Source: Setoptus koraiensis (lineage: Eukaryota > Animalia > Arthropoda). From it: 64,000 bases of DNA. Positions 1 through 64,000 of this stretch are shown here, one piece after another. How positions within the stretch are numbered: position 1 is the stretch's first letter; each line of letters begins with the position of its first letter. A model generated the notes under the pieces. The model saw only the letters and a list, made by a program, of their open reading frames with translations, did no database searches and was not told the origin of the DNA. Made by a program: the position numbers and the translations under genes. The stretch is from assembly GCA_048013815.1 (NCBI GenBank), contig CM106586.1, forward strand, positions 16,678,001 to 16,742,000, given 5' to 3'.

Positions 1-27
1 CGGGCGATTTTGCGACCAACAACTTAC

Positions 28-218
28 CGGGCGTCGAGAAACCTAGACCTGAGTATCATGACAGCTTCGCATGTGCTCTGTTTCAGCTGTACTTGTATTG
101 AATTAAATTTTTTCTGTATTATCATGACACAACGGTCTATTTCCATGCATGATATGGGCCGTATTCTACTGTGTTCCATTAGTAGATTTCTTACATGTGA
201 GGTAAATTCCTGTACAGA
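28..218 (-). CDS. exd: extradenticle/PBX internal coding exon ('exon 3', PBC-B domain up to the start of the homeodomain); gene continues left of the window
   Basis: Not in the ORF track. The reverse strand reads [64 protein letters not shown], matching PBX/Exd [58 protein letters not shown]. Acceptor is ccaacAG (220-219) and donor is CG|GTAAGT (27-22). Length is 191 nt (phase 0 to phase 2), the same as the corresponding vertebrate PBX1 exon as I recall it. Confidence 0.97.
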
Positions 219-240
219 CTGTTGGTCGTTTCGAAAGGGG

Positions 241-465
241 ATTTATGCCCATTTATCCACGGGGCCAATCGATGCCCATTTATCCATGGGGCCAATTTAT
301 CCGTGGGGCCAATTTAGCCATGGGGCCAACGGGGCAGTTTGAGCCAATTGGCGTTCGAGCAATTTGCGCAATATGCACGATTTGTGCAGTTTGATTTGTG
401 TGCGATTGTCGCCATTTTTGCCATTTTTGCGATTGTCGCCATTTTTGCGATTGTCGCCATTGTGG
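241..465. repeat. Degenerate minisatellites (ATTTATCCATGGGGCCA-like and GATTGTCGCCATTTTTGC-like units) abutting the exon 3 acceptor
   Basis: Visible tandem units of 15-27 nt and 18 nt. Confidence 0.8.
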
Positions 466-3400
466 CCGGTGACCGTGAGCACGTGGGAGAGGGTGGGAGG
501 CGGTGGGAGAGAGGAGAGTTTCGGGTTATTGTCGGTTCATTGCAATAATTGTGACGCCATTGCCGGCAGGTGGTACGGGCACGGGCACAGCGAGCGAGCG
601 GCCATTGTGACCGGATAAGGCGGCCGCGGCAACGCCAATACCCGGCTCCACCGACGACCAACACAATGGCAGATAAACAAGACTTGGCACTAATCTTAAT
701 CTGGCCGAACTGGCCGGACAAGCCGGGCCAACGAACGGCGACAAGGCGGATGAGCGCGGATGAGCGAGCGGACAAACAAGCGGATAAATAAATGGCCGCG
801 CAAACAATCGGGCCGCTATTATAGGCTGCTTGGCTCTTGCTACTTGATGCTCGCACCGGGTATCAAGTAGTCGCGACGGCCGCGGCCACTCGGGCAGATG
901 GGAGATGGCTCGCCGAGATAGTGGGCAAGAATGTTGCGAGCGTCGCAAGACGACAACAAAGCAGTCACTGGATTAGCGAGTGGCTTGTTAGCAGCGACTG
1001 GATATGTGCGGATAAGCGAGCCGCCCTTGTAATTGATGGCGGCCCCCTGGCGGCCTCGACGGACCGCCGGCCAGAGAGTGACCGCTGGCCGGAGAGCGGG
1101 CGCCGGCCAGAGTGACCGCTGGCCGGAGAGCGAGCGGACAGTGACCACCAATCAACTTTGTTTTATTTTACTCTGGTTTGTTTTAGTCTTGTATTCGGTG
1201 GGCCCGCTCGGGCCGCGCTGTCGCCGTTTGTCCGCCGCTTGTCCGACTGACTCGTTCGCTGGCTGGCCGGCCCGGCCAGCCAGCGAACAAGTTGCTGCTG
1301 GCATCGATTTGCATGCACGCTGGCCCAACTGTCAACTGGTCGCGCAAGTTGCGGCGCAAGCACGCGCAAAACACGAGCACCGCTCAAGTGCGCGATATAA
1401 ATCAAATAAATGGAATAAATCAAATAAATCAGCCGGCCCGTCCCGGCCCGGCCCGGCCGCTCGCACCGTTGTTGGGGCTGTTACAACGGTTGTTGCACAA
1501 TCGTGTCCGTTGCTGTGCGCTGAAACTAATAGCAAACGTCGGACATTGGCAACGGAAATAATGAATGGGCAGCGCCAGTGAGGGGCGCAATCAATCGTGG
1601 CAGCGCAACTTTATAAGAGGGGCCAAAGGTTCGCGGGCGCACGACAGTTGAACAGTTGCAATAACAAGACCTCGTTGCCTGCTAGCGCGCTACAAGAGGC
1701 GCGGGTTGGCGCGCGCGGGGCCCGCGCCTCTTGTAGCGCAACCCGCTGCCCATCGGCCGCCGCGATGCGAGCGCCGGTCTGGCCCGACGCTGGGCGACAC
1801 GACGCGCTGGGCGACACGACGCTGGGCGACACGACGCGCTGGCGGCCCCACCACGCAACGGCGACGCAACTACGGGCCCGCGACGCAACGGCAACAACGC
1901 GCGACACAATCCCAGAGATCAGGTGAGCCATAAACTATCTTGACATTAGCTCATCTATTAGTCGGCGGCGCTGTCAGGCGGCCGCGGCGCGCCAGCCGAG
2001 CGCCATCGATTATTTGCGATTATTATTATCTCTTGCTCATCTGGCGCTTTTTGTCTCTTCGGCGGGCTCGCTGCCCGTTCTCGGCGGCCCGTTGCTTGGC
2101 GGCCCGTTGTTTGTCGGCCGGTGCCGCTGCTCGCCGGCGCTCGGCTGGCCGGCGCGTCCGGCGGCCAACGGCGAGCATCGGGCCGACAGAACGAGGCGAC
2201 AGACAGAAGCGAAGGCGCCACAGAAAGAAGCGGAGGGCCCCAGAAAGAGGCGAGTCTAAGCCGCCTTCGCACTTGCCAATTGCGAATCGGTGGCTCGGAT
2301 CAACTGGCGCTCGGTGGGCGACTTACTGTGCCTCGGCGGCCACTTGACAAACGCGCGGCCTCGCATCCCGGCGGATATTTATGCGCCACTTATAGTCGGC
2401 CGAAGGCGGCGCTGGCAGCGCTACCCGCCAGCCGACTCGCACAATCCCGCCACCGGCTGCCAACGAGCGCGCGAGATAACGCGTCGGGGGACGCGTCGGG
2501 CAACTCGCGAGCGGGGATTAAACAACTCAACTGTTTGCCTTTGGCTGGCGCGTCTCCCAGCCGGCACTGCCAGCACAGTTGGCCCTTGTCGCCCGCTGCC
2601 GCTATCGGGCTGTCGGACTGTCGGACTGGCGGGCTGGCGGGCTGGCGGACTGGCGGGCTGGCGGGCTGGCGCGGTCGCGGGCCCGCGAAGGCGCCCCTGT
2701 CTCCAGCGGAAACTTTCCAGTGAAAGGGCCTCCTTCAGACAGCGCCAGCGCGAGCGAAAACGAGGCGACCCGCCGGTCTCAAGTAGCGACTCACCGCTGG
2801 CCGGTGCCCAGGGTAGCATGACGACGGCGACTTATCATACTATTATTTTAATAATAATAATAACAGTAATAATAGTGTCGTTGAATAGTGGGCGCCCGCC
2901 GCCGACATAAGAACATAATACGATCGGCTGGCTGGCAGCGGCGAGCGAATCACAATCAGCTCAAATCAATTTATCTCTTATCGCCGCGTTCGGCTCCATT
3001 TAGTCGGCGCTCGGTCGGCGCTCGGTCGGCTGTTGGGTGGGCCCGTTCGAGCGACGTGCCCGCTCGGTTGGCCCGCTCGGTCGGCGCGTTCGGTCGGCGA
3101 GTGGCTGAGCGGCGCGGCACAGGGCGCCACGCGACGAGCTCAAGTCACTATTGGGGCAAAAATGGCCCAAAACGAGGCGAGCCGCTTTATTTATTTCTCT
3201 CAAAAAACAAGCTTCTCGTTGTTTGGCTCGCTGTGTCGTTGCTTCTTTTCACGTTGCTAACTCGCTGCCGCTGTTAAGTGAAAAGAGCGCTGTTACGCAA
3301 CATCACTGTCGCGCTGCCAACAATGCCATTTGGCCGTATCGAGCGCTGGCTGGCTGGCTCACGACGAGCGGCCGGGTACAGCCGAGCTCGCCGAGCTAGC

Positions 3401-3952
3401 CGAGTAGCTTGCCGACAATCGAAAAGCTACTCGAGTGCGACGGCACACACACGGCAAACAAAGCGACAAGGACAACAATGACAACGACGACAGCGGCAGC
3501 AGCAACAACAGCAGCAACAACAACGACAACAACGGCAACGACAACAACAGCAGCAGCCAACGACGAGAGATTTAATCAAAACAAAGAGCATGCACTCGAG
3601 AGATTGACACTATATATTGTCAGTGCCAGTTGTTGCGTAACTGGCCTTGCCGGCACACATATAGGCGCCCCACAAGTCGGATTATGATTATTACTTATTA
3701 ATCTGTGCTGTCTCTTAGCCGCTGCCGAACGCAACCGAATAACGCAGCCAAGGCAACGCATGCCAGCCAGCGAAATGCGATGCAGCCAACGTGACGTAAT
3801 ACACAGCCACACATTTGTATATGTGTCTGCCGGATTGTCGTCAATGGCGAGCGACGACCAAAATAACGACCGAGCCGCCCGGGTGTGCGGCGCTCGGGTT
3901 ATTTTCGCGGTTATTTTCGATCCGATGCGACCCGGCGCGGCGCGCCCGACAA

Positions 3953-4058
3953 ACAGATACGCAGACGGATACGCAGACGGATACACAGACAGACACTCAA
4001 ACGGATACGCAGACGGATACACAGACAGAGATACAGACAGATATACAAACAGATATAC
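3953..4058. repeat. 12-nt minisatellite (ACAGACGGATAC-like)
   Basis: About 9 degenerate tandem copies. Confidence 0.85.
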
Positions 4059-5865
4059 ACGCACGGGGGCGCCTATAGGCAGCGCCGCGGCAAGCGCCTA
4101 TTTGACAGTTGGCCGGTCGCGACTGGGCGCCGCTCTCGCCGAGCGCCAACTGTGAGGCCCGACCAGCCAGCCAAGTGAGCTAATGATAATACAACGACGG
4201 TGTTGCATCAGCCTCAGTTGCTGTCAGAGAGAGAGAGAGAGAGGGATGCTCAGCCAAAAATAACAAGACACAAATTAGCACCCAATAGGTGGCCCGGCGC
4301 TAGTCGCGAGCTCGCCGCCGCTGCTGTTGCTGTTGCCGCTGTTGTTGGCGCTGTTGTTGGCGCTGTTGTTGGCGCTGTTGTTGCCGCTGTTGTTGCGGGC
4401 TGGCGCAACAACGACACTGCTGTCGAGACACTTGTCGTTGTTGTTGCGCCGCACGATTGATTGTTGCTGTTGTTGTTGTTGGCCGCTAATCAATCTTAAT
4501 TCGACACCGCCGCCGCCGCATATCACTGATATGATATCAGTGATATCATTGATGTCAAAACGCCGCGCCGGCGACCGTCCAGGCAAATGGTGTCGGGCAC
4601 AATAATTAATAGTCTGCCGGGTCGGCCCAAACGCTCGCTCGCATCAAGCTCGCTCGCGTCAAGCTCGCTCGCATAATCGCGCCAGCTTCACAAGCTCGCC
4701 TCAAGTCGGCCCCTAACACCGGGCAAGTCGGGCGAGCTTGACAAGTTGCGCGCCGCTAATCATGGCGACATTGTTGCAAACTGCACACAACTGCGCACCT
4801 CGGTTACTGAGGCTCGGTATGCAACTGGCAACTTGCAAACAAAGTAACGGAAACGAGCGCCAAACGCGTGAGTTATGAGATAGCGCGTCGGTGTGCGTAT
4901 TTGAGTGGCGTTTTGGTCGAGATTATTTGTCAGACATTTGTCAGATATTTGTCAAATAATCTCGAATCGCGTATCAAAGACAATTTATGAGCCAGCAGCG
5001 CACTGACAGCTCGTAGACAGCCCAGTTGACAGGGCAGCGCGCGGGACAATCCGCGGGGCGGCGGCGCACGGGACGGCGGCGCACGAAACGACTATTACAA
5101 TTGTAATGATTATAATGATGGCACACGATGCCACCGATCAATACCGATGCCACCGATGAATACCGGCGAATTTATGAATTGTCGCAACAGCGGAACAAGT
5201 GCCACAATTGGATGCGCACTGCGCACTTCCGCCTCACGACATGCACACGTTGCGCAACATACACACGTTGCGCAACATACAAACAATACAAGCGGGCGTC
5301 TCATCGATACTCGACGCTGATTGCTCAAACAGTTTTAGTCAAACTGAACCTGTGACGTAATGATTGTCCACTTGTTTGGCACACACACACACACGCAATT
5401 GCGCCAGTTGCGTAATAACAATGTGTCGTGTGTCGTCATTGTCAATGGAGCGTGCTCAATGGAGCGATATGGCGACACGGCCAATGGGGCAAACTTGACT
5501 TTTCTTTGCTTTTAACCTTGCCTTTGTGTGGCCATTTAAGTGTCTTGCAGTGACATTGTTATATAATTGGCCACTTTTAATTGCAAGTGCACGCTGGCCA
5601 GTGCAGTTTGTTTTGGCGGCCGGCGTTGCATTGAGGTGTCAATCAAAAGTGATCGGCGATTGTTTGTTGCCGGTGCCACAATTGGCGGCGACGTCGGACG
5701 AGAATTCGCGACACTGTCGAGCCGTCAGGTGAGACTGAGACTGTGACGATTCGAGCCGAGCCGAGATTTATATCGAGTGAAGATTCATATTAGATCGAGT
5801 GATGCCAAATGGAGACTCGTATCACAGGGAGATTCGCATCAAGTGAAGATGAGGAGCCAACATCA

Positions 5866-5972
5866 AAATATCGCAATATCGAAATATCGAAATATCGAAA
5901 TATCGAAATATCGAAATGTCGAAATATCGAAATATCAAAGTATCGAAATATCAAAGTATCGAAATATCAAAA
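5866..5972. repeat. 8-nt tandem repeat (AAATATCG)n
   Basis: About 13 copies with a few substitutions. Confidence 0.9.
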
Positions 5973-6036
5973 TGTCAAACCATTAAAAGATCGAAATACT
6001 GAAACAGTAAATAGTGAATAGTGAATATCAAAAAAT

Positions 6037-6042
6037 ACTTGC
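6037..6042 (-). other. Non-canonical GC 5' splice site (GC-AG intron 219-6042)
   Basis: AACCAG|GCAAGT lies at the conserved KYEQ|ACNEF PBX junction. It joins in frame to SVQEF. The nearby GT 4 nt downstream would break the frame. Confidence 0.85.
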
Positions 6043-6299
6043 CTGGTTATATTTCTCGTATTCGTTGTGATAAACGTTTCTAATTTGGGAAAGTTTGGCT
6101 TTGTAATCAGAATTCTCTATAACTCCTTCGCTGGGCGACACTTGACCGCTCACGGGCACCGCTAAGGCCACCGCGGCCGTATTGATGGGATTGCCCCTGC
6201 TGTCCAGAGTGGAAACTCCCTCGGCGGCGAGCATATTGTCTAGGCGTTGTAGTTGCATATCGGGCGGTTCCTCTTCGTGTTGGTTGCGAATACTTAGGC
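6043..6299 (-). CDS. exd: extradenticle/PBX coding exon 2 (end of PBC-A, linker, start of PBC-B)
   Basis: (G)LSIRNQHEEEPPDMQLQRLDNMLAAEGV...IENSDYKAKLSQIRNVYHNEYEKYNQ matches Exd [28 protein letters not shown]...[26 protein letters not shown]. Acceptor is aatgacAG (6301-6300), phase 1 start; donor is CAG|GCAAGT. Length is 257 nt (2 + 85 codons). Confidence 0.96.
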
Positions 6300-6961
6300 C
6301 TGTCATTACATCATCATTACGTCCAATTCGTTCAATTATCCATTATTCCATATTGCGCACGATAAATAACGACGATAATATACGATGATAATATACGATG
6401 ATAATATAAAAGATATAAACGCATGATTAGAGATACATACAGCACAGACAGGTGATTAGTGTTATTAGTTGATGTTATTAGTTTGTGGTGGTGGACACTT
6501 GTTTATAATTATCAATTGGTTGTTATTATCAGTATTATCGCTTGGCTAATCGGCCCGTTATCAGTTGTGCGCCATGTTGCCACTGGCAACACGTTATTAC
6601 GCATTATTACGCATTAATGTGTGTGTGTCGTATAATACAAATACTATTATGTAATTATTATAGGCGCCCTCGTTACGGTGTGTACCTGGCCTGCATTCAA
6701 TTCACATTGGCCGCTGTTGGCCGCTGTTGGCCGCCGTGAATTGTTGTCAATGTTGTTGTTGTGAATTGTGTAATTGTGTCAAAGACGCAATTAATGGGCC
6801 TCGTGTCAATCAATGTCACACAGTGACAACGCGCGCGCTGTATTCTACTTTGCGTTGCCCAGCAACCGCACCGGCCCGACCGGTCGGCCCGGCCCGGCCA
6901 GCTCAACCGGCCCGACCAGCGGTCCTGTCGGCCATTGATTGGCCCGCAGTCCGCGGCGTGC

Positions 6962-7040
6962 AGTCCCTAGCCCGTAGTTCGTAGCCCGTAGTTCGTAGCC
7001 CGTAGCCCGCAGTCCGCGGCCAGTAGTTCGTAGCCCGCAG
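6962..7040. repeat. 14-nt minisatellite (GCCCGTAGTTCGTA-like)
   Basis: Degenerate tandem copies. Confidence 0.75.
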
Positions 7041-7959
7041 TGCGCGCGGTTTGCAGCGCGCAGCGAGCAGCTCACAACTGGCAGAAACGGTTACACAAAC
7101 AACAACAGTTACGTAACACATCACGAGGACGATCATTAGGTAACAACATTATTGTGTCTGGCAATTGGTCGCTTGCGTCGCCAGCGCCACCTCATTGAAA
7201 TGCCGCTCGTGTTGCGCGTGTCGCGCGTGTTGCAACTCGTTGCAACTTGTATGGTCACAGTGTGATGCTGGCCACCGCTGATGAGCCAACACTGAGCGCT
7301 GTGACGCAACTGATGATGCAACCGCTACTTCAAATGGCAAGCTGCCCATTTGCTGTTGTTGCTGTCGTTGTTGTTGCTGTCGTTGTTGGTGCTGTCGTTG
7401 TTGGTGCTGTTGCTGCTAGTGGCGCTGATCATCATTAGCGCCCCCTGAGGCACTGGCCGGCCGGTGGGTCACTTAGTCACTTGTCGGAACTGCTAAACTG
7501 AAGCGAGCTCAACTCAACTGCACCAACCGCATCCGACTGGCGCCCGACTGGCCCCCCAAACGGAGATAATTCGCGATAACGGTAACGCACACACACACAC
7601 GCAGCTACTCACTTAGTGCGCACCGAAACAATGCTCTCTATACTTGATGGATTGTGCACGTTGCTGCAATTATTATCAGATAATCAGACAAACACACACA
7701 CACACACACGGAATAACTTATTACGCAATAGGACGCTATTAGGCCAAGCGATTTAACCAGCAGCGGCAGCCATTAGCAGGCCAAATAAGCATGCTAAAAA
7801 GATGCGTCTGGCTCAAGTCGCGATGCCGGCTAACGCGCGAGCTTACATAATATGTTATACATAACATATAGGCAAATCAGTCACTGAATATACCTGCACG
7901 AGTCGTTGTCGTTGCATGAACTGTCGCTGTTTCGCAACTGTCCCTGTTACGCAACTGTC

Positions 7960-7960
7960 G

Positions 7961-8004
<44 letters not shown>
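7960..8004. repeat. (GTT)15 microsatellite
   Basis: Pure run. Confidence 0.95.
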
Positions 8005-8006
<2 letters not shown>

Positions 8007-9939
8007 CGTTGTTGGGCAACTGGCGCAGTTGCTGCAATGCGTCCGAATGTGTCCACCAAACTTGAGCTAATTGAGACGTTGTGTGCCCAGCTCAGTGTGT
8101 GTGTGTGTGTGTGCTTCGGCCAGGTGAACAGTTGACCAGGTGAATTTGCACAGTGAATGGGCAGCAATTTCGGCAGCCACTGCGCACAGTGACGCAACAA
8201 CGGAGGCCAATTAGTTCGAGTTGGACGCAACAACAACAACAACAACAACAGTTGCGTAACAACAGCAACAACGACATTTAAGTAACAGCGACAGTTACGT
8301 AACAACAGCGACAGGCAACGTTGACAAACAAACGCATGTTCCGATGATGCTCATCGTGGTCGCAGCATGACGAGCGCTGTTGCGAGCCATGATTATGAAC
8401 ATACGAGCATCACATCGGAGCGCTTATATCGGAGCATTTATATCAGAGAGCAACTCACACAAAGCTCGTATGAAACTCGCACAAAACTCGCACAAAACTC
8501 GCATAAAACCCGTGTAAAACCTGTACAACTCGCACGACGTGTAAGACTCACTCGAAAGTGACCAAATGCCAAAATGCGTGTGTGTGCCAGTGGACACATC
8601 CATCAATTGATTCGCATGGCCAGCGGGCAACTGTCAAACTGCAAATTGTTGTTGTTGTTGTTGTTGTTCATTTTTTAAACAACGCCAAGCACTATTATTC
8701 ATGCAATCGACACACACACACAACGAAATAACGGCCACAATGAGCGCCATTATATGACGCAATGACCCGTGCACTTGTTTTGTCGGTGTGTGTGTGTGTG
8801 TGTGTTGCAACTGCCACAATTCTGAATGCGCCAGACATGAATGCGACAGCTACACTGATACCAATGGACGCGGGCCCCTCATCTGTTGCCTGGCAACCGA
8901 ATAGTTATTCACGTGTGAATAACTGGCAAGAGGCGCTCGCAGCAAATTTGCGCTTGCGACAGCAACCGCAGACAAAATTCACGACGAAATGTCAAGCTGG
9001 TTTGCGGGCTTGCCATCGGGCAACATGTTGCGCAATCATGGGTGCCTGCGTTGAAAGACGACTCTCGCGACGAGACTCTGGCGACGAGACTCTCGCTACA
9101 AGAGAGAGATGAGATAAGATAGACAGAGTGACGAGAACAAGTTGCGCAACTCGCCGGCGCCTGCCGAAATAAATCTGCATGTTGGCGCATCAAATCTCAG
9201 GTCTTGATCAATAAATCACACACGCCGCTCTGTGACAGCTCGCTGATGCGCCGTCTCGTCGCCAAGGTTACCTATATGCTGTCAACTGCAACTCGAAAAG
9301 TATAGCCAGTTGCTTGGCTTGTGTAAATAGCTGCTAGTGGTTGCGTAAGATTGATCGCGGCCAGACTCGTTTGTCGGGCCACTCAATTGGCTCGCTTGGC
9401 GCGGCCGATTGGCGCCGATTGTGCCATTGGCGTGTCAACTTTAACTTGTGTCAACTTTAACGCAAATACAAATAAAAATACAAACACAAATATTTAAAAA
9501 AACTTGTGTGACTTGTGGCAACTCTTACAAGTTGCGACACTTGCCACTCACAAGCAGTGCTGTGTTGCAGTGCCAAAACTGGAGCGACAGTTAATTAGCT
9601 GACAGTCAGCTGATGAGCTTTGAGTGACTGACACAAGTGACAAGTGGTTACATACGCATACATTAACGCTGTCACAACGATGACGCCTCGCTTGTCGTCT
9701 TGGCGAGCGCTCACTTGTCACTCAATTGGCATCTTTTTTCTCCATTTCGTATCGTCGTTTCTCTTGTGCCGTAGCCACCAGCAATAAACAACAAACTTTG
9801 GGCTCACCTGTGTCACCTGTGTTCGCCAAGCCATCATCTGTTGTGCGTCATAACACATAGTTGTCACTGTCGGCTCGACAGCGACAAGTGGCCACCCGTA
9901 TCCATACATTTCATTAGGGATTTCACCGGGCACATATCC

Positions 9940-10006
9940 CCGGACATATCCCCAAATATTATCTGCGCTGGGGATATGAGCAGATAATATTCGGGGATAT
10001 TTCCGG
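9940..10006 (-). other. 67-nt stem-loop (27-bp stem, 13-nt loop) in exd intron 1
   Basis: CCGGACATATCCCCAAATATTATCTGC pairs with GCAGATAATATTCGGGGATATTTCCGG with 2 mismatches on the plus strand. On the minus strand one mismatch becomes a G-U pair. Confidence 0.75.
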
Positions 10007-13000
10007 CGATCGGGCGCAACTGTCAGCGCAACAATCTTGCCACAACGTGTTGCTGTTTGCTTTGGCTGGTTAGCTAGCTGGCAGCTGATGCAGTCGGCGA
10101 GCGAGTGCCAAGGCTCGTCTGACAAGGCATGCGAACGTGACAAACGCACCAGCAAGTGGCGCCGCAGCTTCATGGGGCCGGCCGAGAGGGGGCCAGCTCG
10201 CACAGTGCGCCACTTATCGTGTACTATGTATTATGTGTGCGTACGCTGCCTATGCTGGCTGGCTACGTGACAAAACACAAATAGGAAACAGTCATTAAGA
10301 TGATGGCCAGCGTGTGTGTGTGTGTTTGCGTGGGAGTTTGTGTGTGTGCGTGTGTGTGTGTCGCTTGGCAAGAGTGACACAAACGCGCGCGCCACAAGGT
10401 TGCGTAACTGGCTCGCGTAACGTGTCAAGTGAACATGGCATTTATAAACAATTTGCAACAGCAACAACCTTGCGTGCGTGTGTTTGTGCACGTAGTACGC
10501 GCAACTTTGTAGCTTTCGTTTCACTTTGTTGTTGTTGCTCGGCGGCGGCGGCCGCTCGCTGGCTGCACGAGCTCGCACAAGCGCCACGAGCGAGCGACCA
10601 GAAAAGGTAAAAGTAAAAAAGTCGACACAAACAAAACTAATTTCTCTTGTTTGCTCTTGCCGTGGCGCTTTCCACTCACCGTAAACGGGCCGGCCGGACG
10701 GCCGGCCCGAGCGCCGACGCAACCCGCGACACAAATGACACGCTGCGGCGTGTCACTCACAGTTATTTATTCGCGCTGGCGGCCCGCGCAACGCTCACGA
10801 GCTCACGAGCGCCCGCGCTCCCATGCTCTTATGCTCCTATGCGCCTATTACGTAACTTTGTACAAGTTGTGTAAAGTTTGCAATTGGTTCAATTGCGCTC
10901 TCACAGAAACGACACACTCGCGGAAACGACACACTCGCACAAGTGACACACAGGTTAATGGTGGCGGCATTTGTAAATTATAAATTCAACCATTACGTAA
11001 TACGTGCCGTGCCATATGTGTGTGTGTTGTTTTTCGCCGGGCGGCCCCAAACAACAAACAAACGCCAGAGGGCCCCAGAGAGTCGCTCGCAGTCGATTGT
11101 TTAAAGCGGATTATTATTATTATTAAATTTAATTTGCACATTCTCTCTATTGATTCTGCCCGCTGGCCCGGGCGGCATCATTAACGTCGAGCGGCGCGCC
11201 GAGCGACGGGCCTCGGCGGGCCGCTCACTGTCACTGTTGTCGGTGTTACGTGGCGCGACCCGCGTCGCGTAATGCCGGTGCCGCGTGTAATGTCGGTGCC
11301 GCGTGCGGATATCACTCATGAGCGATGCGTGTGCGATATGAGCACATATCGCCAGCAATATGCCCGAGCAAGTGAAATGCTGGCCGGCGGTGGCGGGTTG
11401 CACGCGCCCGAGCGCGACCTCTGGCCGCTCCACTCTGGCCGGTCAGCGTTGGCTGGCGAGGGGGCCGCCGCTAGTGCGGTCAAGCCGGGCCGGCGCTGGT
11501 CAGCGTTCGCACGCTTGCACACACCCGGCCGCTATGCAAATATTTGCACTTTGCGCCCCCGACAACAGCAACAACCGACAACAACCGGCAACAGCAACAA
11601 CCGACAACAAACAACCGACAACCAACAGCAGACAAACGACAGACAAACAACGGCCAAGGGGCGCTATTTGTTTTGTGTTCGGGCTGTCGGGTGTCCGTTG
11701 CGCGATACCAGCAATGGGCACCAAACCCGCGCTGGCCGACCGAATACCTTGCGCTGAACGCAACGCAACAACAAACGAAATTAGCAAAGTCTGAAAAGCT
11801 AGCGCCTATCGGCTTATCGCAATGATTGATAGAATTGCCCATTGGTAATTGATTGCGCAATGGTAAATAGAGGCCGATATTTCATAAATATCCCACATAT
11901 TGCAACAGCGAGCAACGTTACGTTGCTACGGCCGGTAGCTGGCGCTCGCAAGTTTAACTTTGTCTGGAACTTTTTAATTTTATTAAAACTCGCCACGCTC
12001 CAACGGGCCGCAAGTGTCGCTTTCGATTGGGGCCCACCATCAATCGTGGGGGCCCGTTTCTGGCTCTGTCGGGCCAGTCTTACTCCACCGACCTACTTCA
12101 GGTGGACTGGGCCGACTCGGGCCGACCTAGGCCGACCTAGGCCGACTTTGGGCCGACTTTGGGCCGAACTTGCAGGGCCGACCGCGCGACTCGCCGGGCC
12201 GGACAAACGCGTTCGGCCCGAGTCCGAACCCGGGCACGGCAAACGGCGAGACAGCGCCTATAGAGTCGGTATAGACGGCACAGACGCTCGCATTGAGACG
12301 CTCTCAACGGGCGATTTGTCGGCGCGAGCGTCTTGTCGGGCAACCGCGTCTCGGCTCGCTCACAATCTCACAATTGCCAGCGGGCCGGCGCTGCTAATTG
12401 GTCGCTTATTGGCAATTAATTGTTTTGAAATTAATTGCCAATTGCAGCCCAATTAAAGGAACGCAAACAGTATGCAAATGGGCCAACTTGGACGAAGCGG
12501 CCGCCGGCCGCCATGTCGAGCCGCTTGCGCCATAAATCAACTATTAATCATGCCGCGCTCGTCGGTGGCCACATGCCTCACATACGGCTCACATGGCTCG
12601 CGTGCCTCACATGCCCCGCGTGCCCCGCAAGCCCCGCATGCCTCACATGCCCCGATGACCGGTGCCCCTCATGCCTCTATGAATTTGAGTGGACACGTCG
12701 ATTTAATGGCACTTTAAGCGCCAGCTGAGAGCATGCTTGTGCTGCCATCAAGCGTCGGCCGAGATTTAGAGCATGCCCACACTGTCATTTGGGGCCGCTG
12801 TCATGGGTGTTACACAACATTAAACGAGCTGCCTAGTTATTGCATCATCACACATACGAATTGGATTATGCGATGTGTTGTGTGCTGGACTAATCACTGA
12901 TCAGATGGGCTCAATTTGGGCTCAATCGGCTCGAATAAGCGAGTAAGCGATCGGTTGGCCAGTGGCGAGCTGACGAACAACAAACTTGTGAGCACAGACA

Positions 13001-14035
13001 AACCAGCGGCCCGGCAATTGGACAGGCTGCCGAGACACAAGTGCCAACAACGGAAGTGGCAATAATTAATCTGTAAACAGATTAAATAGATGGCGCTGCC
13101 GATTTGTGCGCCCATGTGTGATGTGACTGTGCCAATGTGATGATGCAGCGCAACAACAACAGCAACAACAACAGCAACAACGGCGGCAACAACAACGGCG
13201 GCAACAACAACAAGGCCGATTATTAAGCGATTATTGCTTTTAGTGTTGTTGCTGTTACCTTAATCACAAACACACACACACACTTATGGTGCAGGGGCCG
13301 GCGTTTTGCGCGAACGGGGGCCGATGGGGCCGCTACATGGTGCTACATGGTGCTATATGGTGCTGTATGGTGCACGGGTGCACGGGTGCAGGGGTTGCTG
13401 TGGCGAAGTGCGGACAGCGACAGACACAATGGCGAGCGAAAAGAACAAAATGGAAACAGGCAATTCTTTTGACACTTGTTATTTTGTTGTGCTTGTTTGA
13501 GTGCCCCAAATTCCTCAATCTAGCCAGGGCTGTTGTGAGCGCCAGCAACAACAACAACAGCAGTAACAACACCAACTAAGGCAACAACAACGACGCCAAC
13601 TACAGCGGCAACGACGGCGGCACAACCAACTAAATTTGTAAGTGCACGCCAGAATGGGGCCAAACGTAGAAACGTTGATTGAAGCTGCCAGTGGCTGTTG
13701 TTGCCACAACACCTTTGGCTCTCTTGGGGCCCCGCCAGCCAATGGGGCCCCAGCAACCAGCAGCCAGCCAGCCTGCCAGTGGGGCCCGGATATATAGGCC
13801 TGTGTGTGTGTGCGGCTCGCTGCTGCCAGTCGCTGCGAATCGCTGGATGGCCGGCGGGGGGGGGCGCCCAACGCGAGGAGAGAAGAGCGACGCGTCAGCT
13901 GCATCACACACACACACACACACACACAACATTTTGAGTTGTAACAGCGAGACAGTTAGCCAGACAGAACTAAGTACACACACTAAGCATAATTACACGC
14001 CTGAGACGGGCCCGTTGATTTCGTTGTTTCGCTGT

Positions 14036-14145
14036 TGGCTTCGACGATGCGCTGGCTTCGACGTTGCGCTGGCTTCGATGTTGCGCTGGCTTCGATGTGG
14101 CGCTGGCTTCGATGTGGCGCTGGCCTCGATGTGGCGCTGGCCTCG
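14036..14145. repeat. 17-nt minisatellite (GCTGGCTTCGATGTGGC-like)
   Basis: About 6 copies. Confidence 0.85.
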
Positions 14146-14722
14146 TTGTTTCGCTGGCTGGCTGATTCGCCAATTCGCCGATTCGCCGATTCGCTGATTC
14201 GCGGGCCGCTCGTCGCGGAATTGTTAGCCAGTCGGCGGGCGCTCGTTGCGGGATTGTTGCCCGGTCGGCCGCTCGGCTGACGCGGCGACTCGGCTGACGG
14301 GGGCGCTGAAACGGGCGAGGAATATCCATTTATGATTAGAGCCAGAGCTGGCTGCCAGCGCCCGAACGTAGCCAATGGCTCGAACGGCGAGCCGTTCGTC
14401 GCGAACACTGCCAACACGACGAACGCAGCGAACACGACGAACGCGGCCAACACGGCCAACTGTTCGCCGCGAACGCGCCCACGACAGCAGTGCCAGACAC
14501 ACATTAGGGCGACGTTGCAGCATTAGCACGGCGCACAGAGAGACGACGAATTCCGTTGGTTGCGTCAGCGCTCATCAGGCAGCTCGCGCGGCGCGAGCTT
14601 GCAAACAAACTGGCGGCTCGCGATATAATGACGCCACATAGAGGCGCTCACATCACATTGCGCCACAATGCGCCACAATGCGCCACAATGCATCACATGC
14701 GGCCACGTTACACGGGCACGCA

Positions 14723-14780
14723 GGGCACACACGTTGCGTAACAGGGCACACGTTGCGTAACAGGGCACACATTACGTAAC
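14723..14780. repeat. 19-nt tandem unit x3 carrying RTTRCGTAAC
   Basis: GGGCACACGTTGCGTAACA units; the third copy has ATTACGTAAC. Confidence 0.85.
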
Positions 14781-16062
14781 GCACATGATGAGTGTGCTAT
14801 ATGAGCAAGTGTGACGATGCCCAGACAGTGGCCAGCAGCAAAATGATGCAACGCACACACACACACACACTGACAAAGGAATCGGCTGTTACAAGCAACT
14901 GGCCAACTTGGCCCCATCACCGACTCACAAGCTTGTGGGGCCCCCATCCAAGGGGCCCCACAAGCTTGGCCCGCCAGGGGCCGCTGCTGGCCGTGCTGTT
15001 GTTGGCTCGACAATGTGCCAGCGCAGCAGCGGCGTATAATGGCCGCTGGCCAGCATCTCATCAACTTGGCCAGCATCTTTGTGAGCGATATGTTGACCAG
15101 TGTGCACATTTCGCTCACATTGATAGTGCACATTGTGAGCTGCACAACAATGTTGTCAGTTGGGCGCGCCGCTGAAACGCGGTGCCATCGGTATTGAATG
15201 CGCGGCACAGTGTGCACTGTGCCTATCAGTCTTGTTCCAGTTTGTGTGTGTGGGTGTTTGTGTCGCGCACGCACGGGCCCCACAGCGCCAACCAGCGCTG
15301 GCGCTGGCACAGCGTGGCGCGTCGCGCCGGAGCACAGATATTTTAATTAATTCGTGCCCCCAAAGCGGCGCAGCCAGCGGCCCGATGCGTCGACCGGGGC
15401 CCCGTTTGCTGGTTATTGGGGGGTGGGGGCGCCCCGGCAATAAGCAGCAAAAGAACAAATAATAAAAAGCGCGCACACAATAAACATTGTGTGGCCAATG
15501 GCCGCGACGCACACAGTGCCAGTGTGATACTGGACACAGTTGGCAGTGGCAGAATGGGGTGCGCTATGCGACATCGGCCGCGGTGGCGCTGCCCGCGCGC
15601 GCGGGCACAAAAGCGGAAATGAGCTGCTGGCGCCGCGGCCGCCGCATCGAGCCGGGCTAGCGAGTTGGGGCGAGAAACGCAAGCGTTGCAAGCGCAACTT
15701 ATATTGAATGTTGTTGTCGTTGTTGTCGGCGTCGTTGTTGCGGCGCGGATACGAGAGGAAATCATAATAGAAATAACGCTATTATTGTCTCATCTATCTC
15801 CAGTTTCGGCTGTGCGACAGGCAAAAGTAATGGCAGTCGCCAGCGACACACACACTCACGACACAACAAACAAGCAGCGACAAACAAGCTAGACGCGCGC
15901 GCTCGTTGCCAAACTGGCAAACTGGCCGCCAGTTACGTAACCAGACAAATGTTGTGATAAGGGCAACTTCTTTGCTCACAATGCTCGCTCGCTTGCGACT
16001 CCACCAGCCAGTGGCCGGAGTGACCAGTGACCGGCGGCCAGAGCGACCGGTGGCCAGAGTGG

Positions 16063-16123
16063 CCAGAGCCCGAAAGAGCGACCAGAGCCCGAAAGAGTGA
16101 CCAGAGCCCGAAAGAGTGACCAG
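16063..16123. repeat. 19-nt minisatellite (CCAGAGCCCGAAAGAGTGA) x3
   Basis: Tandem copies. Confidence 0.85.
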
Positions 16124-19100
16124 TGGCCACTTTTTGTCCTTTGTGGGCCTCATTGTTGCTGGCAGCTCGCTGATGGAGCCGTTGCTCGTTCGTTTGTCGC
16201 TTGTCGCTCCGAGCGCCAAAATGCGCCTGGCGACATTGTTGAGAGACTGACCACTGACCAATGGCCACTCGCTTGCCTCACAAGTCAGTCTTTGCCATAC
16301 ACACACACCAACATATATACTGGCCACAGCTGTTGTTGTGCGGGGGCGCGCACGCATGCGCTGGCTCGTACAAACCGGAAGTGGCCGCCGCCGCCGACTT
16401 TGCGCGCGTGCCGCTTTCGCGTGTTTGTGTGGGTATATGGGCAGCTACAAGCCGAGACTAATGCAATTGTTGGATATTGTCCACTGACGGCACACAGTGG
16501 CCACAAGATAACGCAACAGCGAGCCACGGATAGCCGACGATTGTCGCCAATCCGGAACTCGCTCGCTTGTTCGGTGGCTCGGCGGCTCGGTGGCTCGCGG
16601 ACGCGCGTAGCGGTAAGTGCGCGAGTGACTGGGCGACCGTCTCCTTGCTCGCGGGTGTCGGCGGGGCCATTGGCGGAGCTAACCGACGACGCGAGCTTAC
16701 TTGTTCCTCCGCTAGAGTGCCCCCCTCGGCAGGGTGTGCTCGCCAGGCGGCGCGATATCGAATTTAATCTCGACTCGCAAGCCGGATAAAAGCACGAGCA
16801 GTGTTGCCAACTGGCACACGAGTGCCAATCACATGCAAAGTGATTGGCATTCAATCGTGTCGTCACTCGCTCTCTCTCTGTCGCTGGTTGGGCCAATATC
16901 GGCCAGCGTCGTCATGCTAATCACACATGATGCAGCCAGCATTGCGTCATATCGTAACGGTCCGCGTCAAACAGTCACATCATTGATGCCAGCGAGCCAG
17001 CGACTGGCTCGCTGTTGCGTCAATTGTGCCGGCTGGCGACAAATCGCTGCACACAACTGGCAATGCAATTTTTTTTTGTTCATTTTGACGACAGCTAGGT
17101 GCCGCCAATTTGCGCCCGCCGCGCACCTAGCGGCCAAGCGGCACAGACGGCGCAGACGGCACAAAGGGGCGCGCTCGGTGCGGCCCCAAGCGCCAGCTAA
17201 TGAGAAATAATTAATTAATTGTAATTGGCACACAAGTGGCAGCATCGTCGCCGCCGGTCGCCGGGGCCAGAGGCGCGCTCGCCAAGATGCAAACGAGCGC
17301 GCGTTGCTGGCGCCGCCTATAGCTCGTGTTGTGCGAGTTGTTGTCGGGCCAATTTGGGGCCAATCGCCGATGCGGCGCACCGACGATTTGCGAATCGATT
17401 CGCGGCCGATCGCCGGTCGCCCGTCGCCAGTCGGCCGGCCGCGCGCGATTGGTAATTGCGAGAACGAAAGTTCATTCCGCTTCGTCGCACCGATTCTGGC
17501 AATTCTGTGCGCGCGTGCCGCGCGCGGCGCAGCTCCGTGCGGCGCTGCATTGTTGCGTAATTTGCCGGCCCGCATCCGACGCGGTTGTCCGGGGTCGTTT
17601 TATGTCGCTGTTGTCGTCGTTGTCGCTGTTGTCGCTGTTGTCGCGGTTGCAGCGACCAGCGGCCACGATGACCAGCGGCTCGGCGACGAGCAAGTGGCCA
17701 TCGGCGGTGCGCAGGTAGCGCGCCGTTAGCGCCGCGCGCGGCCCATATAGCACCGATTAATTGCCGGCCGCTGACCGCACCGTAAACAAGATAACGGCGA
17801 TAAGCATTTTACATGAGATTAGGGCGAGCGGTCATCTTATTATCATAATATTACCATAGCGTCCATCTCATTATAACAGTTATAACTGACCACTCGGGAT
17901 GCACTGATGATTGAACTCGACGTGCCCGTTGTTGTCGCCCGACGCCGGCCCCTCGCGCTGGCGCCCGATGCTGACCGGCCCGGCAGTTGGTGCCACGGCA
18001 TGATTGTGTTGCGTGGCCCCTGTGGCCGTGACGTGCGCAAGGCGCCCATTACGTAATTTAATTTCATCACTATGCTAACTGTGCTAACTGTGCTAACTGT
18101 GTGCTCGCGCACGACCCAAACACAAGCTCGTGCGGCAAACAACGCGCGCACAACCCAAACACGGGCTCGTGCGGCAAACAACGCGCGCACAACTTGTTAT
18201 ATTGTGTGTGTGTGTATTACGTCATCGCCGCTAGGTGCTAGCGGGCTGCGGGCTGGGCGTGGCTTCTGTTTGGTGATTGTTGTTGCCCGTGTGTTCAATT
18301 TCGTGCGTTTTCTGTGCCACAATGCTGCTCGCATCGCTGTTGCACTAATTCAATAGTGTGTGCCAATATGTGCCAGTTTGCCAGTCGGCTAGCAAGCGCT
18401 GCAGCGAGCGAGCTGCCCGCAAACAACACGAACAACACGTGATTTCGCGTCACTTGGCCCGCTGCTGCTGCTGCTGATGGCGCCCCTGTCGGCCGGCCCG
18501 GTTAAGTATGTGATAATCGTCGTCATGTCGGGCGCCTCTAAATTATATTATATAGGCGCCCCATTACGTGCGTGTGCGTGTGCAAACAACAATAATAAAC
18601 GACGAACAAACGGTTTGTAACAAGCGCGCGCATTTGCGAGATGCGCGCGAAACATCGCAACCGATGCGAGCATCTCGACAACGGCAACTGTGCCAGCTAC
18701 AGCCAGCACAGGCACACTTACAGCTAATACCTGGCTACTTCCGGTCAGCCGACAACGAGCCCAGCGAGCGAGCGGCACAACAGGAGCAACATCGATAGTG
18801 TGCGAGCACATGATGCGACTGGACAAAGTCGGAATAGCCTGCGCGTCGGAATACCTGTCGTCGGTGTGGCGATGGTGAGCGAGTGGCCGGCACACTGGAC
18901 AGATAATTGGCACAACTCACTCACTGCGCTCACCTGTAATAATTGTTGTTTGTGAATGACGCTTCATAGACTATCGACTATCGGCTAACAATGTGCGCGA
19001 AATGTCGTGTGACTTTTTCACAAAATGGCACCACAAACGGTTATTGTTGTTGGCTGTCACCGGTAGCCTGGCAACGGGCAGTTGAGCTGCCAATCATAAT

Positions 19101-19557
19101 TGGTGGCCGACAACTGATGATGATGATTGCGCAACGACTGCGCGTGTTTGTGTTGCTCGGTGACTAGGGGGCGCCCGAGTGATGCCACTAACTGTAATAT
19201 GTGTCTGCCCGTTGACTGTTGTCTCTGGCACCATCAGTCTCTGGCAACATCGGTCTGTGGCAACATCGGTCTGTGGCAACATCAGTCTGTGGCAACGGCG
19301 GCGGCCGCGGAATGTCCGCGGCGATGGGCACGCCTAGGGTACGAGCAGCGGCACGGGCAGCGGTGCGAGCAGCGGCACGAGCGAGGGCACGGGCGGCGGC
19401 GCGAGCAGCGGCACGAGCGAGGGCACGGGCGGTGGCGCGGGCAATTGGCGCCTAGAGCCGCGCAGTGGTATTAATGCCGCCGCTAACGATATTACGTAAT
19501 CATTCGTAAGATTCGCAGTTGGCAGCGGTTGTGGCGCGATAGCAGCTCACATACAAA

Positions 19558-19900
19558 CGACGCGATGCGAGGCGATACGACGCGATACGCGGCGATACGA
19601 GGCGACGTAAGAGCTCACATAATCTCATGATTACGATCTCATCATGATGACGACCAGACAAGACGAGACGAGATGCGACGCGATAGAAGGAGATGAAATG
19701 AAACGAGATGAGACGAGATGAGTTCGGATGAGATGGGTTTGCGCGAGATGAGACGAGACGCGCTCGCACGAGATGAGTTTGGACGAGATGAGATCAGGGC
19801 AGCCAGCAGCCAGCAGCGAGATGAGATAGAAGGAGATGAAATGAGATGAGATGAGATGAGTTTGGTCGCGAGTGGAGAGCGCGAGTGGAGACGAGATGAG
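19558..19900. repeat. Pentanucleotide satellite tract (GAGAT/GAGAC/GCGAT)n
   Basis: About 340 bp of degenerate 5-mers. Confidence 0.85.
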
Positions 19901-20784
19901 GACATGGCGCGCAATGGGATCAGTTGAGCAGTTGGGGCCAAAACTAATCGTGCCCCAACTCACACAACCCAACTTATAGCCAACTTATATCCCAACTTAT
20001 ATCCCAACTTATATCCGTGCGAGGCTCTCGCACATGTAACGGCGCAAACTGGCCACAGGGAATGGAATCAGCGCCAGCCAGTCACTGTGGCTAGCGTCGC
20101 AAATGGGGCGACCCGGGCCCGTGGCGCGGCGCGTCGAGTGGCGGCAGCGCAGCGAGCGGCAGCGGCGCGCGCGTGCACCACCGCGTGCACCACCGCGAGC
20201 AGCACCGCGAGCAGCACATAGCGACCTAATGATAGCCAGCCCAATGGATGCGAGTTGGTGCCAGTTGCCAGTCGCCAGTTGGTGCGAGCCAGCTGAAACA
20301 AGCCCAAGGAGCTCGCCTTGTCGCCGGAGCTGGCGGGCAACGCGGGCCCCACCAGCGCGACAACACGCGCGACACGACAACACGCGCGACACACAAGAGC
20401 GCCACCATTATGATGGGCGCTATGTGCCGTTCGCGACTCCTGGGCGCTCCAGCTCCTCGGCGAGCCCCTCAGCGAGCCTCTCAGCGAGTCCCGCTAGCTG
20501 ATGAGCCCAAACGAAAAGTGGCTCGCACTCGAGCAGCGGGCCCCATTTGCGGGGCGGCGCGGCCGGCAGTTGGCGCAATGGTGCAAACTATTGCTCTTGG
20601 CACTCAACTGTGTCGCCCGACACAGCGGCCTGGCCCGCCAGATAACGCCAGCAATGAGCGAGAGGGGGCCTATAGAGAATTCTCGCCATTCTATCAATCT
20701 GTCTGTGTCTGTTGTGCCGCACAACTTGTGCGAGCTTGCCGCTCGGGCTTGTGCGCCCATTTGCGCCCCCTCTCGTGCAGTCCA

Positions 20785-20815
<31 letters not shown>

Positions 20816-22659
20816 CAACTGGCATCGACCACCACCTATAGGCCGGCTCTCTAAGCTGGCTGGCCATTAACTGGCGCGCCGCTAGGCGTGTTTGTTTATC
20901 GCCTGGCGCCTATTTGCCATTGCCACCAGCAAAAATAGGCCTTGTCCGCCAGGGGCGCGCAAGGCGCGCCCGTTTCCGTGCCCAACATGGCGTGGGTGCA
21001 GTTGCAGCACACCATGTTGTGCCAGTTGTTGTCGCAGTCGGTCGCAGTCGGTCGCAGCCGGTGCAGCGGCCGCTGCACCGAGTGCACCAGCGACAATTGG
21101 CGAAAGTGCACCGGAAACAGACAGACACGAGCTACTAGCTCGGAGATAGGCTGTGGCCCGCATAGTCCCGCACAGCACAGTGATACCCACACACGATATG
21201 ATAATACCCTCACGTGATGTGATAATACCCTCATACGGTGCGATAATACCCGCCGCCCCTCTGGATGGCGTGATTGCGCGCTCGAGGCGCACCAATCAGG
21301 TAACAAACAAACACACAGTGAGATAATCTCGCTCTAGATAGCGCGCTCGCGATATTTAAAGAATTGACAGTGCCAACGAAGGGCTTTGCCGCTGTTGGGC
21401 CCACGTGCGACTGTAAGTTGCGCGTGCAACGTGCTACTGCAACGAGTTACGTAACAGTTTGCGACAGACAGCGGCTGGCGCGGCAAAAAGAGCGGCAGCG
21501 AGCGCGAGATAAGACGCAGTGGAGTTTTTGTCGTTCAATTGGTCGCAAAAGTGGCGCCGCCCGCCACACTAGCGATCGCGAGCTCGTGCCAGCTCGTGCC
21601 AGCGCGTGCAAACAGTGGGCGCAAATAATAAATCTGGGCCCACTGGCAAGTGTCTGTCTGGTGGCAGTTTAAATAACTGGCGCACTCAAGTCTCAAACGT
21701 TGACAGTGAGTGACACGTGAGAGACAGCTTGCATTTTATATACTTGTGAGCGCGCGCCAGCCGGGCCCCAGTCGGCCGGCCGGGCCCCAGTTAGGCAGCC
21801 GGGCCCCAGTTGAAACGATGGCCGGCCGGCTGGCAGACTCTGCTGAGCAGAGACATAAATTAATCTGGGCGCCACTCAGTTGTCTGAGTGGGGCCGCTGG
21901 CTCGCCGGGCGAGTCGCATCAGATCGCGAGACGCCATCTTTTCGGGGAATCCTTCTCGGCTGGGCACAAACAACAATGTGTGACATATGGTGATCTATTA
22001 ATACTGATTGATACTGATTGTAAAATGAGCGCCTGCAAAGTGCTCGTCATTATTTCGAGATTAGAGCCTTGCCCGCTCGCTGGTTATCGGTCGTATACTG
22101 ATACAACGGCCGCTTGTATACTGCCCAGTAGTTGTGTAACAACGGCAGTTGCGTAACAACTCGGCACACGTAACAGTTTATCAGCATCCTGTTATCGTTG
22201 TTTCAACGTTGCGCAATTTCACCTGGTGTTCGCGTGCCGGCAGCATCGCAATTAACGAGCCCGCCAGTTGATAATTTTGAGTTGAATTGATAATTTCAAC
22301 AATTTCACAATTTCACAATTTCAATTTTCACGTGGACGCTGCTGCTGTTGCTGAAAATTCAAACAACAACAGCTCGCTTATCTCGTGACGACTGGCCGCA
22401 AAGATTTAATCATCTGATAATCAGGTGATAATGAGATGCCCAAGAGCGATAGTCGCTGGCCATTCGTTGTGCATTGTGTTTATCAAGCTGCCGGCAGCTT
22501 GTTTGCGACCGGCATAAATCACATTGTCGGATTGTTTTAAACTGGAATTGATCGCCAGCGCCCCTTTCGGCGCTCACCAACAAAACCAACAGAACCAAGA
22601 CCAACAAAACCGAAACCAACAAAACCAAAATTCACTCTGTCAGCGATGCCGATCGTGGA

Positions 22660-22736
22660 CCCCACAGTCACAGGGGCCCCCACAGTCACAGGGGCCCCCA
22701 CAGTCACAGGGGCCCCCACAGTCACAGGGGCCCCCA
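22660..22736. repeat. 18-nt minisatellite (CCCACAGTCACAGGGGCC) x4
   Basis: Near-perfect copies. Confidence 0.9.
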
Positions 22737-23684
22737 TCTGGCCAGCGATTCGAGTCTTGAGGCTGTTCTGTTTTGAGGCAGCCATCATTTTGCATACATT
22801 ATATATTATCACACATTTATTTATAATAACGTTCAATGTGGACTAAGTGTATGTGTTATTTAGTGGCGACATCTCGGCCGGCGAGTTATCGGCACGCAAG
22901 CGCCCCCATTAAGTAGCTACCATTTTAAGAAGCGAGCAAGTGCAAACAATGATACAGGCCAAGTTCACATGTCACAACTCGAGCCAGCTCATATAGGCTC
23001 CTTTGATGCTGCTCCCCCCAAGTGCACGGCGCCCGAACCAGAGGGCGCCACCGCACGGCGATGGGCGTGCAGCGTCACCCTAATGCTGTTGTCGTTGTCG
23101 CTGCTGTTGTTGTTGTTGTTGCCGTTGCTGTTGTCGTTGTTTGGGGGACGGGGGACGGCACGAAAATGAGCGACGTGTGTGTGTGTGTGTGTGTGTGTGT
23201 TAACATGATAGGTTACCTAGGACGCTGTTCGTCTGTTTGGGTGCCAATCAAACATATTGCATCTCGCTGACGGCACCCACACACACACACACCCAAATTG
23301 GGCTTCTCGGAGGTGCCCGCTGCTGCCCATAAATTTGGGGCTGCCCAGAAATACCCCGAGGCGTCCCTGGCGCAACTCAGGACACACCAGCCATCGCCAT
23401 ACTGGACATTGGGTGCACGGCATACAATACAGGGTATCCCGGGGCCCGCCAGGGTATTTCACAGAATTGGCGCCGGCGATTTGGGAGTGCCCATGCTCGG
23501 GCCAATGCTCGGGCCAATGCTCGAGCCAACCGGCGAGAGGGGTGCGCATGCCGCACACACGAGCGGCCAACTGGAGGGGAGCCACTTCCGGCGCGACAAC
23601 CAGCAATCTTTGTGTTCAATGCGCGTGAAGGTTGCGTTTGAGCGTGTCAGCAGTGGCCGATCTTTAGACAGTTCGCGTTGACGT

Positions 23685-23790
23685 TGTACAACAACCGTAT
23701 ACAACAACAGTGTACAACAACCGTATACAACAACAGTGTACAACAACCGTATACAACAACAGTGTACAACAACTGCAAACAACAATTGTA
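23685..23790. repeat. 13/26-nt composite repeat (TGTACAACAACCG/TATACAACAACAG)
   Basis: Alternating subunits. Confidence 0.85.
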
Positions 23791-26700
23791 CACGGCGATT
23801 GTCAGCGGTGCCCACTGCATTAATACCAATCTATGCGCATCCCGTGTATTGCACCAATATTCATTCATGTACATATACGCCGTATGTTATGCGGGGTATC
23901 ATCGAGTACCGTACCCCGGATATTGTCGGCCCAGCGCTGGTTGCGGGCACATATTCACGACACTGGCACGGACTTGGGCGCAACGTGGGCGCTGGCACAA
24001 CACAAACACGGGCACAGACTGCGTTCGGCTGCGCCAGCGTCCATTTGGTTGCTGGCTGATATTGATGGGGGCCAAATATGGATATCGGTGATCTGTGGAT
24101 GGCAGAGTTGTGCAATGTTGTGTGTGTCGCCCATGTGCACAACTCTCGTGACTCGTGCACACGGGCACCTCGGACACGGGCCACAGCTAATGATTGGCCG
24201 CCGCGAGCCGGGCGCGGATTGGGGGCGCCCGACGGGCTGCGCGCGGCCGCGGCGCGCGGAACAATGGCAAAGTGGCTCGTTTGGCAGCGACGCGAGCGAC
24301 CAATGTTAATAAGGGCCTAATAACGAGAATGATGGTCGAGAATTTACATTGGCACCACCGCAAATATGGCCATCGCGGCCGCATGTTTGCAATGTCGGCC
24401 GTCGCCGGTTGTCGCTGGTTGTTGCTGGTTAATGCCGGTTGTTGGTCGCTGTCGGTCGCCGTCGTTGGCCGTCGTTGGCCGTCGTTGGCCGTCGTTGGCC
24501 GTCGTTGGCCGTCGGTCGCCGTCGGTCGTTGGCGCTGCAACTGGACGGAGCGGGTCGAGAATCGCGGCCCGACTCGTCGCAATTGGAACAGCGACGCCGA
24601 ACAGTTGGCCGCACCGTGGGCCGCGGCTCGTCGCGGGTGCGATGCTGTTGTTGTCGGTGCCGCTGTCGTTGTTGTTGGCGTTGCCGCTGTCGCTGTTGCC
24701 GTCGTTGCTGTCGCTGTTGCTGTTGCCGTCGCTGTTGTCCCGCGGCCCGCGATGGCGGGTGACGAGCGCGAGATGGACAAGATGATGGAACACGAACAAT
24801 GCGGCCCGTTTGTGTGCGCTTGTGCGCGTCGCGTACGTGCCCAGGGGATGGCCGTGGTCGGTGGGTGCCATTGTCAGCGGCGCGCCGACCAGTGTGCCGT
24901 GAACGGCCGACTGCGGGCCGCAAACCGAGCGCCGCGACCGAGCGCACAACTGGCAACGCTGCGCCGGGACGCAAATGGCAGCGACGGCGTGGCGCGGAAT
25001 CGCAGAAATAGGAATTGTAAATTGCGAATTGTGGAGCGCGTGCGAGCGCCCAGTTGGCGCTGTTATCGGGGCCCGTCATCGGCTGGCGATTGCAGTGCGC
25101 TCCGATTCTCCGCCAACTCGCGGCCGATTCTCCACGAATTCGCAGCGAATTCGCAGCCAGTTGGCAGCCAACTCGCAGCGAATTGGCAGCGAACGTTCGT
25201 TTCGCGTTCCACGGCGCGTTCCACGGTGGCCACAGCGCCAGTGTGTGCGCTTTTGACGAGAACTCGCTGCCCCTCGTCATGGCGAATCAAAAGCGCTGTG
25301 CGAACGCGCTCCGAATTCCTCTCGCCGCTGCTGTTCTTGTCAGTTGGTGTCTGTGGCTACATCGTAGCCGGTTTGTGTCGCGCTATTGGCACCAGCGGCT
25401 CGGGCACCAGCGGCGGCGACCGAAATTCGCCATTGAGCGGCCGGCGCTGACCGAGCGGCCCGGCGCAGCTTGCAGCACGCCGACAGCAGGCACCGGCGGC
25501 ACGCTGCAGCGCGGACAATCAAAATATCGAAAATATCGCCGGTCAGCGCCGGCCCGAGTGGCCCGCTCGGCCCACGCTGACCAGTCACACTGGCCGCCAG
25601 CGCGACACCGCGGGCCAGCGCGACACCGCGGGCCACAGCGAGAGCTGGCGACCGCATGAGACGGCGCGGGCCGGCAGGCGACGACACGGTCCCACACTGG
25701 CGAGGGCCCAACGCGAAACATGTGCAATATGGAGCGCAACGGGTAGCCGCCGTGGCCGACCGTCCAACGGTCAATCATCGCGCCGAACGAGTGGAACGAG
25801 CGGCCGGACGAGCGGGCCCGATGAGCGGGCCGGACGAGCGGGCTCGCGAACGAGCAAAGCCAAACGGCACCTGTGCGCTGGGTCGCATCAGCCAATGAGC
25901 GGTGTTGGGTTGCTCGGGCAAGCTAACAAGTTGCGGGCGATAAGTTTGACAAGCGACAGCGAAAACTATTAGCGCTCGTATCATGTTACTGATGCTTGTC
26001 GAAGCCGCCACGAGGCTCGCTGCGGCGCCATTGTCGCTTTGTTTGGGTGACGTCGATGATGTTTTATCGCGCTGATGCTGTTGCCGTGTTTGTGTTTATG
26101 TTCAACATGATCAAATGACAAGCTCAAACTGATGTAATCAGTCGTGTTGCGCGATAATGACCATACAGCACACAACACAACACTGCAATATACGCACAGA
26201 GCCGGACACGGTATAGTTATATGCCGCTGGTTTGTTGGTTGTGTCGCGGGTTGTGCCTTCGGACCGGCGCCGCCGCCGCCAACGGACGGGCAGTGCGGAT
26301 GGACGGGCGGTGCGGATGGACGGGCACTGGGGCAAGATAAGCATCGCTATCGTTATGTAACTGCAAACCTTTGTACCTTTGCGCGCACACAATATTGCAC
26401 ACAACACGTATACATGTACGCCTTTTTGCTGCTCCCTTATCTCGTGCAAAACACGCGCCACGCAATCTGTGCGATGGCACGCCGATGGCGCGATAATGGC
26501 ACACACAGATAATTCACTTTGTTGGTATGCATCAGCAACTGACCACTTGCACGCAATTGCACTCGCTGCGCCGCGCCACCCAGCGCTCACACCGACCGCT
26601 CATGGCTCAAGTGACACTGCGAGCGATTTACGAGCAATCTGTGCCCGATCACGTCGGACTAAACGCGGCCGGGCCGGACCGGACCGGACATTGGCGGACT

Positions 26701-27135
26701 GGGCATCGGCGCACTGGACGTGGGCGCAGGGTGACAAAATGCCCGTCGTGGGCCCGTCACACGGCGCAAATAATGCAAATAATACAATGCCGACAACACA
26801 ATGCCAATGACACAATGCTAATAACACAATACCGATGCCGGTGGTGCGATGCGGATAACGCGACGCCCATGACACAATGCCGATAATACGATTCCGAGCG
26901 GGCGACAAGATCGTGCGCATTCCCGCAGCAATCGTGTGCAGCAATCGTGTGCAGCAATCGCGTGCAGGAATTGTGTGCAGCAATCGTGTGCAGGAATTGT
27001 GTGCAGGAATGCACACGGTGTCGAGTTGCCGACAATGTCGAGGCGAGATGTGCCTGAGTACGTAAATTATGCGCGCGCCATTGTCAATGGCACATTGTTG
27101 GCCAAAGGATGATGGGGCCACAAATTGTGGCACAG

Positions 27136-27876
27136 TGATTGACTGTTGGGTGGTACCGGTACTCACCTGGTGATTGATGTGGACGCGCAATGAGTGGACA
27201 CGGTCGTCGCACGGGAGTCGCACGGGAGTCGCACGGGAGTCGCATGGGAGTCGCATGGGAGAGAAGAAGCGGGAAAGGGAGAGATTAGCATCAAATTTGA
27301 CATAATCATCTGTTGTTGTTGACTTGCTCAAGTGCTCGAGTGCTCGAGTGTTTAAATGTGATGTGAGTTGTTGTTGTTGCTTGTGTTGCGTCGTGTTGCA
27401 TGATTGATTGCGAGTCAGACAGACAGATAGCATCGGCTGTTTGCGGTGCTAACAAACATGAAAGTGATTGATTCGAATTTGCGCCAGCCAGCCGAGTTGG
27501 CGCTGGCAAGTTGGAGCGCACAAGTTAAAAGTTGCCATCACTCTCCGCTAGAGACACTTTTCTCTCTGTGTCTCCCTTTATGCACTCCCCTCGTGGCTCC
27601 CTCTCTGGCCGGCGTAATGATTGATCGATTGATGGTGTGCGCTAATGAATCTCGCCCGCACACACACACACACACACACAAATTGGGAGTCACAGCGAGT
27701 AGCGGTTGTCGCTGTTGTTCAACAGCGGTTGTTGTTGTTGCTGTTGGCGCGAATGGAGCTTGCGAACAGTAAATCAATCAGATCAATATTGCGAGACGGG
27801 CGCCCACAGACAAGTAACTGTTGATCGAGTAATTAGCGCATTGATTGACAAGTTGACCAACTATCATATGATTGAT
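27136..27876. promoter_or_regulatory. Homotypic cluster of PBX/Exd-type TGATTGAY sites (candidate intronic enhancer)
   Basis: Eight exact TGATTGAY or RTCAATCA matches at 27136, 27171, 27401, 27465, 27618, 27773, 27842 and 27869. Confidence 0.5.
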
Positions 27877-29324
27877 CATCGCATGTTGTGCTGTGTGTCG
27901 GGCTGTCAGTGTGACAGGCGGCCGGCGAGAGTCAGAAGTGGCATCGGCCATATATAACCGGGCATTAAATTCAAATCCATCATCGCAACAACAACAACAA
28001 CAGCAACAACAACAACCACCACGACCACTCATTAGACTTATCAATAATCAAGTGAGTCATCCCATTGATGCTCACAACTTGTCAGCTCACAACTTGTCAG
28101 CTGACAACATGAATAGCTGACAACGTGAATAGCTGACAACGTGAATAGCAACATTGTTGACTGACTCACCTGATTGAGTGCATATAAATCAACGTGACAG
28201 CTCAACAGCTGACGCCATGACACGATGACATAATTGGCCGGTCGCGGCAAATAAACAACAACCACAAGACCGTTCGATCCCGCGCGCCCCCCTTGCTCGA
28301 CACACACGCACGCACACAAGGTCAAGGGCGCAACGTGCAAACAGTTGTAAACAGTGATTTATAACTATAACAGACACATGTAACAACGACGCGCTGAGCT
28401 GGGGGCGGGCAGGCAGGCGATAAACAAGCGCGCGGGGTCAATGATTTATGAATGGAAATGATAGATGATGCGCACAGTGTGCGCGCACTGTGCTGCTGCT
28501 GCTGCCGTTGCTGCTGTTGCTGTGCCAGTTGTTGGCACCACTGTTAATAAATGTATCACCGCTATCATCATCATTACACACTCTCGTTGCTCATTAATCT
28601 CCTTCAACTTCAACTTGTCCATTGGCAACCGCGCTCGTCGGCTGGCACATTGTCGGTTTGCGGCGCTGTGCCGCGCAAGTCGGCACAGTTATGGTTAGCG
28701 GTGGTGACAGTGGCTAAGTGTTGCGTAAGTGTTTTTTGGCTGCGCCCAACTGTTGTGTGTGTGCGTGATAATGGCAAACATCATCAATTATTGCGCAACG
28801 CCACGTTATTGCCTAGGTGACAGATAGACGGGCACGGGCGACAACAATGGGCGCGCTGCTGGGTGTTACAAGTGACAGCCGACAGCCACAGCTGATTTGA
28901 CAATAGTTTTGTTGTCAAAGGTCGCCTGTCGTATGTCAAACGTCGACTCACCGTCACAGTGACAGAGCGGCACGCACACCGTTGGCCGGCCACCGCGATG
29001 ACACAACCGTAATCAGCGGGTCGGGTTGCGGTCGGTCGGTGGTCGGGTCGCCGTGGGTCGGTTGCCGGGTTGCGGTCGGTCGGTCGTCTGGTTGCCCGTC
29101 GGTCCGGTGAGCCAATCATCGCCACGATGACCGGACACTGTCATGTGATAGTTGCCAGACACGAGCGGCGACTCGGCCCGAGCGGATCAACAAGTGCGCG
29201 CACTAATTAGCGCGCCATTAGCGCGCGATTACCTGTGCGACTACCTGTGCGACTAGCTGTGCGCAACGAGCGCCCAATCAGTAACCAATCAGTAACCAAT
29301 CAGTAAGCAATGGGCGATACTCAC

Positions 29325-29574
29325 CTATTCTGTCTTTGAGCTCGCACAAGACGCTGTAGAGGCTCGGGGTCATGGGGTGCTCTTGCAGTTGGTGCTTGAT
29401 GAGTCTGTTGACGTGACAATTGGGCTCGTTGTCTATTTGCAGCATCTCGTCTAACAGCTGATGGATGTCGCGCTTCATGGTGGCCGCTATATTATTATGA
29501 TGGCTGGCACTATTATTGTGATTTTGACTGTGATTTTGATTACTATTATTCGCTAATGACACTGCGGCCAGCAT
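29325..29574 (-). CDS. exd: extradenticle alternative first coding exon 1B (PBC-A N-terminal part)
   Basis: MLAAVSLANNSNQN...MKRDIHQLLDEMLQIDNEPNCHVNRLIKHQLQEHPMTPSLYSVLCELKDRI(G) resembles PBX [49 protein letters not shown]. Donor is ATAG|GTGAGTAT (phase 1), compatible with the phase-1 start of exon 2. The start could instead be the internal ATG of MKRDI. Confidence 0.88.
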
Positions 29575-30497
29575 CTCACGTGTGTTCGGCGCGACAGCCG
29601 CCAACACGCCAACACGCCAACACGCTAATACGCTAATACGCTAATACGCTAATGAGTCTAATGAGTCTAACGAGTCTGATGAATGACGCTGATTGATTAT
29701 GTTGTTCACTGCAAATCTGGCCCTTTTATTGCTGACGATTTTATGGCCGTCGGCCGGTCAAGCGACTGGCGCGATTGTCGGATTTGGGCGATTCGGCGGA
29801 TTTGGGCGATTCGAGATTCGCGATTCACGACGAGCGGAACAGGGCGAGTGGCGCGAATTGGGCGAGTGGCGCGAACTGGGGCGAATTGGGCGAATTGGGC
29901 GATGGGCACGGAATGCAAACACGATGATTGATGCTTCACTTGACTTGATTTATTTATATTACAACTCTCACACAAGCCGATGATTTATTGTTTTTTGACA
30001 CTGGCCGCGATTGTCGCCGTGAGCTGCGCCGATGAGCACTGACTGGCCGCCGCTGCACCGACTGCGAGACGGTACGAGATTGACGATCGGCGTCAAAAAT
30101 TGACGAACTGCCTGCGAACTGCGCCGAATGTGCGCCGTGCGTGTGTACTTGACAGTGCGCGCCAACAACAATGGCTTCTCTGTCAGAGAGTCTCTGTCAG
30201 AGTCTCTGTCAGAGAGTGGCCGTCAGAGAATGGCCGTCAGAGTCGCTGGCCGCTTCTTGGCGTTCGCTGTCAGACGGCGCTGCTAGAAGGCAGCGCTGTC
30301 AGTCTAACAGTCCAACAGCAGTCAGTCCAACAGCGAACAGTGTGTGTGTGTGTGCGCCGAAGAGGCTTCTTTTTGGACGCTTCTGTGCCACACAATCCGC
30401 GGTCCGCCGGCAGTTGGCGCGCCGGCCCGTCAGTCAGTGAGCGCGACAGCCAGTCACTATTAATAATAATATTCTTTGTGCCACCATTTAAACTCCA

Positions 30498-30524
30498 CCC
30501 AAAACGCAAGTCTGCGCATGTCGA
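30498..30524 (-). promoter_or_regulatory. 27-bp element upstream of exd exon 1B (copy B)
   Basis: CCCAAAACGCaaGTCTGCGCATGTCGA is 25/27 identical to 42131-42157 and contains a TGCGCATG (NRF1/EWG-like) core. Function is inferred. Confidence 0.6.
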
Positions 30525-30789
30525 CCGGGCCAAATCAATTCATCTTTTACAACGCTGCCCATTGGCCATCTTGGCCGCGGGCTTCTCGCCTTGTCGCTTG
30601 CTCGCCCGCTTCTCCGGCTTCTCGAGCCACTGGCTGCGGCCACCCGACGGCGCCGGGCAGCGCCGAACGGAGACTGGACCAAGGCTGGCCGCAGCTCGGG
30701 CCGGCTCACAAGACAATGTCAGACAATGGCCAACAGCTAATTCATTGATCCCTTAATCGGCCTAAACCGAGCCAATCGTTTACCGTTAC

Positions 30790-30890
30790 CAAAACGCCGC
30801 ACAAACGCCGCACCAACGCCGCACGAACGGATAAACGCCGCACGAACGGATAAACGCCGCACGAACGGATAAACGCTGCATGAACGGATA
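30790..30890. repeat. 20-nt minisatellite (AAACGCCGCACGAACGGATA-like)
   Basis: About 3-4 copies plus partial copies. Confidence 0.8.
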
Positions 30891-31148
30891 ATAAACGGAC
30901 AAAACTAAATAATTGCGCCTGGCCGCCAACAGCCCACTGCAGACTGGGCGACACAGTCGCACTGCGACACAATGTCACACACCTTCGCCAATCATTGGCG
31001 GCCAATGCCAACAACAACGCGCACGACAGCTGACTGCAAGACGCTGACTTGTGAAATCAAATCGCCAGACTCTGAAAATCAGAGTCTCTGATTGAGAGTG
31101 TGATTGTCGGACTGGTGCCCAGGTCTGCAAACAACAGCGACACCTCGT

Positions 31149-31158
31149 CTGTCAATCA
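31149..31158 (-). promoter_or_regulatory. Perfect PBX-MEIS/PREP (Exd-Hth) decamer TGATTGACAG
   Basis: The plus strand reads CTGTCAATCA, about 1.6 kb upstream of the exon 1B ATG. Confidence 0.4.
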
Positions 31159-31880
31159 TCTGTCAGCGGCCCTATCAGCGTGATGGCGAGTTAAATTGTC
31201 ACCCTCGCCCGGGTTACATCATTGCACACACATCGTGAGCATGGACGAATCGACTCGAACATTGCCAGTCGATTTTGGGCATGTCGAGCATTTTGGGCAT
31301 TGTGACTGACAATTTGTGAGCACTGTGAATCACAATCTGTGAGTATTTTGGGCATTTTGAGCGGTGCGACCGGTGTGAGCAGTGCGACCGGTGCGAGCGG
31401 GCATAGGCACCGAGGCGGGTTTGCGCTCGGGGCCGGGGCACCGGCAAACCCGTGGCGGGCACTCACAAGTTGTGAGTCACAAGTCGGTAGCGAGTCAATA
31501 GCTAACAGGTAGGTACGCGTTGCTGATGATAGTTGTCAGCTGGAAGCAGCTGTCAACTGTCATCTGTCATGTGTCAGTTGGCACTAATTCAATAGCGACT
31601 GTTGAATTGGACCGGCATTTGGCCGACACTGACTGTCGATGGCGCTGTCAGGCCAACGCCGTCGACGGTGCCCCGACATGCATTGCTAACTGCGCACCTT
31701 TTGTTTGTTCGATCTTCGACTGACAACAAACTGAGACTGTGAGCAAACATTGTCTACGCAAATATTGTAGTACGTGTTTGGCGAGCTACAGTCACTCATT
31801 TATATATTGAGTGATATCGTGCGTGATACTGTGAGCGATTATTCACTTCAATATCGCGAGCGAATACTTATACCGTCCCC

Positions 31881-31957
31881 ATAATAATAATAATATTAAT
31901 AATATTAATTACAATTATTATAATTATTAATATTAATAATAATAATATTAATAATAT
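31881..31957. repeat. Almost pure A/T island of ATA/TAT/ATT units
   Basis: About 77 bp with a single C, just upstream of the PLA2 ATG. Confidence 0.9.
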
Positions 31958-31979
31958 AGCCCATAATTAATTAATCATC

Positions 31980-33287
31980 ATGATGCTCTTATTTGTGTGC
32001 CTGTTACTGTTATTGCCGGGCCAACGCGACGCCAGCACCAGTGACGCCGACGTGACAAGCCAAGACGACAGCAACAACCACAACAACAACAACAGCAACA
32101 GAACACTGTCTATGCCATTGTTGCTGACAGACGAACAAATAGCCAGTTTAGTGGCCGATTATCACAGCGAGAATAGTAGCGTTTTACTGGCCAAATGTGA
32201 CAAGACTTTCGCCTATGTCAAGTACCAAACTGTGCCAAATGACAATCACGACACCACCACCACCAACAACAACAACAATGCCGCCGACCAGTGGACCGAT
32301 GAGTCGGCGGCCCGCTCCCTGTTCACAATCAACGTGTCGCCCCTGGAACAGCTGATCAGGCCCCACATCAGCAACAACAACAACAATATCAAAAACAACG
32401 ACAACATCAACAGCGACAACAACGCCAATTGGACAACAACAACAACAACAAGTGCGATGGGCACACTCCGTTTGAGGTCGTCGTTTATTGGCACAAACAG
32501 TGACAGCACCAACACCAACAGGCTGCAACTGATACCGTTAGAGCGGGTGTTGGGCAACAATGCGCAAATTGTCGATTGTTACCTGGTCGACATAAACAAA
32601 CGGCCCCAGGAAATGCGCGAAATTGAGCGTTTTGTCAACAGGAGCAGCGAAACAATTGGCTTCGAGCAAATGATGACGCTCATGGTGAAATGTCGCCAGG
32701 TTCAATTGGATCAAATTGACAACAACGCGCACTTTGAGCACAATCTCACCAGAGCCGACAGCGGCGGTGACGACGATTATTCAGCCACACCAATCACAGA
32801 GGACGAATTGACCACTCTGGCGGGCGCCGTCACAACTACCGAACAACCAACAACTGGCCAGCAGCAGCAGCAGCCGACTAGCACAAGCGCCCCCCGACTT
32901 CCGGTCGGCGGCGCTGACAACATGTCAGCGACGACTGAGCGCCAGACGCTCACGTTTGGCATTGCGCCGGGAACGTTGTGGTGCGGTCTGGGCGACCGGG
33001 CCGCCGGCTACCGGCAGCTGGGCGAGGAGCGACAAGTGGACGCTTGTTGTCGGTTGCACGACCACTGTCCCGTGCGGCTGAAACCGTTCACCTTTGACTA
33101 CGGCCTCAACAATTGGTCAGTGTACACGCGCAGCCACTGCAAGTGCGACGTGGACCTCGACGAGTGCCTGCAGGCCGCAAAATCAAACATGGCCCAGCTG
33201 ATCAGAATGATCTATTTCAAGCTCGTGGGCACGCAGTGCATCGAGCTGGACAGCGACTCGGCAGCCGCTGGCCCGGCGGCGCGCTGA
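31980..33287 (+). CDS. Secreted phospholipase A2, group III (bee-venom-like family), single exon, 435 aa
   Basis: Hydrophobic N-terminus MMLLFVCLLLLLPG and an N/T/Q-rich pro-region. The C-terminal domain IAPGTLWCGLGD...DACCRLHDHCP...RSHCKCDVDLDECL has the Ca-binding loop (WCGxG), the catalytic His-Asp (HD) and the HCxCD motif. AATAAA at 33532-33537. Confidence 0.93.
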   Translation: MMLLFVCLLLLLPGQRDASTSDADVTSQDDSNNHNNNNSNRTLSMPLLLTDEQIASLVADYHSENSSVLLAKCDKTFAYVKYQTVPNDNHDTTTTNNNNNAADQWTDESAARSLFTINVSPLEQLIRPHISNNNNNIKNNDNINSDNNANWTTTTTTSAMGTLRLRSSFIGTNSDSTNTNRLQLIPLERVLGNNAQIVDCYLVDINKRPQEMREIERFVNRSSETIGFEQMMTLMVKCRQVQLDQIDNNAHFEHNLTRADSGGDDDYSATPITEDELTTLAGAVTTTEQPTTGQQQQQPTSTSAPRLPVGGADNMSATTERQTLTFGIAPGTLWCGLGDRAAGYRQLGEERQVDACCRLHDHCPVRLKPFTFDYGLNNWSVYTRSHCKCDVDLDECLQAAKSNMAQLIRMIYFKLVGTQCIELDSDSAAAGPAAR

Positions 33288-33531
33288 GCGCGCCCTCTCG
33301 CCGCTTTCTCAGTGGTCGGGTCTGGAAATGGTCGGGTCTGGAAATGGTCGGGACCCGACCCTGGCGAGCCCCATCTCACCATTCATATGTGCGGATATAT
33401 AATGTCCGCGTCGGGCCGCTGCGGGCCGATGACTGGATGCGACCAGCCGTCTGTTCGAAACCGGAAATTCTCAGTCATTCAATGTCAAACGGCGCACAGT
33501 CGCCGAGTCAATCATTTTATCGGCACAGCAC

Positions 33532-33537
33532 AATAAA
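33532..33537 (+). terminator. Candidate poly(A) signal for the PLA2 gene
   Basis: AATAAA about 245 nt after the TGA. Confidence 0.5.
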
Positions 33538-36500
33538 AGCTTTTTATCCCCTGCTCACCTCGCGCACTGCTCACTCGATACACTGCCCACTCGATACACT
33601 GCTCACACCACTCGATAGCACGTAATTACTGCGTAAGTTACGTAACGCAACACGGTTCGCACACTGTCCGCCGGCACTCACAGCCTGTGAGCCACAGGCG
33701 AGTGCCACGAGCAACTGTTCGCGTGCCTGCGCCGCGTCCGGCCCACAGCCAACGGTGACGGCGTTGCCACCAGCGGCCAGCTGACTCGCCCACTGGGTGC
33801 GCAATGGCTCGCGCTGGGCCCGTTGGGCGCGCTGGTTTGCGCACAGGTGAGCCGGCACCGGTACCACTGACCGACACACACGGGCAACACTGACCGACAC
33901 ACACACGGGCGACACTGACCGACACACACACGGGCGACACGGGCAGCGTGACAGCGAGCTGGCGTGCAGTTGCGTCATCGCTGATTGTCGGCCCGTCTCT
34001 GGCCGACAATCAGCGCGTCTGTGGCGGGCGTGTGAGGGCCGCAGCACACATAGCAGACGGGCAGCGCAACGTCACGTCACGTCAATCAGCGCCGGCTCAC
34101 GGATATGGAAGGGCGTCGTCGCGTTTGTCGTCGCCGATGCGCTCCCATTTGGCGCTCGCCGCCAATGACAACACCGATCGAATTGACGCTGGCCAGTCGG
34201 TCGGTCGGTCGGTCGGCCCGTCGGCCGGCCCCAATCGCGAGTAAATCACCGGCCGGCCGACAGTGTGTGTGTGCGGGTCGTGCCCGTCGCACGGGCACCA
34301 GCGGGCCCAGTCATCATCGCGAGCGGGCCCAGTCATCGTCGCAATATGTGCTGGCCGCTGCGTACCGCTGGCTGTTGCCGTCGGGCCCGTCACAGGGCGA
34401 CAAGGCGGCGCTGCGCGCCGCCGACGAGCTCATTAGTTTGCCGGAACAGAGCCTATATGGGGCAGACAGTGATGCCGAGCTGATGTTTGCGCTCCGGCGA
34501 CTTGTTTGCAGCGAGCCGAGTGCGTGTGTGCGTTAGTTGGGGCCCGCTCTGGGGCCGCGCGCACACACACACACACACACAACTGCCCGCTGCGGCGGAC
34601 ATGCGGACGGGGCGCGCTGCAGTTTGTGGAGATGTTACTGCTGCCGCTATACGGGCGCGCTATATCCGCGCCATATCCGCGCCATATCCGCGCCATATCC
34701 GCGCTATATCCGCAAACTGCAGCCCGCGAATGGGCGACTGCGGCGAATGGGCGAATGGGCGAATGGGCGACTGCGGCGAATGGGCGACTGCAGCGAATTG
34801 GGCGATGACGCGCGCGCTCGCCGAAAGAATCATTGTCGTGTAAATTTGCCAATGATTAGTTGCACAAACACGCGCTGGCGTGTTTGCACACAATGCCGTC
34901 TGGCGTGTTTGTCGCTCTCTCCGGCTGGCTCGCGCGCTGTTGCGTAACGCGGCCGAGCGGCCAAAAGTCAGCGAGCGAGAGAGCCGAACAAAGGCAATCG
35001 AACGCGTTGTCGTGGGCGCTTGTTTCATCAAATCAAATCAAGTCGCGAGTGGAGTCGCGAGCCGAGTCGCGGATTCGCGCCCATCGGGCCGCCGCCGACC
35101 TTCGCCGGCAGAATTAAATCGGAGCCAGCGGCTGGCGCTGATGCTCGCCAGCGACACACCGCGAGCGAGCGACGGGCGGCGAGCGGCACTCGCCAAGAGC
35201 GCGCCCGCCGTCGCTCGAGCGGCGGCGGGCGCAGCGGCCAACGGGCGACGTAATCAGTGCGCGGGTTGTTGATTGCAGCACGGGCCGCCGACTGGCTGTC
35301 GCGATGGCGCTGCAGCCCGCGGGCCGGCGGCGGAGCGAGCGTTTGAGTGAATAGATGAGTGAGCATGAGAGTCGCGAATCTCTCTAGGCTCTCGCTCTGT
35401 AGGCTCGCTCTGTCACTGGCTCTCCCAGGGATTGCGCGTCGGGGATAGCGCGCCGGGGATTGCGCGCCGGGCTGGCGCGTCGGGCTTGCGAGGGAGCGCG
35501 ATTGTGCGAGGGCGCGTGTGGCGCCATTCAAGCAAGAGCGACTTTCTTGCCAATTCCGCGTCCAAATGCCCATTGCGTGTGTGTGTGGCAGCCAACGAGC
35601 AAAGGGGGACACCCCGGTCGGTGTGTGCGTCGGGCGGTTGCAGCGTCGGATTGGTTGCGGCAGCGCCGCGCAAAACAACAAAAGCAGAAACAAAGATGAA
35701 GGGCCCCCTCCTCTGGGGAGAATGGCTTTGTGCAAGTGAGCAGCGCTGGGCGCTCTCACAGCTCGCTGCCAGCCCGAGCCCGAGCGCCAGCCCGAGCCCG
35801 AGCGCCAGCCCGAGCCCGAGCGCCAGCGACAAGCCGGGCGCCCACGACGCCAACAAGCCGAGCGCCGACGAAACAAATGGATACACAAATGGAAAACAAA
35901 AGTAGTTCTCGCAGCGCCTCGAATCAAATCGAATCGAATGGCGGCATCGGTGCACGAGCCGACGAGTTGATGGATACAAATGGAAAGCAAAATGCGAACG
36001 CACACACATACATCACTCCGGCCGGGCTGCCATATCACTACTATATCACTATAGGAGTGGCTTCTTTGGGGCCCCCTTCGCTATCGAGCGCGCCGCTGCT
36101 CGGGCCACCGCACTTGATAGCGGTTTGATTAGTATTAGAGGCCGGGCGATAATAGCTACTCTCGGCATTGCAGCACGCGCGCGCGCTCGCGCGGGCCCCA
36201 TCGCGCGGCCTCTAATGGCTGTCTAAGGGCGGCACATCAACGGCGCCGCCAGCACTCGTCGTGCAATTGCTCGTCGGGCGCCCCACTTCTCCTTTCTACT
36301 TGAGTGCGATTCTTTTTCACTTTCGTCGTGACTCACTACTGGCGACACTGGCGGCACCTGCTACTCGCTGCTCGCTGCCGCCGCAAAATCGCTGGCTCGC
36401 CCCGGAGTCGGCGGCTCGCTTCGGAGTCGGCGGCTCGCTGGGAACGGGAGCCCGCGATTCCGCGCCGCGATGGCCGAGATTTGGCACCATCGGCACACAA

Positions 36501-39500
36501 ACAAACAAAGCGACCTGCATCCCACGGCGCCCCCATGCTCGCCGTCGGCGAATCACACCATGTGATCGAGCCCGCTGACGAGCCCCGCCGACGAGCGCCG
36601 CTGATCAGCGCGCTCCGACCAGCGGGCCCCGATCAGTGCTGGCCGCATGTGCACGAGAGAGTGTGTGTGTGTGCACCGTGTGATGTATGGGGCGACCGGG
36701 GCCAATTGTTTGCTGGGGCCCCGGCTGCGTTGGCGCGCTGATGCGTTGCGGGCGCGCTTGCAGCGCGGATATTTGTTAAACTTGAACACACACACACACA
36801 CCGTGAGCTTGTGCCGCGAGCGCGCGCTCTTAATGACGACGAATGGTCTTGCTGGTGCTCGTGCAAGGATGACGATTAGCGGGATCAGCGCTAATGGAGG
36901 CGCCCACGCTGCTGGCATGCAATAATCGTCGTGTTCGCCCTGGCGCCGCCGAACAATTTCCGCGCGCGCGGGCCCCACTTGTGCCGCTCGTCTAGTCGGC
37001 TCGTCTATGCGGCTCGTACCGCCGCCGCCGCCACGGCCGGCCCCCACATGACTGCGCGCCCAGACCGTGCCGGCCAGCCCGAGCTGTTATGTTGTAACTG
37101 GGGCCGGGCCGCTCCAGCGCGGCGCTCGGACGCTTGCAGCGCCGAAACAAATAGCGGCCAAGTGGCCAAATCATTGCGATGCTGAGGACGATTGATCTCA
37201 ATTTGGCGGCTGGCACAACGAGCGGCGACTAGCGTTCGAACACTGTGCGCTTGAAATGCATACAAACGAACGCTACAAACAGTGGATACAAACAGCGATA
37301 GCTGGCACAGAGCGAAAAGTAGACGGATAAGTAGACACAGGCAGAGAATGGAGAGAAGACGAAGAATTTGATTGTGGAATGATGATGATTATCTCATTCG
37401 CTACACACACACACACACACTCATACAAGCGGCTCAATAGCGACTGGCAACTGTGGCATTTAGAAGCCTGGCGAGAGAACACACAACTCAAACAGTTCGA
37501 GCGCTCGGTTCGCAGCCTCGGTTCGCGGTTCGCACTCGAACGTTTGAACGTTCGAACGTCCGAACGTTCGAGCGTTCGAACAGCAAGGTGAGCCACAGGC
37601 AAAGGCAAACATCAAATTCGGCGCTGGAACGTGGAAGGCCGAAGACTATCGAATGTGTGTGTGTGCGCAGATAATAAGAAGAGATCGCTGTCTCCTACTG
37701 GCTCCTACAACCACCGACTACCACTGCAACCACCGACTACCACTGCGACCACTAACAAACAGCAACAGCCAACAACAAACAGGTAAAACAGGCACCAATT
37801 TCAGTGTTTGTGTGCTGCTAAACTCTGCAAATCAACACAATGTTGATCATCATCATCAACTGCATGATGTGTGTTCGAAGTTCGAGCCAACGAGCCACTA
37901 AGCACTTTGGCCGAACCAAACGACTGCTGCTGCTTCTCAGTTCGCAGCTCGGCTCGTTTTGGCTCGGCTCGTTTTGGCTCGGCTCGGCGCGGCTCAGCCG
38001 GGCCGGCCGGTGAGCCCGTCGACCAAGTTGAGCATCGTCAGCGTGGTCACGTCGCTGCTGCTTCTAAGAACTGACCATTGCACACACACACACACTGTGT
38101 AGCTTGCAAATGGCGTAATGGCGCTCGAGATCATGATGTTGTTCTCTGGCTTAGCGGCGGCGCTCAGGTGAGATGATGATGATGCTCGGGTCGTAGCATC
38201 ATGCCATTTCACCTGACTGGCGCTCGCCAGTGATGATCTGACGGACTTGTCTGACGGTGTGAGCGAGCATCTGCTGCCGCTCCGGCCGTCGCCAATACGC
38301 GCCAGCCCAATTCTGACGCTGAGTCAAGAGAGATCAGTTAAAATGAGAGGTAAAAAAGGGAATGAGAATCAAAATTAGAATTGGCAGACCATTCTCTGTC
38401 CATTCTTGAGGTCAATTTAAACAACACACACACACACACACGCTTAGCCAGAGAAGGCAAATTACGATGATAATGAACAATAAATGATGAAAAGTGAATA
38501 CACACACAGCATGCGCATATTTATATTTATACTCTGTATGAATGTTGCTCGGCCGGCCAAGGCCAGCCCTCTGACCAAGCCAGCTCCGGCGAAACTTTCG
38601 AAGCGTCTCTCGCTCTGCCAGAGACTCTCTGGGCAACCATTAAAGCTCAATATCATTCAATTTGCAGAGCATGAGACCATTACAGCGACGCGCAACGCTG
38701 CCAGCCGAGCCAAGCCAACTAACAGCAAAGCTAAAGTAGCAACAAGTGAACAGGTGAACAATTAATATTGATGGTGATTTTGCTGTTGCTGTTGATGTTG
38801 CTGTTGCACTGGTGCTGTTAGTTGGCGGTGAATAAAGATAAGAATATGTTAATATTTCGACGCCATTCAACGCACCGACGCAATAGCAACGACACATCAT
38901 GGCGGCGGCAACAACAACAACAACAACAACATTGCTCGCCACCAGCCAGACCCGAGCGCGCCCCCACCCCGCATTCGCTGCATATTACATATATCTGTCT
39001 GTTTATGTTTATTTGCATCTCTTTTTGCTGGCTCGTCTGGCGAATATCTCTCTTTGTTTGTATCGTTGTTGGCTAGCGCACCACTCTCAAATCGCAGCTA
39101 TTGTCGGCCATTCGAAATCGTCGGTATTGGCCTATTTTGGGCGGTACAACTCTCGACCGACCGACAGTCGGCATGAGCGGCAACATCTCCAACCCGGGAT
39201 GCACCGGCCTACAAAACGCTACAAAAACATGGAGGGTCCAGCATTGCGCGAGACAATTACGGAAATTATTTATCAGAATGAACGTGCATAATAATAATAA
39301 TAGTGGCACCGCTACAACCTTCACTGTCCACCATGTGTGATCCAGATCAATCATTCTGCTTCATAAAAATCATCAGCTCTCAAGTGATCACGTCAATGGG
39401 TGATGATTGAGCGCCTGATGCGATGTCAGCCAGTGTGTTGTCTTGTTTGCACTGATGCGAAATAAAGATAATTTAATCAGTAATCACTCAATGATTAGCT

Positions 39501-41416
39501 AATAGTTAATTCTTTCGCTCTCACTTAGTTCTTGCTCAATTCAATCGTATGAGCCCCAAACGCTTGCAACAACCAGGTAGACATACGGCAGTTATCATTA
39601 TTCAATCATACCACACTTGAGCCACTTGCAAAACACACTGGCCATATAAATACTGGCCAGGTAGTTTTAAAAATAGCTGCTTATAAAAATGATAATTTTT
39701 AGTTTGTGTCTACAGTAAGTGTGAAACAAGTATGGCACACACAACACACATACTCTTCTTATCAAGAGAGCTCATTGACAACTGTATCTAATTAGGACCA
39801 CTTTTGCCAGACTCATCACTCTCTGGGATGTTTGAGTCTCGCTGTTTGTGTGTGGGCACTTCGCGAATAACAAAATACTCATACAAGACAGCTCAATCAA
39901 ATCAGACATCTTGTTGGTCCGACAATTGGACGGACAGCTGTTGTCTCAACACTCACATTAGTTAATTGTGCAATGTCAGTGGATATGTTAGGGGACCCAA
40001 CGAGATGTTGTGTCGCCATTATTTTCTACGGACAACTGATTGTATCAGTAATGTTGCTTGCTTCGAATACAGTCACATCTGATGGGACACACGATTGGCG
40101 GCCAATATTGTGTGAGAGTCGGCACTGACTGACAATCAAAATGCTGACTATCAAAATAATTTTGTCTGCTTTTAAAGGCGATCGAGTATCCGAATTTACT
40201 ATACCAAAAGCGTAAATTAGAACGTTTCGACGTTTCGCCAATCCAGGTAAAGGATTGACCATTCGCCCTCGTGAACCAACAGGCAAATCTGCCTGGCGGA
40301 TCTGCCAAATAGGGCCCTACTGTATCTTGGGAGTATCTCCAAGCAAGCTACAACAACTGAAACAATGATCACTTTTTCTCGTTTCTCACAAACGTAGCAT
40401 ATGAATTCGCTCATCGAGGACAAGGGTTTGCGTGAAATCATCTACGAGTTGGTGATTTGACATAAACTCGTGTTATGATAGACCAATGATGAATTCTTTG
40501 CTGACGAAAATAAAGTAGATTCGGATATTCAAATTGGTTTCAATCACTCGAACTAGCGATTTCTGTGACAGAATGGCACATTGATCATTTTTCTGAGGCA
40601 CCAAAACAAACTTGATTGAATTTTCCAGCTAGATTTTGCTCAGCGATGGCATATAGCTAATATGTTGGCTAAGCGGGATGAATCTATATAAATATGCCGG
40701 GCACACATACACAACAGAAAATCATTTATTTGAGGTGTGGCAAACGCTCACGGGGACCCGTGGGGAACCTCGGAATTCAATCTACTGAATGTTAGCTGGC
40801 CTCGTGTGACCAGCTAACATACAATAAATTTGACGAAACTGGTGGTGCTAATTAATAATAATTGGGCGCCCAATTGCATAAGTCAACTCTTTTCTGTGGT
40901 GAGTGCCATTTTGTCATGTGTATGAAAAATGATGTTGCTTGTTGTTGGAGCAACAACCGCCTGATCACAATTAATCACAAAAAGACGATGATCCTTTTGG
41001 ATATAATTTGAACATTTGGACAATTTTAAGTGATGAGCGAATTCGCATTTGCTTGACAGGATCGTCTGGTGCTGACACAAATTATTCGAATTTGCATCAC
41101 GACGCTTGTGTAATTTTGCACGATTGTGGACGTATAATTTTGTACGATTGTGGACGTATAATTTTGTAGGATTGTGGACGTATGATTCTGCACGATTACG
41201 ATATAATTTGAGACGATCATAACACAATGTTGTACGATGGTAATATATTTTTATTGAATTTGCCACGATTTTGCACGTTCGACATGATCGAGTGTTGCAA
41301 CTAGTCATGGGGCAAATACGTATCAAAATAGTGCTCGCGTTGATAACAAGTTGATCAACTGGATTATTGGCGATAATCAGCTGATTATCGTTTGTCGTAT
41401 TGGTAATGATACTCAC

Positions 41417-41624
41417 CTACTCTATCCTTGATTTCGCTCAACACCGCGAACAGTGTTGGCTTCATAGGGTGTTCATTGAGTTGAAGTTTGATTGCTTGAG
41501 CTCTATCCAAATTTGCCTCACTGCTTATCTCAAGCAATTCTTCTAACATTTGCTCAATATTTCGTCTATGTGGTGAATGATTGGTTGTCAATGAAACGGC
41601 GGCCACTGTGGCCATGGTTAACAT
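41417..41624 (-). CDS. exd: extradenticle alternative first coding exon 1A (PBC-A N-terminal part)
   Basis: MLTMATVAAVSLTTNHSPHRRNIEQMLEELLEISSEANLDRAQAIKLQLNEHPMKPTLFAVLSEIKDRV(G). Donor is GTAG|GTGAGTAT (phase 1). Length is 208 nt (69 codons + 1). The ATG is at 41624 or 41615. Confidence 0.88.
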
Positions 41625-42130
41625 TTAAATGGGATGCTTATTCTTGCTTGTTTGTGGCCGTTGTTGTCGCGTTGTTGTTGTTGTTGTTGCTGTTAATTTA
41701 TCGAGAATTTGCGAATTTATCTTCTTCGTTCTCTCGTTGTCTTGGTGATAATATCTGGCCGATACAGACAAATATAATGCACACCAATTATAATAATAAT
41801 TATAGTAATAATAAGTCGTTGTTGTCTTCTCTATTCACATGATATCATTTGTTGTTGTTGTATTTGCATTCTTTTTTCTTTTTTCTCTTCTTCTTCTCAC
41901 AACAACATCATCATTTCACGCAAACGACCAAATGTGAGTGTGTGTGTGTGTGTGTGTGTGCGTTTGTGTGTGTGTGTGTGTGTGCGTGTGTGTGTGCGTT
42001 CTCTCGCTCAATCTCTCAATTCGACACTGTTCGCTCCGTTCGATCGTTCGTTTGTCCGTTTGTTAGTTCGACGGCCTTCCAACTATTGGTTTGTCTGTTA
42101 TCAACACACACACGCTCAATAATAATACTG

Positions 42131-42157
42131 CCCAAAACGCCCGTCTGCGCATGTCGA
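42131..42157 (-). promoter_or_regulatory. 27-bp element upstream of exd exon 1A (copy A)
   Basis: CCCAAAACGCccGTCTGCGCATGTCGA, in the same orientation relative to its exon as copy B. Confidence 0.6.
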
Positions 42158-43031
42158 GGGGGAAATTCAAACATGTAAACAAACCAAAATTCAACCTTCT
42201 AGCGCTCGCGTGGTGCCATCTATTGCACGCTTTCACAACCACTGCACAACCTGATCAGCTGATCGGCCTCACTACAACCATACCACTGTATCATACAGTC
42301 AGTAATACAGAGTCTGTATTACAGACTCTGTGGGCCTACCATAACGCACCCCTGCACATATTGTTGATCGCCGATAGGGCGCTTTCATCTCGGCACCATT
42401 GAGTCGGTACCAATGGGTCAATACTATTCAATAGTAACTATTGTGTGTGCTTGTTAGCCTGATGGAGGCCGCTGACAAGTGGCACAGTTGAGCGGCAAAT
42501 CGTGATACACAAAACAAAGAAACAGTTGAAAACATTCTGTCGTGACACCACGTTCGCTGCCCTGCATCTCTGGCGGCTACATGTGCCTCTAGCGGACAAT
42601 AAACTGACGCACGTGATCAAGATAAAGATAACAACATGACAGAGTGTCAGGGAACTGCAATCAAGTTGACAGCGGCCCGATATTCTAACCGATTGCATCC
42701 AGCTCGATATGATTTATCCTTATTATTCAACGCAATCAACTAGATCGCACCAACATGAGAACATTTTTTGGAAAACACTCCAATACTGGAGCTTCAAAGT
42801 GAAACCAACTCTAATCTACTTCTAATCACACTCCTCTGTGTACTGTGTGTCAAAGAATTTTTATGATGGAACTTCGTAGACGAACAAATGTAGTAAAAAT
42901 TCATGCCAACCAATCTCTGACAATCTTGTGAGTCTCTGAAAGGAGCTATTTGTCACACTTGTGACAATGCCCTCGCTTCTGGTATAACTTTACATTAAAT
43001 CGCATTATGAACGCAAAAAGTTGAAACTTTT

Positions 43032-43037
43032 CACGTG
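43032..43037. promoter_or_regulatory. E-box CACGTG upstream of ESF1 (candidate Myc/Max site)
   Basis: TCACGTGA lies about 270 bp before the ESF1 ATG, with a second CACGTG at 42610-42615. Ribosome-biogenesis genes are typical Myc targets (established); function here is inferred. Confidence 0.35.
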
Positions 43038-43309
43038 ACACTGCGCGCTTGAGAATTCATTCCAATGCGTCGTCAGCGCCTCTAGCGGAATGCCGTGAAC
43101 ATCGGAAAATCTCCACGCGGTCTACAGCACGCGTGTGTTTATACAAGTGCCAAACATTTTCTGCATGGAATTTAGCCGGCAATCTACAGACTATCAGTAG
43201 GATCATCTCTTACCATTTATTGTATCATATATCTCATATCCTTCATATTTAAATTAAAATTTGTTAATTATTATTGATTAAAATTGTTAAGAGTTTGCTA
43301 TTCAACAAA

Positions 43310-44956
43310 ATGGAGGACGAACGATTTAAACAGGTGCTCAAGGACCCCAGGTTCAAGAATATGCGCCAGAGAAAAGTCAAGATAGACAAGAGATTCGCGC
43401 CCATGTTCAAGGATAAACAATTCAAAACTGACGACAATTTACAAAGATTTTATCAGTTAGATAAAGACGAAGATGAGGACGAAGACGAAGATGAAGATGA
43501 AGAGGAGAACGAGGATGAAGAGGTATCATCCTCTTCAGATGAATCATCATCCTCAGACGAAGAGGACGAGACAAATGAAGTTCAGTACGATTGGGCTGCT
43601 CTTGACAAAGATGCAAAACCAACAGAGGAGGCAACTAGACGTTTGGCTATCTGCAATTTCGACTGGGATTATCTTGAAGCTACAGACATTTTCGTTCTTA
43701 TCAACTCATTTAAACCTCCCAAAAGTGTCAAAGTCTATCTATCCGACTTTGGAAAAGAAAGATTAGAAGAAGAAGAAAAGAAGGGACCTAAAGAACTCAT
43801 CGAAATGCCTAGAATTGATGAGGAAGACGAGGAGGATCGCGACCTAGATGATCTGAAGGAAAAACTTCAAGTCGTTAAAAAGAAAAGTACTAATCCAGTC
43901 TGTCAGTACGAAGATGCAGATGAAATGACCGAAGAGCAAAGAGCAGTGGCTGAGCGAATCAGGGTCTATCAGCTCAACAGATTGAAATATTATTACGCTG
44001 TAGTCGAAATGGATAGTGTAGAAAGTGCCGATCACGTATATAAAGAATTAGATGGATTAGAATACGAAGGCAGCTCGACTGCTTTAGATCTTAGGTTTAT
44101 ACCCGACGATATGGAATTTGAAGACTCTCGCATGAAGAGCGAATGCCATGCAATGCCTGATTTGGCATCATATGAAGCTCCCGTATTCATAAACACAGCC
44201 TTACAGCAAACTAAAGTCAATTTGACTTGGGATAGTACCAATCACAGAAGGAAGGGTAAACTACACAAAACGTATACCATGATGGAGTTGGAGAAGGGCG
44301 ACCTTGAGGCTTATCTGGCCTCAGACTCTGAAAGCGACAATCAAGATGAGATGCTTGAAGATTTGTCGGGTGAAGAAGGTGAACCCAAAATGAACAAATA
44401 TAAACGTTTATTGCAGAAGTTGCAAGAGGAGGAAGAACAGAAAGACAAGATAGACTTAGAAGTTAACTTTTCAGAAGAGGAAGACAACAAAGGAAAAGTG
44501 AAAGATGAAGATGGAAGTGATGATCATGAAAATGATGAAAGCGATGATGATGACGGAAGCGATGACGACGATGGAAGCGATGACGACGATGGAAGCGATG
44601 ACGACAATGAAAGGGATGATGATGTTGAAAGCGATACTCCCGTTAAAACCGATGATCCTATTCAGAGTGATGATGATGATAGAGGCCGCGGTTCCAAGGG
44701 TCGCAAATCTAAGCGTCGTCATGCTAAAGCTCGCAACACCAAAGGTGGCGATGACGAAGATGAAGGCTTGAAATTGTTGCTTCTCGATACAGACGCGAAA
44801 AAAGAATCCGAATTTCAGTTCAATCCCGAGGATGATCGTTTCAAGGCTGTTTATGATTCCCACCTTTACAATATTGACCCTTCAGATGCAAATTTCAAAA
44901 GAACAAAGGCATACGAGGAGTTAGCTAAGAGAAAGCGTCGAAAGACTTTATTATAA
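43310..44956 (+). CDS. ESF1: ESF1 homolog (18S rRNA processing factor), single exon, 548 aa
   Basis: N-terminal DPRF...KVKIDKRF..MF; TRRLAICNFDWD; YQLNRLKYYYAVVE; DGLEYEGSSTALDLRFIPDD; acidic tracts; C-terminal NUC153-like DDRFKAVYDSHLYNIDPSDANFKRTK. The first ATG is at 43310 (the ORF track starts at an upstream TTG). Confidence 0.95.
   Translation: MEDERFKQVLKDPRFKNMRQRKVKIDKRFAPMFKDKQFKTDDNLQRFYQLDKDEDEDEDEDEDEEENEDEEVSSSSDESSSSDEEDETNEVQYDWAALDKDAKPTEEATRRLAICNFDWDYLEATDIFVLINSFKPPKSVKVYLSDFGKERLEEEEKKGPKELIEMPRIDEEDEEDRDLDDLKEKLQVVKKKSTNPVCQYEDADEMTEEQRAVAERIRVYQLNRLKYYYAVVEMDSVESADHVYKELDGLEYEGSSTALDLRFIPDDMEFEDSRMKSECHAMPDLASYEAPVFINTALQQTKVNLTWDSTNHRRKGKLHKTYTMMELEKGDLEAYLASDSESDNQDEMLEDLSGEEGEPKMNKYKRLLQKLQEEEEQKDKIDLEVNFSEEEDNKGKVKDEDGSDDHENDESDDDDGSDDDDGSDDDDGSDDDNERDDDVESDTPVKTDDPIQSDDDDRGRGSKGRKSKRRHAKARNTKGGDDEDEGLKLLLLDTDAKKESEFQFNPEDDRFKAVYDSHLYNIDPSDANFKRTKAYEELAKRKRRKTLL
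44947..44952 (-). terminator. Candidate poly(A) signal AATAAA for RTEL1, inside the last ESF1 codons
   Basis: Plus-strand TTTATT within ACT TTA TTA TAA; it begins 5 nt past the RTEL1 stop. Confidence 0.5.
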
Positions 44957-47776
44957 CTAAAACCTTTCCTGCTTCCTTGAGGCCGAATTAAAAAGCAAAG
45001 GTTTAAAATCCTTCATTTTAAGTTTAACATCACATTTACCACATTGATCTTTTCTTTTCAACAAACCAATCCAACAATCACTACAGGATACTCGAGAGCA
45101 TGCACAATTCGATCGTAAGGGCGTTACAGCTTTCCCTAAACAAATGGAGCACTTGTACGGGGCAGGCCGACTGGCCTCTGACAGCTGGTCGAGTATGGAA
45201 TAGTTGGGGTCGGATGCTGAAGTAGCCAAGCTCGAAGGTTTAGACCATTTCGTCTTCTTCCTTGCAAATATATTGAGACTTCTTGGTTGAGAGAGTATTG
45301 AATTTGATGTTGTCGATGTGGTTGCCACGCGTTCATCACTTGGAGTAGTTCCCGATTGGTCCTCAGGAGTTGATGATGATGGACATAGGCTATCGAAGGC
45401 ACTAGATGTGGTTACATTGGCCGATGAACTTTGTTGGCTATTTTGTGATTGTTGCTGTCTTACTTTTTCTCGGGCTTTCTCAGCAGTCTGTCTATCAACA
45501 GTGTAGCTTGCAACCATGGCGTTCTCTTTTGCTTTAAAATTAGTCGGACGTATCACCTCTTCCGGAACAACAGATTTTGGACGGCTAGTAGAAGCAGTAG
45601 AGTTATCTATTTGGAATGCACCCAACTGCTCGCCGGATGTCACAGACGGTTCAGGTAATGCCAAACCATGCGACTTAAAAAATGATACTACAGTCCTTTC
45701 AGCTTCCAGGAAGGTAATCTCTTTATCAGAATAGTGTGGCTTTATCCAATTCGAAAAACTGTCACTTGCACTTCTGAAACGTGGATCACATAATATTACT
45801 AAACCGAAATCATCTTTGCTTCGAATGACTCTGCCTATTGTTTGATTCAAGGCTCTCTTCATTTGCAAACTATACCAATGCTGCCCGTTCATAGCATTTC
45901 TAGAATTTTTGTTCCTCTGATCTAGATACTTTCTTTTCATTTGTACCCTAGGATCAGCTATCCCGGGGAAGGGTGGTCCCGTTAATATCACCGATCTACA
46001 ATAGTCATCGTTCAAATTAACTCCCTCTGATAATTTTCCGCGACAAACTCCAAAGAAAACAGCTCCCGTAGAATTCTGTGTGTCTATGACGCGTTTAAAT
46101 GCCGCGATATCCGAGGCGAAAGTAGTTTTGGATTTAGGCTCTATGAAAAGTTGCTTACAAGCTAACATGCTTTTCCAAATTGTTGTTCGCTTCCAAGATT
46201 CTATCACAGAATACATGAGGTAATATGATTGAAAGAAGACTACGGTTCCACAGGGGAGTATTTTGAATAGTCTAAGCAGTGTTGATCCAATAGCTCTATG
46301 ATAGGTGGGCTTCTTCGATTCATTGAAGTCAGAAACGAGAGGGTAATTTTCAGGAGATCTACCTAATGTAATGAATTCAAGTTGACCTCTACTGATAACA
46401 TGAGGAGATTCCAGTGTGACTCCAATGTTAGTCTCTAGTTCGTCTTTATATGGTCCTAGAGGTGCTAATGTTCCTGAGGTGATAACTAATGATCTAATAT
46501 TGGCTGCACTCCTCAAGCGCCTTAAGCCAATAGCTGGGCTAAGACACCATAAATGAAATGTCCAATCCTTGGGCGGTTGATTGTCATGCGGTCTTTTGCC
46601 GTTTGTTGATTCATCAGACTTGAGTCTCTCCAAATAGGCTCGATAATATTGGCTGAAAGTTAATTTGTGTTCATTCATGCGGACAAGACTGAGGCAATCA
46701 TCGGGAAAGGCAAGACTAACAAAACTGCTGAACAGTTCCAATGATGTAACAAAATTAGCAACTTGTGTTGGATTTTGTACACCGGCAGCTAATAGAAACG
46801 CCGACATGGTATCGAGAGTTTCAACAAGTCTATCAGATACACTATATGTTATTCCACATGATTCTAACAGGGAGTAGAATTGTTCAGTTGAGCATTCTCT
46901 ATTAAATTCACCAAACGACCTGAGAGTAGATTGTTGCATATTTAGTGATGCAACTCGTACCTCTTCAAGTCTATCCGAGGTCAATTTCTCGATCATCTCC
47001 AAAATAGGATTTGGTTTTTGCTCCTTTTCTTTTTTGCCACCCTTTTCATTCCCGTCAGCATCGAAAAGATCGTCATTCTTTGGATTGTAACCAGTGCGAG
47101 TTAGGCCATGTCTCTGATAATTTTCCACATCGCTCAGTTTTTTGGGCAGCTTAAGCACACAATCTTGAATAGTCTTTAGCGACGACTCTGTTAGTTGGCC
47201 TGATACACAATCTTCTAGGATATTTTCTATGTTGTGTGCCTCGTCGAAGATAATAATGGAGTCCTCTAGTTTCAGGAGTTGATTCTTTCTCAATGATGGA
47301 TCCAAGATGTAATTGTATGGCGTAAAGATGATGGTTGCTTTGGTTTCGGCTAATTTTCTACTAGCAAAATATGGACAACATTGATTGGTCCTGCCGAAGC
47401 TAATTAGATCCTCTATGTCTAGAACATTGTTGTGATCCATAGCCTGTAGCTTATTTTCGTAATTTGAATAAAATTGGCACGAGTTTTGTGCAACGGCATT
47501 CCTACAGGCCCTATTTATGAGGTAATTTCCGGATTGCTCGCGTACTTGCTCATTGAGGCACATTTGTTCGCGACCGCCCAACACTACACCCGGTACTCTT
47601 GCGTAGGCGGTCCTCTTCATTTCTTTGGCCGCTTGGGCCAATTGTGCATGGGTCCTACTACTGTAATATATGTTTCCCGTTTTTTCCACCCTGTTTTCTT
47701 TCCAAGCTAACGAAGAACACAATAGAGCTAGAGTTTTACCTGTTCCAGTGGGGCTCTCCAGCAATGCGTTGGTTTT
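44957..47776 (-). CDS. RTEL1: RTEL1 Fe-S DEAH helicase, exon 2 (helicase core plus C-terminal C4C4 RING-like finger)
   Basis: KTNALLESPTGTGKTLALLCSSLAW (Walker A), IYYSSRTHAQL, Fe-S cysteines (REQMC, RAC, SCQFY, CCPYF), IIFDEAHN, GVCRGKLSEG, QTIGRVIRSKDDFG, and C-terminal CSIC..CAC..CSDC..CGKC. Acceptor is CTGACcaaacgacAG (47778-47777). Confidence 0.94.
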   Translation of the reverse strand, partial: KTNALLESPTGTGKTLALLCSSLAWKENRVEKTGNIYYSSRTHAQLAQAAKEMKRTAYARVPGVVLGGREQMCLNEQVREQSGNYLINRACRNAVAQNSCQFYSNYENKLQAMDHNNVLDIEDLISFGRTNQCCPYFASRKLAETKATIIFTPYNYILDPSLRKNQLLKLEDSIIIFDEAHNIENILEDCVSGQLTESSLKTIQDCVLKLPKKLSDVENYQRHGLTRTGYNPKNDDLFDADGNEKGGKKEKEQKPNPILEMIEKLTSDRLEEVRVASLNMQQSTLRSFGEFNRECSTEQFYSLLESCGITYSVSDRLVETLDTMSAFLLAAGVQNPTQVANFVTSLELFSSFVSLAFPDDCLSLVRMNEHKLTFSQYYRAYLERLKSDESTNGKRPHDNQPPKDWTFHLWCLSPAIGLRRLRSAANIRSLVITSGTLAPLGPYKDELETNIGVTLESPHVISRGQLEFITLGRSPENYPLVSDFNESKKPTYHRAIGSTLLRLFKILPCGTVVFFQSYYLMYSVIESWKRTTIWKSMLACKQLFIEPKSKTTFASDIAAFKRVIDTQNSTGAVFFGVCRGKLSEGVNLNDDYCRSVILTGPPFPGIADPRVQMKRKYLDQRNKNSRNAMNGQHWYSLQMKRALNQTIGRVIRSKDDFGLVILCDPRFRSASDSFSNWIKPHYSDKEITFLEAERTVVSFFKSHGLALPEPSVTSGEQLGAFQIDNSTASTSRPKSVVPEEVIRPTNFKAKENAMVASYTVDRQTAEKAREKVRQQQSQNSQQSSSANVTTSSAFDSLCPSSSTPEDQSGTTPSDERVATTSTTSNSILSQPRSLNIFARKKTKWSKPSSLATSASDPNYSILDQLSEASRPAPYKCSICLGKAVTPLRSNCACSRVSCSDCWIGLLKRKDQCGKCDVKLKMKDFKPLLFNSASRKQERF
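44987..44992 (+). terminator. Candidate poly(A) signal ATTAAA for ESF1, inside the RTEL1 coding sequence
   Basis: ATTAAA lies about 30 nt after the ESF1 stop and is antisense to RTEL1 codons TTT AAT. Confidence 0.45.
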
Positions 47777-47910
47777 CTGTCGTTTGGTCAGATTGAAAAT
47801 TTTGAGAATTTCATGTTATTTCAGGTTATATCATGGTATTGTGAGTAATTATTATTAGTGGCGTGAGGGTAGTCACCAAGTGTATTCAATGTCGATAGCT
47901 GGCTCGTTAC

Positions 47911-48021
47911 CTGATTGAGGCATTTTATCACACTCCTCATGTAGTCCTTTTGCACTTCATATGGCTCACAAGGGAAGTGGACCCTGACACCCTCAAAGAC
48001 GAAACTTTTATGGGTGCCCAT
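47911..48021 (-). CDS. RTEL1: RTEL1 exon 1 (37 codons)
   Basis: MGTHKSFVFEGVRVHFPCEPYEVQKDYMRSVIKCLNQ matches RTEL1 [29 protein letters not shown] better than FANCJ. Donor is CAG|GTAACG. The 134-nt intron (47777-47910) is phase 0. Confidence 0.93.
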
Positions 48022-48244
48022 TGTTTGTTTCTATAGTTGATTACAAATTGATATTAATTGATTGGCGACGAGATGACTCTCAGAGAAGACCGTCTACACC
48101 CTTGCGGCATGCATTTCGATTAACTGAATGGGTTCTCCGATTTATCCAATTAGATATGATGATAAATTAATGAATATAATTTAATATAATTTTTGCCAAA
48201 AAATACAAACAAACAAATGTAACATGAATCCCCTGAAATAACGG

Positions 48245-48251
48245 TTTGGCG
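48245..48251. promoter_or_regulatory. E2F-like TTTGGCG motif upstream of RTEL1
   Basis: GTTTGGCGAAA lies about 225 bp upstream of the RTEL1 ATG. It is plausible for an S-phase gene but is only a short motif. Confidence 0.25.
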
Positions 48252-48730
48252 AAATCAAAACACGAGTTGATCCGAGAACAATCACGCGCGGCGCGCCTTC
48301 ACTCAACAGCTGACGCAGAGGAACAGTTCAACTCACTCGTGACTACAAAAATAGAGCGCCATCTCCTTGTCAATCGAGTATGCTAGTGCGCACTGATTGA
48401 GAAAAATGTTTGCCCCTTTCATTATCCATCAATGGTTGCACCAATCGACCATCGCGAGTCAACTTTTACAACTGGACAGGTTCGGACAGGTAAAGTTCTG
48501 GTTGAATGTATATTATGATTTATGGTTATTATTGTTTTTATTTATTAGGACGCCAGGCGGCCTCGTTGGTCATGTAATGTTGTTATTGCGTTTGTTTATT
48601 CTCATTGCGATCACTCGTTTGGTGATAGCAATCAGCAATTAATCATTGGCGATAGATAGCTCTGTATCTTTGATTCCGTGAAAGAACAAAAAAAGAGAGA
48701 TAATACATGAATTATGCATAAGTAATGAAA

Positions 48731-49741
48731 TCAATTGACCGGTGGGAATATCACTGACTCTCTGGCCGAACGAGTTGAATTGCCCCGTTCGAAGCCCTCA
48801 GACGGATCGGTAGTGGGCGGCTTGTGAGATGCGGCTACTTCCGGTTTTACAAAATTATCCGCAGGTTGGTAATCTGTTGCAACGTCGAAGCCGATATCTG
48901 GATCGTTGCTGTTGCTCACTGATGCTGCTGGCGAATAATTGTTGTTGTTGTTGTTGTTGGCAGCTACTGGCTCGTTGGTTTCAGCCATGGATGGATTGCT
49001 GGAAAATGCTGATACTGGAATGGCTGCCGGTGTCTGTCTATTCGATGTTGGCGATTGCGCGGGAATCGCTGGCACCGATGGAGCGGATTGCGGAGGGGGC
49101 AACAGGGGATAGGGTTCGGGTCGGAGCACGCTAGTGGATGGCAAGGAGGGTGCCCTGGAGCGAGCGGGCGGTTGAGGTAGCGCTTGGGGTCGGCGAGCGG
49201 GCACTAGTGACGACACGACATTTGTTGGTTGGGGCGGCTGTGAGGCGACCACCAAAGGTGGGACAGGCAATGACGAGGACGACGAATACGAGTCGCTGGT
49301 GTGAGTTATTCGGGTGGGAGCAACGGGAGCTCGCGAGAGGGAGCCCGATGAGAGCGACGTAAACGACGATGACGACGACACAATTGGTTGAGCCGGTGCT
49401 GCAAGCAGTGATGGCGATGACGGCGATGACGGCGATAACGGGAGCGGTCTTGGCACTTGGAGCGGTGCCACTGGAGCCACTTGTCTCGTGATTAGTGTCG
49501 ACTGTGATCGATAGGTGCTGGATCTGGCTGGCAATTGGTAATTGTAGTGATACCGATGCTGGTACGACGAAACTGGCTGTAGCACGTTGCTGGGAAGGTG
49601 TGTCAATGCGGGAAAGCTGCTCATTAGCGGAGGGGGCATCAGGTAGTAGGGCGACGGCAATTGGAGCAGTCTGAATGTGGCCTCAACATTGAGACAGAGA
49701 AACAAAACGGATAATAGCGTTGCGGTGAAGCACGAAGACAT
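48731..49741 (-). CDS. Uncharacterised Pro/Ser-rich protein with predicted signal peptide, single exon, about 336 aa
   Basis: Long ORF. MSSCFTATLLSVLFLCLNVEA looks like a signal peptide, followed by a P/S/A-rich body. AATAAA candidates on the minus strand at 48541-48546 and 48595-48600. An upstream in-frame ATG at 49777 is also possible. No family recognised. Confidence 0.7.
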   Translation of the reverse strand: MSSCFTATLLSVLFLCLNVEATFRLLQLPSPYYLMPPPLMSSFPALTHLPSNVLQPVSSYQHRYHYNYQLPARSSTYRSQSTLITRQVAPVAPLQVPRPLPLSPSSPSSPSLLAAPAQPIVSSSSSFTSLSSGSLSRAPVAPTRITHTSDSYSSSSSLPVPPLVVASQPPQPTNVVSSLVPARRPQALPQPPARSRAPSLPSTSVLRPEPYPLLPPPQSAPSVPAIPAQSPTSNRQTPAAIPVSAFSSNPSMAETNEPVAANNNNNNNYSPAASVSNSNDPDIGFDVATDYQPADNFVKPEVAASHKPPTTDPSEGFERGNSTRSARESVIFPPVN

Positions 49742-50680
49742 TGTTGTTGTTGTTGTTGTGGGTCGATTGTGGCTCATTGTTGACAGTTGACAGTGATAAC
49801 TAATTAGTGATTTTGGGCGACGTGCTGCCAACTACTGAGTGGACTTGTGCTGATTGTTTGCGCGATTCAATTGATCTGGTGCGATTGTGTCCACTATTTA
49901 TATGCGCGCCAAGTGCTAGCTTTGTGGCTCACACAAATATGTCGTCTATACAAATATGTCGTCCCTGTAAGTTTGTTGACAGTGACACTTGCACTGGCAT
50001 ACATATATATATATATATATATAGGACTGGTGTGTGTGCCCGGAATCAAGTTTACAGTGACGCAATTGTCCTTGCAATTGTCGCCATCACCAACACAGCC
50101 CAATGGACCCGACGGACCTAATGGACAGGTGACTATTAGGAGCCGGCTAATGGGAGCCGGTGGCGGCCGGAGTCATGGCCATTGTGACGAGCATGAGGAT
50201 AAACAAATGCAAGAGATGATCTGAGATTAGATTGGTTGCGTTGCCGACAGTGCATTAAACTGTAATTGGTTAGTTGTTGGTTTTTGCACTGATTAGCCGT
50301 GGACGCGCGCCGATGAAGATGCGTCTCTCACCGGCGACTTGAGCATGTCGTCAATGCAATGTCGATTCGATGTCGAACCCAATGTGCATTATGGTTGTTA
50401 TTTGTACGACAGCATTAGCATCAGCATTAGCATCAGCATTAGCATTAGTGAGTGTTGTCAGTGTTGCGGCGGCAGCAGCATTTTCGACAGCGCACGCGAC
50501 AGGTGAGTCGCGAAGCGGAAGGAGAGTCAAAGAACTGGCCAGTGAACTTGATGATTAATTCAATCACGTCTAATGTGTTGGCCGGCCGGCGGCCAGCACA
50601 TAGCCGGTGGTGGTAATTACCGAGTTGAACACACTTGAACTCGCATTACGATATCAGCTTGCGCTGCGCGGCTTGCCTCA

Positions 50681-50760
50681 CAGCGGCCGGCATTGCGCAA
50701 CAGCGGCCGGCATTGCGCAACAGCGGCCGGCATTGCGCAACAGCGGCCGGCATTGCGCAA
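50681..50760. repeat. Perfect 20-nt tandem repeat x4 (CAGCGGCCGGCATTGCGCAA)
   Basis: Four identical units. Confidence 0.95.
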
Positions 50761-51847
50761 CATCGGCTAGGCACGGCGAGCCGTCATTAGGCAACAGATC
50801 GCAAACAGATTGTTGTTTGCGGCCGCTCGCGGGCCGGCGCGGCAATACATGTATGGCTGCTGTTGATATGGCTGTTGCAGTGTTGATATGGCTGCTGTTG
50901 CAGTGCCGAGATGGCGGCCGCAAATCGCTCATTGATTTCATTGATGGGGCAAAGCCGGGCAAATTCATTTGGCATCCCATTCAAATCATCGTCATCATAT
51001 CTGTGTATTTAACACAGCCGACGAGTGCTTGGCTCGGCTCCATTGAGCACCATCGAACCGCCGACCATGCTTATTAAGACCGCGAACGATGTTTATTGAG
51101 ACCGTGGCTTGTCGACCTTAATCCGACAAGCACTCCAGCCAACGAATTTGTGTGCAATTTGTGCCGGCCCGACCACTGACAACAACTTAAAATCACTTAG
51201 CCGGCTATGCTCTGCAAGCGGCCGGCCGGCCGGCAATATGTTGGCCACTGTGCGCCAATATTCCGCCGATACAACAGGTAGCTGGCATTGGAGTTGAGCA
51301 TTGGCCAGTTTCAATTGCAGCGAGCCGCTGCTTGCCGGCTGACAGGCTGATAAATGAGCTGATGCGCGATGAATATCGCAGCTTCAGCTCATTGATATAT
51401 CAGACACATTTCGCTTGCCAGTTGGTCAGCCAATGATAATTTCAAAGCGCTGTGTGCGCTACCACAGATATCCGAGATGCCAGATATCCGAGATGCGAGA
51501 TATCCGCCAGATATGCGGCCGAGATAAGCGACGGTAGCGCCAACTGCAGCAACGGCCGGCATCAGCAAGCCGCGATTTACATGCACTCTTGGCGTCGCTG
51601 CGAGCGTCCCATCGGCGCAAACCTGCTGCTGTTGTTGCCGTCGTTGTTGCTGCTGTCGCTGTTGTTGCTGTTGCCGCTGCTGTCGCTGTTGTTGCTGTTG
51701 CCGCTGCTGACCATCGGACGAGCAACAGGTTGCGTCGGCTGTTGCGCCGCCACCTTGTTTGTGCGTGCGTGTCTGTGAGCGGTGCAAGTTTCGCGAAGAA
51801 GCGACAGGTAGGCTGCTGTTGCCGTTGTTGTTGCTGTTGCTGTTGCC

Positions 51848-51848
51848 G

Positions 51849-51925
<77 letters not shown>
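51848..51925. repeat. (GTT)26 microsatellite within a larger CAA/CAG-type low-complexity tract (about 51620-51930)
   Basis: Pure run. Confidence 0.95.
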
Positions 51926-52736
51926 GGCTGTGCTGCTGGCGTTGCCGTGGACGGTGTTGCATTGCGAAATATAAACATATTCGAAATGGAACAGCGAGAG
52001 GAATATCTGTGTGTGCCCTTGGCGGCGCTTCGTCGGCCAGCGCCGTTCGTTCTTGCGCTGGCTTCGTTCTTGCGCTGGCTTCGGCCGTTGCTGGCTTTGG
52101 CCGACGCTGGCTGTTGTCGGCCTGTTCGGCTCCTTCGGCTGTTCGGCTTCTTTGGCTCGGCTCTGCGGCTGCTCGGCTGGCTGTTCGGCCAAAGATAAAC
52201 ACGACGCTCATGTGATGATGCTGGCGATTGATAGACAACTCTTGCGCTCGCTCGCAGCTCCGAAGCAACGCCAGCCAGCCAGCCAACAGTTGCAGTAGAC
52301 AAGCCTGGCAGTGTCAGAGATTTTTTTATCATACTTCATTAACGAGATGGACACAGCAGCGAGACAGCGCAAATGTGTCTCGCCACAAGCAGCCTGTATT
52401 CTGTTGTAGTGCAACCTGTAAATAGTGCACCAGCGCCAAATAATCCGCATATTGCGCGCTAATTATTATTTATCACTATTATTTATGAATTCATATTTGC
52501 CCATATTGGCCCACATTCGTTAGAAACTGTTATTACATTATACTGTTAGCCCATAAACTGTTATTACACATTATTACTGTATTGACCGGGCCGTGATCGC
52601 AATATTATTTAATTGACCGCAATAATTAACTGACCACAACCAAATTGATGCTGGCCCCCGACACCGGCCCTGACCCAGTCGCCAGCACAAGCCCAGCACC
52701 GGCATCCAAACGATACTGACCGCTCGCCGCCGTGAC

Positions 52737-55700
52737 ATGCCGGCCGATGTGGCCATCGGGCGCCAATCGCAACAGCAGCCAGCAGCATCCACAATTGAGG
52801 CCCCGATTAAGGGCCACAAGCAGCGCGGAGTGGATATTTCACTGAGCATGGAGCGCCACTCGGACGACGACGGCGACGAGGAAAACATTGTCATTGACAT
52901 GGACGAGGAGGATTCCGACACGGATCAGGCCGGCAGCGAGCAGCAGTCGCTCATGTCGCACTCGTTGCCTCTGGTGGCCGTCGACCAGAACCACAACAGC
53001 AAACAACAACAATACACATCCATAAGTCACCACCAATCAGATCAATCACTTATTATTCACAATTCTCTGCAGGCCGCCAATTGCAGCTCTGCCACCGGCC
53101 AACCGCCGCTAAGCGAACAGTTCTCCTTGGGCGATCTAGTCTGGTTCGAGCCGCCCCTCGCCCCCAACCAGCCGAGCCGCGAACTTGCGGGCGGCGGCGG
53201 CCCGACGCCGCCGGCGCAGCAGCAGCCGCAACAAGCGCACGCGGACTATCCGCTGCCCGGGCGCGTCATCGATTGCATCTATTCCATGGGCGTCATAACG
53301 GTCGACGTTGACCACGAAATGTTGGCCGCTTGCAACGTCGTAGCGCCCGCCGAATACCTCGCCCAAAGCTACAATAAACGCGAAGCGGCCGAACAGCTCA
53401 GGCGCCGGTACCCGCCCGACCCGTGGAACGGGCAGCGTCAGCACGACCTGGCCAGCGACGTGCGCGAGCTTAGCTACGAGTCGCTGTTGTGGACGCTGAA
53501 GTTGAGATACCAACAAAACATCATTTACACATACGCGGGCTCCAACATTCTCATTAGCGTCAATCCCTATCAAGTGTGCCAAATATACGGCCTGGACCAA
53601 GTGCAAAAATACGAGACCAACTCCGGCTCGCCCGACACCCAAAAGCAGCTGGCGCCCCACATATTTCGGCTGGCGCACCAGGCCTACGCCACAATGCTCA
53701 AGCACAGCCAGGACGAGGTGATACTGATCACGGGCCCCAGCGGCGCCGGCAAGACCGAGATCAGCAAGCTCATAATGCAGTATTTGGCCGCCGTCAACAA
53801 GTCGCCCAGCAACCTGATGACAGAGCAAATACTCGAGGCCATACCCCTGTTAGAGGCGTTCGGAAACGCCAAAACAATCCAGAATGACAATTCGTCGCGA
53901 TTTGGCAAACTGATAGATTTGCAATTCAACCGGAAGGGCTACATTATTGGGGCGCGAACGCAACATTTTCTGCTGGAGCGATCGCGCATAATTGGCCAGT
54001 CGCAAGACGAGCGCAATTTTCACATTTTCTACGAGCTGCTGGCCGGCCTGACAAAACTGGAAAAAGAAAAATACGGCCTACAACAGGCCGAGAAATATTT
54101 CTATCTCAATCAGGGCCAGTGCATGCAAATATCGGGCAAGTGCGACTCGGACGACTTCCGCTCGCTGCTGGCCTCCATGCAAGTGCTCGGCTTCAACTAC
54201 GAGGAACAGGACACCATATTTCGCATACTGGCCTCAATATTGCATTTGGGCAACATTTATTTTCACAGGAAAATCATCAAAAACAGTCAGGGTCAGGAGG
54301 GCGTCGAGATAGGCAGCGACACGGAGTTGCGATGGACGTCGCACTTGCTGCAGATACAGTTTGAGTCGCTGACCCGCTGCATGACCATCCGAACGCACGA
54401 CGCGTCCGCCGGACACGGGCCGGTGGCGGGCTGCGCCAGCCTGACAGGCGGCTCGGGCTCCATGCTGGTGGTGGTGCCGCTCAACATTGATCAGGCGCTG
54501 GATACGCGCGACGCCATAGCCCGATCGTTGTACCATTGCCTGTTCAAGTGGCTGCTGCAGCGCGTCAATTCACTCATAACGGCGGGACCCGCGGGCGCCG
54601 GCGCCGCCGCAAACCCGATTGTCGGTGAGCCGGCCAGCTCGAAGAGCAAGGCGGCCGCGGCCGCGCCCGCCAACAACGCCTACGCCAGCTACGGCCAAAA
54701 CGGAAGTTGGTGCGAGTTCCAGCCGCAGCAAATAGCCGTGCCCGCCAGCCAGCAGGGCGCCGCAACGGCGGGCCGGCTGCGGGCCGCCAAACAGGGCGCC
54801 GGCGATCATCGAGACAAGCTGACACTGTCCATATTGGACTTTTTCGGCTTTGAGAATTTGTCCGAGAACAACTTTGAGCAACTGTGCATTAATTACGCGC
54901 ACGAGCTGCTCCAGTCGCACATCAACAAGTGCCTGTTCCGGCTGGAACAGGCCGAATACGCGCAAGAGCGGCTCATGTGGGAGCCCGTGTCTTATCCGGA
55001 TAACAGCTCCATATTGCAGGTGATCAGCAAAAAGCCGATTGGTTTGTTGGCGCTGCTAGACGACGAATGCAACTTTCCCAAGGCCACCGATCAGTCGTTT
55101 GTGGAAAAGTGTCACTACAATCACGCGCTCAATGCAAATTACAAGCGAAGCGCCCGAATGAATACGCACGAGTTCGGACTGAAACATTTCGACACGGTTG
55201 TGTGGTACCAAGTGGACGGGTTCATCGAGAAGAATCGCGACGCGCTCCGGCCCGACGTGCTAGAGATTCTGGTCGAGTCCAAAATGGGCCTCGTGTCCAG
55301 CATGTTCGGTCAGTTACAAAAGAGCGCGGAGGGCGGCGCCGCTTCCGGTTGTGGCGCGTCCAAGACGCTCGCGCGGCACAACAACCTGACGGGCAACCCA
55401 CTTAACAACGAATCGCGCTTCGTCAGCATGAAACCGAGACAGCCGACAGTGTCGGCCAAATTTCAGGACAGTCTGCAGCAACTGGTGGACGATTTGGCCC
55501 ACAAAAATGCCTGGTACGTGAGGTGCTTCAAGCCCAACAGCAACAAGCAGCCCAAAGAGTTTGACTTTGGCCTCATGCTGCAACAAATAAAATCGTGCGC
55601 CCTACTGGAGACGGTGCGCATTAAAAAAGAGGGCTACCCCATTCGTATGCGCTACAGTCAGTTTGCCACCTACTTCCGGTGTCTGGTCAGCAGGCGGCGC

Positions 55701-58700
55701 TACTTGCAAATGCTGGCCAACTACAACAACAACAACAACCTGTTGCATCAGCAGCAGCAGCAGCAAGCCGGCGGCCCCTGCAAGCAGTTGTCGGTGCGCG
55801 ATTTGTGTCGGGCCATTGTGGACGACAACGACAATTATCAGGGCGCCTATCAAATGGGCGCCACGAAGATATTTCTGCGCCAATTTGTGGCACAGGAATT
55901 GGAACAGAGGCGCCTGGACACATTGCGAGAGGCCAGCATGTTGCTGCAGCGCACAATGTGCGGCTGGTCCGTCAGGCGGCGCTACGTGCGCATGCGACAA
56001 GCCGCAATTACGATCCAGGCCAATTGGAGGCGCCACAAGCAGCGCCAGGCGTACATCCGGTTGGTGGGGGCCGCTGTGGTGGTGCAAAAGCAATGGAAAA
56101 TGTTGATTACGAGACGCAGGTATTTGCGCGAGCTAACCAGATGGCGCCAGCATCGCCAGCAGCACGCGCAACACGCGCAACACAAATTGGCCAGCAACGA
56201 ACCGGAAGTGCACGCCGGTAAACAGGCGAAACAGGCGCAACTTCCGGCCGACCTGTGCGGGCTGCTGCTGAGCGGGCAACAAGACCGCGTTAGGCCCGCT
56301 AATATGGCCAATCTAATGTCCACAAATCAGATGGCCGACGGGGTGCTGGAGCGGCGCTACAAGTTGCCGCACAACTTCAACCAATGTGATATAAACAAAT
56401 TCATAAAGCTCTACTATCACACTAATCCCATCGGGTACCCGCAGCGCCCGAGCGGCGGCGCCCACAAGAAGCCCGCGGCGCCGGTCGCCATTAAGCGGCC
56501 CTATCTGGCCAAGAGCGCCAGCGACACCGCCCGGCTGTCACTGCAATTGTACTCGATGATATTGCGCTACATAGACGCGGATGTCAGCGGCATTTTGGGG
56601 CCGCTCGGCTCGACTTTGGCGAGCCAACACGGCGAGCATCCGCTGGCCGCCAGCAAGACCAGCCAAATGAAGCTAATCAGCGACTATGTGGTCAGCAAGG
56701 CGCTCCAATATAGCGAGCTTCGCGACGAAATCATAGTGCAAATAATCGGGCTCAGCTGGAACAATCCCCGGCTGGCCAGCCAAGAGAATTGCTGGAAATT
56801 GCTGGCCAATTGTCTCAGCTGCTTCGGGCCCTCGAGGCGCCTGTACAAGTACGTGCTGAAGCATCTGAGCGACTACGTGGACGACGAGCGATACCGATGC
56901 ATGTGCCAAGAGAAGCTGCTCCAATACGACACAATGGGGCCCTTCGACGACGACGCGCTGCCGCCGCCGCAGCAGCACAACGCAGACCAACTGGGGCCCC
57001 CTGGCGGCTCCAACACGCGCCACACGGCGCACCACCGGCACTGGCCCACCAGTCTGCTCGAGTACAAGGCCAACGAGCTGGCCAAGGACATTCTGTTTGA
57101 GGCGCACTTGCCCGGCGCGGCGGGCGCGACCGGCCCGCCGCAGCCCGCCACCGTCATGCAAATAGACTCGTGGACGACGGCGGCCAAGTTTGCCAGCGCC
57201 ACGCTGCTGCACCACAACATTGATCTGGCCCAGTCGTTCGGCTGGTCGCTCGACTTCGTGCGGCACCCGGCCAGCCGGCCCGCAGAGGCCGCCGGCAACC
57301 GGCCCACAGAGGCCAAGAGCGACTATCTCGTCAGGGGCGACCAGTTTCTGTTGGATCTGGTGGCGGCGGGCGAGCTGCCGGGCGAGCTCGCCTTCTCGGC
57401 GGGCGCCAGCGGCACACCGCACAAGTTGGCCCGGCCGGCGCCCAGCGGCCGCGGCCGATACCCGAATGAGTACGAGCTGAATTTCGACGCGTCAGAGCCG
57501 CAATCGCTGCCCCAGATAAACACGCGAAATCAGGGCGCCATGTTGCGCGAAAATCAATACGATCAACTGGACGATTTGGACCTAGAAAACGACGACGATC
57601 GGCTGCAATCGATGCCCGTGGTCAGACAACAGCAAGCCGGGCCGGTGCGGTTGTCGCACACCAGCAAACTGAACAGGCGCTACGTGCAAAACGCGGACGC
57701 CCGAGACCCGGCCCAATACCCGAGACAGCAGCAGCAGCAGCCAGCTATGAACGCGAGCCAGCAACAGGCGAAACGCGACTCGAAATCCCGTTCGCGATCG
57801 GGGCCCCTCGCCCAATATCCGGCGCAACAGCAGAATGCGCAACATCCGCTGTCGCAGCGCCACCACCAGGGTCACTATCAGCAGCAGCAGCAGAGGGCCA
57901 ACACCATTTACGACAAGCGAGACATAGAGAAATTGCAACAGCAGCGCCAAATGCAACAGCATCAACACCAATACAACAGTCAATATCCGGATATGCGATC
58001 GGGCGCCGATTCGTCGTTCAACAATCGCAGCATGTCGCTGCAGGAGCTACAATTGGCCTCGTCCGCTCTGAACGGGCGCTACTTTGGGGCCCACACGCGG
58101 CCGTCAGACACGGGCGTGCCTGGCGTGTCCGGCATGCAGCCCGGCGGACCCGAGCCCAAGTCGGCGGGCAAGCAGCCGTCGGGCGCGCACCAGCGCCACA
58201 GACGCAGCAGCTCGGGTTCCGGGTCGCACGTGGGCCCGGCCACGCGAGGCCAACAGGATGCGATTGCGTCACAACAGGAACAGATGGCCGGCTCGGCGAG
58301 CGCCAGGCACAACAACCACGGCAACAACAACAGCAACCACGGCAACAGCAGCAACCAGTGGTTGCCAAATAGCCGCTCGGGCCCGTCGCAGCAGGCGAGC
58401 GGCCCGGGCAACCGGCCCGCGTCAAAGAGTCATTACGACAAAATAGCGGATATTCATCAGCAACAGCAGCAGCATCATCACAACAAACAAACTATTGCCA
58501 ACGACGCCAAGACGCAGAAGAGTAGAGCCAAAAGCGGAAGTGGCCGGCAGCAGCAACACAACGAGCAGCACTACAACATGTATCAGTCGGACCATGACAG
58601 TTTCATCATGGCCGCGCACGGAGGCGCCGGCTCCATGATGCCCGATTACGTGCGCAGCTCGGCCATGTCGGACACGGGCAGCGAGGCGCCCTCGTTGGCG

Positions 58701-61700
58701 TCGCACGTGAAAACGGTGAAAGTGCCCACAAACAACAAGGACCTCGACCAGTATCTAGACGATCTGTTCAACCCGGTGCTGGACGACGCCGATCTCGACG
58801 ACCTGAGCGACGCCCGATCGCTGGCGGCCTCAATTCGCGGCACGGGCGGCCCCCAGAGGGCGCCCACTGTGCCCGCAACTAGCGACGACAACACGCCACC
58901 AGACACAAATCAGCCACCTAGCGGCCAAGTGAGTGCAACAAGCAAGCAGCAAGATGATGCAGCGCCACACAACAAGCAAGTCAGTCAACAACCAAGTGCC
59001 AAGGGCGACACAGCGGAGCAACAAGGCTCAGTTTGTGGCCCGCCACCACCAACAACAACAACAGCAACAACAACACCAGCGACAGCAACAACAACAGCAA
59101 CTACAACAGCAACAACAACACCGGAAGGCCAGACCAAACCGGAAGTAGCCAATACACAAGTGATTGCGCAATCAGCGCCCTCAAGCCAGCAATCAGTGCC
59201 ACACAATCAGCAGCAGCGCGCCTTTCTGGCGTCGGCCGTGCAGCAGAATTTGCACATTCAGCAGCAATTGTTGCAACAAAACGAGGCCCTGCAACAATTG
59301 CTGCAAACGCAATCGCAGCAAGATCAGCAACAACCGCCAAACTCAGCCCAGACAGCTGACCGGACAGCTGACCGGACAGCTGACGGGATGGCGCCCCCGC
59401 TGCCGCAACAGACCAACCAAGTCGCGAGCGGCCAAATTGAACAGCTGACCCAAGGTCTGCTGTCGGGTCCCGTGGGCGCGCACCAGTCGCCGCCTGAAAC
59501 CGCTCACAGCAATCAGCCCATCAGTGACATTGACGTGCTCGTGCCGTGCCTAGACACTTGTGGCGACGCCAAGACGCAAGTCACAATTGACGGCGCCAAT
59601 CAGCAGCAACTGATGCAACAATTGAACAAGATGAACTTGCACGAATTGCAAACGCTCAACAATCAGCTCACCAGCGAGCTCAATTTGCTGCAACAGGCCG
59701 TGTCGGGTAAGCTGGCCAGCGCCTCTACCGGTCAGCGGGCCAACGAGAGTGCAGTAGCAGCAGCAGCCAATAAATCAGTGATAACAGAGCAATTGTCAAA
59801 CATACCAGTGCCACCCCCGCAGCCAAATTTCGACAGCATGTCGCCCTCATACTATGACAGTGAGCAGCAAACAGGCGCCAAGCGGGCGTCAAACCCGCAT
59901 CAGCAATCAGTGGCCAAAAGCGGCTCAGACGACCAACAAGCGGCCAGCTCGATTCCCGTTGACGTTTATGGACGCGCCAAGACGGTCCGCATAGGTAGGT
60001 GGCGCTGGCCGCCGCCGAGACCCGACCAGGCAGCCAAATCAGCGACCGGCCCCGACAGCGATAATCACAACAAACAGTCAGCTGACAGTCAGCAAACAGA
60101 GACAAGTGAGCCAGCCGTCAAACCGGAAGTGCCAACCGCCAGCGCCTCAGCAGTGCAAGCGAATGAGCTAGCCACTTCCGGTTTGCAAGAATTGCCAGCC
60201 GGTGACACTGGCAAGCAGTTAGCTAAAATGAATGCCGGTGCAGCCGGCAAACAGCAGGCGGCAGCACCGGCGCCATCGGACGGCCTGCTCAGGGGCAGCG
60301 GCAAGAAAATAAGCTCGCTGCTCGCGAATACCCAGGCGGGCATAATCGGCAGCATCGGCAAGTTGCGCATCAGCTCGGAAATGAAGGCCAAATTGGAACA
60401 ATTGACCAGCGCATCGGACACAACCGGGACCGCGCCGGCGCACGCCGAGCCCGCGGGACCCGCAGCGGGTTCCTTGCCGGACAAGGAACAGTCAGTGGAC
60501 GTGAGGCGTCTGTCCAATCAGCGCCGCAACCTGTTGGAGTTGCAGCTGAGCGGCACCTCCAATCAGTTCAACCTGGTCAATTCGGGTGCGGGTGCGGGCG
60601 CGGCAGCGGCGGCGGCCACCGTCACGGACGACCCGCAGCCGCCGCCCCCGCCGCCTCCGCCCGCACTGAAGGCGGCCGAGCTGGGCGGCGTCAACCTGGT
60701 CAAGTCGGCCAAACAACAATTGGCGGCGGCCATGGCCGACACTAGCCGCTCGGACACTCACAGGCGCCAGGCCATCGGGTCGCCGCCCGCGGCCTTGAAC
60801 ATCGGCCAAGCAGAATCGCCCCCAGCGGCGGCAGCGCCGGCTGCGGACACTGATGCATCGGACGACGGCTCGCAAGTGGCGCCCGCCAGCAATCAGTCGA
60901 TCGTGAACATGGAGCGAGCCTGTCGGCAGATGCGCGACGAACTGGGGCCCTATCACGCCAATCAGCTGCAGCAAAACAGCGCCAATCAGCTGCTCAAGAA
61001 GCGCGGGGGCCCCGGCTTGTGCCAGGCAATGTCGGCCAGCAGCGACCACTTGGCCGAGGCCAGCCAATACCAGAAGCAGCAGCTTGCGAAACAGCAGCAG
61101 CAGCAACAAACACCGGCCAAATTGGCGGCCAACTTTCCCACAAACAATTTGGCCACTTTTCAGCACTTGACCGGAAGTAGTTTATCTGTCCAATTGTTGT
61201 CCACCAGTCAGGCGGGCGGGGGCCACTTGGCGCGAATGGGGCCAGCAAGTCAGTTGTCGGCCGCCGGGCCTGGCTGCAATGTTGACGGCGAGCGCAATTT
61301 GCACGGTGCGGTGTCGTCGCCGTCGTTTGCGATGCTCATGCTGCAACCGGAAGACGGCGAGTCGGCGGATGCTGCGCAGCTGATTGCGCAACAGCGCATG
61401 AAAAAGCAACAGCTGAAAGGGGGCCCCTTTGCCGACCAACTGCACAGCCAATTTTGTGACACGAAGGGGGGCGCCAAGCTGACGCGCGCCACTCAAATGG
61501 CCAACAATTTGCACGAGATTGGGAAATTGTCGCCGCCCGCGGCGACGCCCACGCCGCCCGTTGCGGCCGGCACCGGAAGCTCGCTGCAGCAGCAGCAGCA
61601 ACAACAACAGCAACAGTGGGTCTGCTCGCCCGACAATCGGGCTCCGCTGGCCGGCGCAAGCGGCAAATCGCTGGCAAAGGGCGGCGGCGCCGCCGGGGGC

Positions 61701-62579
61701 GACGCGCAAATCAGCGAGCTCACGTCGGCCTCGCACAACAACGACAGCGACCGGCATTTGTTGCGCAACCCGTACCTCAAGTACGACTTGCGTCGCACCA
61801 GGTGGAGCGCGCGCCTGCGCAAGGAGTTGTTTTTGCCCAGCGAGAGGCTGGACAATCCGATGGTGACGCAATTGATTTACAATCAGATTTTGGGCGACAT
61901 CAACAATCGTCACTGTGTCAGGCTCGGCCACGACGAGCGGCTGGCGCTGCGAGCGCAATTGAGCAAGCAACATCAACAGCCGACTGGCGGCAACAACAGC
62001 AATCACAGGGCCCACTCGCTGCAACTCAAACGGGATCTCATCAAACTGGCCAGATCGTTTCCGGTTTATTTTGCGCGCTTATATCCGGTCAACGGGCAAG
62101 CAGTGCGGCCAGTGTGTGCAAACAATACTAGTTACAATGATGACACTGATCAGCGTCGCCGCAATAGGCGTGCCGGACGCCATCAAACGGGGCCCGGTTG
62201 TTCGGGCGCCAGTTCGGGCGGACATCATTACGCCGTGGCCGGGCACGACAACAGCTGCGACTCGGGCGGCAGCTCGTGCAATCAGTCGGACGACGACGAG
62301 CCAGAGCGCGACGACGATCGGGACATGATGGCCAGCGACCAGGACGAACGAAGTGACCGCATCGATTACCTGGGCATTCATCACTCGGGATTGCGCCTCT
62401 TACAGGTACGCGAATGGTCGGGCGTGGAGGGCGAGCCCGTTCAGTTTCACCTGGTGGACACAATCAAGTACAGGGATTTGGCGCAAGTGTCCGTCAAGCA
62501 ACAAGCGCACCGTCGTTCGAGCGTGCTCACCATCAGCTTGCGGTCCACGGGCTCGTGGCTGAGCGTGCACAGTCCACAG
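52737..62579 (+). CDS. Myo15: Unconventional myosin XV (Myo10A/sisyphus-like), giant first coding exon; 3' exons not identified in the window
   Basis: N-terminal SH3-like LGDLVWFEP; motor with GPSGAGKT, NDNSSRFGK, DFFGFE, LDDECNFPKATDQSFVEKCHYNH, RFVSMKPRQPTVSAKF; IQ motifs; MyTH4 (RDEIIVQI..CWKLLANCLSCFGPS); arthropod Myo15 tail blocks SEAPSLASHVK..DLSDARSLAASIRG, YGRAKTVRIGRWRWPPP and IGKLRISSEMKAKLEQLT. A strong phase-0 donor CCACAG|GTAAGT is at 62579/62580. The start codon is provisional. Confidence 0.93.
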
Positions 62580-63006
62580 GTAAGTCGATATCGGCCCATA
62601 TTGTTGGCTGAGATTTGCCATCATGTTGGCCTTAGAATTCTGTCTGAATAGAATGTCTGAGCAGTCAGAATCGCTTGAGAATTGAGATTGGTCCACGAGC
62701 CATTGGAATGGGCCCGCATTGAAACTGTTCCGCGGGCACCCCCGCTTAATGTCCGATTGAGCGTCCGATTGAGCGATAATGGCCCAAGACGCAACAAACA
62801 CGAGCAACAATGCAACAATCGATCTAGGCAGACCGGTCGTGATTGAGCTTTGATAATCAGAGTGCGACTAGTTTATTATCGCGGCCAGGTATCGTAATTA
62901 CACAATGTAATTTACATTGATACCGTCAGAACAGATTGATGGCGTCACCATACGTTGACCAAGGTGTTAAATGATTTGACTGTGTGTGATTTAACAATGT
63001 AATCGC

Positions 63007-63108
63007 GCCAACAGACTCTGCGAACAGACTCTGCGAACAGACTCTGCGAACAGACTCTGCCAACAGATTCTGCCAACAGACTCTGCCAACAGATTCTGCC
63101 AACAGATT
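63007..63108. repeat. 13-nt minisatellite (GC[C/G]AACAGA[C/T]TCT) about x8, in the myosin intron
   Basis: Tandem copies. Confidence 0.9.
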
Positions 63109-64000
63109 TGAATGCGAGCACCAAACCGTTAATTATCAAGCGTGCATTACGCATTACGCAATCGATGACATCGATCGGCTCGCCTGCTGGCTGACCGATC
63201 GGCGTTGCGTAATGCATCAAGCCGGCATAATCCAGGTGATAACAGTGTTATCATGACACAGGTGATAGAGGTGACACGAGTGACACGAGTGACAGGGCTG
63301 ACATTGGCGTGATCAGCTTGTCGGCCACACCAATATCAATGAGCCGGACAAGTGAGTGTTACGTAAGGCTGTGCTGAGATTGGCGATGCATCGCGATCTG
63401 GCGTGTCAACTAGCCACAAATTAGCATTGATTTCGGGCCGGGTGCCGATGGTTGGGTGGCCAGTGGCCATTGAGTGACCACTAAACTGACTGCAACAACA
63501 AAACTGACTGAGCTAACTGCAACAACTAAACTGACTCAACTGACCGCTGCACTGTCCAGCTAAATTGAGCTTATCAATTTCGGGCATCTAAATGAACCCT
63601 TGCTCAACAAAACCGCTGATACCTTTAGATAGATACCGGCAGATAGACGGCGTTGCGCAACAGTTAGCAGCCAGTAGCGGGCCACCCAAGCCAGCCAGCC
63701 AACGAACCGTTATCTCATCAATATCCATTGGGCATTTGCGTCAAGTTCATTCGGTTGGCTCGAGTGGCTCAATTGGCTCAATTGGCTCGAGTGGCTCAAT
63801 TGGCTTGTAAAATAACAAAATAGCAAAACATGGCAAGCGAAAATAGCCAGACAGTTACTTCTGGCACAGACAGAGACAGCCAGACGGCGGCCAGTTGGCT
63901 AAACGGCCAGGGCTGGGCCGGCTTTTTTCGTCGTTTAGTTGCTTATGCAACAAACGAGTTGGCGGCCACGCTCGCCAATTCCAATTGGCAGTCCGATCCG

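Follow-up and report, generated by a model that had tools for sequence, protein, structure and literature searches.

An extradenticle gene of Setoptus koraiensis with two probable alternative first coding exons for the PBC-A segment

Introduction

Can one extradenticle (exd) gene, the gene of a limb and Hox cofactor, supply two versions of the protein segment through which Exd pairs with Homothorax (Hth)? Animals have few transcription cofactors as conserved as the Exd/PBX proteins, whose PBC-A segment decides Hth/MEIS pairing and nuclear entry. In Drosophila exd and the vertebrate PBX1-4 genes, there is a single first coding exon for PBC-A, whereas a locus of the chelicerate Setoptus koraiensis contains two paralogous ones, both very divergent. 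The first-pass annotation of this locus had proposed that a promoter and first exon were duplicated within one exd gene, that selection maintains both copies, and that the resulting isoforms have divergent cofactor-binding surfaces. Here, we analyze the structure, transcription and history of the two exons. Coordinates refer to the window, the whole stretch of 64,000 nucleotides that was analyzed (assembly GCA_048013815.1, contig CM106586.1), and all exons lie on its minus strand.

Results

The two paralogous exons were located from the sequence and its open reading frames and recovered again by tblastn, which aligned their products with 50% protein identity over 50 residues (E approximately 1e-14). 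Exon 1A (41417-41624, minus strand) begins either at an ATG in weak context (41624) or at an in-frame ATG in ANNATGG context (41615), and ends at base 41417 with the donor GT at 41416-41415. Exon 1B (29325-29574, minus strand) begins at the ATG at 29574, contains a second in-frame ATG at 29478 in GCCACCATG context, and ends at base 29325, followed by the donor GT (29324-29323). The donor is the same in both exons, TAG/GTGAGTATC (that is, G/GTGAGTATC, the slash marking the splice site), in phase 1 and identical over 10 bases. Both products carry AAVSL at the N-terminus, and both ATGs are preceded by in-frame stops (41625-41627 for 1A; near 29643, approximately 23 codons upstream, for 1B). The exons are paralogous, and each has a start codon of its own, the same phase and an equivalent donor, which is the structure of a tandem duplication. 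An ATG with the ancestral N-terminus at both copies and stops upstream set it apart from a pair of mutually exclusive internal exons.

Each exon encodes the first approximately 50 residues of the PBC domain (Pfam PF03792, gathering cut-off 25 bits): positions 1-49 of the profile are matched by 1A alone (28.5 bits) and by 1B alone (25.8 bits), the product of 1A comprising the N-terminal tail and PBC-A helices 1-3. The rest of PBC-A and the start of PBC-B are encoded by a common exon 2 (6043-6299, minus strand; positions 51-120, 61 bits), which was defined by Pfam, a contig junction and orthologues, and which has its acceptor AG at 6301-6300 and a donor of the GC-AG type (CAG/GCAAGT). The end of PBC-B, up to the residues FLDAR just before the homeodomain, is encoded by a common exon 3 (28-218, minus strand; positions 134-181, 71 bits; located by Pfam), with the donor CG/GTAAGT. 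The gene thus contains PBC-A as well as PBC-B of the PBC class (Exd/PBX), the homeodomain exons themselves lying beyond the start of the window. A tblastn search of the whole 64 kb, including the 41 kb downstream of 1A, detected no second exon 2 or exon 3, and a search of the window with one first exon as query detected no third first-exon copy. The exons proposed in the first-pass annotation, its junction positions (41417 to 6299 and 29325 to 6299) and its single copies of exons 2 and 3 are therefore exact, and the locus has one set of exons 2 and 3, not the two complete coding-exon sets of a whole-gene exd paralogue.

We analyzed the transcription of exon 1B in assembled contigs of public sequencing runs. 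Two of these runs, X9 and X25, cover over 1.6 kb the exon only, with neither intron nor upstream DNA, and therefore behave as RNA runs. The X9 contig (218 bases) lies on 29324-29514 and then continues with 26 loose letters of exon 2, which are the reverse complement of window positions 6298-6273; it thus stops at the 1B donor and runs on for 27 bases into exon 2. The RNA-like runs carry another organism code (C). At 4 of 191 bases the X9 contig departs from the window; it therefore comes from the same or a very close species, the strain not being certain. The X25 contig is colinear with 29375-29618, without a joint and without differences from the window, so transcription of 1B reaches 29618 or further. 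Exon 1B is joined to exon 2 at 6299 in RNA, exactly as had been predicted.

The evidence for exon 1A is indirect. Sampled 31-base words of the interval 41300-41800 are present in three RNA-like runs (fractions of 0.63 in X7, 0.44 in X8 and 0.41 in X9). In addition, the end of the X9 contig of 1B is informative. Logan contigs are built with a word size of 31. This contig ends after 27 bases of exon 2, so that ATAG plus 27 bases forms its final 31-base word; the word after it, TAG plus 28 bases, would also occur in the GTAG/exon-2 junction formed from 1A. Because this word would belong to both the 1A and the 1B path, a 31-mer assembly graph must break there. Unspliced RNA (CAG/exon 2) would cause a break at 28 bases, not at 27, and a SNP bubble in 1B was rejected as the cause because the break that it should also produce on the upstream side is absent. 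Contig depth is low (2-5x), and the contig end could also be a coverage gap. From the 1A words in X7-X9 and the break at the merge word, we infer a junction of 1A with exon 2, at which the letters expected past 41417 are GCCTAAGTATTCGC... With the 1B junction read in RNA and 1A present in the same runs, the transcripts agree with the first-pass proposal of one exd gene that uses two alternative first coding exons.

DNA upstream of the two exons is also related. An element of 27 bases occurs approximately 0.5 kb from the ATG of 1A (42131-42157, minus strand) and approximately 0.9 kb from that of 1B (30498-30524, minus strand), with 25 of the 27 bases identical, and is followed at both exons, in the same order, by a CA repeat (41933-41999 and 30339-30357, respectively). 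It matches the window twice versus 0 matches expected (100 shuffles). On the 1A side, the element sits in a gap of 1.66 kb that separates exon 1A from a head-to-head ESF1-like housekeeping gene, and on the 1B side in a gap of 2.4 kb that separates exon 1B from a head-to-head PLA2-like gene nested in the intron. The promoter region was probably copied along with the first exon, as the first-pass annotation had supposed, and 1A and 1B would each be expressed from a separate promoter.

To what extent the two copies have diverged bears on whether both are in use. They share 59% DNA identity, distributed unevenly over the codon positions (0.66, 0.74 and 0.36 for positions 1, 2 and 3, respectively); the proportion of synonymous differences is 0.93, i.e. 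saturated, dN is 0.37, and GC3 is 0.40 in 1A and 0.76 in 1B. In neutral simulations, an intact ATG, frame and GT donor survived together in only 1% of exons after 0.5 substitutions per site, and in 0.08% after 1.0 substitutions per site. Moreover, the two listed differences between the window and the X9 contig that fall in exon 1B are both synonymous. Both exon copies thus look constrained, and the selection that had been postulated for them is supported by the codon-position identities, the synonymous saturation and the intact frames. In a tree with 21 other PBX/Exd sequences, 1A and 1B were sisters (support 98/94, a grouping that long-branch attraction could inflate), with branch lengths of 0.62 for the common stem, 0.19 for 1A and 0.71 for 1B, that is, an approximately 4-fold faster evolution of 1B. 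An insertion of one residue and the derived motifs QLxEHPM and KDR are common to both. Judged from the synonymous saturation and the sister grouping, the duplication is old and lineage-specific.

These data allow the alternatives to be weighed. The one that survives best is that one exon alone, 1B or 1A, is productive, and that the other is an unjoined transcribed relic or yields a rare noise isoform without function. This is what one would expect if the direct junction read for 1B only and the low depth of the RNA-like runs were taken at face value, and if the difference between the 1B and 1A branches reflected relaxed constraint. However, ATG, frame and an identical donor are intact at both exons despite saturated synonymous sites, codon positions 1 and 2 are far better kept than position 3, and the 27-base element is kept at both copies. 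Furthermore, it is 1A, the copy present in three RNA-like runs, that is the more canonical one, and the 1B contig breaks off precisely at the merge word that was predicted. We therefore consider a single productive exon quite improbable. Far less credit is due to inclusion of both exons in tandem, in which splicing of 1A to an acceptor upstream of exon 1B would turn 1B into an internal cassette or yield a protein that carries two PBC-A N-halves. In favor of it, each exon ends in phase 1 and the frame of 1B is open for 22 codons upstream of its ATG; against it, the in-frame stop near 29643 follows upstream, the X25 contig is colinear from 29375 to 29618 without a joint, and 1B retains its own ATG and the ancestral AAVSL, like a first exon. 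A pair of separate exd genes, with 1A belonging to a second gene that has its further exons elsewhere, or a misassembly within the 12 kb between the exons, is just as hard to credit, since nothing was found in their favor, the 3' part of the gene lying beyond the window, whereas the 64 kb hold no second exon 2/3, the DNA run X4 covers 29100-30700 in the arrangement of the window, 59% DNA identity is incompatible with a collapsed or duplicated assembly artifact, and 1B is joined to exon 2 at 6299. Tandem inclusion, two genes and an assembly artifact were rejected on this evidence.

The most likely explanation, and one that we favor with good confidence, is a single exd gene of the PBC-class TALE homeobox family with a duplicated 5' end and two alternative first exons. 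A long-ago duplication would have copied at least 0.5-0.9 kb of upstream DNA together with the whole first coding exon up to its donor. Each copy would now serve as one of two alternative first exons, probably under a promoter of its own, and 1A and 1B would splice in the same phase to the one common exon 2.

The proteins predicted from 1A and 1B are identical from residue G-LSIRNQ onward; their differences lie in the N-terminal tail and in helices 1-3 of PBC-A, which carry two of the three hydrophobic repeats by which PBX binds MEIS/PREP/Hth. Three helices are predicted in both, at matching positions. The PBX1 hydrophobics that mutagenesis has tied to PREP1/MEIS1 binding are I43, I/L46-47, I50, I53, L77, F78, V80, L81 and I84 (PMC7545097), and these residues are kept or conservatively replaced in both 1A and 1B. 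Strong divergence is concentrated in helix 2, which is rebuilt in 1B (LDxAQA to CHVNRL). The divergent cofactor-binding surfaces of the first-pass annotation were thus an overstatement, since both versions keep or conservatively replace the binding hydrophobics and the strong divergence is that of helix 2 of 1B. We infer that the isoforms may differ in function; the most likely difference would concern the packing of helix 2 on the homeodomain or the partner, and hence the Hth-dependence of nuclear entry, and not Hth binding itself.

Searches for orthologous first exons were made in several collections. A protein homologue search with exon 1B alone, bound to a length window and to exact words, gave no candidate. 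A profile of 1A and 1B run against 1.84 billion representatives gave 140 PBX-like matches (best 52.7 bits), among which there was no close relative of 1A or 1B and none with the EHPM motif; orthologues of relatives are therefore hidden inside canonical clusters, or absent. An approach via the nested PLA2 gene produced 6 homologues and 5 contigs with DNA, none of them syntenic and none with an exd exon. With exon 2 as query, two related species were found (L005 with 97.8% and L003/L004 with 81% DNA identity), and the contigs concerned, 0.65-1.0 kb long, end before any first exon and contain none. JGI metagenome contigs searched with a peptide pattern and a degenerate DNA pattern gave no match, and the read-through ORFs of 1A and 1B were absent from the collection in an exact look-up.

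Discussion

The locus described here has the same PBC layout as Drosophila Exd and vertebrate PBX1-4. It shares with them the position and phase of the first coding exon's end (IKEKT followed by G/V-LSIR), and it retains the hydrophobic repeats that span residues 43-55 and 77-84 in PBX1. Over this exon, identity to other PBX/Exd proteins is 33-50% for 1A and 22-36% for 1B. Full-text literature searches found no published case of alternative PBC-A first exons for Exd/PBX, in line with the first-pass statement that no such arrangement is known for Drosophila exd or vertebrate PBX.

Tandem alternative first exons, each with its own promoter, are known from the clustered protocadherins and UGT1A. 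The layout is the same, in that duplicated ATG-bearing 5' exons give a variable N-terminus on a constant remainder. In those systems, however, the variable part is extracellular or substrate-binding, whereas here there are two exons and the variable part is the partner-binding helical module of a transcription factor. Pairs of exd-1/exd-2 and hth-1/hth-2 that derive from whole-genome duplication have been described in spiders, scorpions and pseudoscorpions (PMC11422720, PMC5513375), and exd has been reported as single-copy in the acariform mite Archegozetes (PMC11422720). As with exd-1/exd-2, one chelicerate would have two Exd proteins with expression domains that can be divided; unlike exd-1/exd-2, where the whole gene is doubled, only the upstream region and first exon are duplicated here, and homeodomain and PBC-B are forced to be identical. 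The locus would therefore exemplify a route to two Exd proteins without the gene duplication seen in spiders.

Two old and apparently selected versions of PBC-A on an otherwise identical protein would amount to a natural structure-function experiment, the outcome of which indicates that the hydrophobic repeats must stay and that helix 2 can be rebuilt. If the isoforms were deployed in different tissues, regulatory and protein subfunctionalization would be tied together in one locus. One can imagine a sharper division, which we regard as unlikely, in which the 1A form is partner-dependent and the 1B form partner-independent, a case in which a Hox cofactor is subfunctionalized by duplication of a promoter and one exon and not of the entire gene. 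In this division, 1A, whose helix 2 is canonical and whose promoter region is shared with a housekeeping gene, would be the usual Exd, requiring Hth for nuclear entry and activity; 1B, with its rebuilt helix 2, would no longer mask the homeodomain or the nuclear signals as 1A does, or would favor another MEINOX partner, and would act in Hth-free domains, for instance the distal exd ring of arachnid legs.

Alternative versions of PBC-A within one gene may also arise in another way. An animal locus from a metagenome (L006) contains tandem PBC-A mini-exons of 75 bases, 53 bases apart, which are internal and have acceptors. Like the gene analyzed here, it offers alternative versions of PBC-A helix 3, but these are candidate mutually exclusive exons that cover helix 3 only and are far less diverged than 1A and 1B. 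The two L006 versions, LFSVL and LYSIL, show the same Phe-to-Tyr swap as LFAVL in 1A versus LYSVL in 1B.

Two first coding exons of extradenticle and a single set of downstream exons

The first-pass annotation had placed two paralogous first coding exons of extradenticle (exd) on the minus strand, and both exons and their coordinates proved correct. Exon 1A (41417-41624, minus strand) runs from an ATG at 41624, in a weak context, to its last base at 41417, and has an additional in-frame ATG at 41615 in the context ANNATGG. Exon 1B (29325-29574, minus strand) opens with an ATG at 29574 and closes at 29325, with an additional in-frame ATG at 29478 (context GCCACCATG). The sequence GTGAGTATC is located directly 3' of exon 1A and, in identical form, 3' of exon 1B, and the last codon of both exons is split after the first base. 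The acceptor of exon 2 (6043-6299, minus strand), located at 6299, contributes GC, so that the split codon encodes Gly and is followed by LSIRNQ. The donor of this exon (6041-6043) is of the GC-AG type (CAG/GCAAGT) instead of GT, and the frame into exon 3 (SVQEFTSHV) fits that site alone. Exon 3 (28-218, minus strand) ends with FLDAR, directly ahead of the off-window homeodomain. Using a cut-off of 25 bits, the Pfam PBC model matched exon 1A (28.5 bits) and exon 1B (25.8 bits) on positions 1-49, exon 2 on positions 51-120, and exon 3 on positions 134-181. When each first exon was used as a tblastn query against the whole window, the other one was recovered with 50% identity over 50 residues (E ~1e-14); a third first-exon copy, or a second exon 2 or exon 3, was not found in the whole window.

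Exon 1B is spliced to exon 2 and exon 1A is probably used

To analyze transcription of exon 1B, Logan contigs of four public sequencing runs (X4, X5, X9 and X25) were aligned on positions 29100-30700. Run X4 gave a flat depth of 150-190 over exon 1B, the intron and the upstream DNA and is plainly DNA, and run X5 was DNA-like with low depth. The RNA-like runs X9 and X25 had one contig each on exon 1B and zero coverage of the intron and upstream DNA in this interval. The X25 contig (29375-29618) did not differ from the window. The X9 contig, of 218 bases, covers 29324-29514, with two listed differences in exon 1B (29419 and 29454, both synonymous), followed by 26 letters that are incompatible with the intron. 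Reverse-complemented, these letters correspond to positions 6298-6273, and the contig base aligned at 29324 equally matches the G at 6299. The contig therefore carries the junction of a spliced molecule, from 29325 to 6299, that had been predicted. This directly proves splicing of exon 1B, the more divergent first exon, to exon 2.

For exon 1A, the fraction of sampled 31-base words of 41300-41800 present was 0.41 in X9, and 0.44 and 0.63 in X8 and X7, respectively, two runs of the same study, which is about the expectation for exon 1A plus some 5' UTR. In addition, the X9 contig ends exactly 27 bases inside exon 2. Because exon 1B ends in ATAG and exon 1A in GTAG, its final 31-base word consists of ATAG and 27 bases of exon 2. 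The following word, TAG plus 28 bases, would also belong to a 1A-to-exon-2 transcript, and if X9 has both junctions, the 31-mer assembly graph must break at this word. With a contig depth of only 5 the end could be due to chance, which is unlikely at that exact base. With unspliced RNA, in which CAG precedes exon 2, the break would come one base further on. An A/G polymorphism in exon 1B would also break it 30 bases upstream, where no such break occurs. We thus consider it likely that both first exons are used. Altogether, the tandem-duplicated alternative first coding exons of exd proposed by the first-pass annotation are real and well-supported, directly by splicing of exon 1B and indirectly for the use of exon 1A.

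The duplication is old and exon 1B has changed faster

Over 50 aligned codons, the identity between exons 1A and 1B was 0.66, 0.74 and 0.36 at codon positions 1, 2 and 3, the proportion of synonymous differences was 0.93 (past saturation), and dN was 0.37. GC3 was 0.40 in exon 1A versus 0.76 in exon 1B, a drift that parallels local composition. In a neutral simulation modelling substitutions only, the ATG, the GT donor and an open frame of 66 codons all survived in 1% of unconstrained copies at 0.5 substitutions per site and in 0.08% at 1.0. A tree built from the two exon cores and 21 PBX/Exd representatives placed exons 1A and 1B as sisters (support 98/94); their common stem is long (0.62), and their terminal branches measure 0.19 and 0.71, respectively. 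Long-branch attraction could produce this grouping; however, a one-residue insertion common to both exons agrees with the tree. They also share the derived motifs QLxEHPM and KDR (canonical LNCHRM and KEK). The sister grouping, the shared insertion and motifs, and the saturation indicate that the duplication is old and arose within this already divergent lineage, and exon 1B has changed about four times faster than exon 1A since then.

Exon 2 orthologues were found in related species, with 97.8% DNA identity in a Logan run contig (L005) and 81% in ENA metagenome contigs (L003/L004), all of which are too short and end before any first exon. Orthologues of exon 1A or 1B were not found by the other sequence-search routes tried. 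In intron 2, an element of 23-25 bases (5629-5653) is 100% identical in L005 and L003/L004, and the rest of the intron could not be aligned with these contigs, making this element a candidate splicing or enhancer element.

The predicted isoforms differ mainly in helix 2

In AlphaFold2 models from shallow alignments, each exon has a tail that is disordered and three helices at corresponding positions (1A: 20-30, 36-47 and 52-65; 1B: 37-49, 53-64 and 69-82; core pLDDT 73-92), which by hand count on the alignment are identical at 6/11, 4/12 and 8/14 residues, respectively. Mutagenesis of human PBX1 has shown that the 77-84 repeat (L77, V80, L81 and I84) has the greatest effect on binding to PREP1/MEIS1, and that region 43-55 adds less (PMC7545097). 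The equivalent of 77-84 is LFAVLSEI in 1A and LYSVLCEL in 1B, and helix 1 follows the pattern I..(M/L)L..(L/M)L.I. Because the PBX1 partner-binding positions are retained or conservatively substituted in both exons, both isoforms probably still bind Homothorax (Hth). The N-terminus of PBX is thought to cover nuclear-localisation signals until MEIS/PREP binding. Helix 2 is the site of large change, with the near-universal LDxAQAxK in 1A versus CHVNRLIK in 1B, and PBX1 K65, in the counterpart of this helix, forms an intramolecular cross-link to the homeodomain (PMC7545097). From this cross-link and the N-terminal masking we infer, rather than observe, that the isoforms may differ in intramolecular masking or partner preference.

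In full-text literature searches, alternative first exons for PBC-A turned up neither for exd nor for PBX. Among chelicerates, the known cases of two Exd proteins are all whole-gene paralogues, and an acariform mite is reported to have a single-copy exd, expressed in a proximal domain overlapping hth and in a distal ring (PMC11422720). The architecture described here is known in kind and appears new for the PBC family. A metagenome animal locus (ENA ERZ23486757, scaffold_1156418, 1-566) contains two tandem PBC-A helix 3 mini-exons of 75 bases (25 residues) each, located 53 bases apart. Both have a ttcag acceptor and gtaag donor, and they show the Phe/Tyr alternation seen between 1A and 1B. As candidates for mutually exclusive splicing, they cover the main MEIS-binding helix.

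Upstream regions and neighbouring genes

Exon 1A faces an ESF1-like gene (43274-44956, plus strand) head-to-head across a gap of 1.66 kb (41615-43274), and the exd promoter at exon 1A may belong to a bidirectional housekeeping promoter. The stop of the ESF1-like gene adjoins an RTEL1-like helicase ORF (44957-47764, minus strand). The head-to-head neighbour of exon 1B, at 2.4 kb, is a PLA2-like gene of group III that has no introns and is located inside the 1A-1B intron (31980-33287, plus strand; Pfam PF05826, 115 bits). Its ORF of 435 residues starts like a signal peptide, contains N-rich stretches of low complexity and has the PLA2 domain at its C-terminus, and its closest database homologue is just 39% identical. 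A 27-base element is present in the middle of both gaps (42131-42157 upstream of exon 1A and 30498-30524 upstream of exon 1B); the copies are identical at 25/27 bases, and matches numbered 2 in the window versus 0 in shuffled controls. A CA repeat lies ~150 bases beyond each copy. Because element and repeat keep an identical order and orientation relative to both exons while no alignment was found any longer between the remaining flanks, the arrangement fits a duplication that took in upstream DNA, with the element under selection at both copies. Short tandem repeats with units of 8-11 bases flank exon 1B on both sides (29230-29320 and 29590-29700), with the units ttactgattgg and cacaggtagtcg downstream and gcgtattag, ggcgtgtt and tagactcat upstream, and the X4 and X5 assemblies have breaks or indels within them.

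Follow-up and report, generated by a model that had tools for sequence, protein, structure and literature searches.

A 27-bp sequence conserved upstream of the two predicted first exons of a mite exd gene, a candidate promoter-proximal element

In the clustered protocadherin genes, tandemly duplicated alternative first exons, each provided with its own promoter, are spliced to shared downstream exons, and the same short element (named CSE) is located in the same orientation before each first exon, being retained in promoters which have otherwise diverged (PMC3333863). A second described system, relevant to the sequence content of the element analysed here, is that of NRF1, the target of which consists of two TGCGC half-sites arranged head-to-head (GCGCNTGCGC). 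The isolated NRF1 DNA-binding domain can bind one half-site, and a promoter with single half-sites fails to support activation, for which the intact motif is needed (PMC10810270).

The current work focuses on a 64-kb window, this being the whole stretch of DNA which was analysed, in which the exd gene of a mite is predicted to possess two first exons, each preceded by one copy of a 27-mer. exd/Pbx is a universal Hox cofactor, and the PBC-A segment specified by these first exons is the Homothorax/Meis-binding part of the protein. Positions are given with respect to the window, and the terms upstream, downstream, 5’ and 3’ refer, unless otherwise indicated, to the sense of exd, which is located on the minus strand.

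Two predicted first exons of one exd gene

A whole-genome scan with the Pfam PBC profile recovers one exd gene, the exons of which were searched one by one, by reference. PBC positions 1-49 are matched twice in the window (at 41418-41561 and at 29326-29469), and positions 117-181 are matched once (at 33-227, exd exon 3), while the intervening part of the profile is accounted for by a single exon 2 (Table 1). The donors of both first exons are identical and in phase 1; exon 2 opens with GC after the ACAG acceptor, so that with the terminal G of either first exon a Gly codon is formed, and the reading frame continues as LSIRNQHEEEPPD. Both first exons open with ATG followed by AAVSL, the counterpart of the N-terminal LAGVNLAGHS in the vertebrate PBX search matches, and both of the encoded peptides score above the PBC gathering cut-off of 25 bits (28.3 and 25.8 bits). 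The two peptides are 50% identical, which agrees with the value of about 50% given in a first-pass annotation of this DNA. Considering that two exons correspond to PBC positions 1-49 and only one exon to the following segment, that the donors are identical and that the phase of the acceptor fits, the two exons are, as predicted from the sequence, alternative first coding exons of one exd gene. On the plus strand, a PLA2-like gene (Phospholip_A2_2) is located at 31980-33287, nested between the two exd first exons, and ESF1, whose best named relative is that of Aceria tosichella, is located at 43310-44956.

Table 1 Features of the exd locus discussed in the text (window positions; a slash marks the exon boundary)
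Feature	Position	Strand	Details
Proximal 27-mer copy	30498..30524	-	gene sense TCGACATGCGCAGACTTGCGTTTTGGG; 924 bp upstream of proximal exd ATG
Distal 27-mer copy	42131..42157	-	gene sense TCGACATGCGCAGACGGGCGTTTTGGG; 507 bp upstream of distal exd ATG
Weaker extension of conserved block, gene-upstream side, proximal	30525..30538	-	gapped alignment
Weaker extension of conserved block, gene-upstream side, distal	42158..42170	-	gapped alignment
TTTAAAT near proximal 27-mer	30486-30492	-	candidate TATA-like box, putative function
AT-rich box 3’ of proximal 27-mer	30460..30473	-	gene sense AATATTATTATTAA; candidate TATA-like, putative function
AT-rich box directly 3’ of distal 27-mer	42117..42128	-	gene sense GTATTATTATTG; putative function
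Putative proximal 5’ leader	29575..30484	-	910 nt, no ATG in gene sense
Putative distal 5’ leader	41625..42130	-	506 nt, ATG-depleted
Predicted proximal alternative first coding exon of exd (PBC-A segment)	29325..29574	-	donor G/GTGAGTATC; ATG at 29574
Predicted distal alternative first coding exon of exd (PBC-A segment)	41417..41624	-	donor G/GTGAGTATC; ATG at 41624
Predicted shared exd exon 2, PBC positions 49-120	6042..6299	-	acceptor ACAG/GC; PBC profile match 6040-6303

Extent, uniqueness and age of the conserved sequence

On the plus strand, the proximal copy of the 27-mer reads CCCAAAACGCAAGTCTGCGCATGTCGA and the distal copy CCCAAAACGCCCGTCTGCGCATGTCGA, the two being identical at 25 of the 27 positions with both mismatches adjacent to each other (AA/CC). 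In gene sense the sequence is TCGACATGCGCAGAC[TT/GG]GCGTTTTGGG, and is thus built of 15 invariant bases, a free dinucleotide and 10 invariant bases, the two first exons being preceded by it in one and the same order and orientation. The first-pass annotation had placed the two copies at these positions, in one orientation and about 920 and 510 bp upstream of the respective start codons; all of this was reproduced here, with measured distances of 924 and 507 bp. It had also claimed that the flanks of the copies are not alignable, which holds for the other non-coding flanks, none of which was aligned by BLASTN, but not for the immediate surroundings of the 27-mer, as a sensitive gapped BLASTN extends the similarity to 41 nt at 83% identity (30498-30538 versus 42131-42170, E 1.9e-5). 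The only further segment which can be aligned between the two upstream/exon regions consists of the coding exon and nine intron bases, and 8-10-mers shared elsewhere by both upstream regions do not exceed the number expected by chance. A (CA)n tract is common to both copies, approximately 140-190 nt 3’ of the 27-mer, and is taken as no more than a hint, given how frequent tracts of this kind are here.

The annotation's claim that the 27-mer has no other copy was extended from the window to the genome, where it also proved correct. When up to three mismatches are allowed, no third copy is found in the 64-kb window (where none of 100 shuffles gave two matches), no further copy is found in the 48.7 Mb (two contigs) of the genome, and no reverse-complement copy is found in the genome. 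Comparison of the two upstream regions yields 25/27 as the best 27-nt match, whereas no more than 21/27 was reached in any of 200 dinucleotide-preserving shuffles; together with the result of the window shuffles, this excludes a chance origin of the match. Parts of the 27-mer behave in a similar manner: these two are the only exact copies of the 15-mer GTCTGCGCATGTCGA, with two matches at one mismatch versus one for the control, the 12-mer TGCGCATGTCGA occurs seven times in all where about six occurrences are expected for a random 12-mer, and the 17-mer CCCAAAACGCNNGTCTG is matched in the genome at the level of the control. A dispersed repeat or a mobile element fragment would require multiple copies, and was rejected given that only two exist in 48.7 Mb and that the sub-words are at chance level.

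Among the 50 alignable codons of the first exons, identity at the first, second and third codon position amounts to 66%, 74% and 36%, respectively, none of the seven four-fold degenerate sites is identical, and the Nei-Gojobori (NG86) estimate of dS is undefined, that is, saturated. The GC content of the two regions has diverged as well (55% versus 39%). With synonymous sites being saturated, neutral survival of 25 out of 27 bases is not credible, and since neutral DNA of such an age should be unalignable, as the flanks indeed are, the 15 plus 10 invariant bases around one changed dinucleotide indicate purifying selection at the nucleotide level. The view of the annotation that the 27-mer represents a conserved footprint stands in the sense of a paralogous footprint, the sequence being unique in the genome and having been kept despite the saturated synonymous sites of the exons next to it.

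Searches in other species returned nothing comparable. In contigs of related mites anchored on ESF1 or on the PLA2-like gene, neither an exd exon nor the 27-mer is present nearby, and ESF1 adjoins a MIP gene. A word search with the distal exon-1 peptide gave no match, a HMMER search with both exon-1 peptides retrieved only generic PBX/Exd proteins, none of them close, and two metagenome scans, one of contigs with a sequence pattern and one with the exon-1 peptides, were blank. Two compact exd loci (L011 and L013) have no 27-mer within 0.45 kb and 2 kb upstream, a result which carries little weight as these loci are distant and have a single first exon.

Upstream start codons and the putative 5’ leaders

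The position of the leaders was judged by selection against upstream start codons in the sense of the gene, using dinucleotide-preserving shuffles to obtain the expected numbers. The 910 nt preceding the proximal start codon contain no ATG, where shuffled sequences contain 14.0 on average and five at minimum (0/2000 shuffles reach zero). ATG is the sole absentee among the 64 trinucleotides in this stretch, CAT being present 15 times on the same strand, and the run is the longest ATG-free stretch on either strand of the window, followed by runs of 698 and 615 nt. It stops at the start codon and starts 13 nt from the 27-mer. Immediately upstream of the run, ATGs are found at 30487, at 30519 (inside the 27-mer) and at 30543, 30562 and 30569, and the next 1455 nt contain 27 ATGs versus 23 expected, which corresponds to a normal density.

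The distal 506 nt are moderately depleted, with six ATGs versus 11.9 expected (a value attained by 16 of 2000 shuffles). All six are located in a 75-nt cluster (41840-41914) and open uORFs of at most 12 codons; when 90 nt encompassing this cluster (41831-41920) are set aside, the remaining 416 nt contain no ATG versus 6.6 expected. Upstream of the distal 27-mer the density is again normal, with 27 ATGs in 1152 nt. Given that in both putative leaders the absence or depletion of ATG sets in at the 27-mer and that upstream of it the density is normal, the 27-mer most likely marks the 5’ edge of each exd transcription unit, and the simplest reading of the census would be that the exd leaders start at the 27-mer or some tens of bases downstream from there.

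A box with the sequence AATAATAATA is present downstream of the 27-mer in both copies, at a distance of 26 nt in the proximal and of 3 nt in the distal region. As read from the sequence, the AT-rich boxes are TTTAAAT and TATTATTATTAA for the proximal copy, and TATTATTATT for the distal copy.

The factor to which the first-pass annotation had pointed is NRF1/Erect wing, on account of a resemblance to half of its site. This part of the claim holds, as TGCGCA, present in both copies of the 27-mer, corresponds to one TGCGC half-site, and the genome encodes the factor: two proteins with the Nrf1_DNA-bind domain (PF10491) are specified at C1:68773-69405 (360 bits) and at C2:8657259-8657816 + 8658042-8658140. 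Moreover, the full NRF1 palindrome TGCGCATGCGCA occurs 15 times in the genome versus one match for the control, and for this reason a factor of the NRF1 type is probably active in this mite. Assignment of the 27-mer itself to NRF1/EWG/P3A2 fails, however, because the second head-to-head half-site is absent: GCGCATGTCG, found in both copies, agrees with the consensus GCGCATGCGC at only 7/10 positions, its second half reads TGTCG, and 15-19 other conserved bases would be left unexplained by NRF1. Of the other motifs compared, namely those of E2F, Dorsal/NF-kB, Su(H), GCM, Brinker, the Mad/Medea silencer, Exd-Hth, the p53 half-site and the Drosophila Inr, none appears to fit both copies, nor does the 27-mer appear to resemble a CTCF motif.

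Candidate function and comparison with known systems

The explanation which we favour, and which we hold to be rather probable, is that the 27-mer (41 nt with its extension) would be a promoter-proximal cis-regulatory element acting at the level of DNA, copied in an ancient tandem duplication which encompassed both promoter and first coding exon. Neutral sequence would have decayed since then, leaving the coding sense of the exon, the splice donor and the 27-mer. The bipartite layout points to a single dimer or to two protein contacts side by side. An AT-rich, putatively TATA-like box comes next, and transcription most likely starts no more than some tens of bases downstream from the 27-mer. 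That the promoter was duplicated together with the exon had already been proposed by the annotation, and the common order and orientation, as well as the position of the ATG-free leaders at or just 3’ of the 27-mer, fit a copied promoter or leader-start element. What counts against this explanation is that the depletion of ATG is only moderate in the distal region, where six uATGs are left, that no motif of a known factor appears to be matched over its full length, and that the spacing is not fixed, the 27-mer being separated from the ATG by 507 versus 924 bp and from the AT-rich box by 3 versus 26 nt. The binding of a factor to the 27-mer and the identity of this factor are points which we infer, as are the exact start sites, deduced from the depletion of ATG.

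Each of the other explanations which we considered accounts for a part of these observations. The 27-mer could act in RNA, forming the extreme 5’ end of the leader, where the uORF opened by its AUG might control the translation of both exd isoforms. This AUG is invariant in both copies (context TCGACAUGC), the uORF opens with MRR[L/R]AFW so that its first seven codons match except for one residue, and the lack of any ATG in the remaining part of the proximal leader is what one would expect, too, if this uORF were the only one tolerated. We nevertheless regard such a role as unlikely, considering that the seven codons display no synonymous and one non-synonymous change (CTT to CGG), the opposite of the pattern expected from selection on a peptide, that the uORFs, of unlike length (19 codons for the proximal and 29 for the distal copy), are wholly divergent after codon 7, and that another ATG, out of frame, is located at 30487 in the proximal copy. 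In addition, the transcription start site would be confined, in each copy, to a window of approximately 22 nt between the ATG of the 27-mer and the next ATG upstream, and folding z-scores range from -0.9 to +0.7 on both strands, so that no structure stands out. A uORF conserved for its peptide was rejected, as only seven codons are common, there is no synonymous variation and the tails differ. The Rfam search gave no match at the 27-mer, and this also weighs against the 27-mer belonging to the plus strand, as the promoter or start of divergent transcripts (the PLA2-like gene, ESF1 or a non-coding RNA) whose link with exd would be positional only. Such an arrangement, which appears quite improbable to us, would agree with both exd promoters being head-to-head with a plus-strand gene, and with an AT-rich box located approximately 25-30 nt 5’ of GCATGTCGA, on that strand, in both copies (TTTAAA at 30487-30492 and AATAATAATA at 42118-42127). 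Phospholip_A2_2 and ESF1 are unrelated, whereas the exons on the minus strand are paralogous, and the PLA2 gene and ESF1 are not beside exd in related mites. Furthermore, the density of plus-strand ATGs is normal between the 27-mer and the start codons of these genes (12 ATGs over 1455 nt and 16 over 1152 nt), the ATG-free stretches before the PLA2 and ESF1 start codons being only about 300 and 140 nt, from which it follows that the leaders of the PLA2-like gene and ESF1 do not start at the 27-mer.

An absence of function, the 27-mer being a short gene-conversion tract, a mobile-element fragment or a chance match, would be in line with the existence of two copies only and with searches of other species which provided no support. 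This is very improbable in our estimation: the shuffles exclude chance, the genome search excludes a repeat, and a conversion tract of 27-41 nt without homologous flanks to start it is unlikely and would moreover predict uniform identity, not two invariant parts, a changed dinucleotide and a decaying extension. Nor would a functionless sequence be expected to coincide with the leader boundary in both copies. Barely credible, finally, is an involvement in mutually exclusive splicing of the Dscam type, in which the two copies would be selector sequences pairing with one docking site of the pre-mRNA. A conserved sequence in the same orientation before each alternative exon is what such a mechanism entails, but it finds no counterpart in the genome in the form of a reverse-complement copy with up to three mismatches, and the exons specify the ancestral N-terminus of PBX and have a start codon, which identifies them as first and not as internal exons. 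Tested against every 45-nt stretch of the exd pre-mRNA region, both copies form a duplex of -28 kcal/mol at best, only slightly beyond the first percentile of -24.5, while control duplexes of the copies with their own complement reach approximately -47 to -49 kcal/mol.

If the 27-mer is the duplicated promoter-proximal element that we favour, its significance would reside mainly in locating the promoters of a two-headed exd gene; a promoter element kept after duplication is, taken by itself, nothing unexpected. A gene with two exd first exons specifying different Hth/Meis-binding segments is unusual, and the shared 27-mer would mark the location of each promoter and offer 27 bp at which mutation or binding assays can be aimed. 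As the promoter would have travelled with the exon, both exd isoforms probably answer to at least one common input. The census of upstream ATGs, which allows 5’ leaders to be located in a genome without transcript data, can be reused elsewhere.

Among known arrangements, the closest to that of the exd 27-mer is, by analogy of layout and not by sequence, that of the protocadherin CSE, the latter having an apparently unrelated sequence. The exd locus differs in that it has only two such exons, in that it concerns a Hox-cofactor gene of a mite, and in that the distance from the 27-mer to the ATG varies between the two copies. A further suggestion, drawn from this analogy and which we advance with little confidence, is that the 27-mer might be a promoter-choice or tethering site, through which shared exd enhancers could engage either promoter, the selection then switching the Hth/Meis-binding surface of the Hox cofactor; if true, the locus would be an equivalent, on a small scale and in an arthropod, of the CSE system of the protocadherins. 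What the two systems have in common is a set of tandemly duplicated alternative first exons, each with its own (for exd, putative) promoter, the same short element in the same orientation before each of them amid otherwise diverged upstream sequence, and splicing of the first exons to shared downstream exons, which in the case of exd is predicted from sequence.

DNA between the two exd promoters

The intron of the minus-strand exd gene that separates its two alternative first exons contains a nested PLA2-like gene, the product of which carries long low-complexity stretches rich in Asn/Thr, and which is arranged head-to-head with the proximal exd promoter. Between the promoters, the word ATTTTGGGCAT occurs three times within approximately 70 nt (window 31268-31340), and the same interval includes GATTTTGGGCATGTCGAGC as one stretch. 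In the latter, the 7-mer TTTTGGG, with which the 27-bp element located upstream of both first exons ends in gene sense, is joined to the 10-mer GCATGTCGAG, which on the + strand comprises the last bases of the distal element copy plus the next base. Considering that the two upstream regions share 10-mers in the number expected, the element-like composition of GATTTTGGGCATGTCGAGC is probably due to chance.

In gene sense, a (CA)n tract is found approximately 140-190 nt 3' of the element at the proximal and distal copies alike, and this pair could represent a leftover of the duplicated unit; tracts of this (GT)n type are common in this DNA, at about one per 1.4 kb. The full Nrf1_DNA-bind domain is encoded by two genes of this genome.

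Features of the exd intron and promoters, and Nrf1-domain genes on two contigs (C1, C2) of this mite's genome
Feature	Location	Strand	Domain score
PLA2-like gene (Phospholip_A2_2), intronless, 435 codons	31980-33287	+	
(GT)n tracts, (CA)n in gene sense	30340-30357 and 41937-42000	same at both copies	
Nrf1_DNA-bind gene	C1:68773-69405		360 bits
Nrf1_DNA-bind gene	C2:8657259-8658140		298 bits

Putative introns of exd

All six upstream ATGs of the distal leader (the presumed 5' leader of the distal first exon) are confined to a 90-nt stretch (41831-41920, minus strand) that begins 5' with GTGAAA and ends 3' with AATAG. Speculatively, this stretch may constitute an intron, the removal of which would result in a leader with no ATG in 416 nt versus 6.6 expected. 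Further downstream, exd exon 2 has the donor CAG|GCAAGT (window 6036-6045, minus strand), and the intron that follows looks like one of the GC-AG rather than the GT-AG type.

Surroundings of the distal promoter

Across window 39000-48000 the GC content falls from approximately 0.59-0.64 to 0.40-0.42, this AT-richer block holding the distal first exon of exd together with ESF1 and RTEL1; the proximal first exon is placed in GC-richer DNA. ESF1 here has exd exon 1 on one side and, on the other, an RTEL1-like helicase in convergent orientation (window 43310-47764). None of the five related-mite contigs used for comparison (L003-L006 and L012) shows an exd exon 1 near ESF1, L005 and L012 spanning less than 1 kb upstream of ESF1, and in each of the five the gene that comes after ESF1 is a MIP (aquaporin) gene. 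Since the neighbours of ESF1 differ between this genome and the five contigs, the surroundings of the distal exd promoter are rearranged with respect to those relatives.
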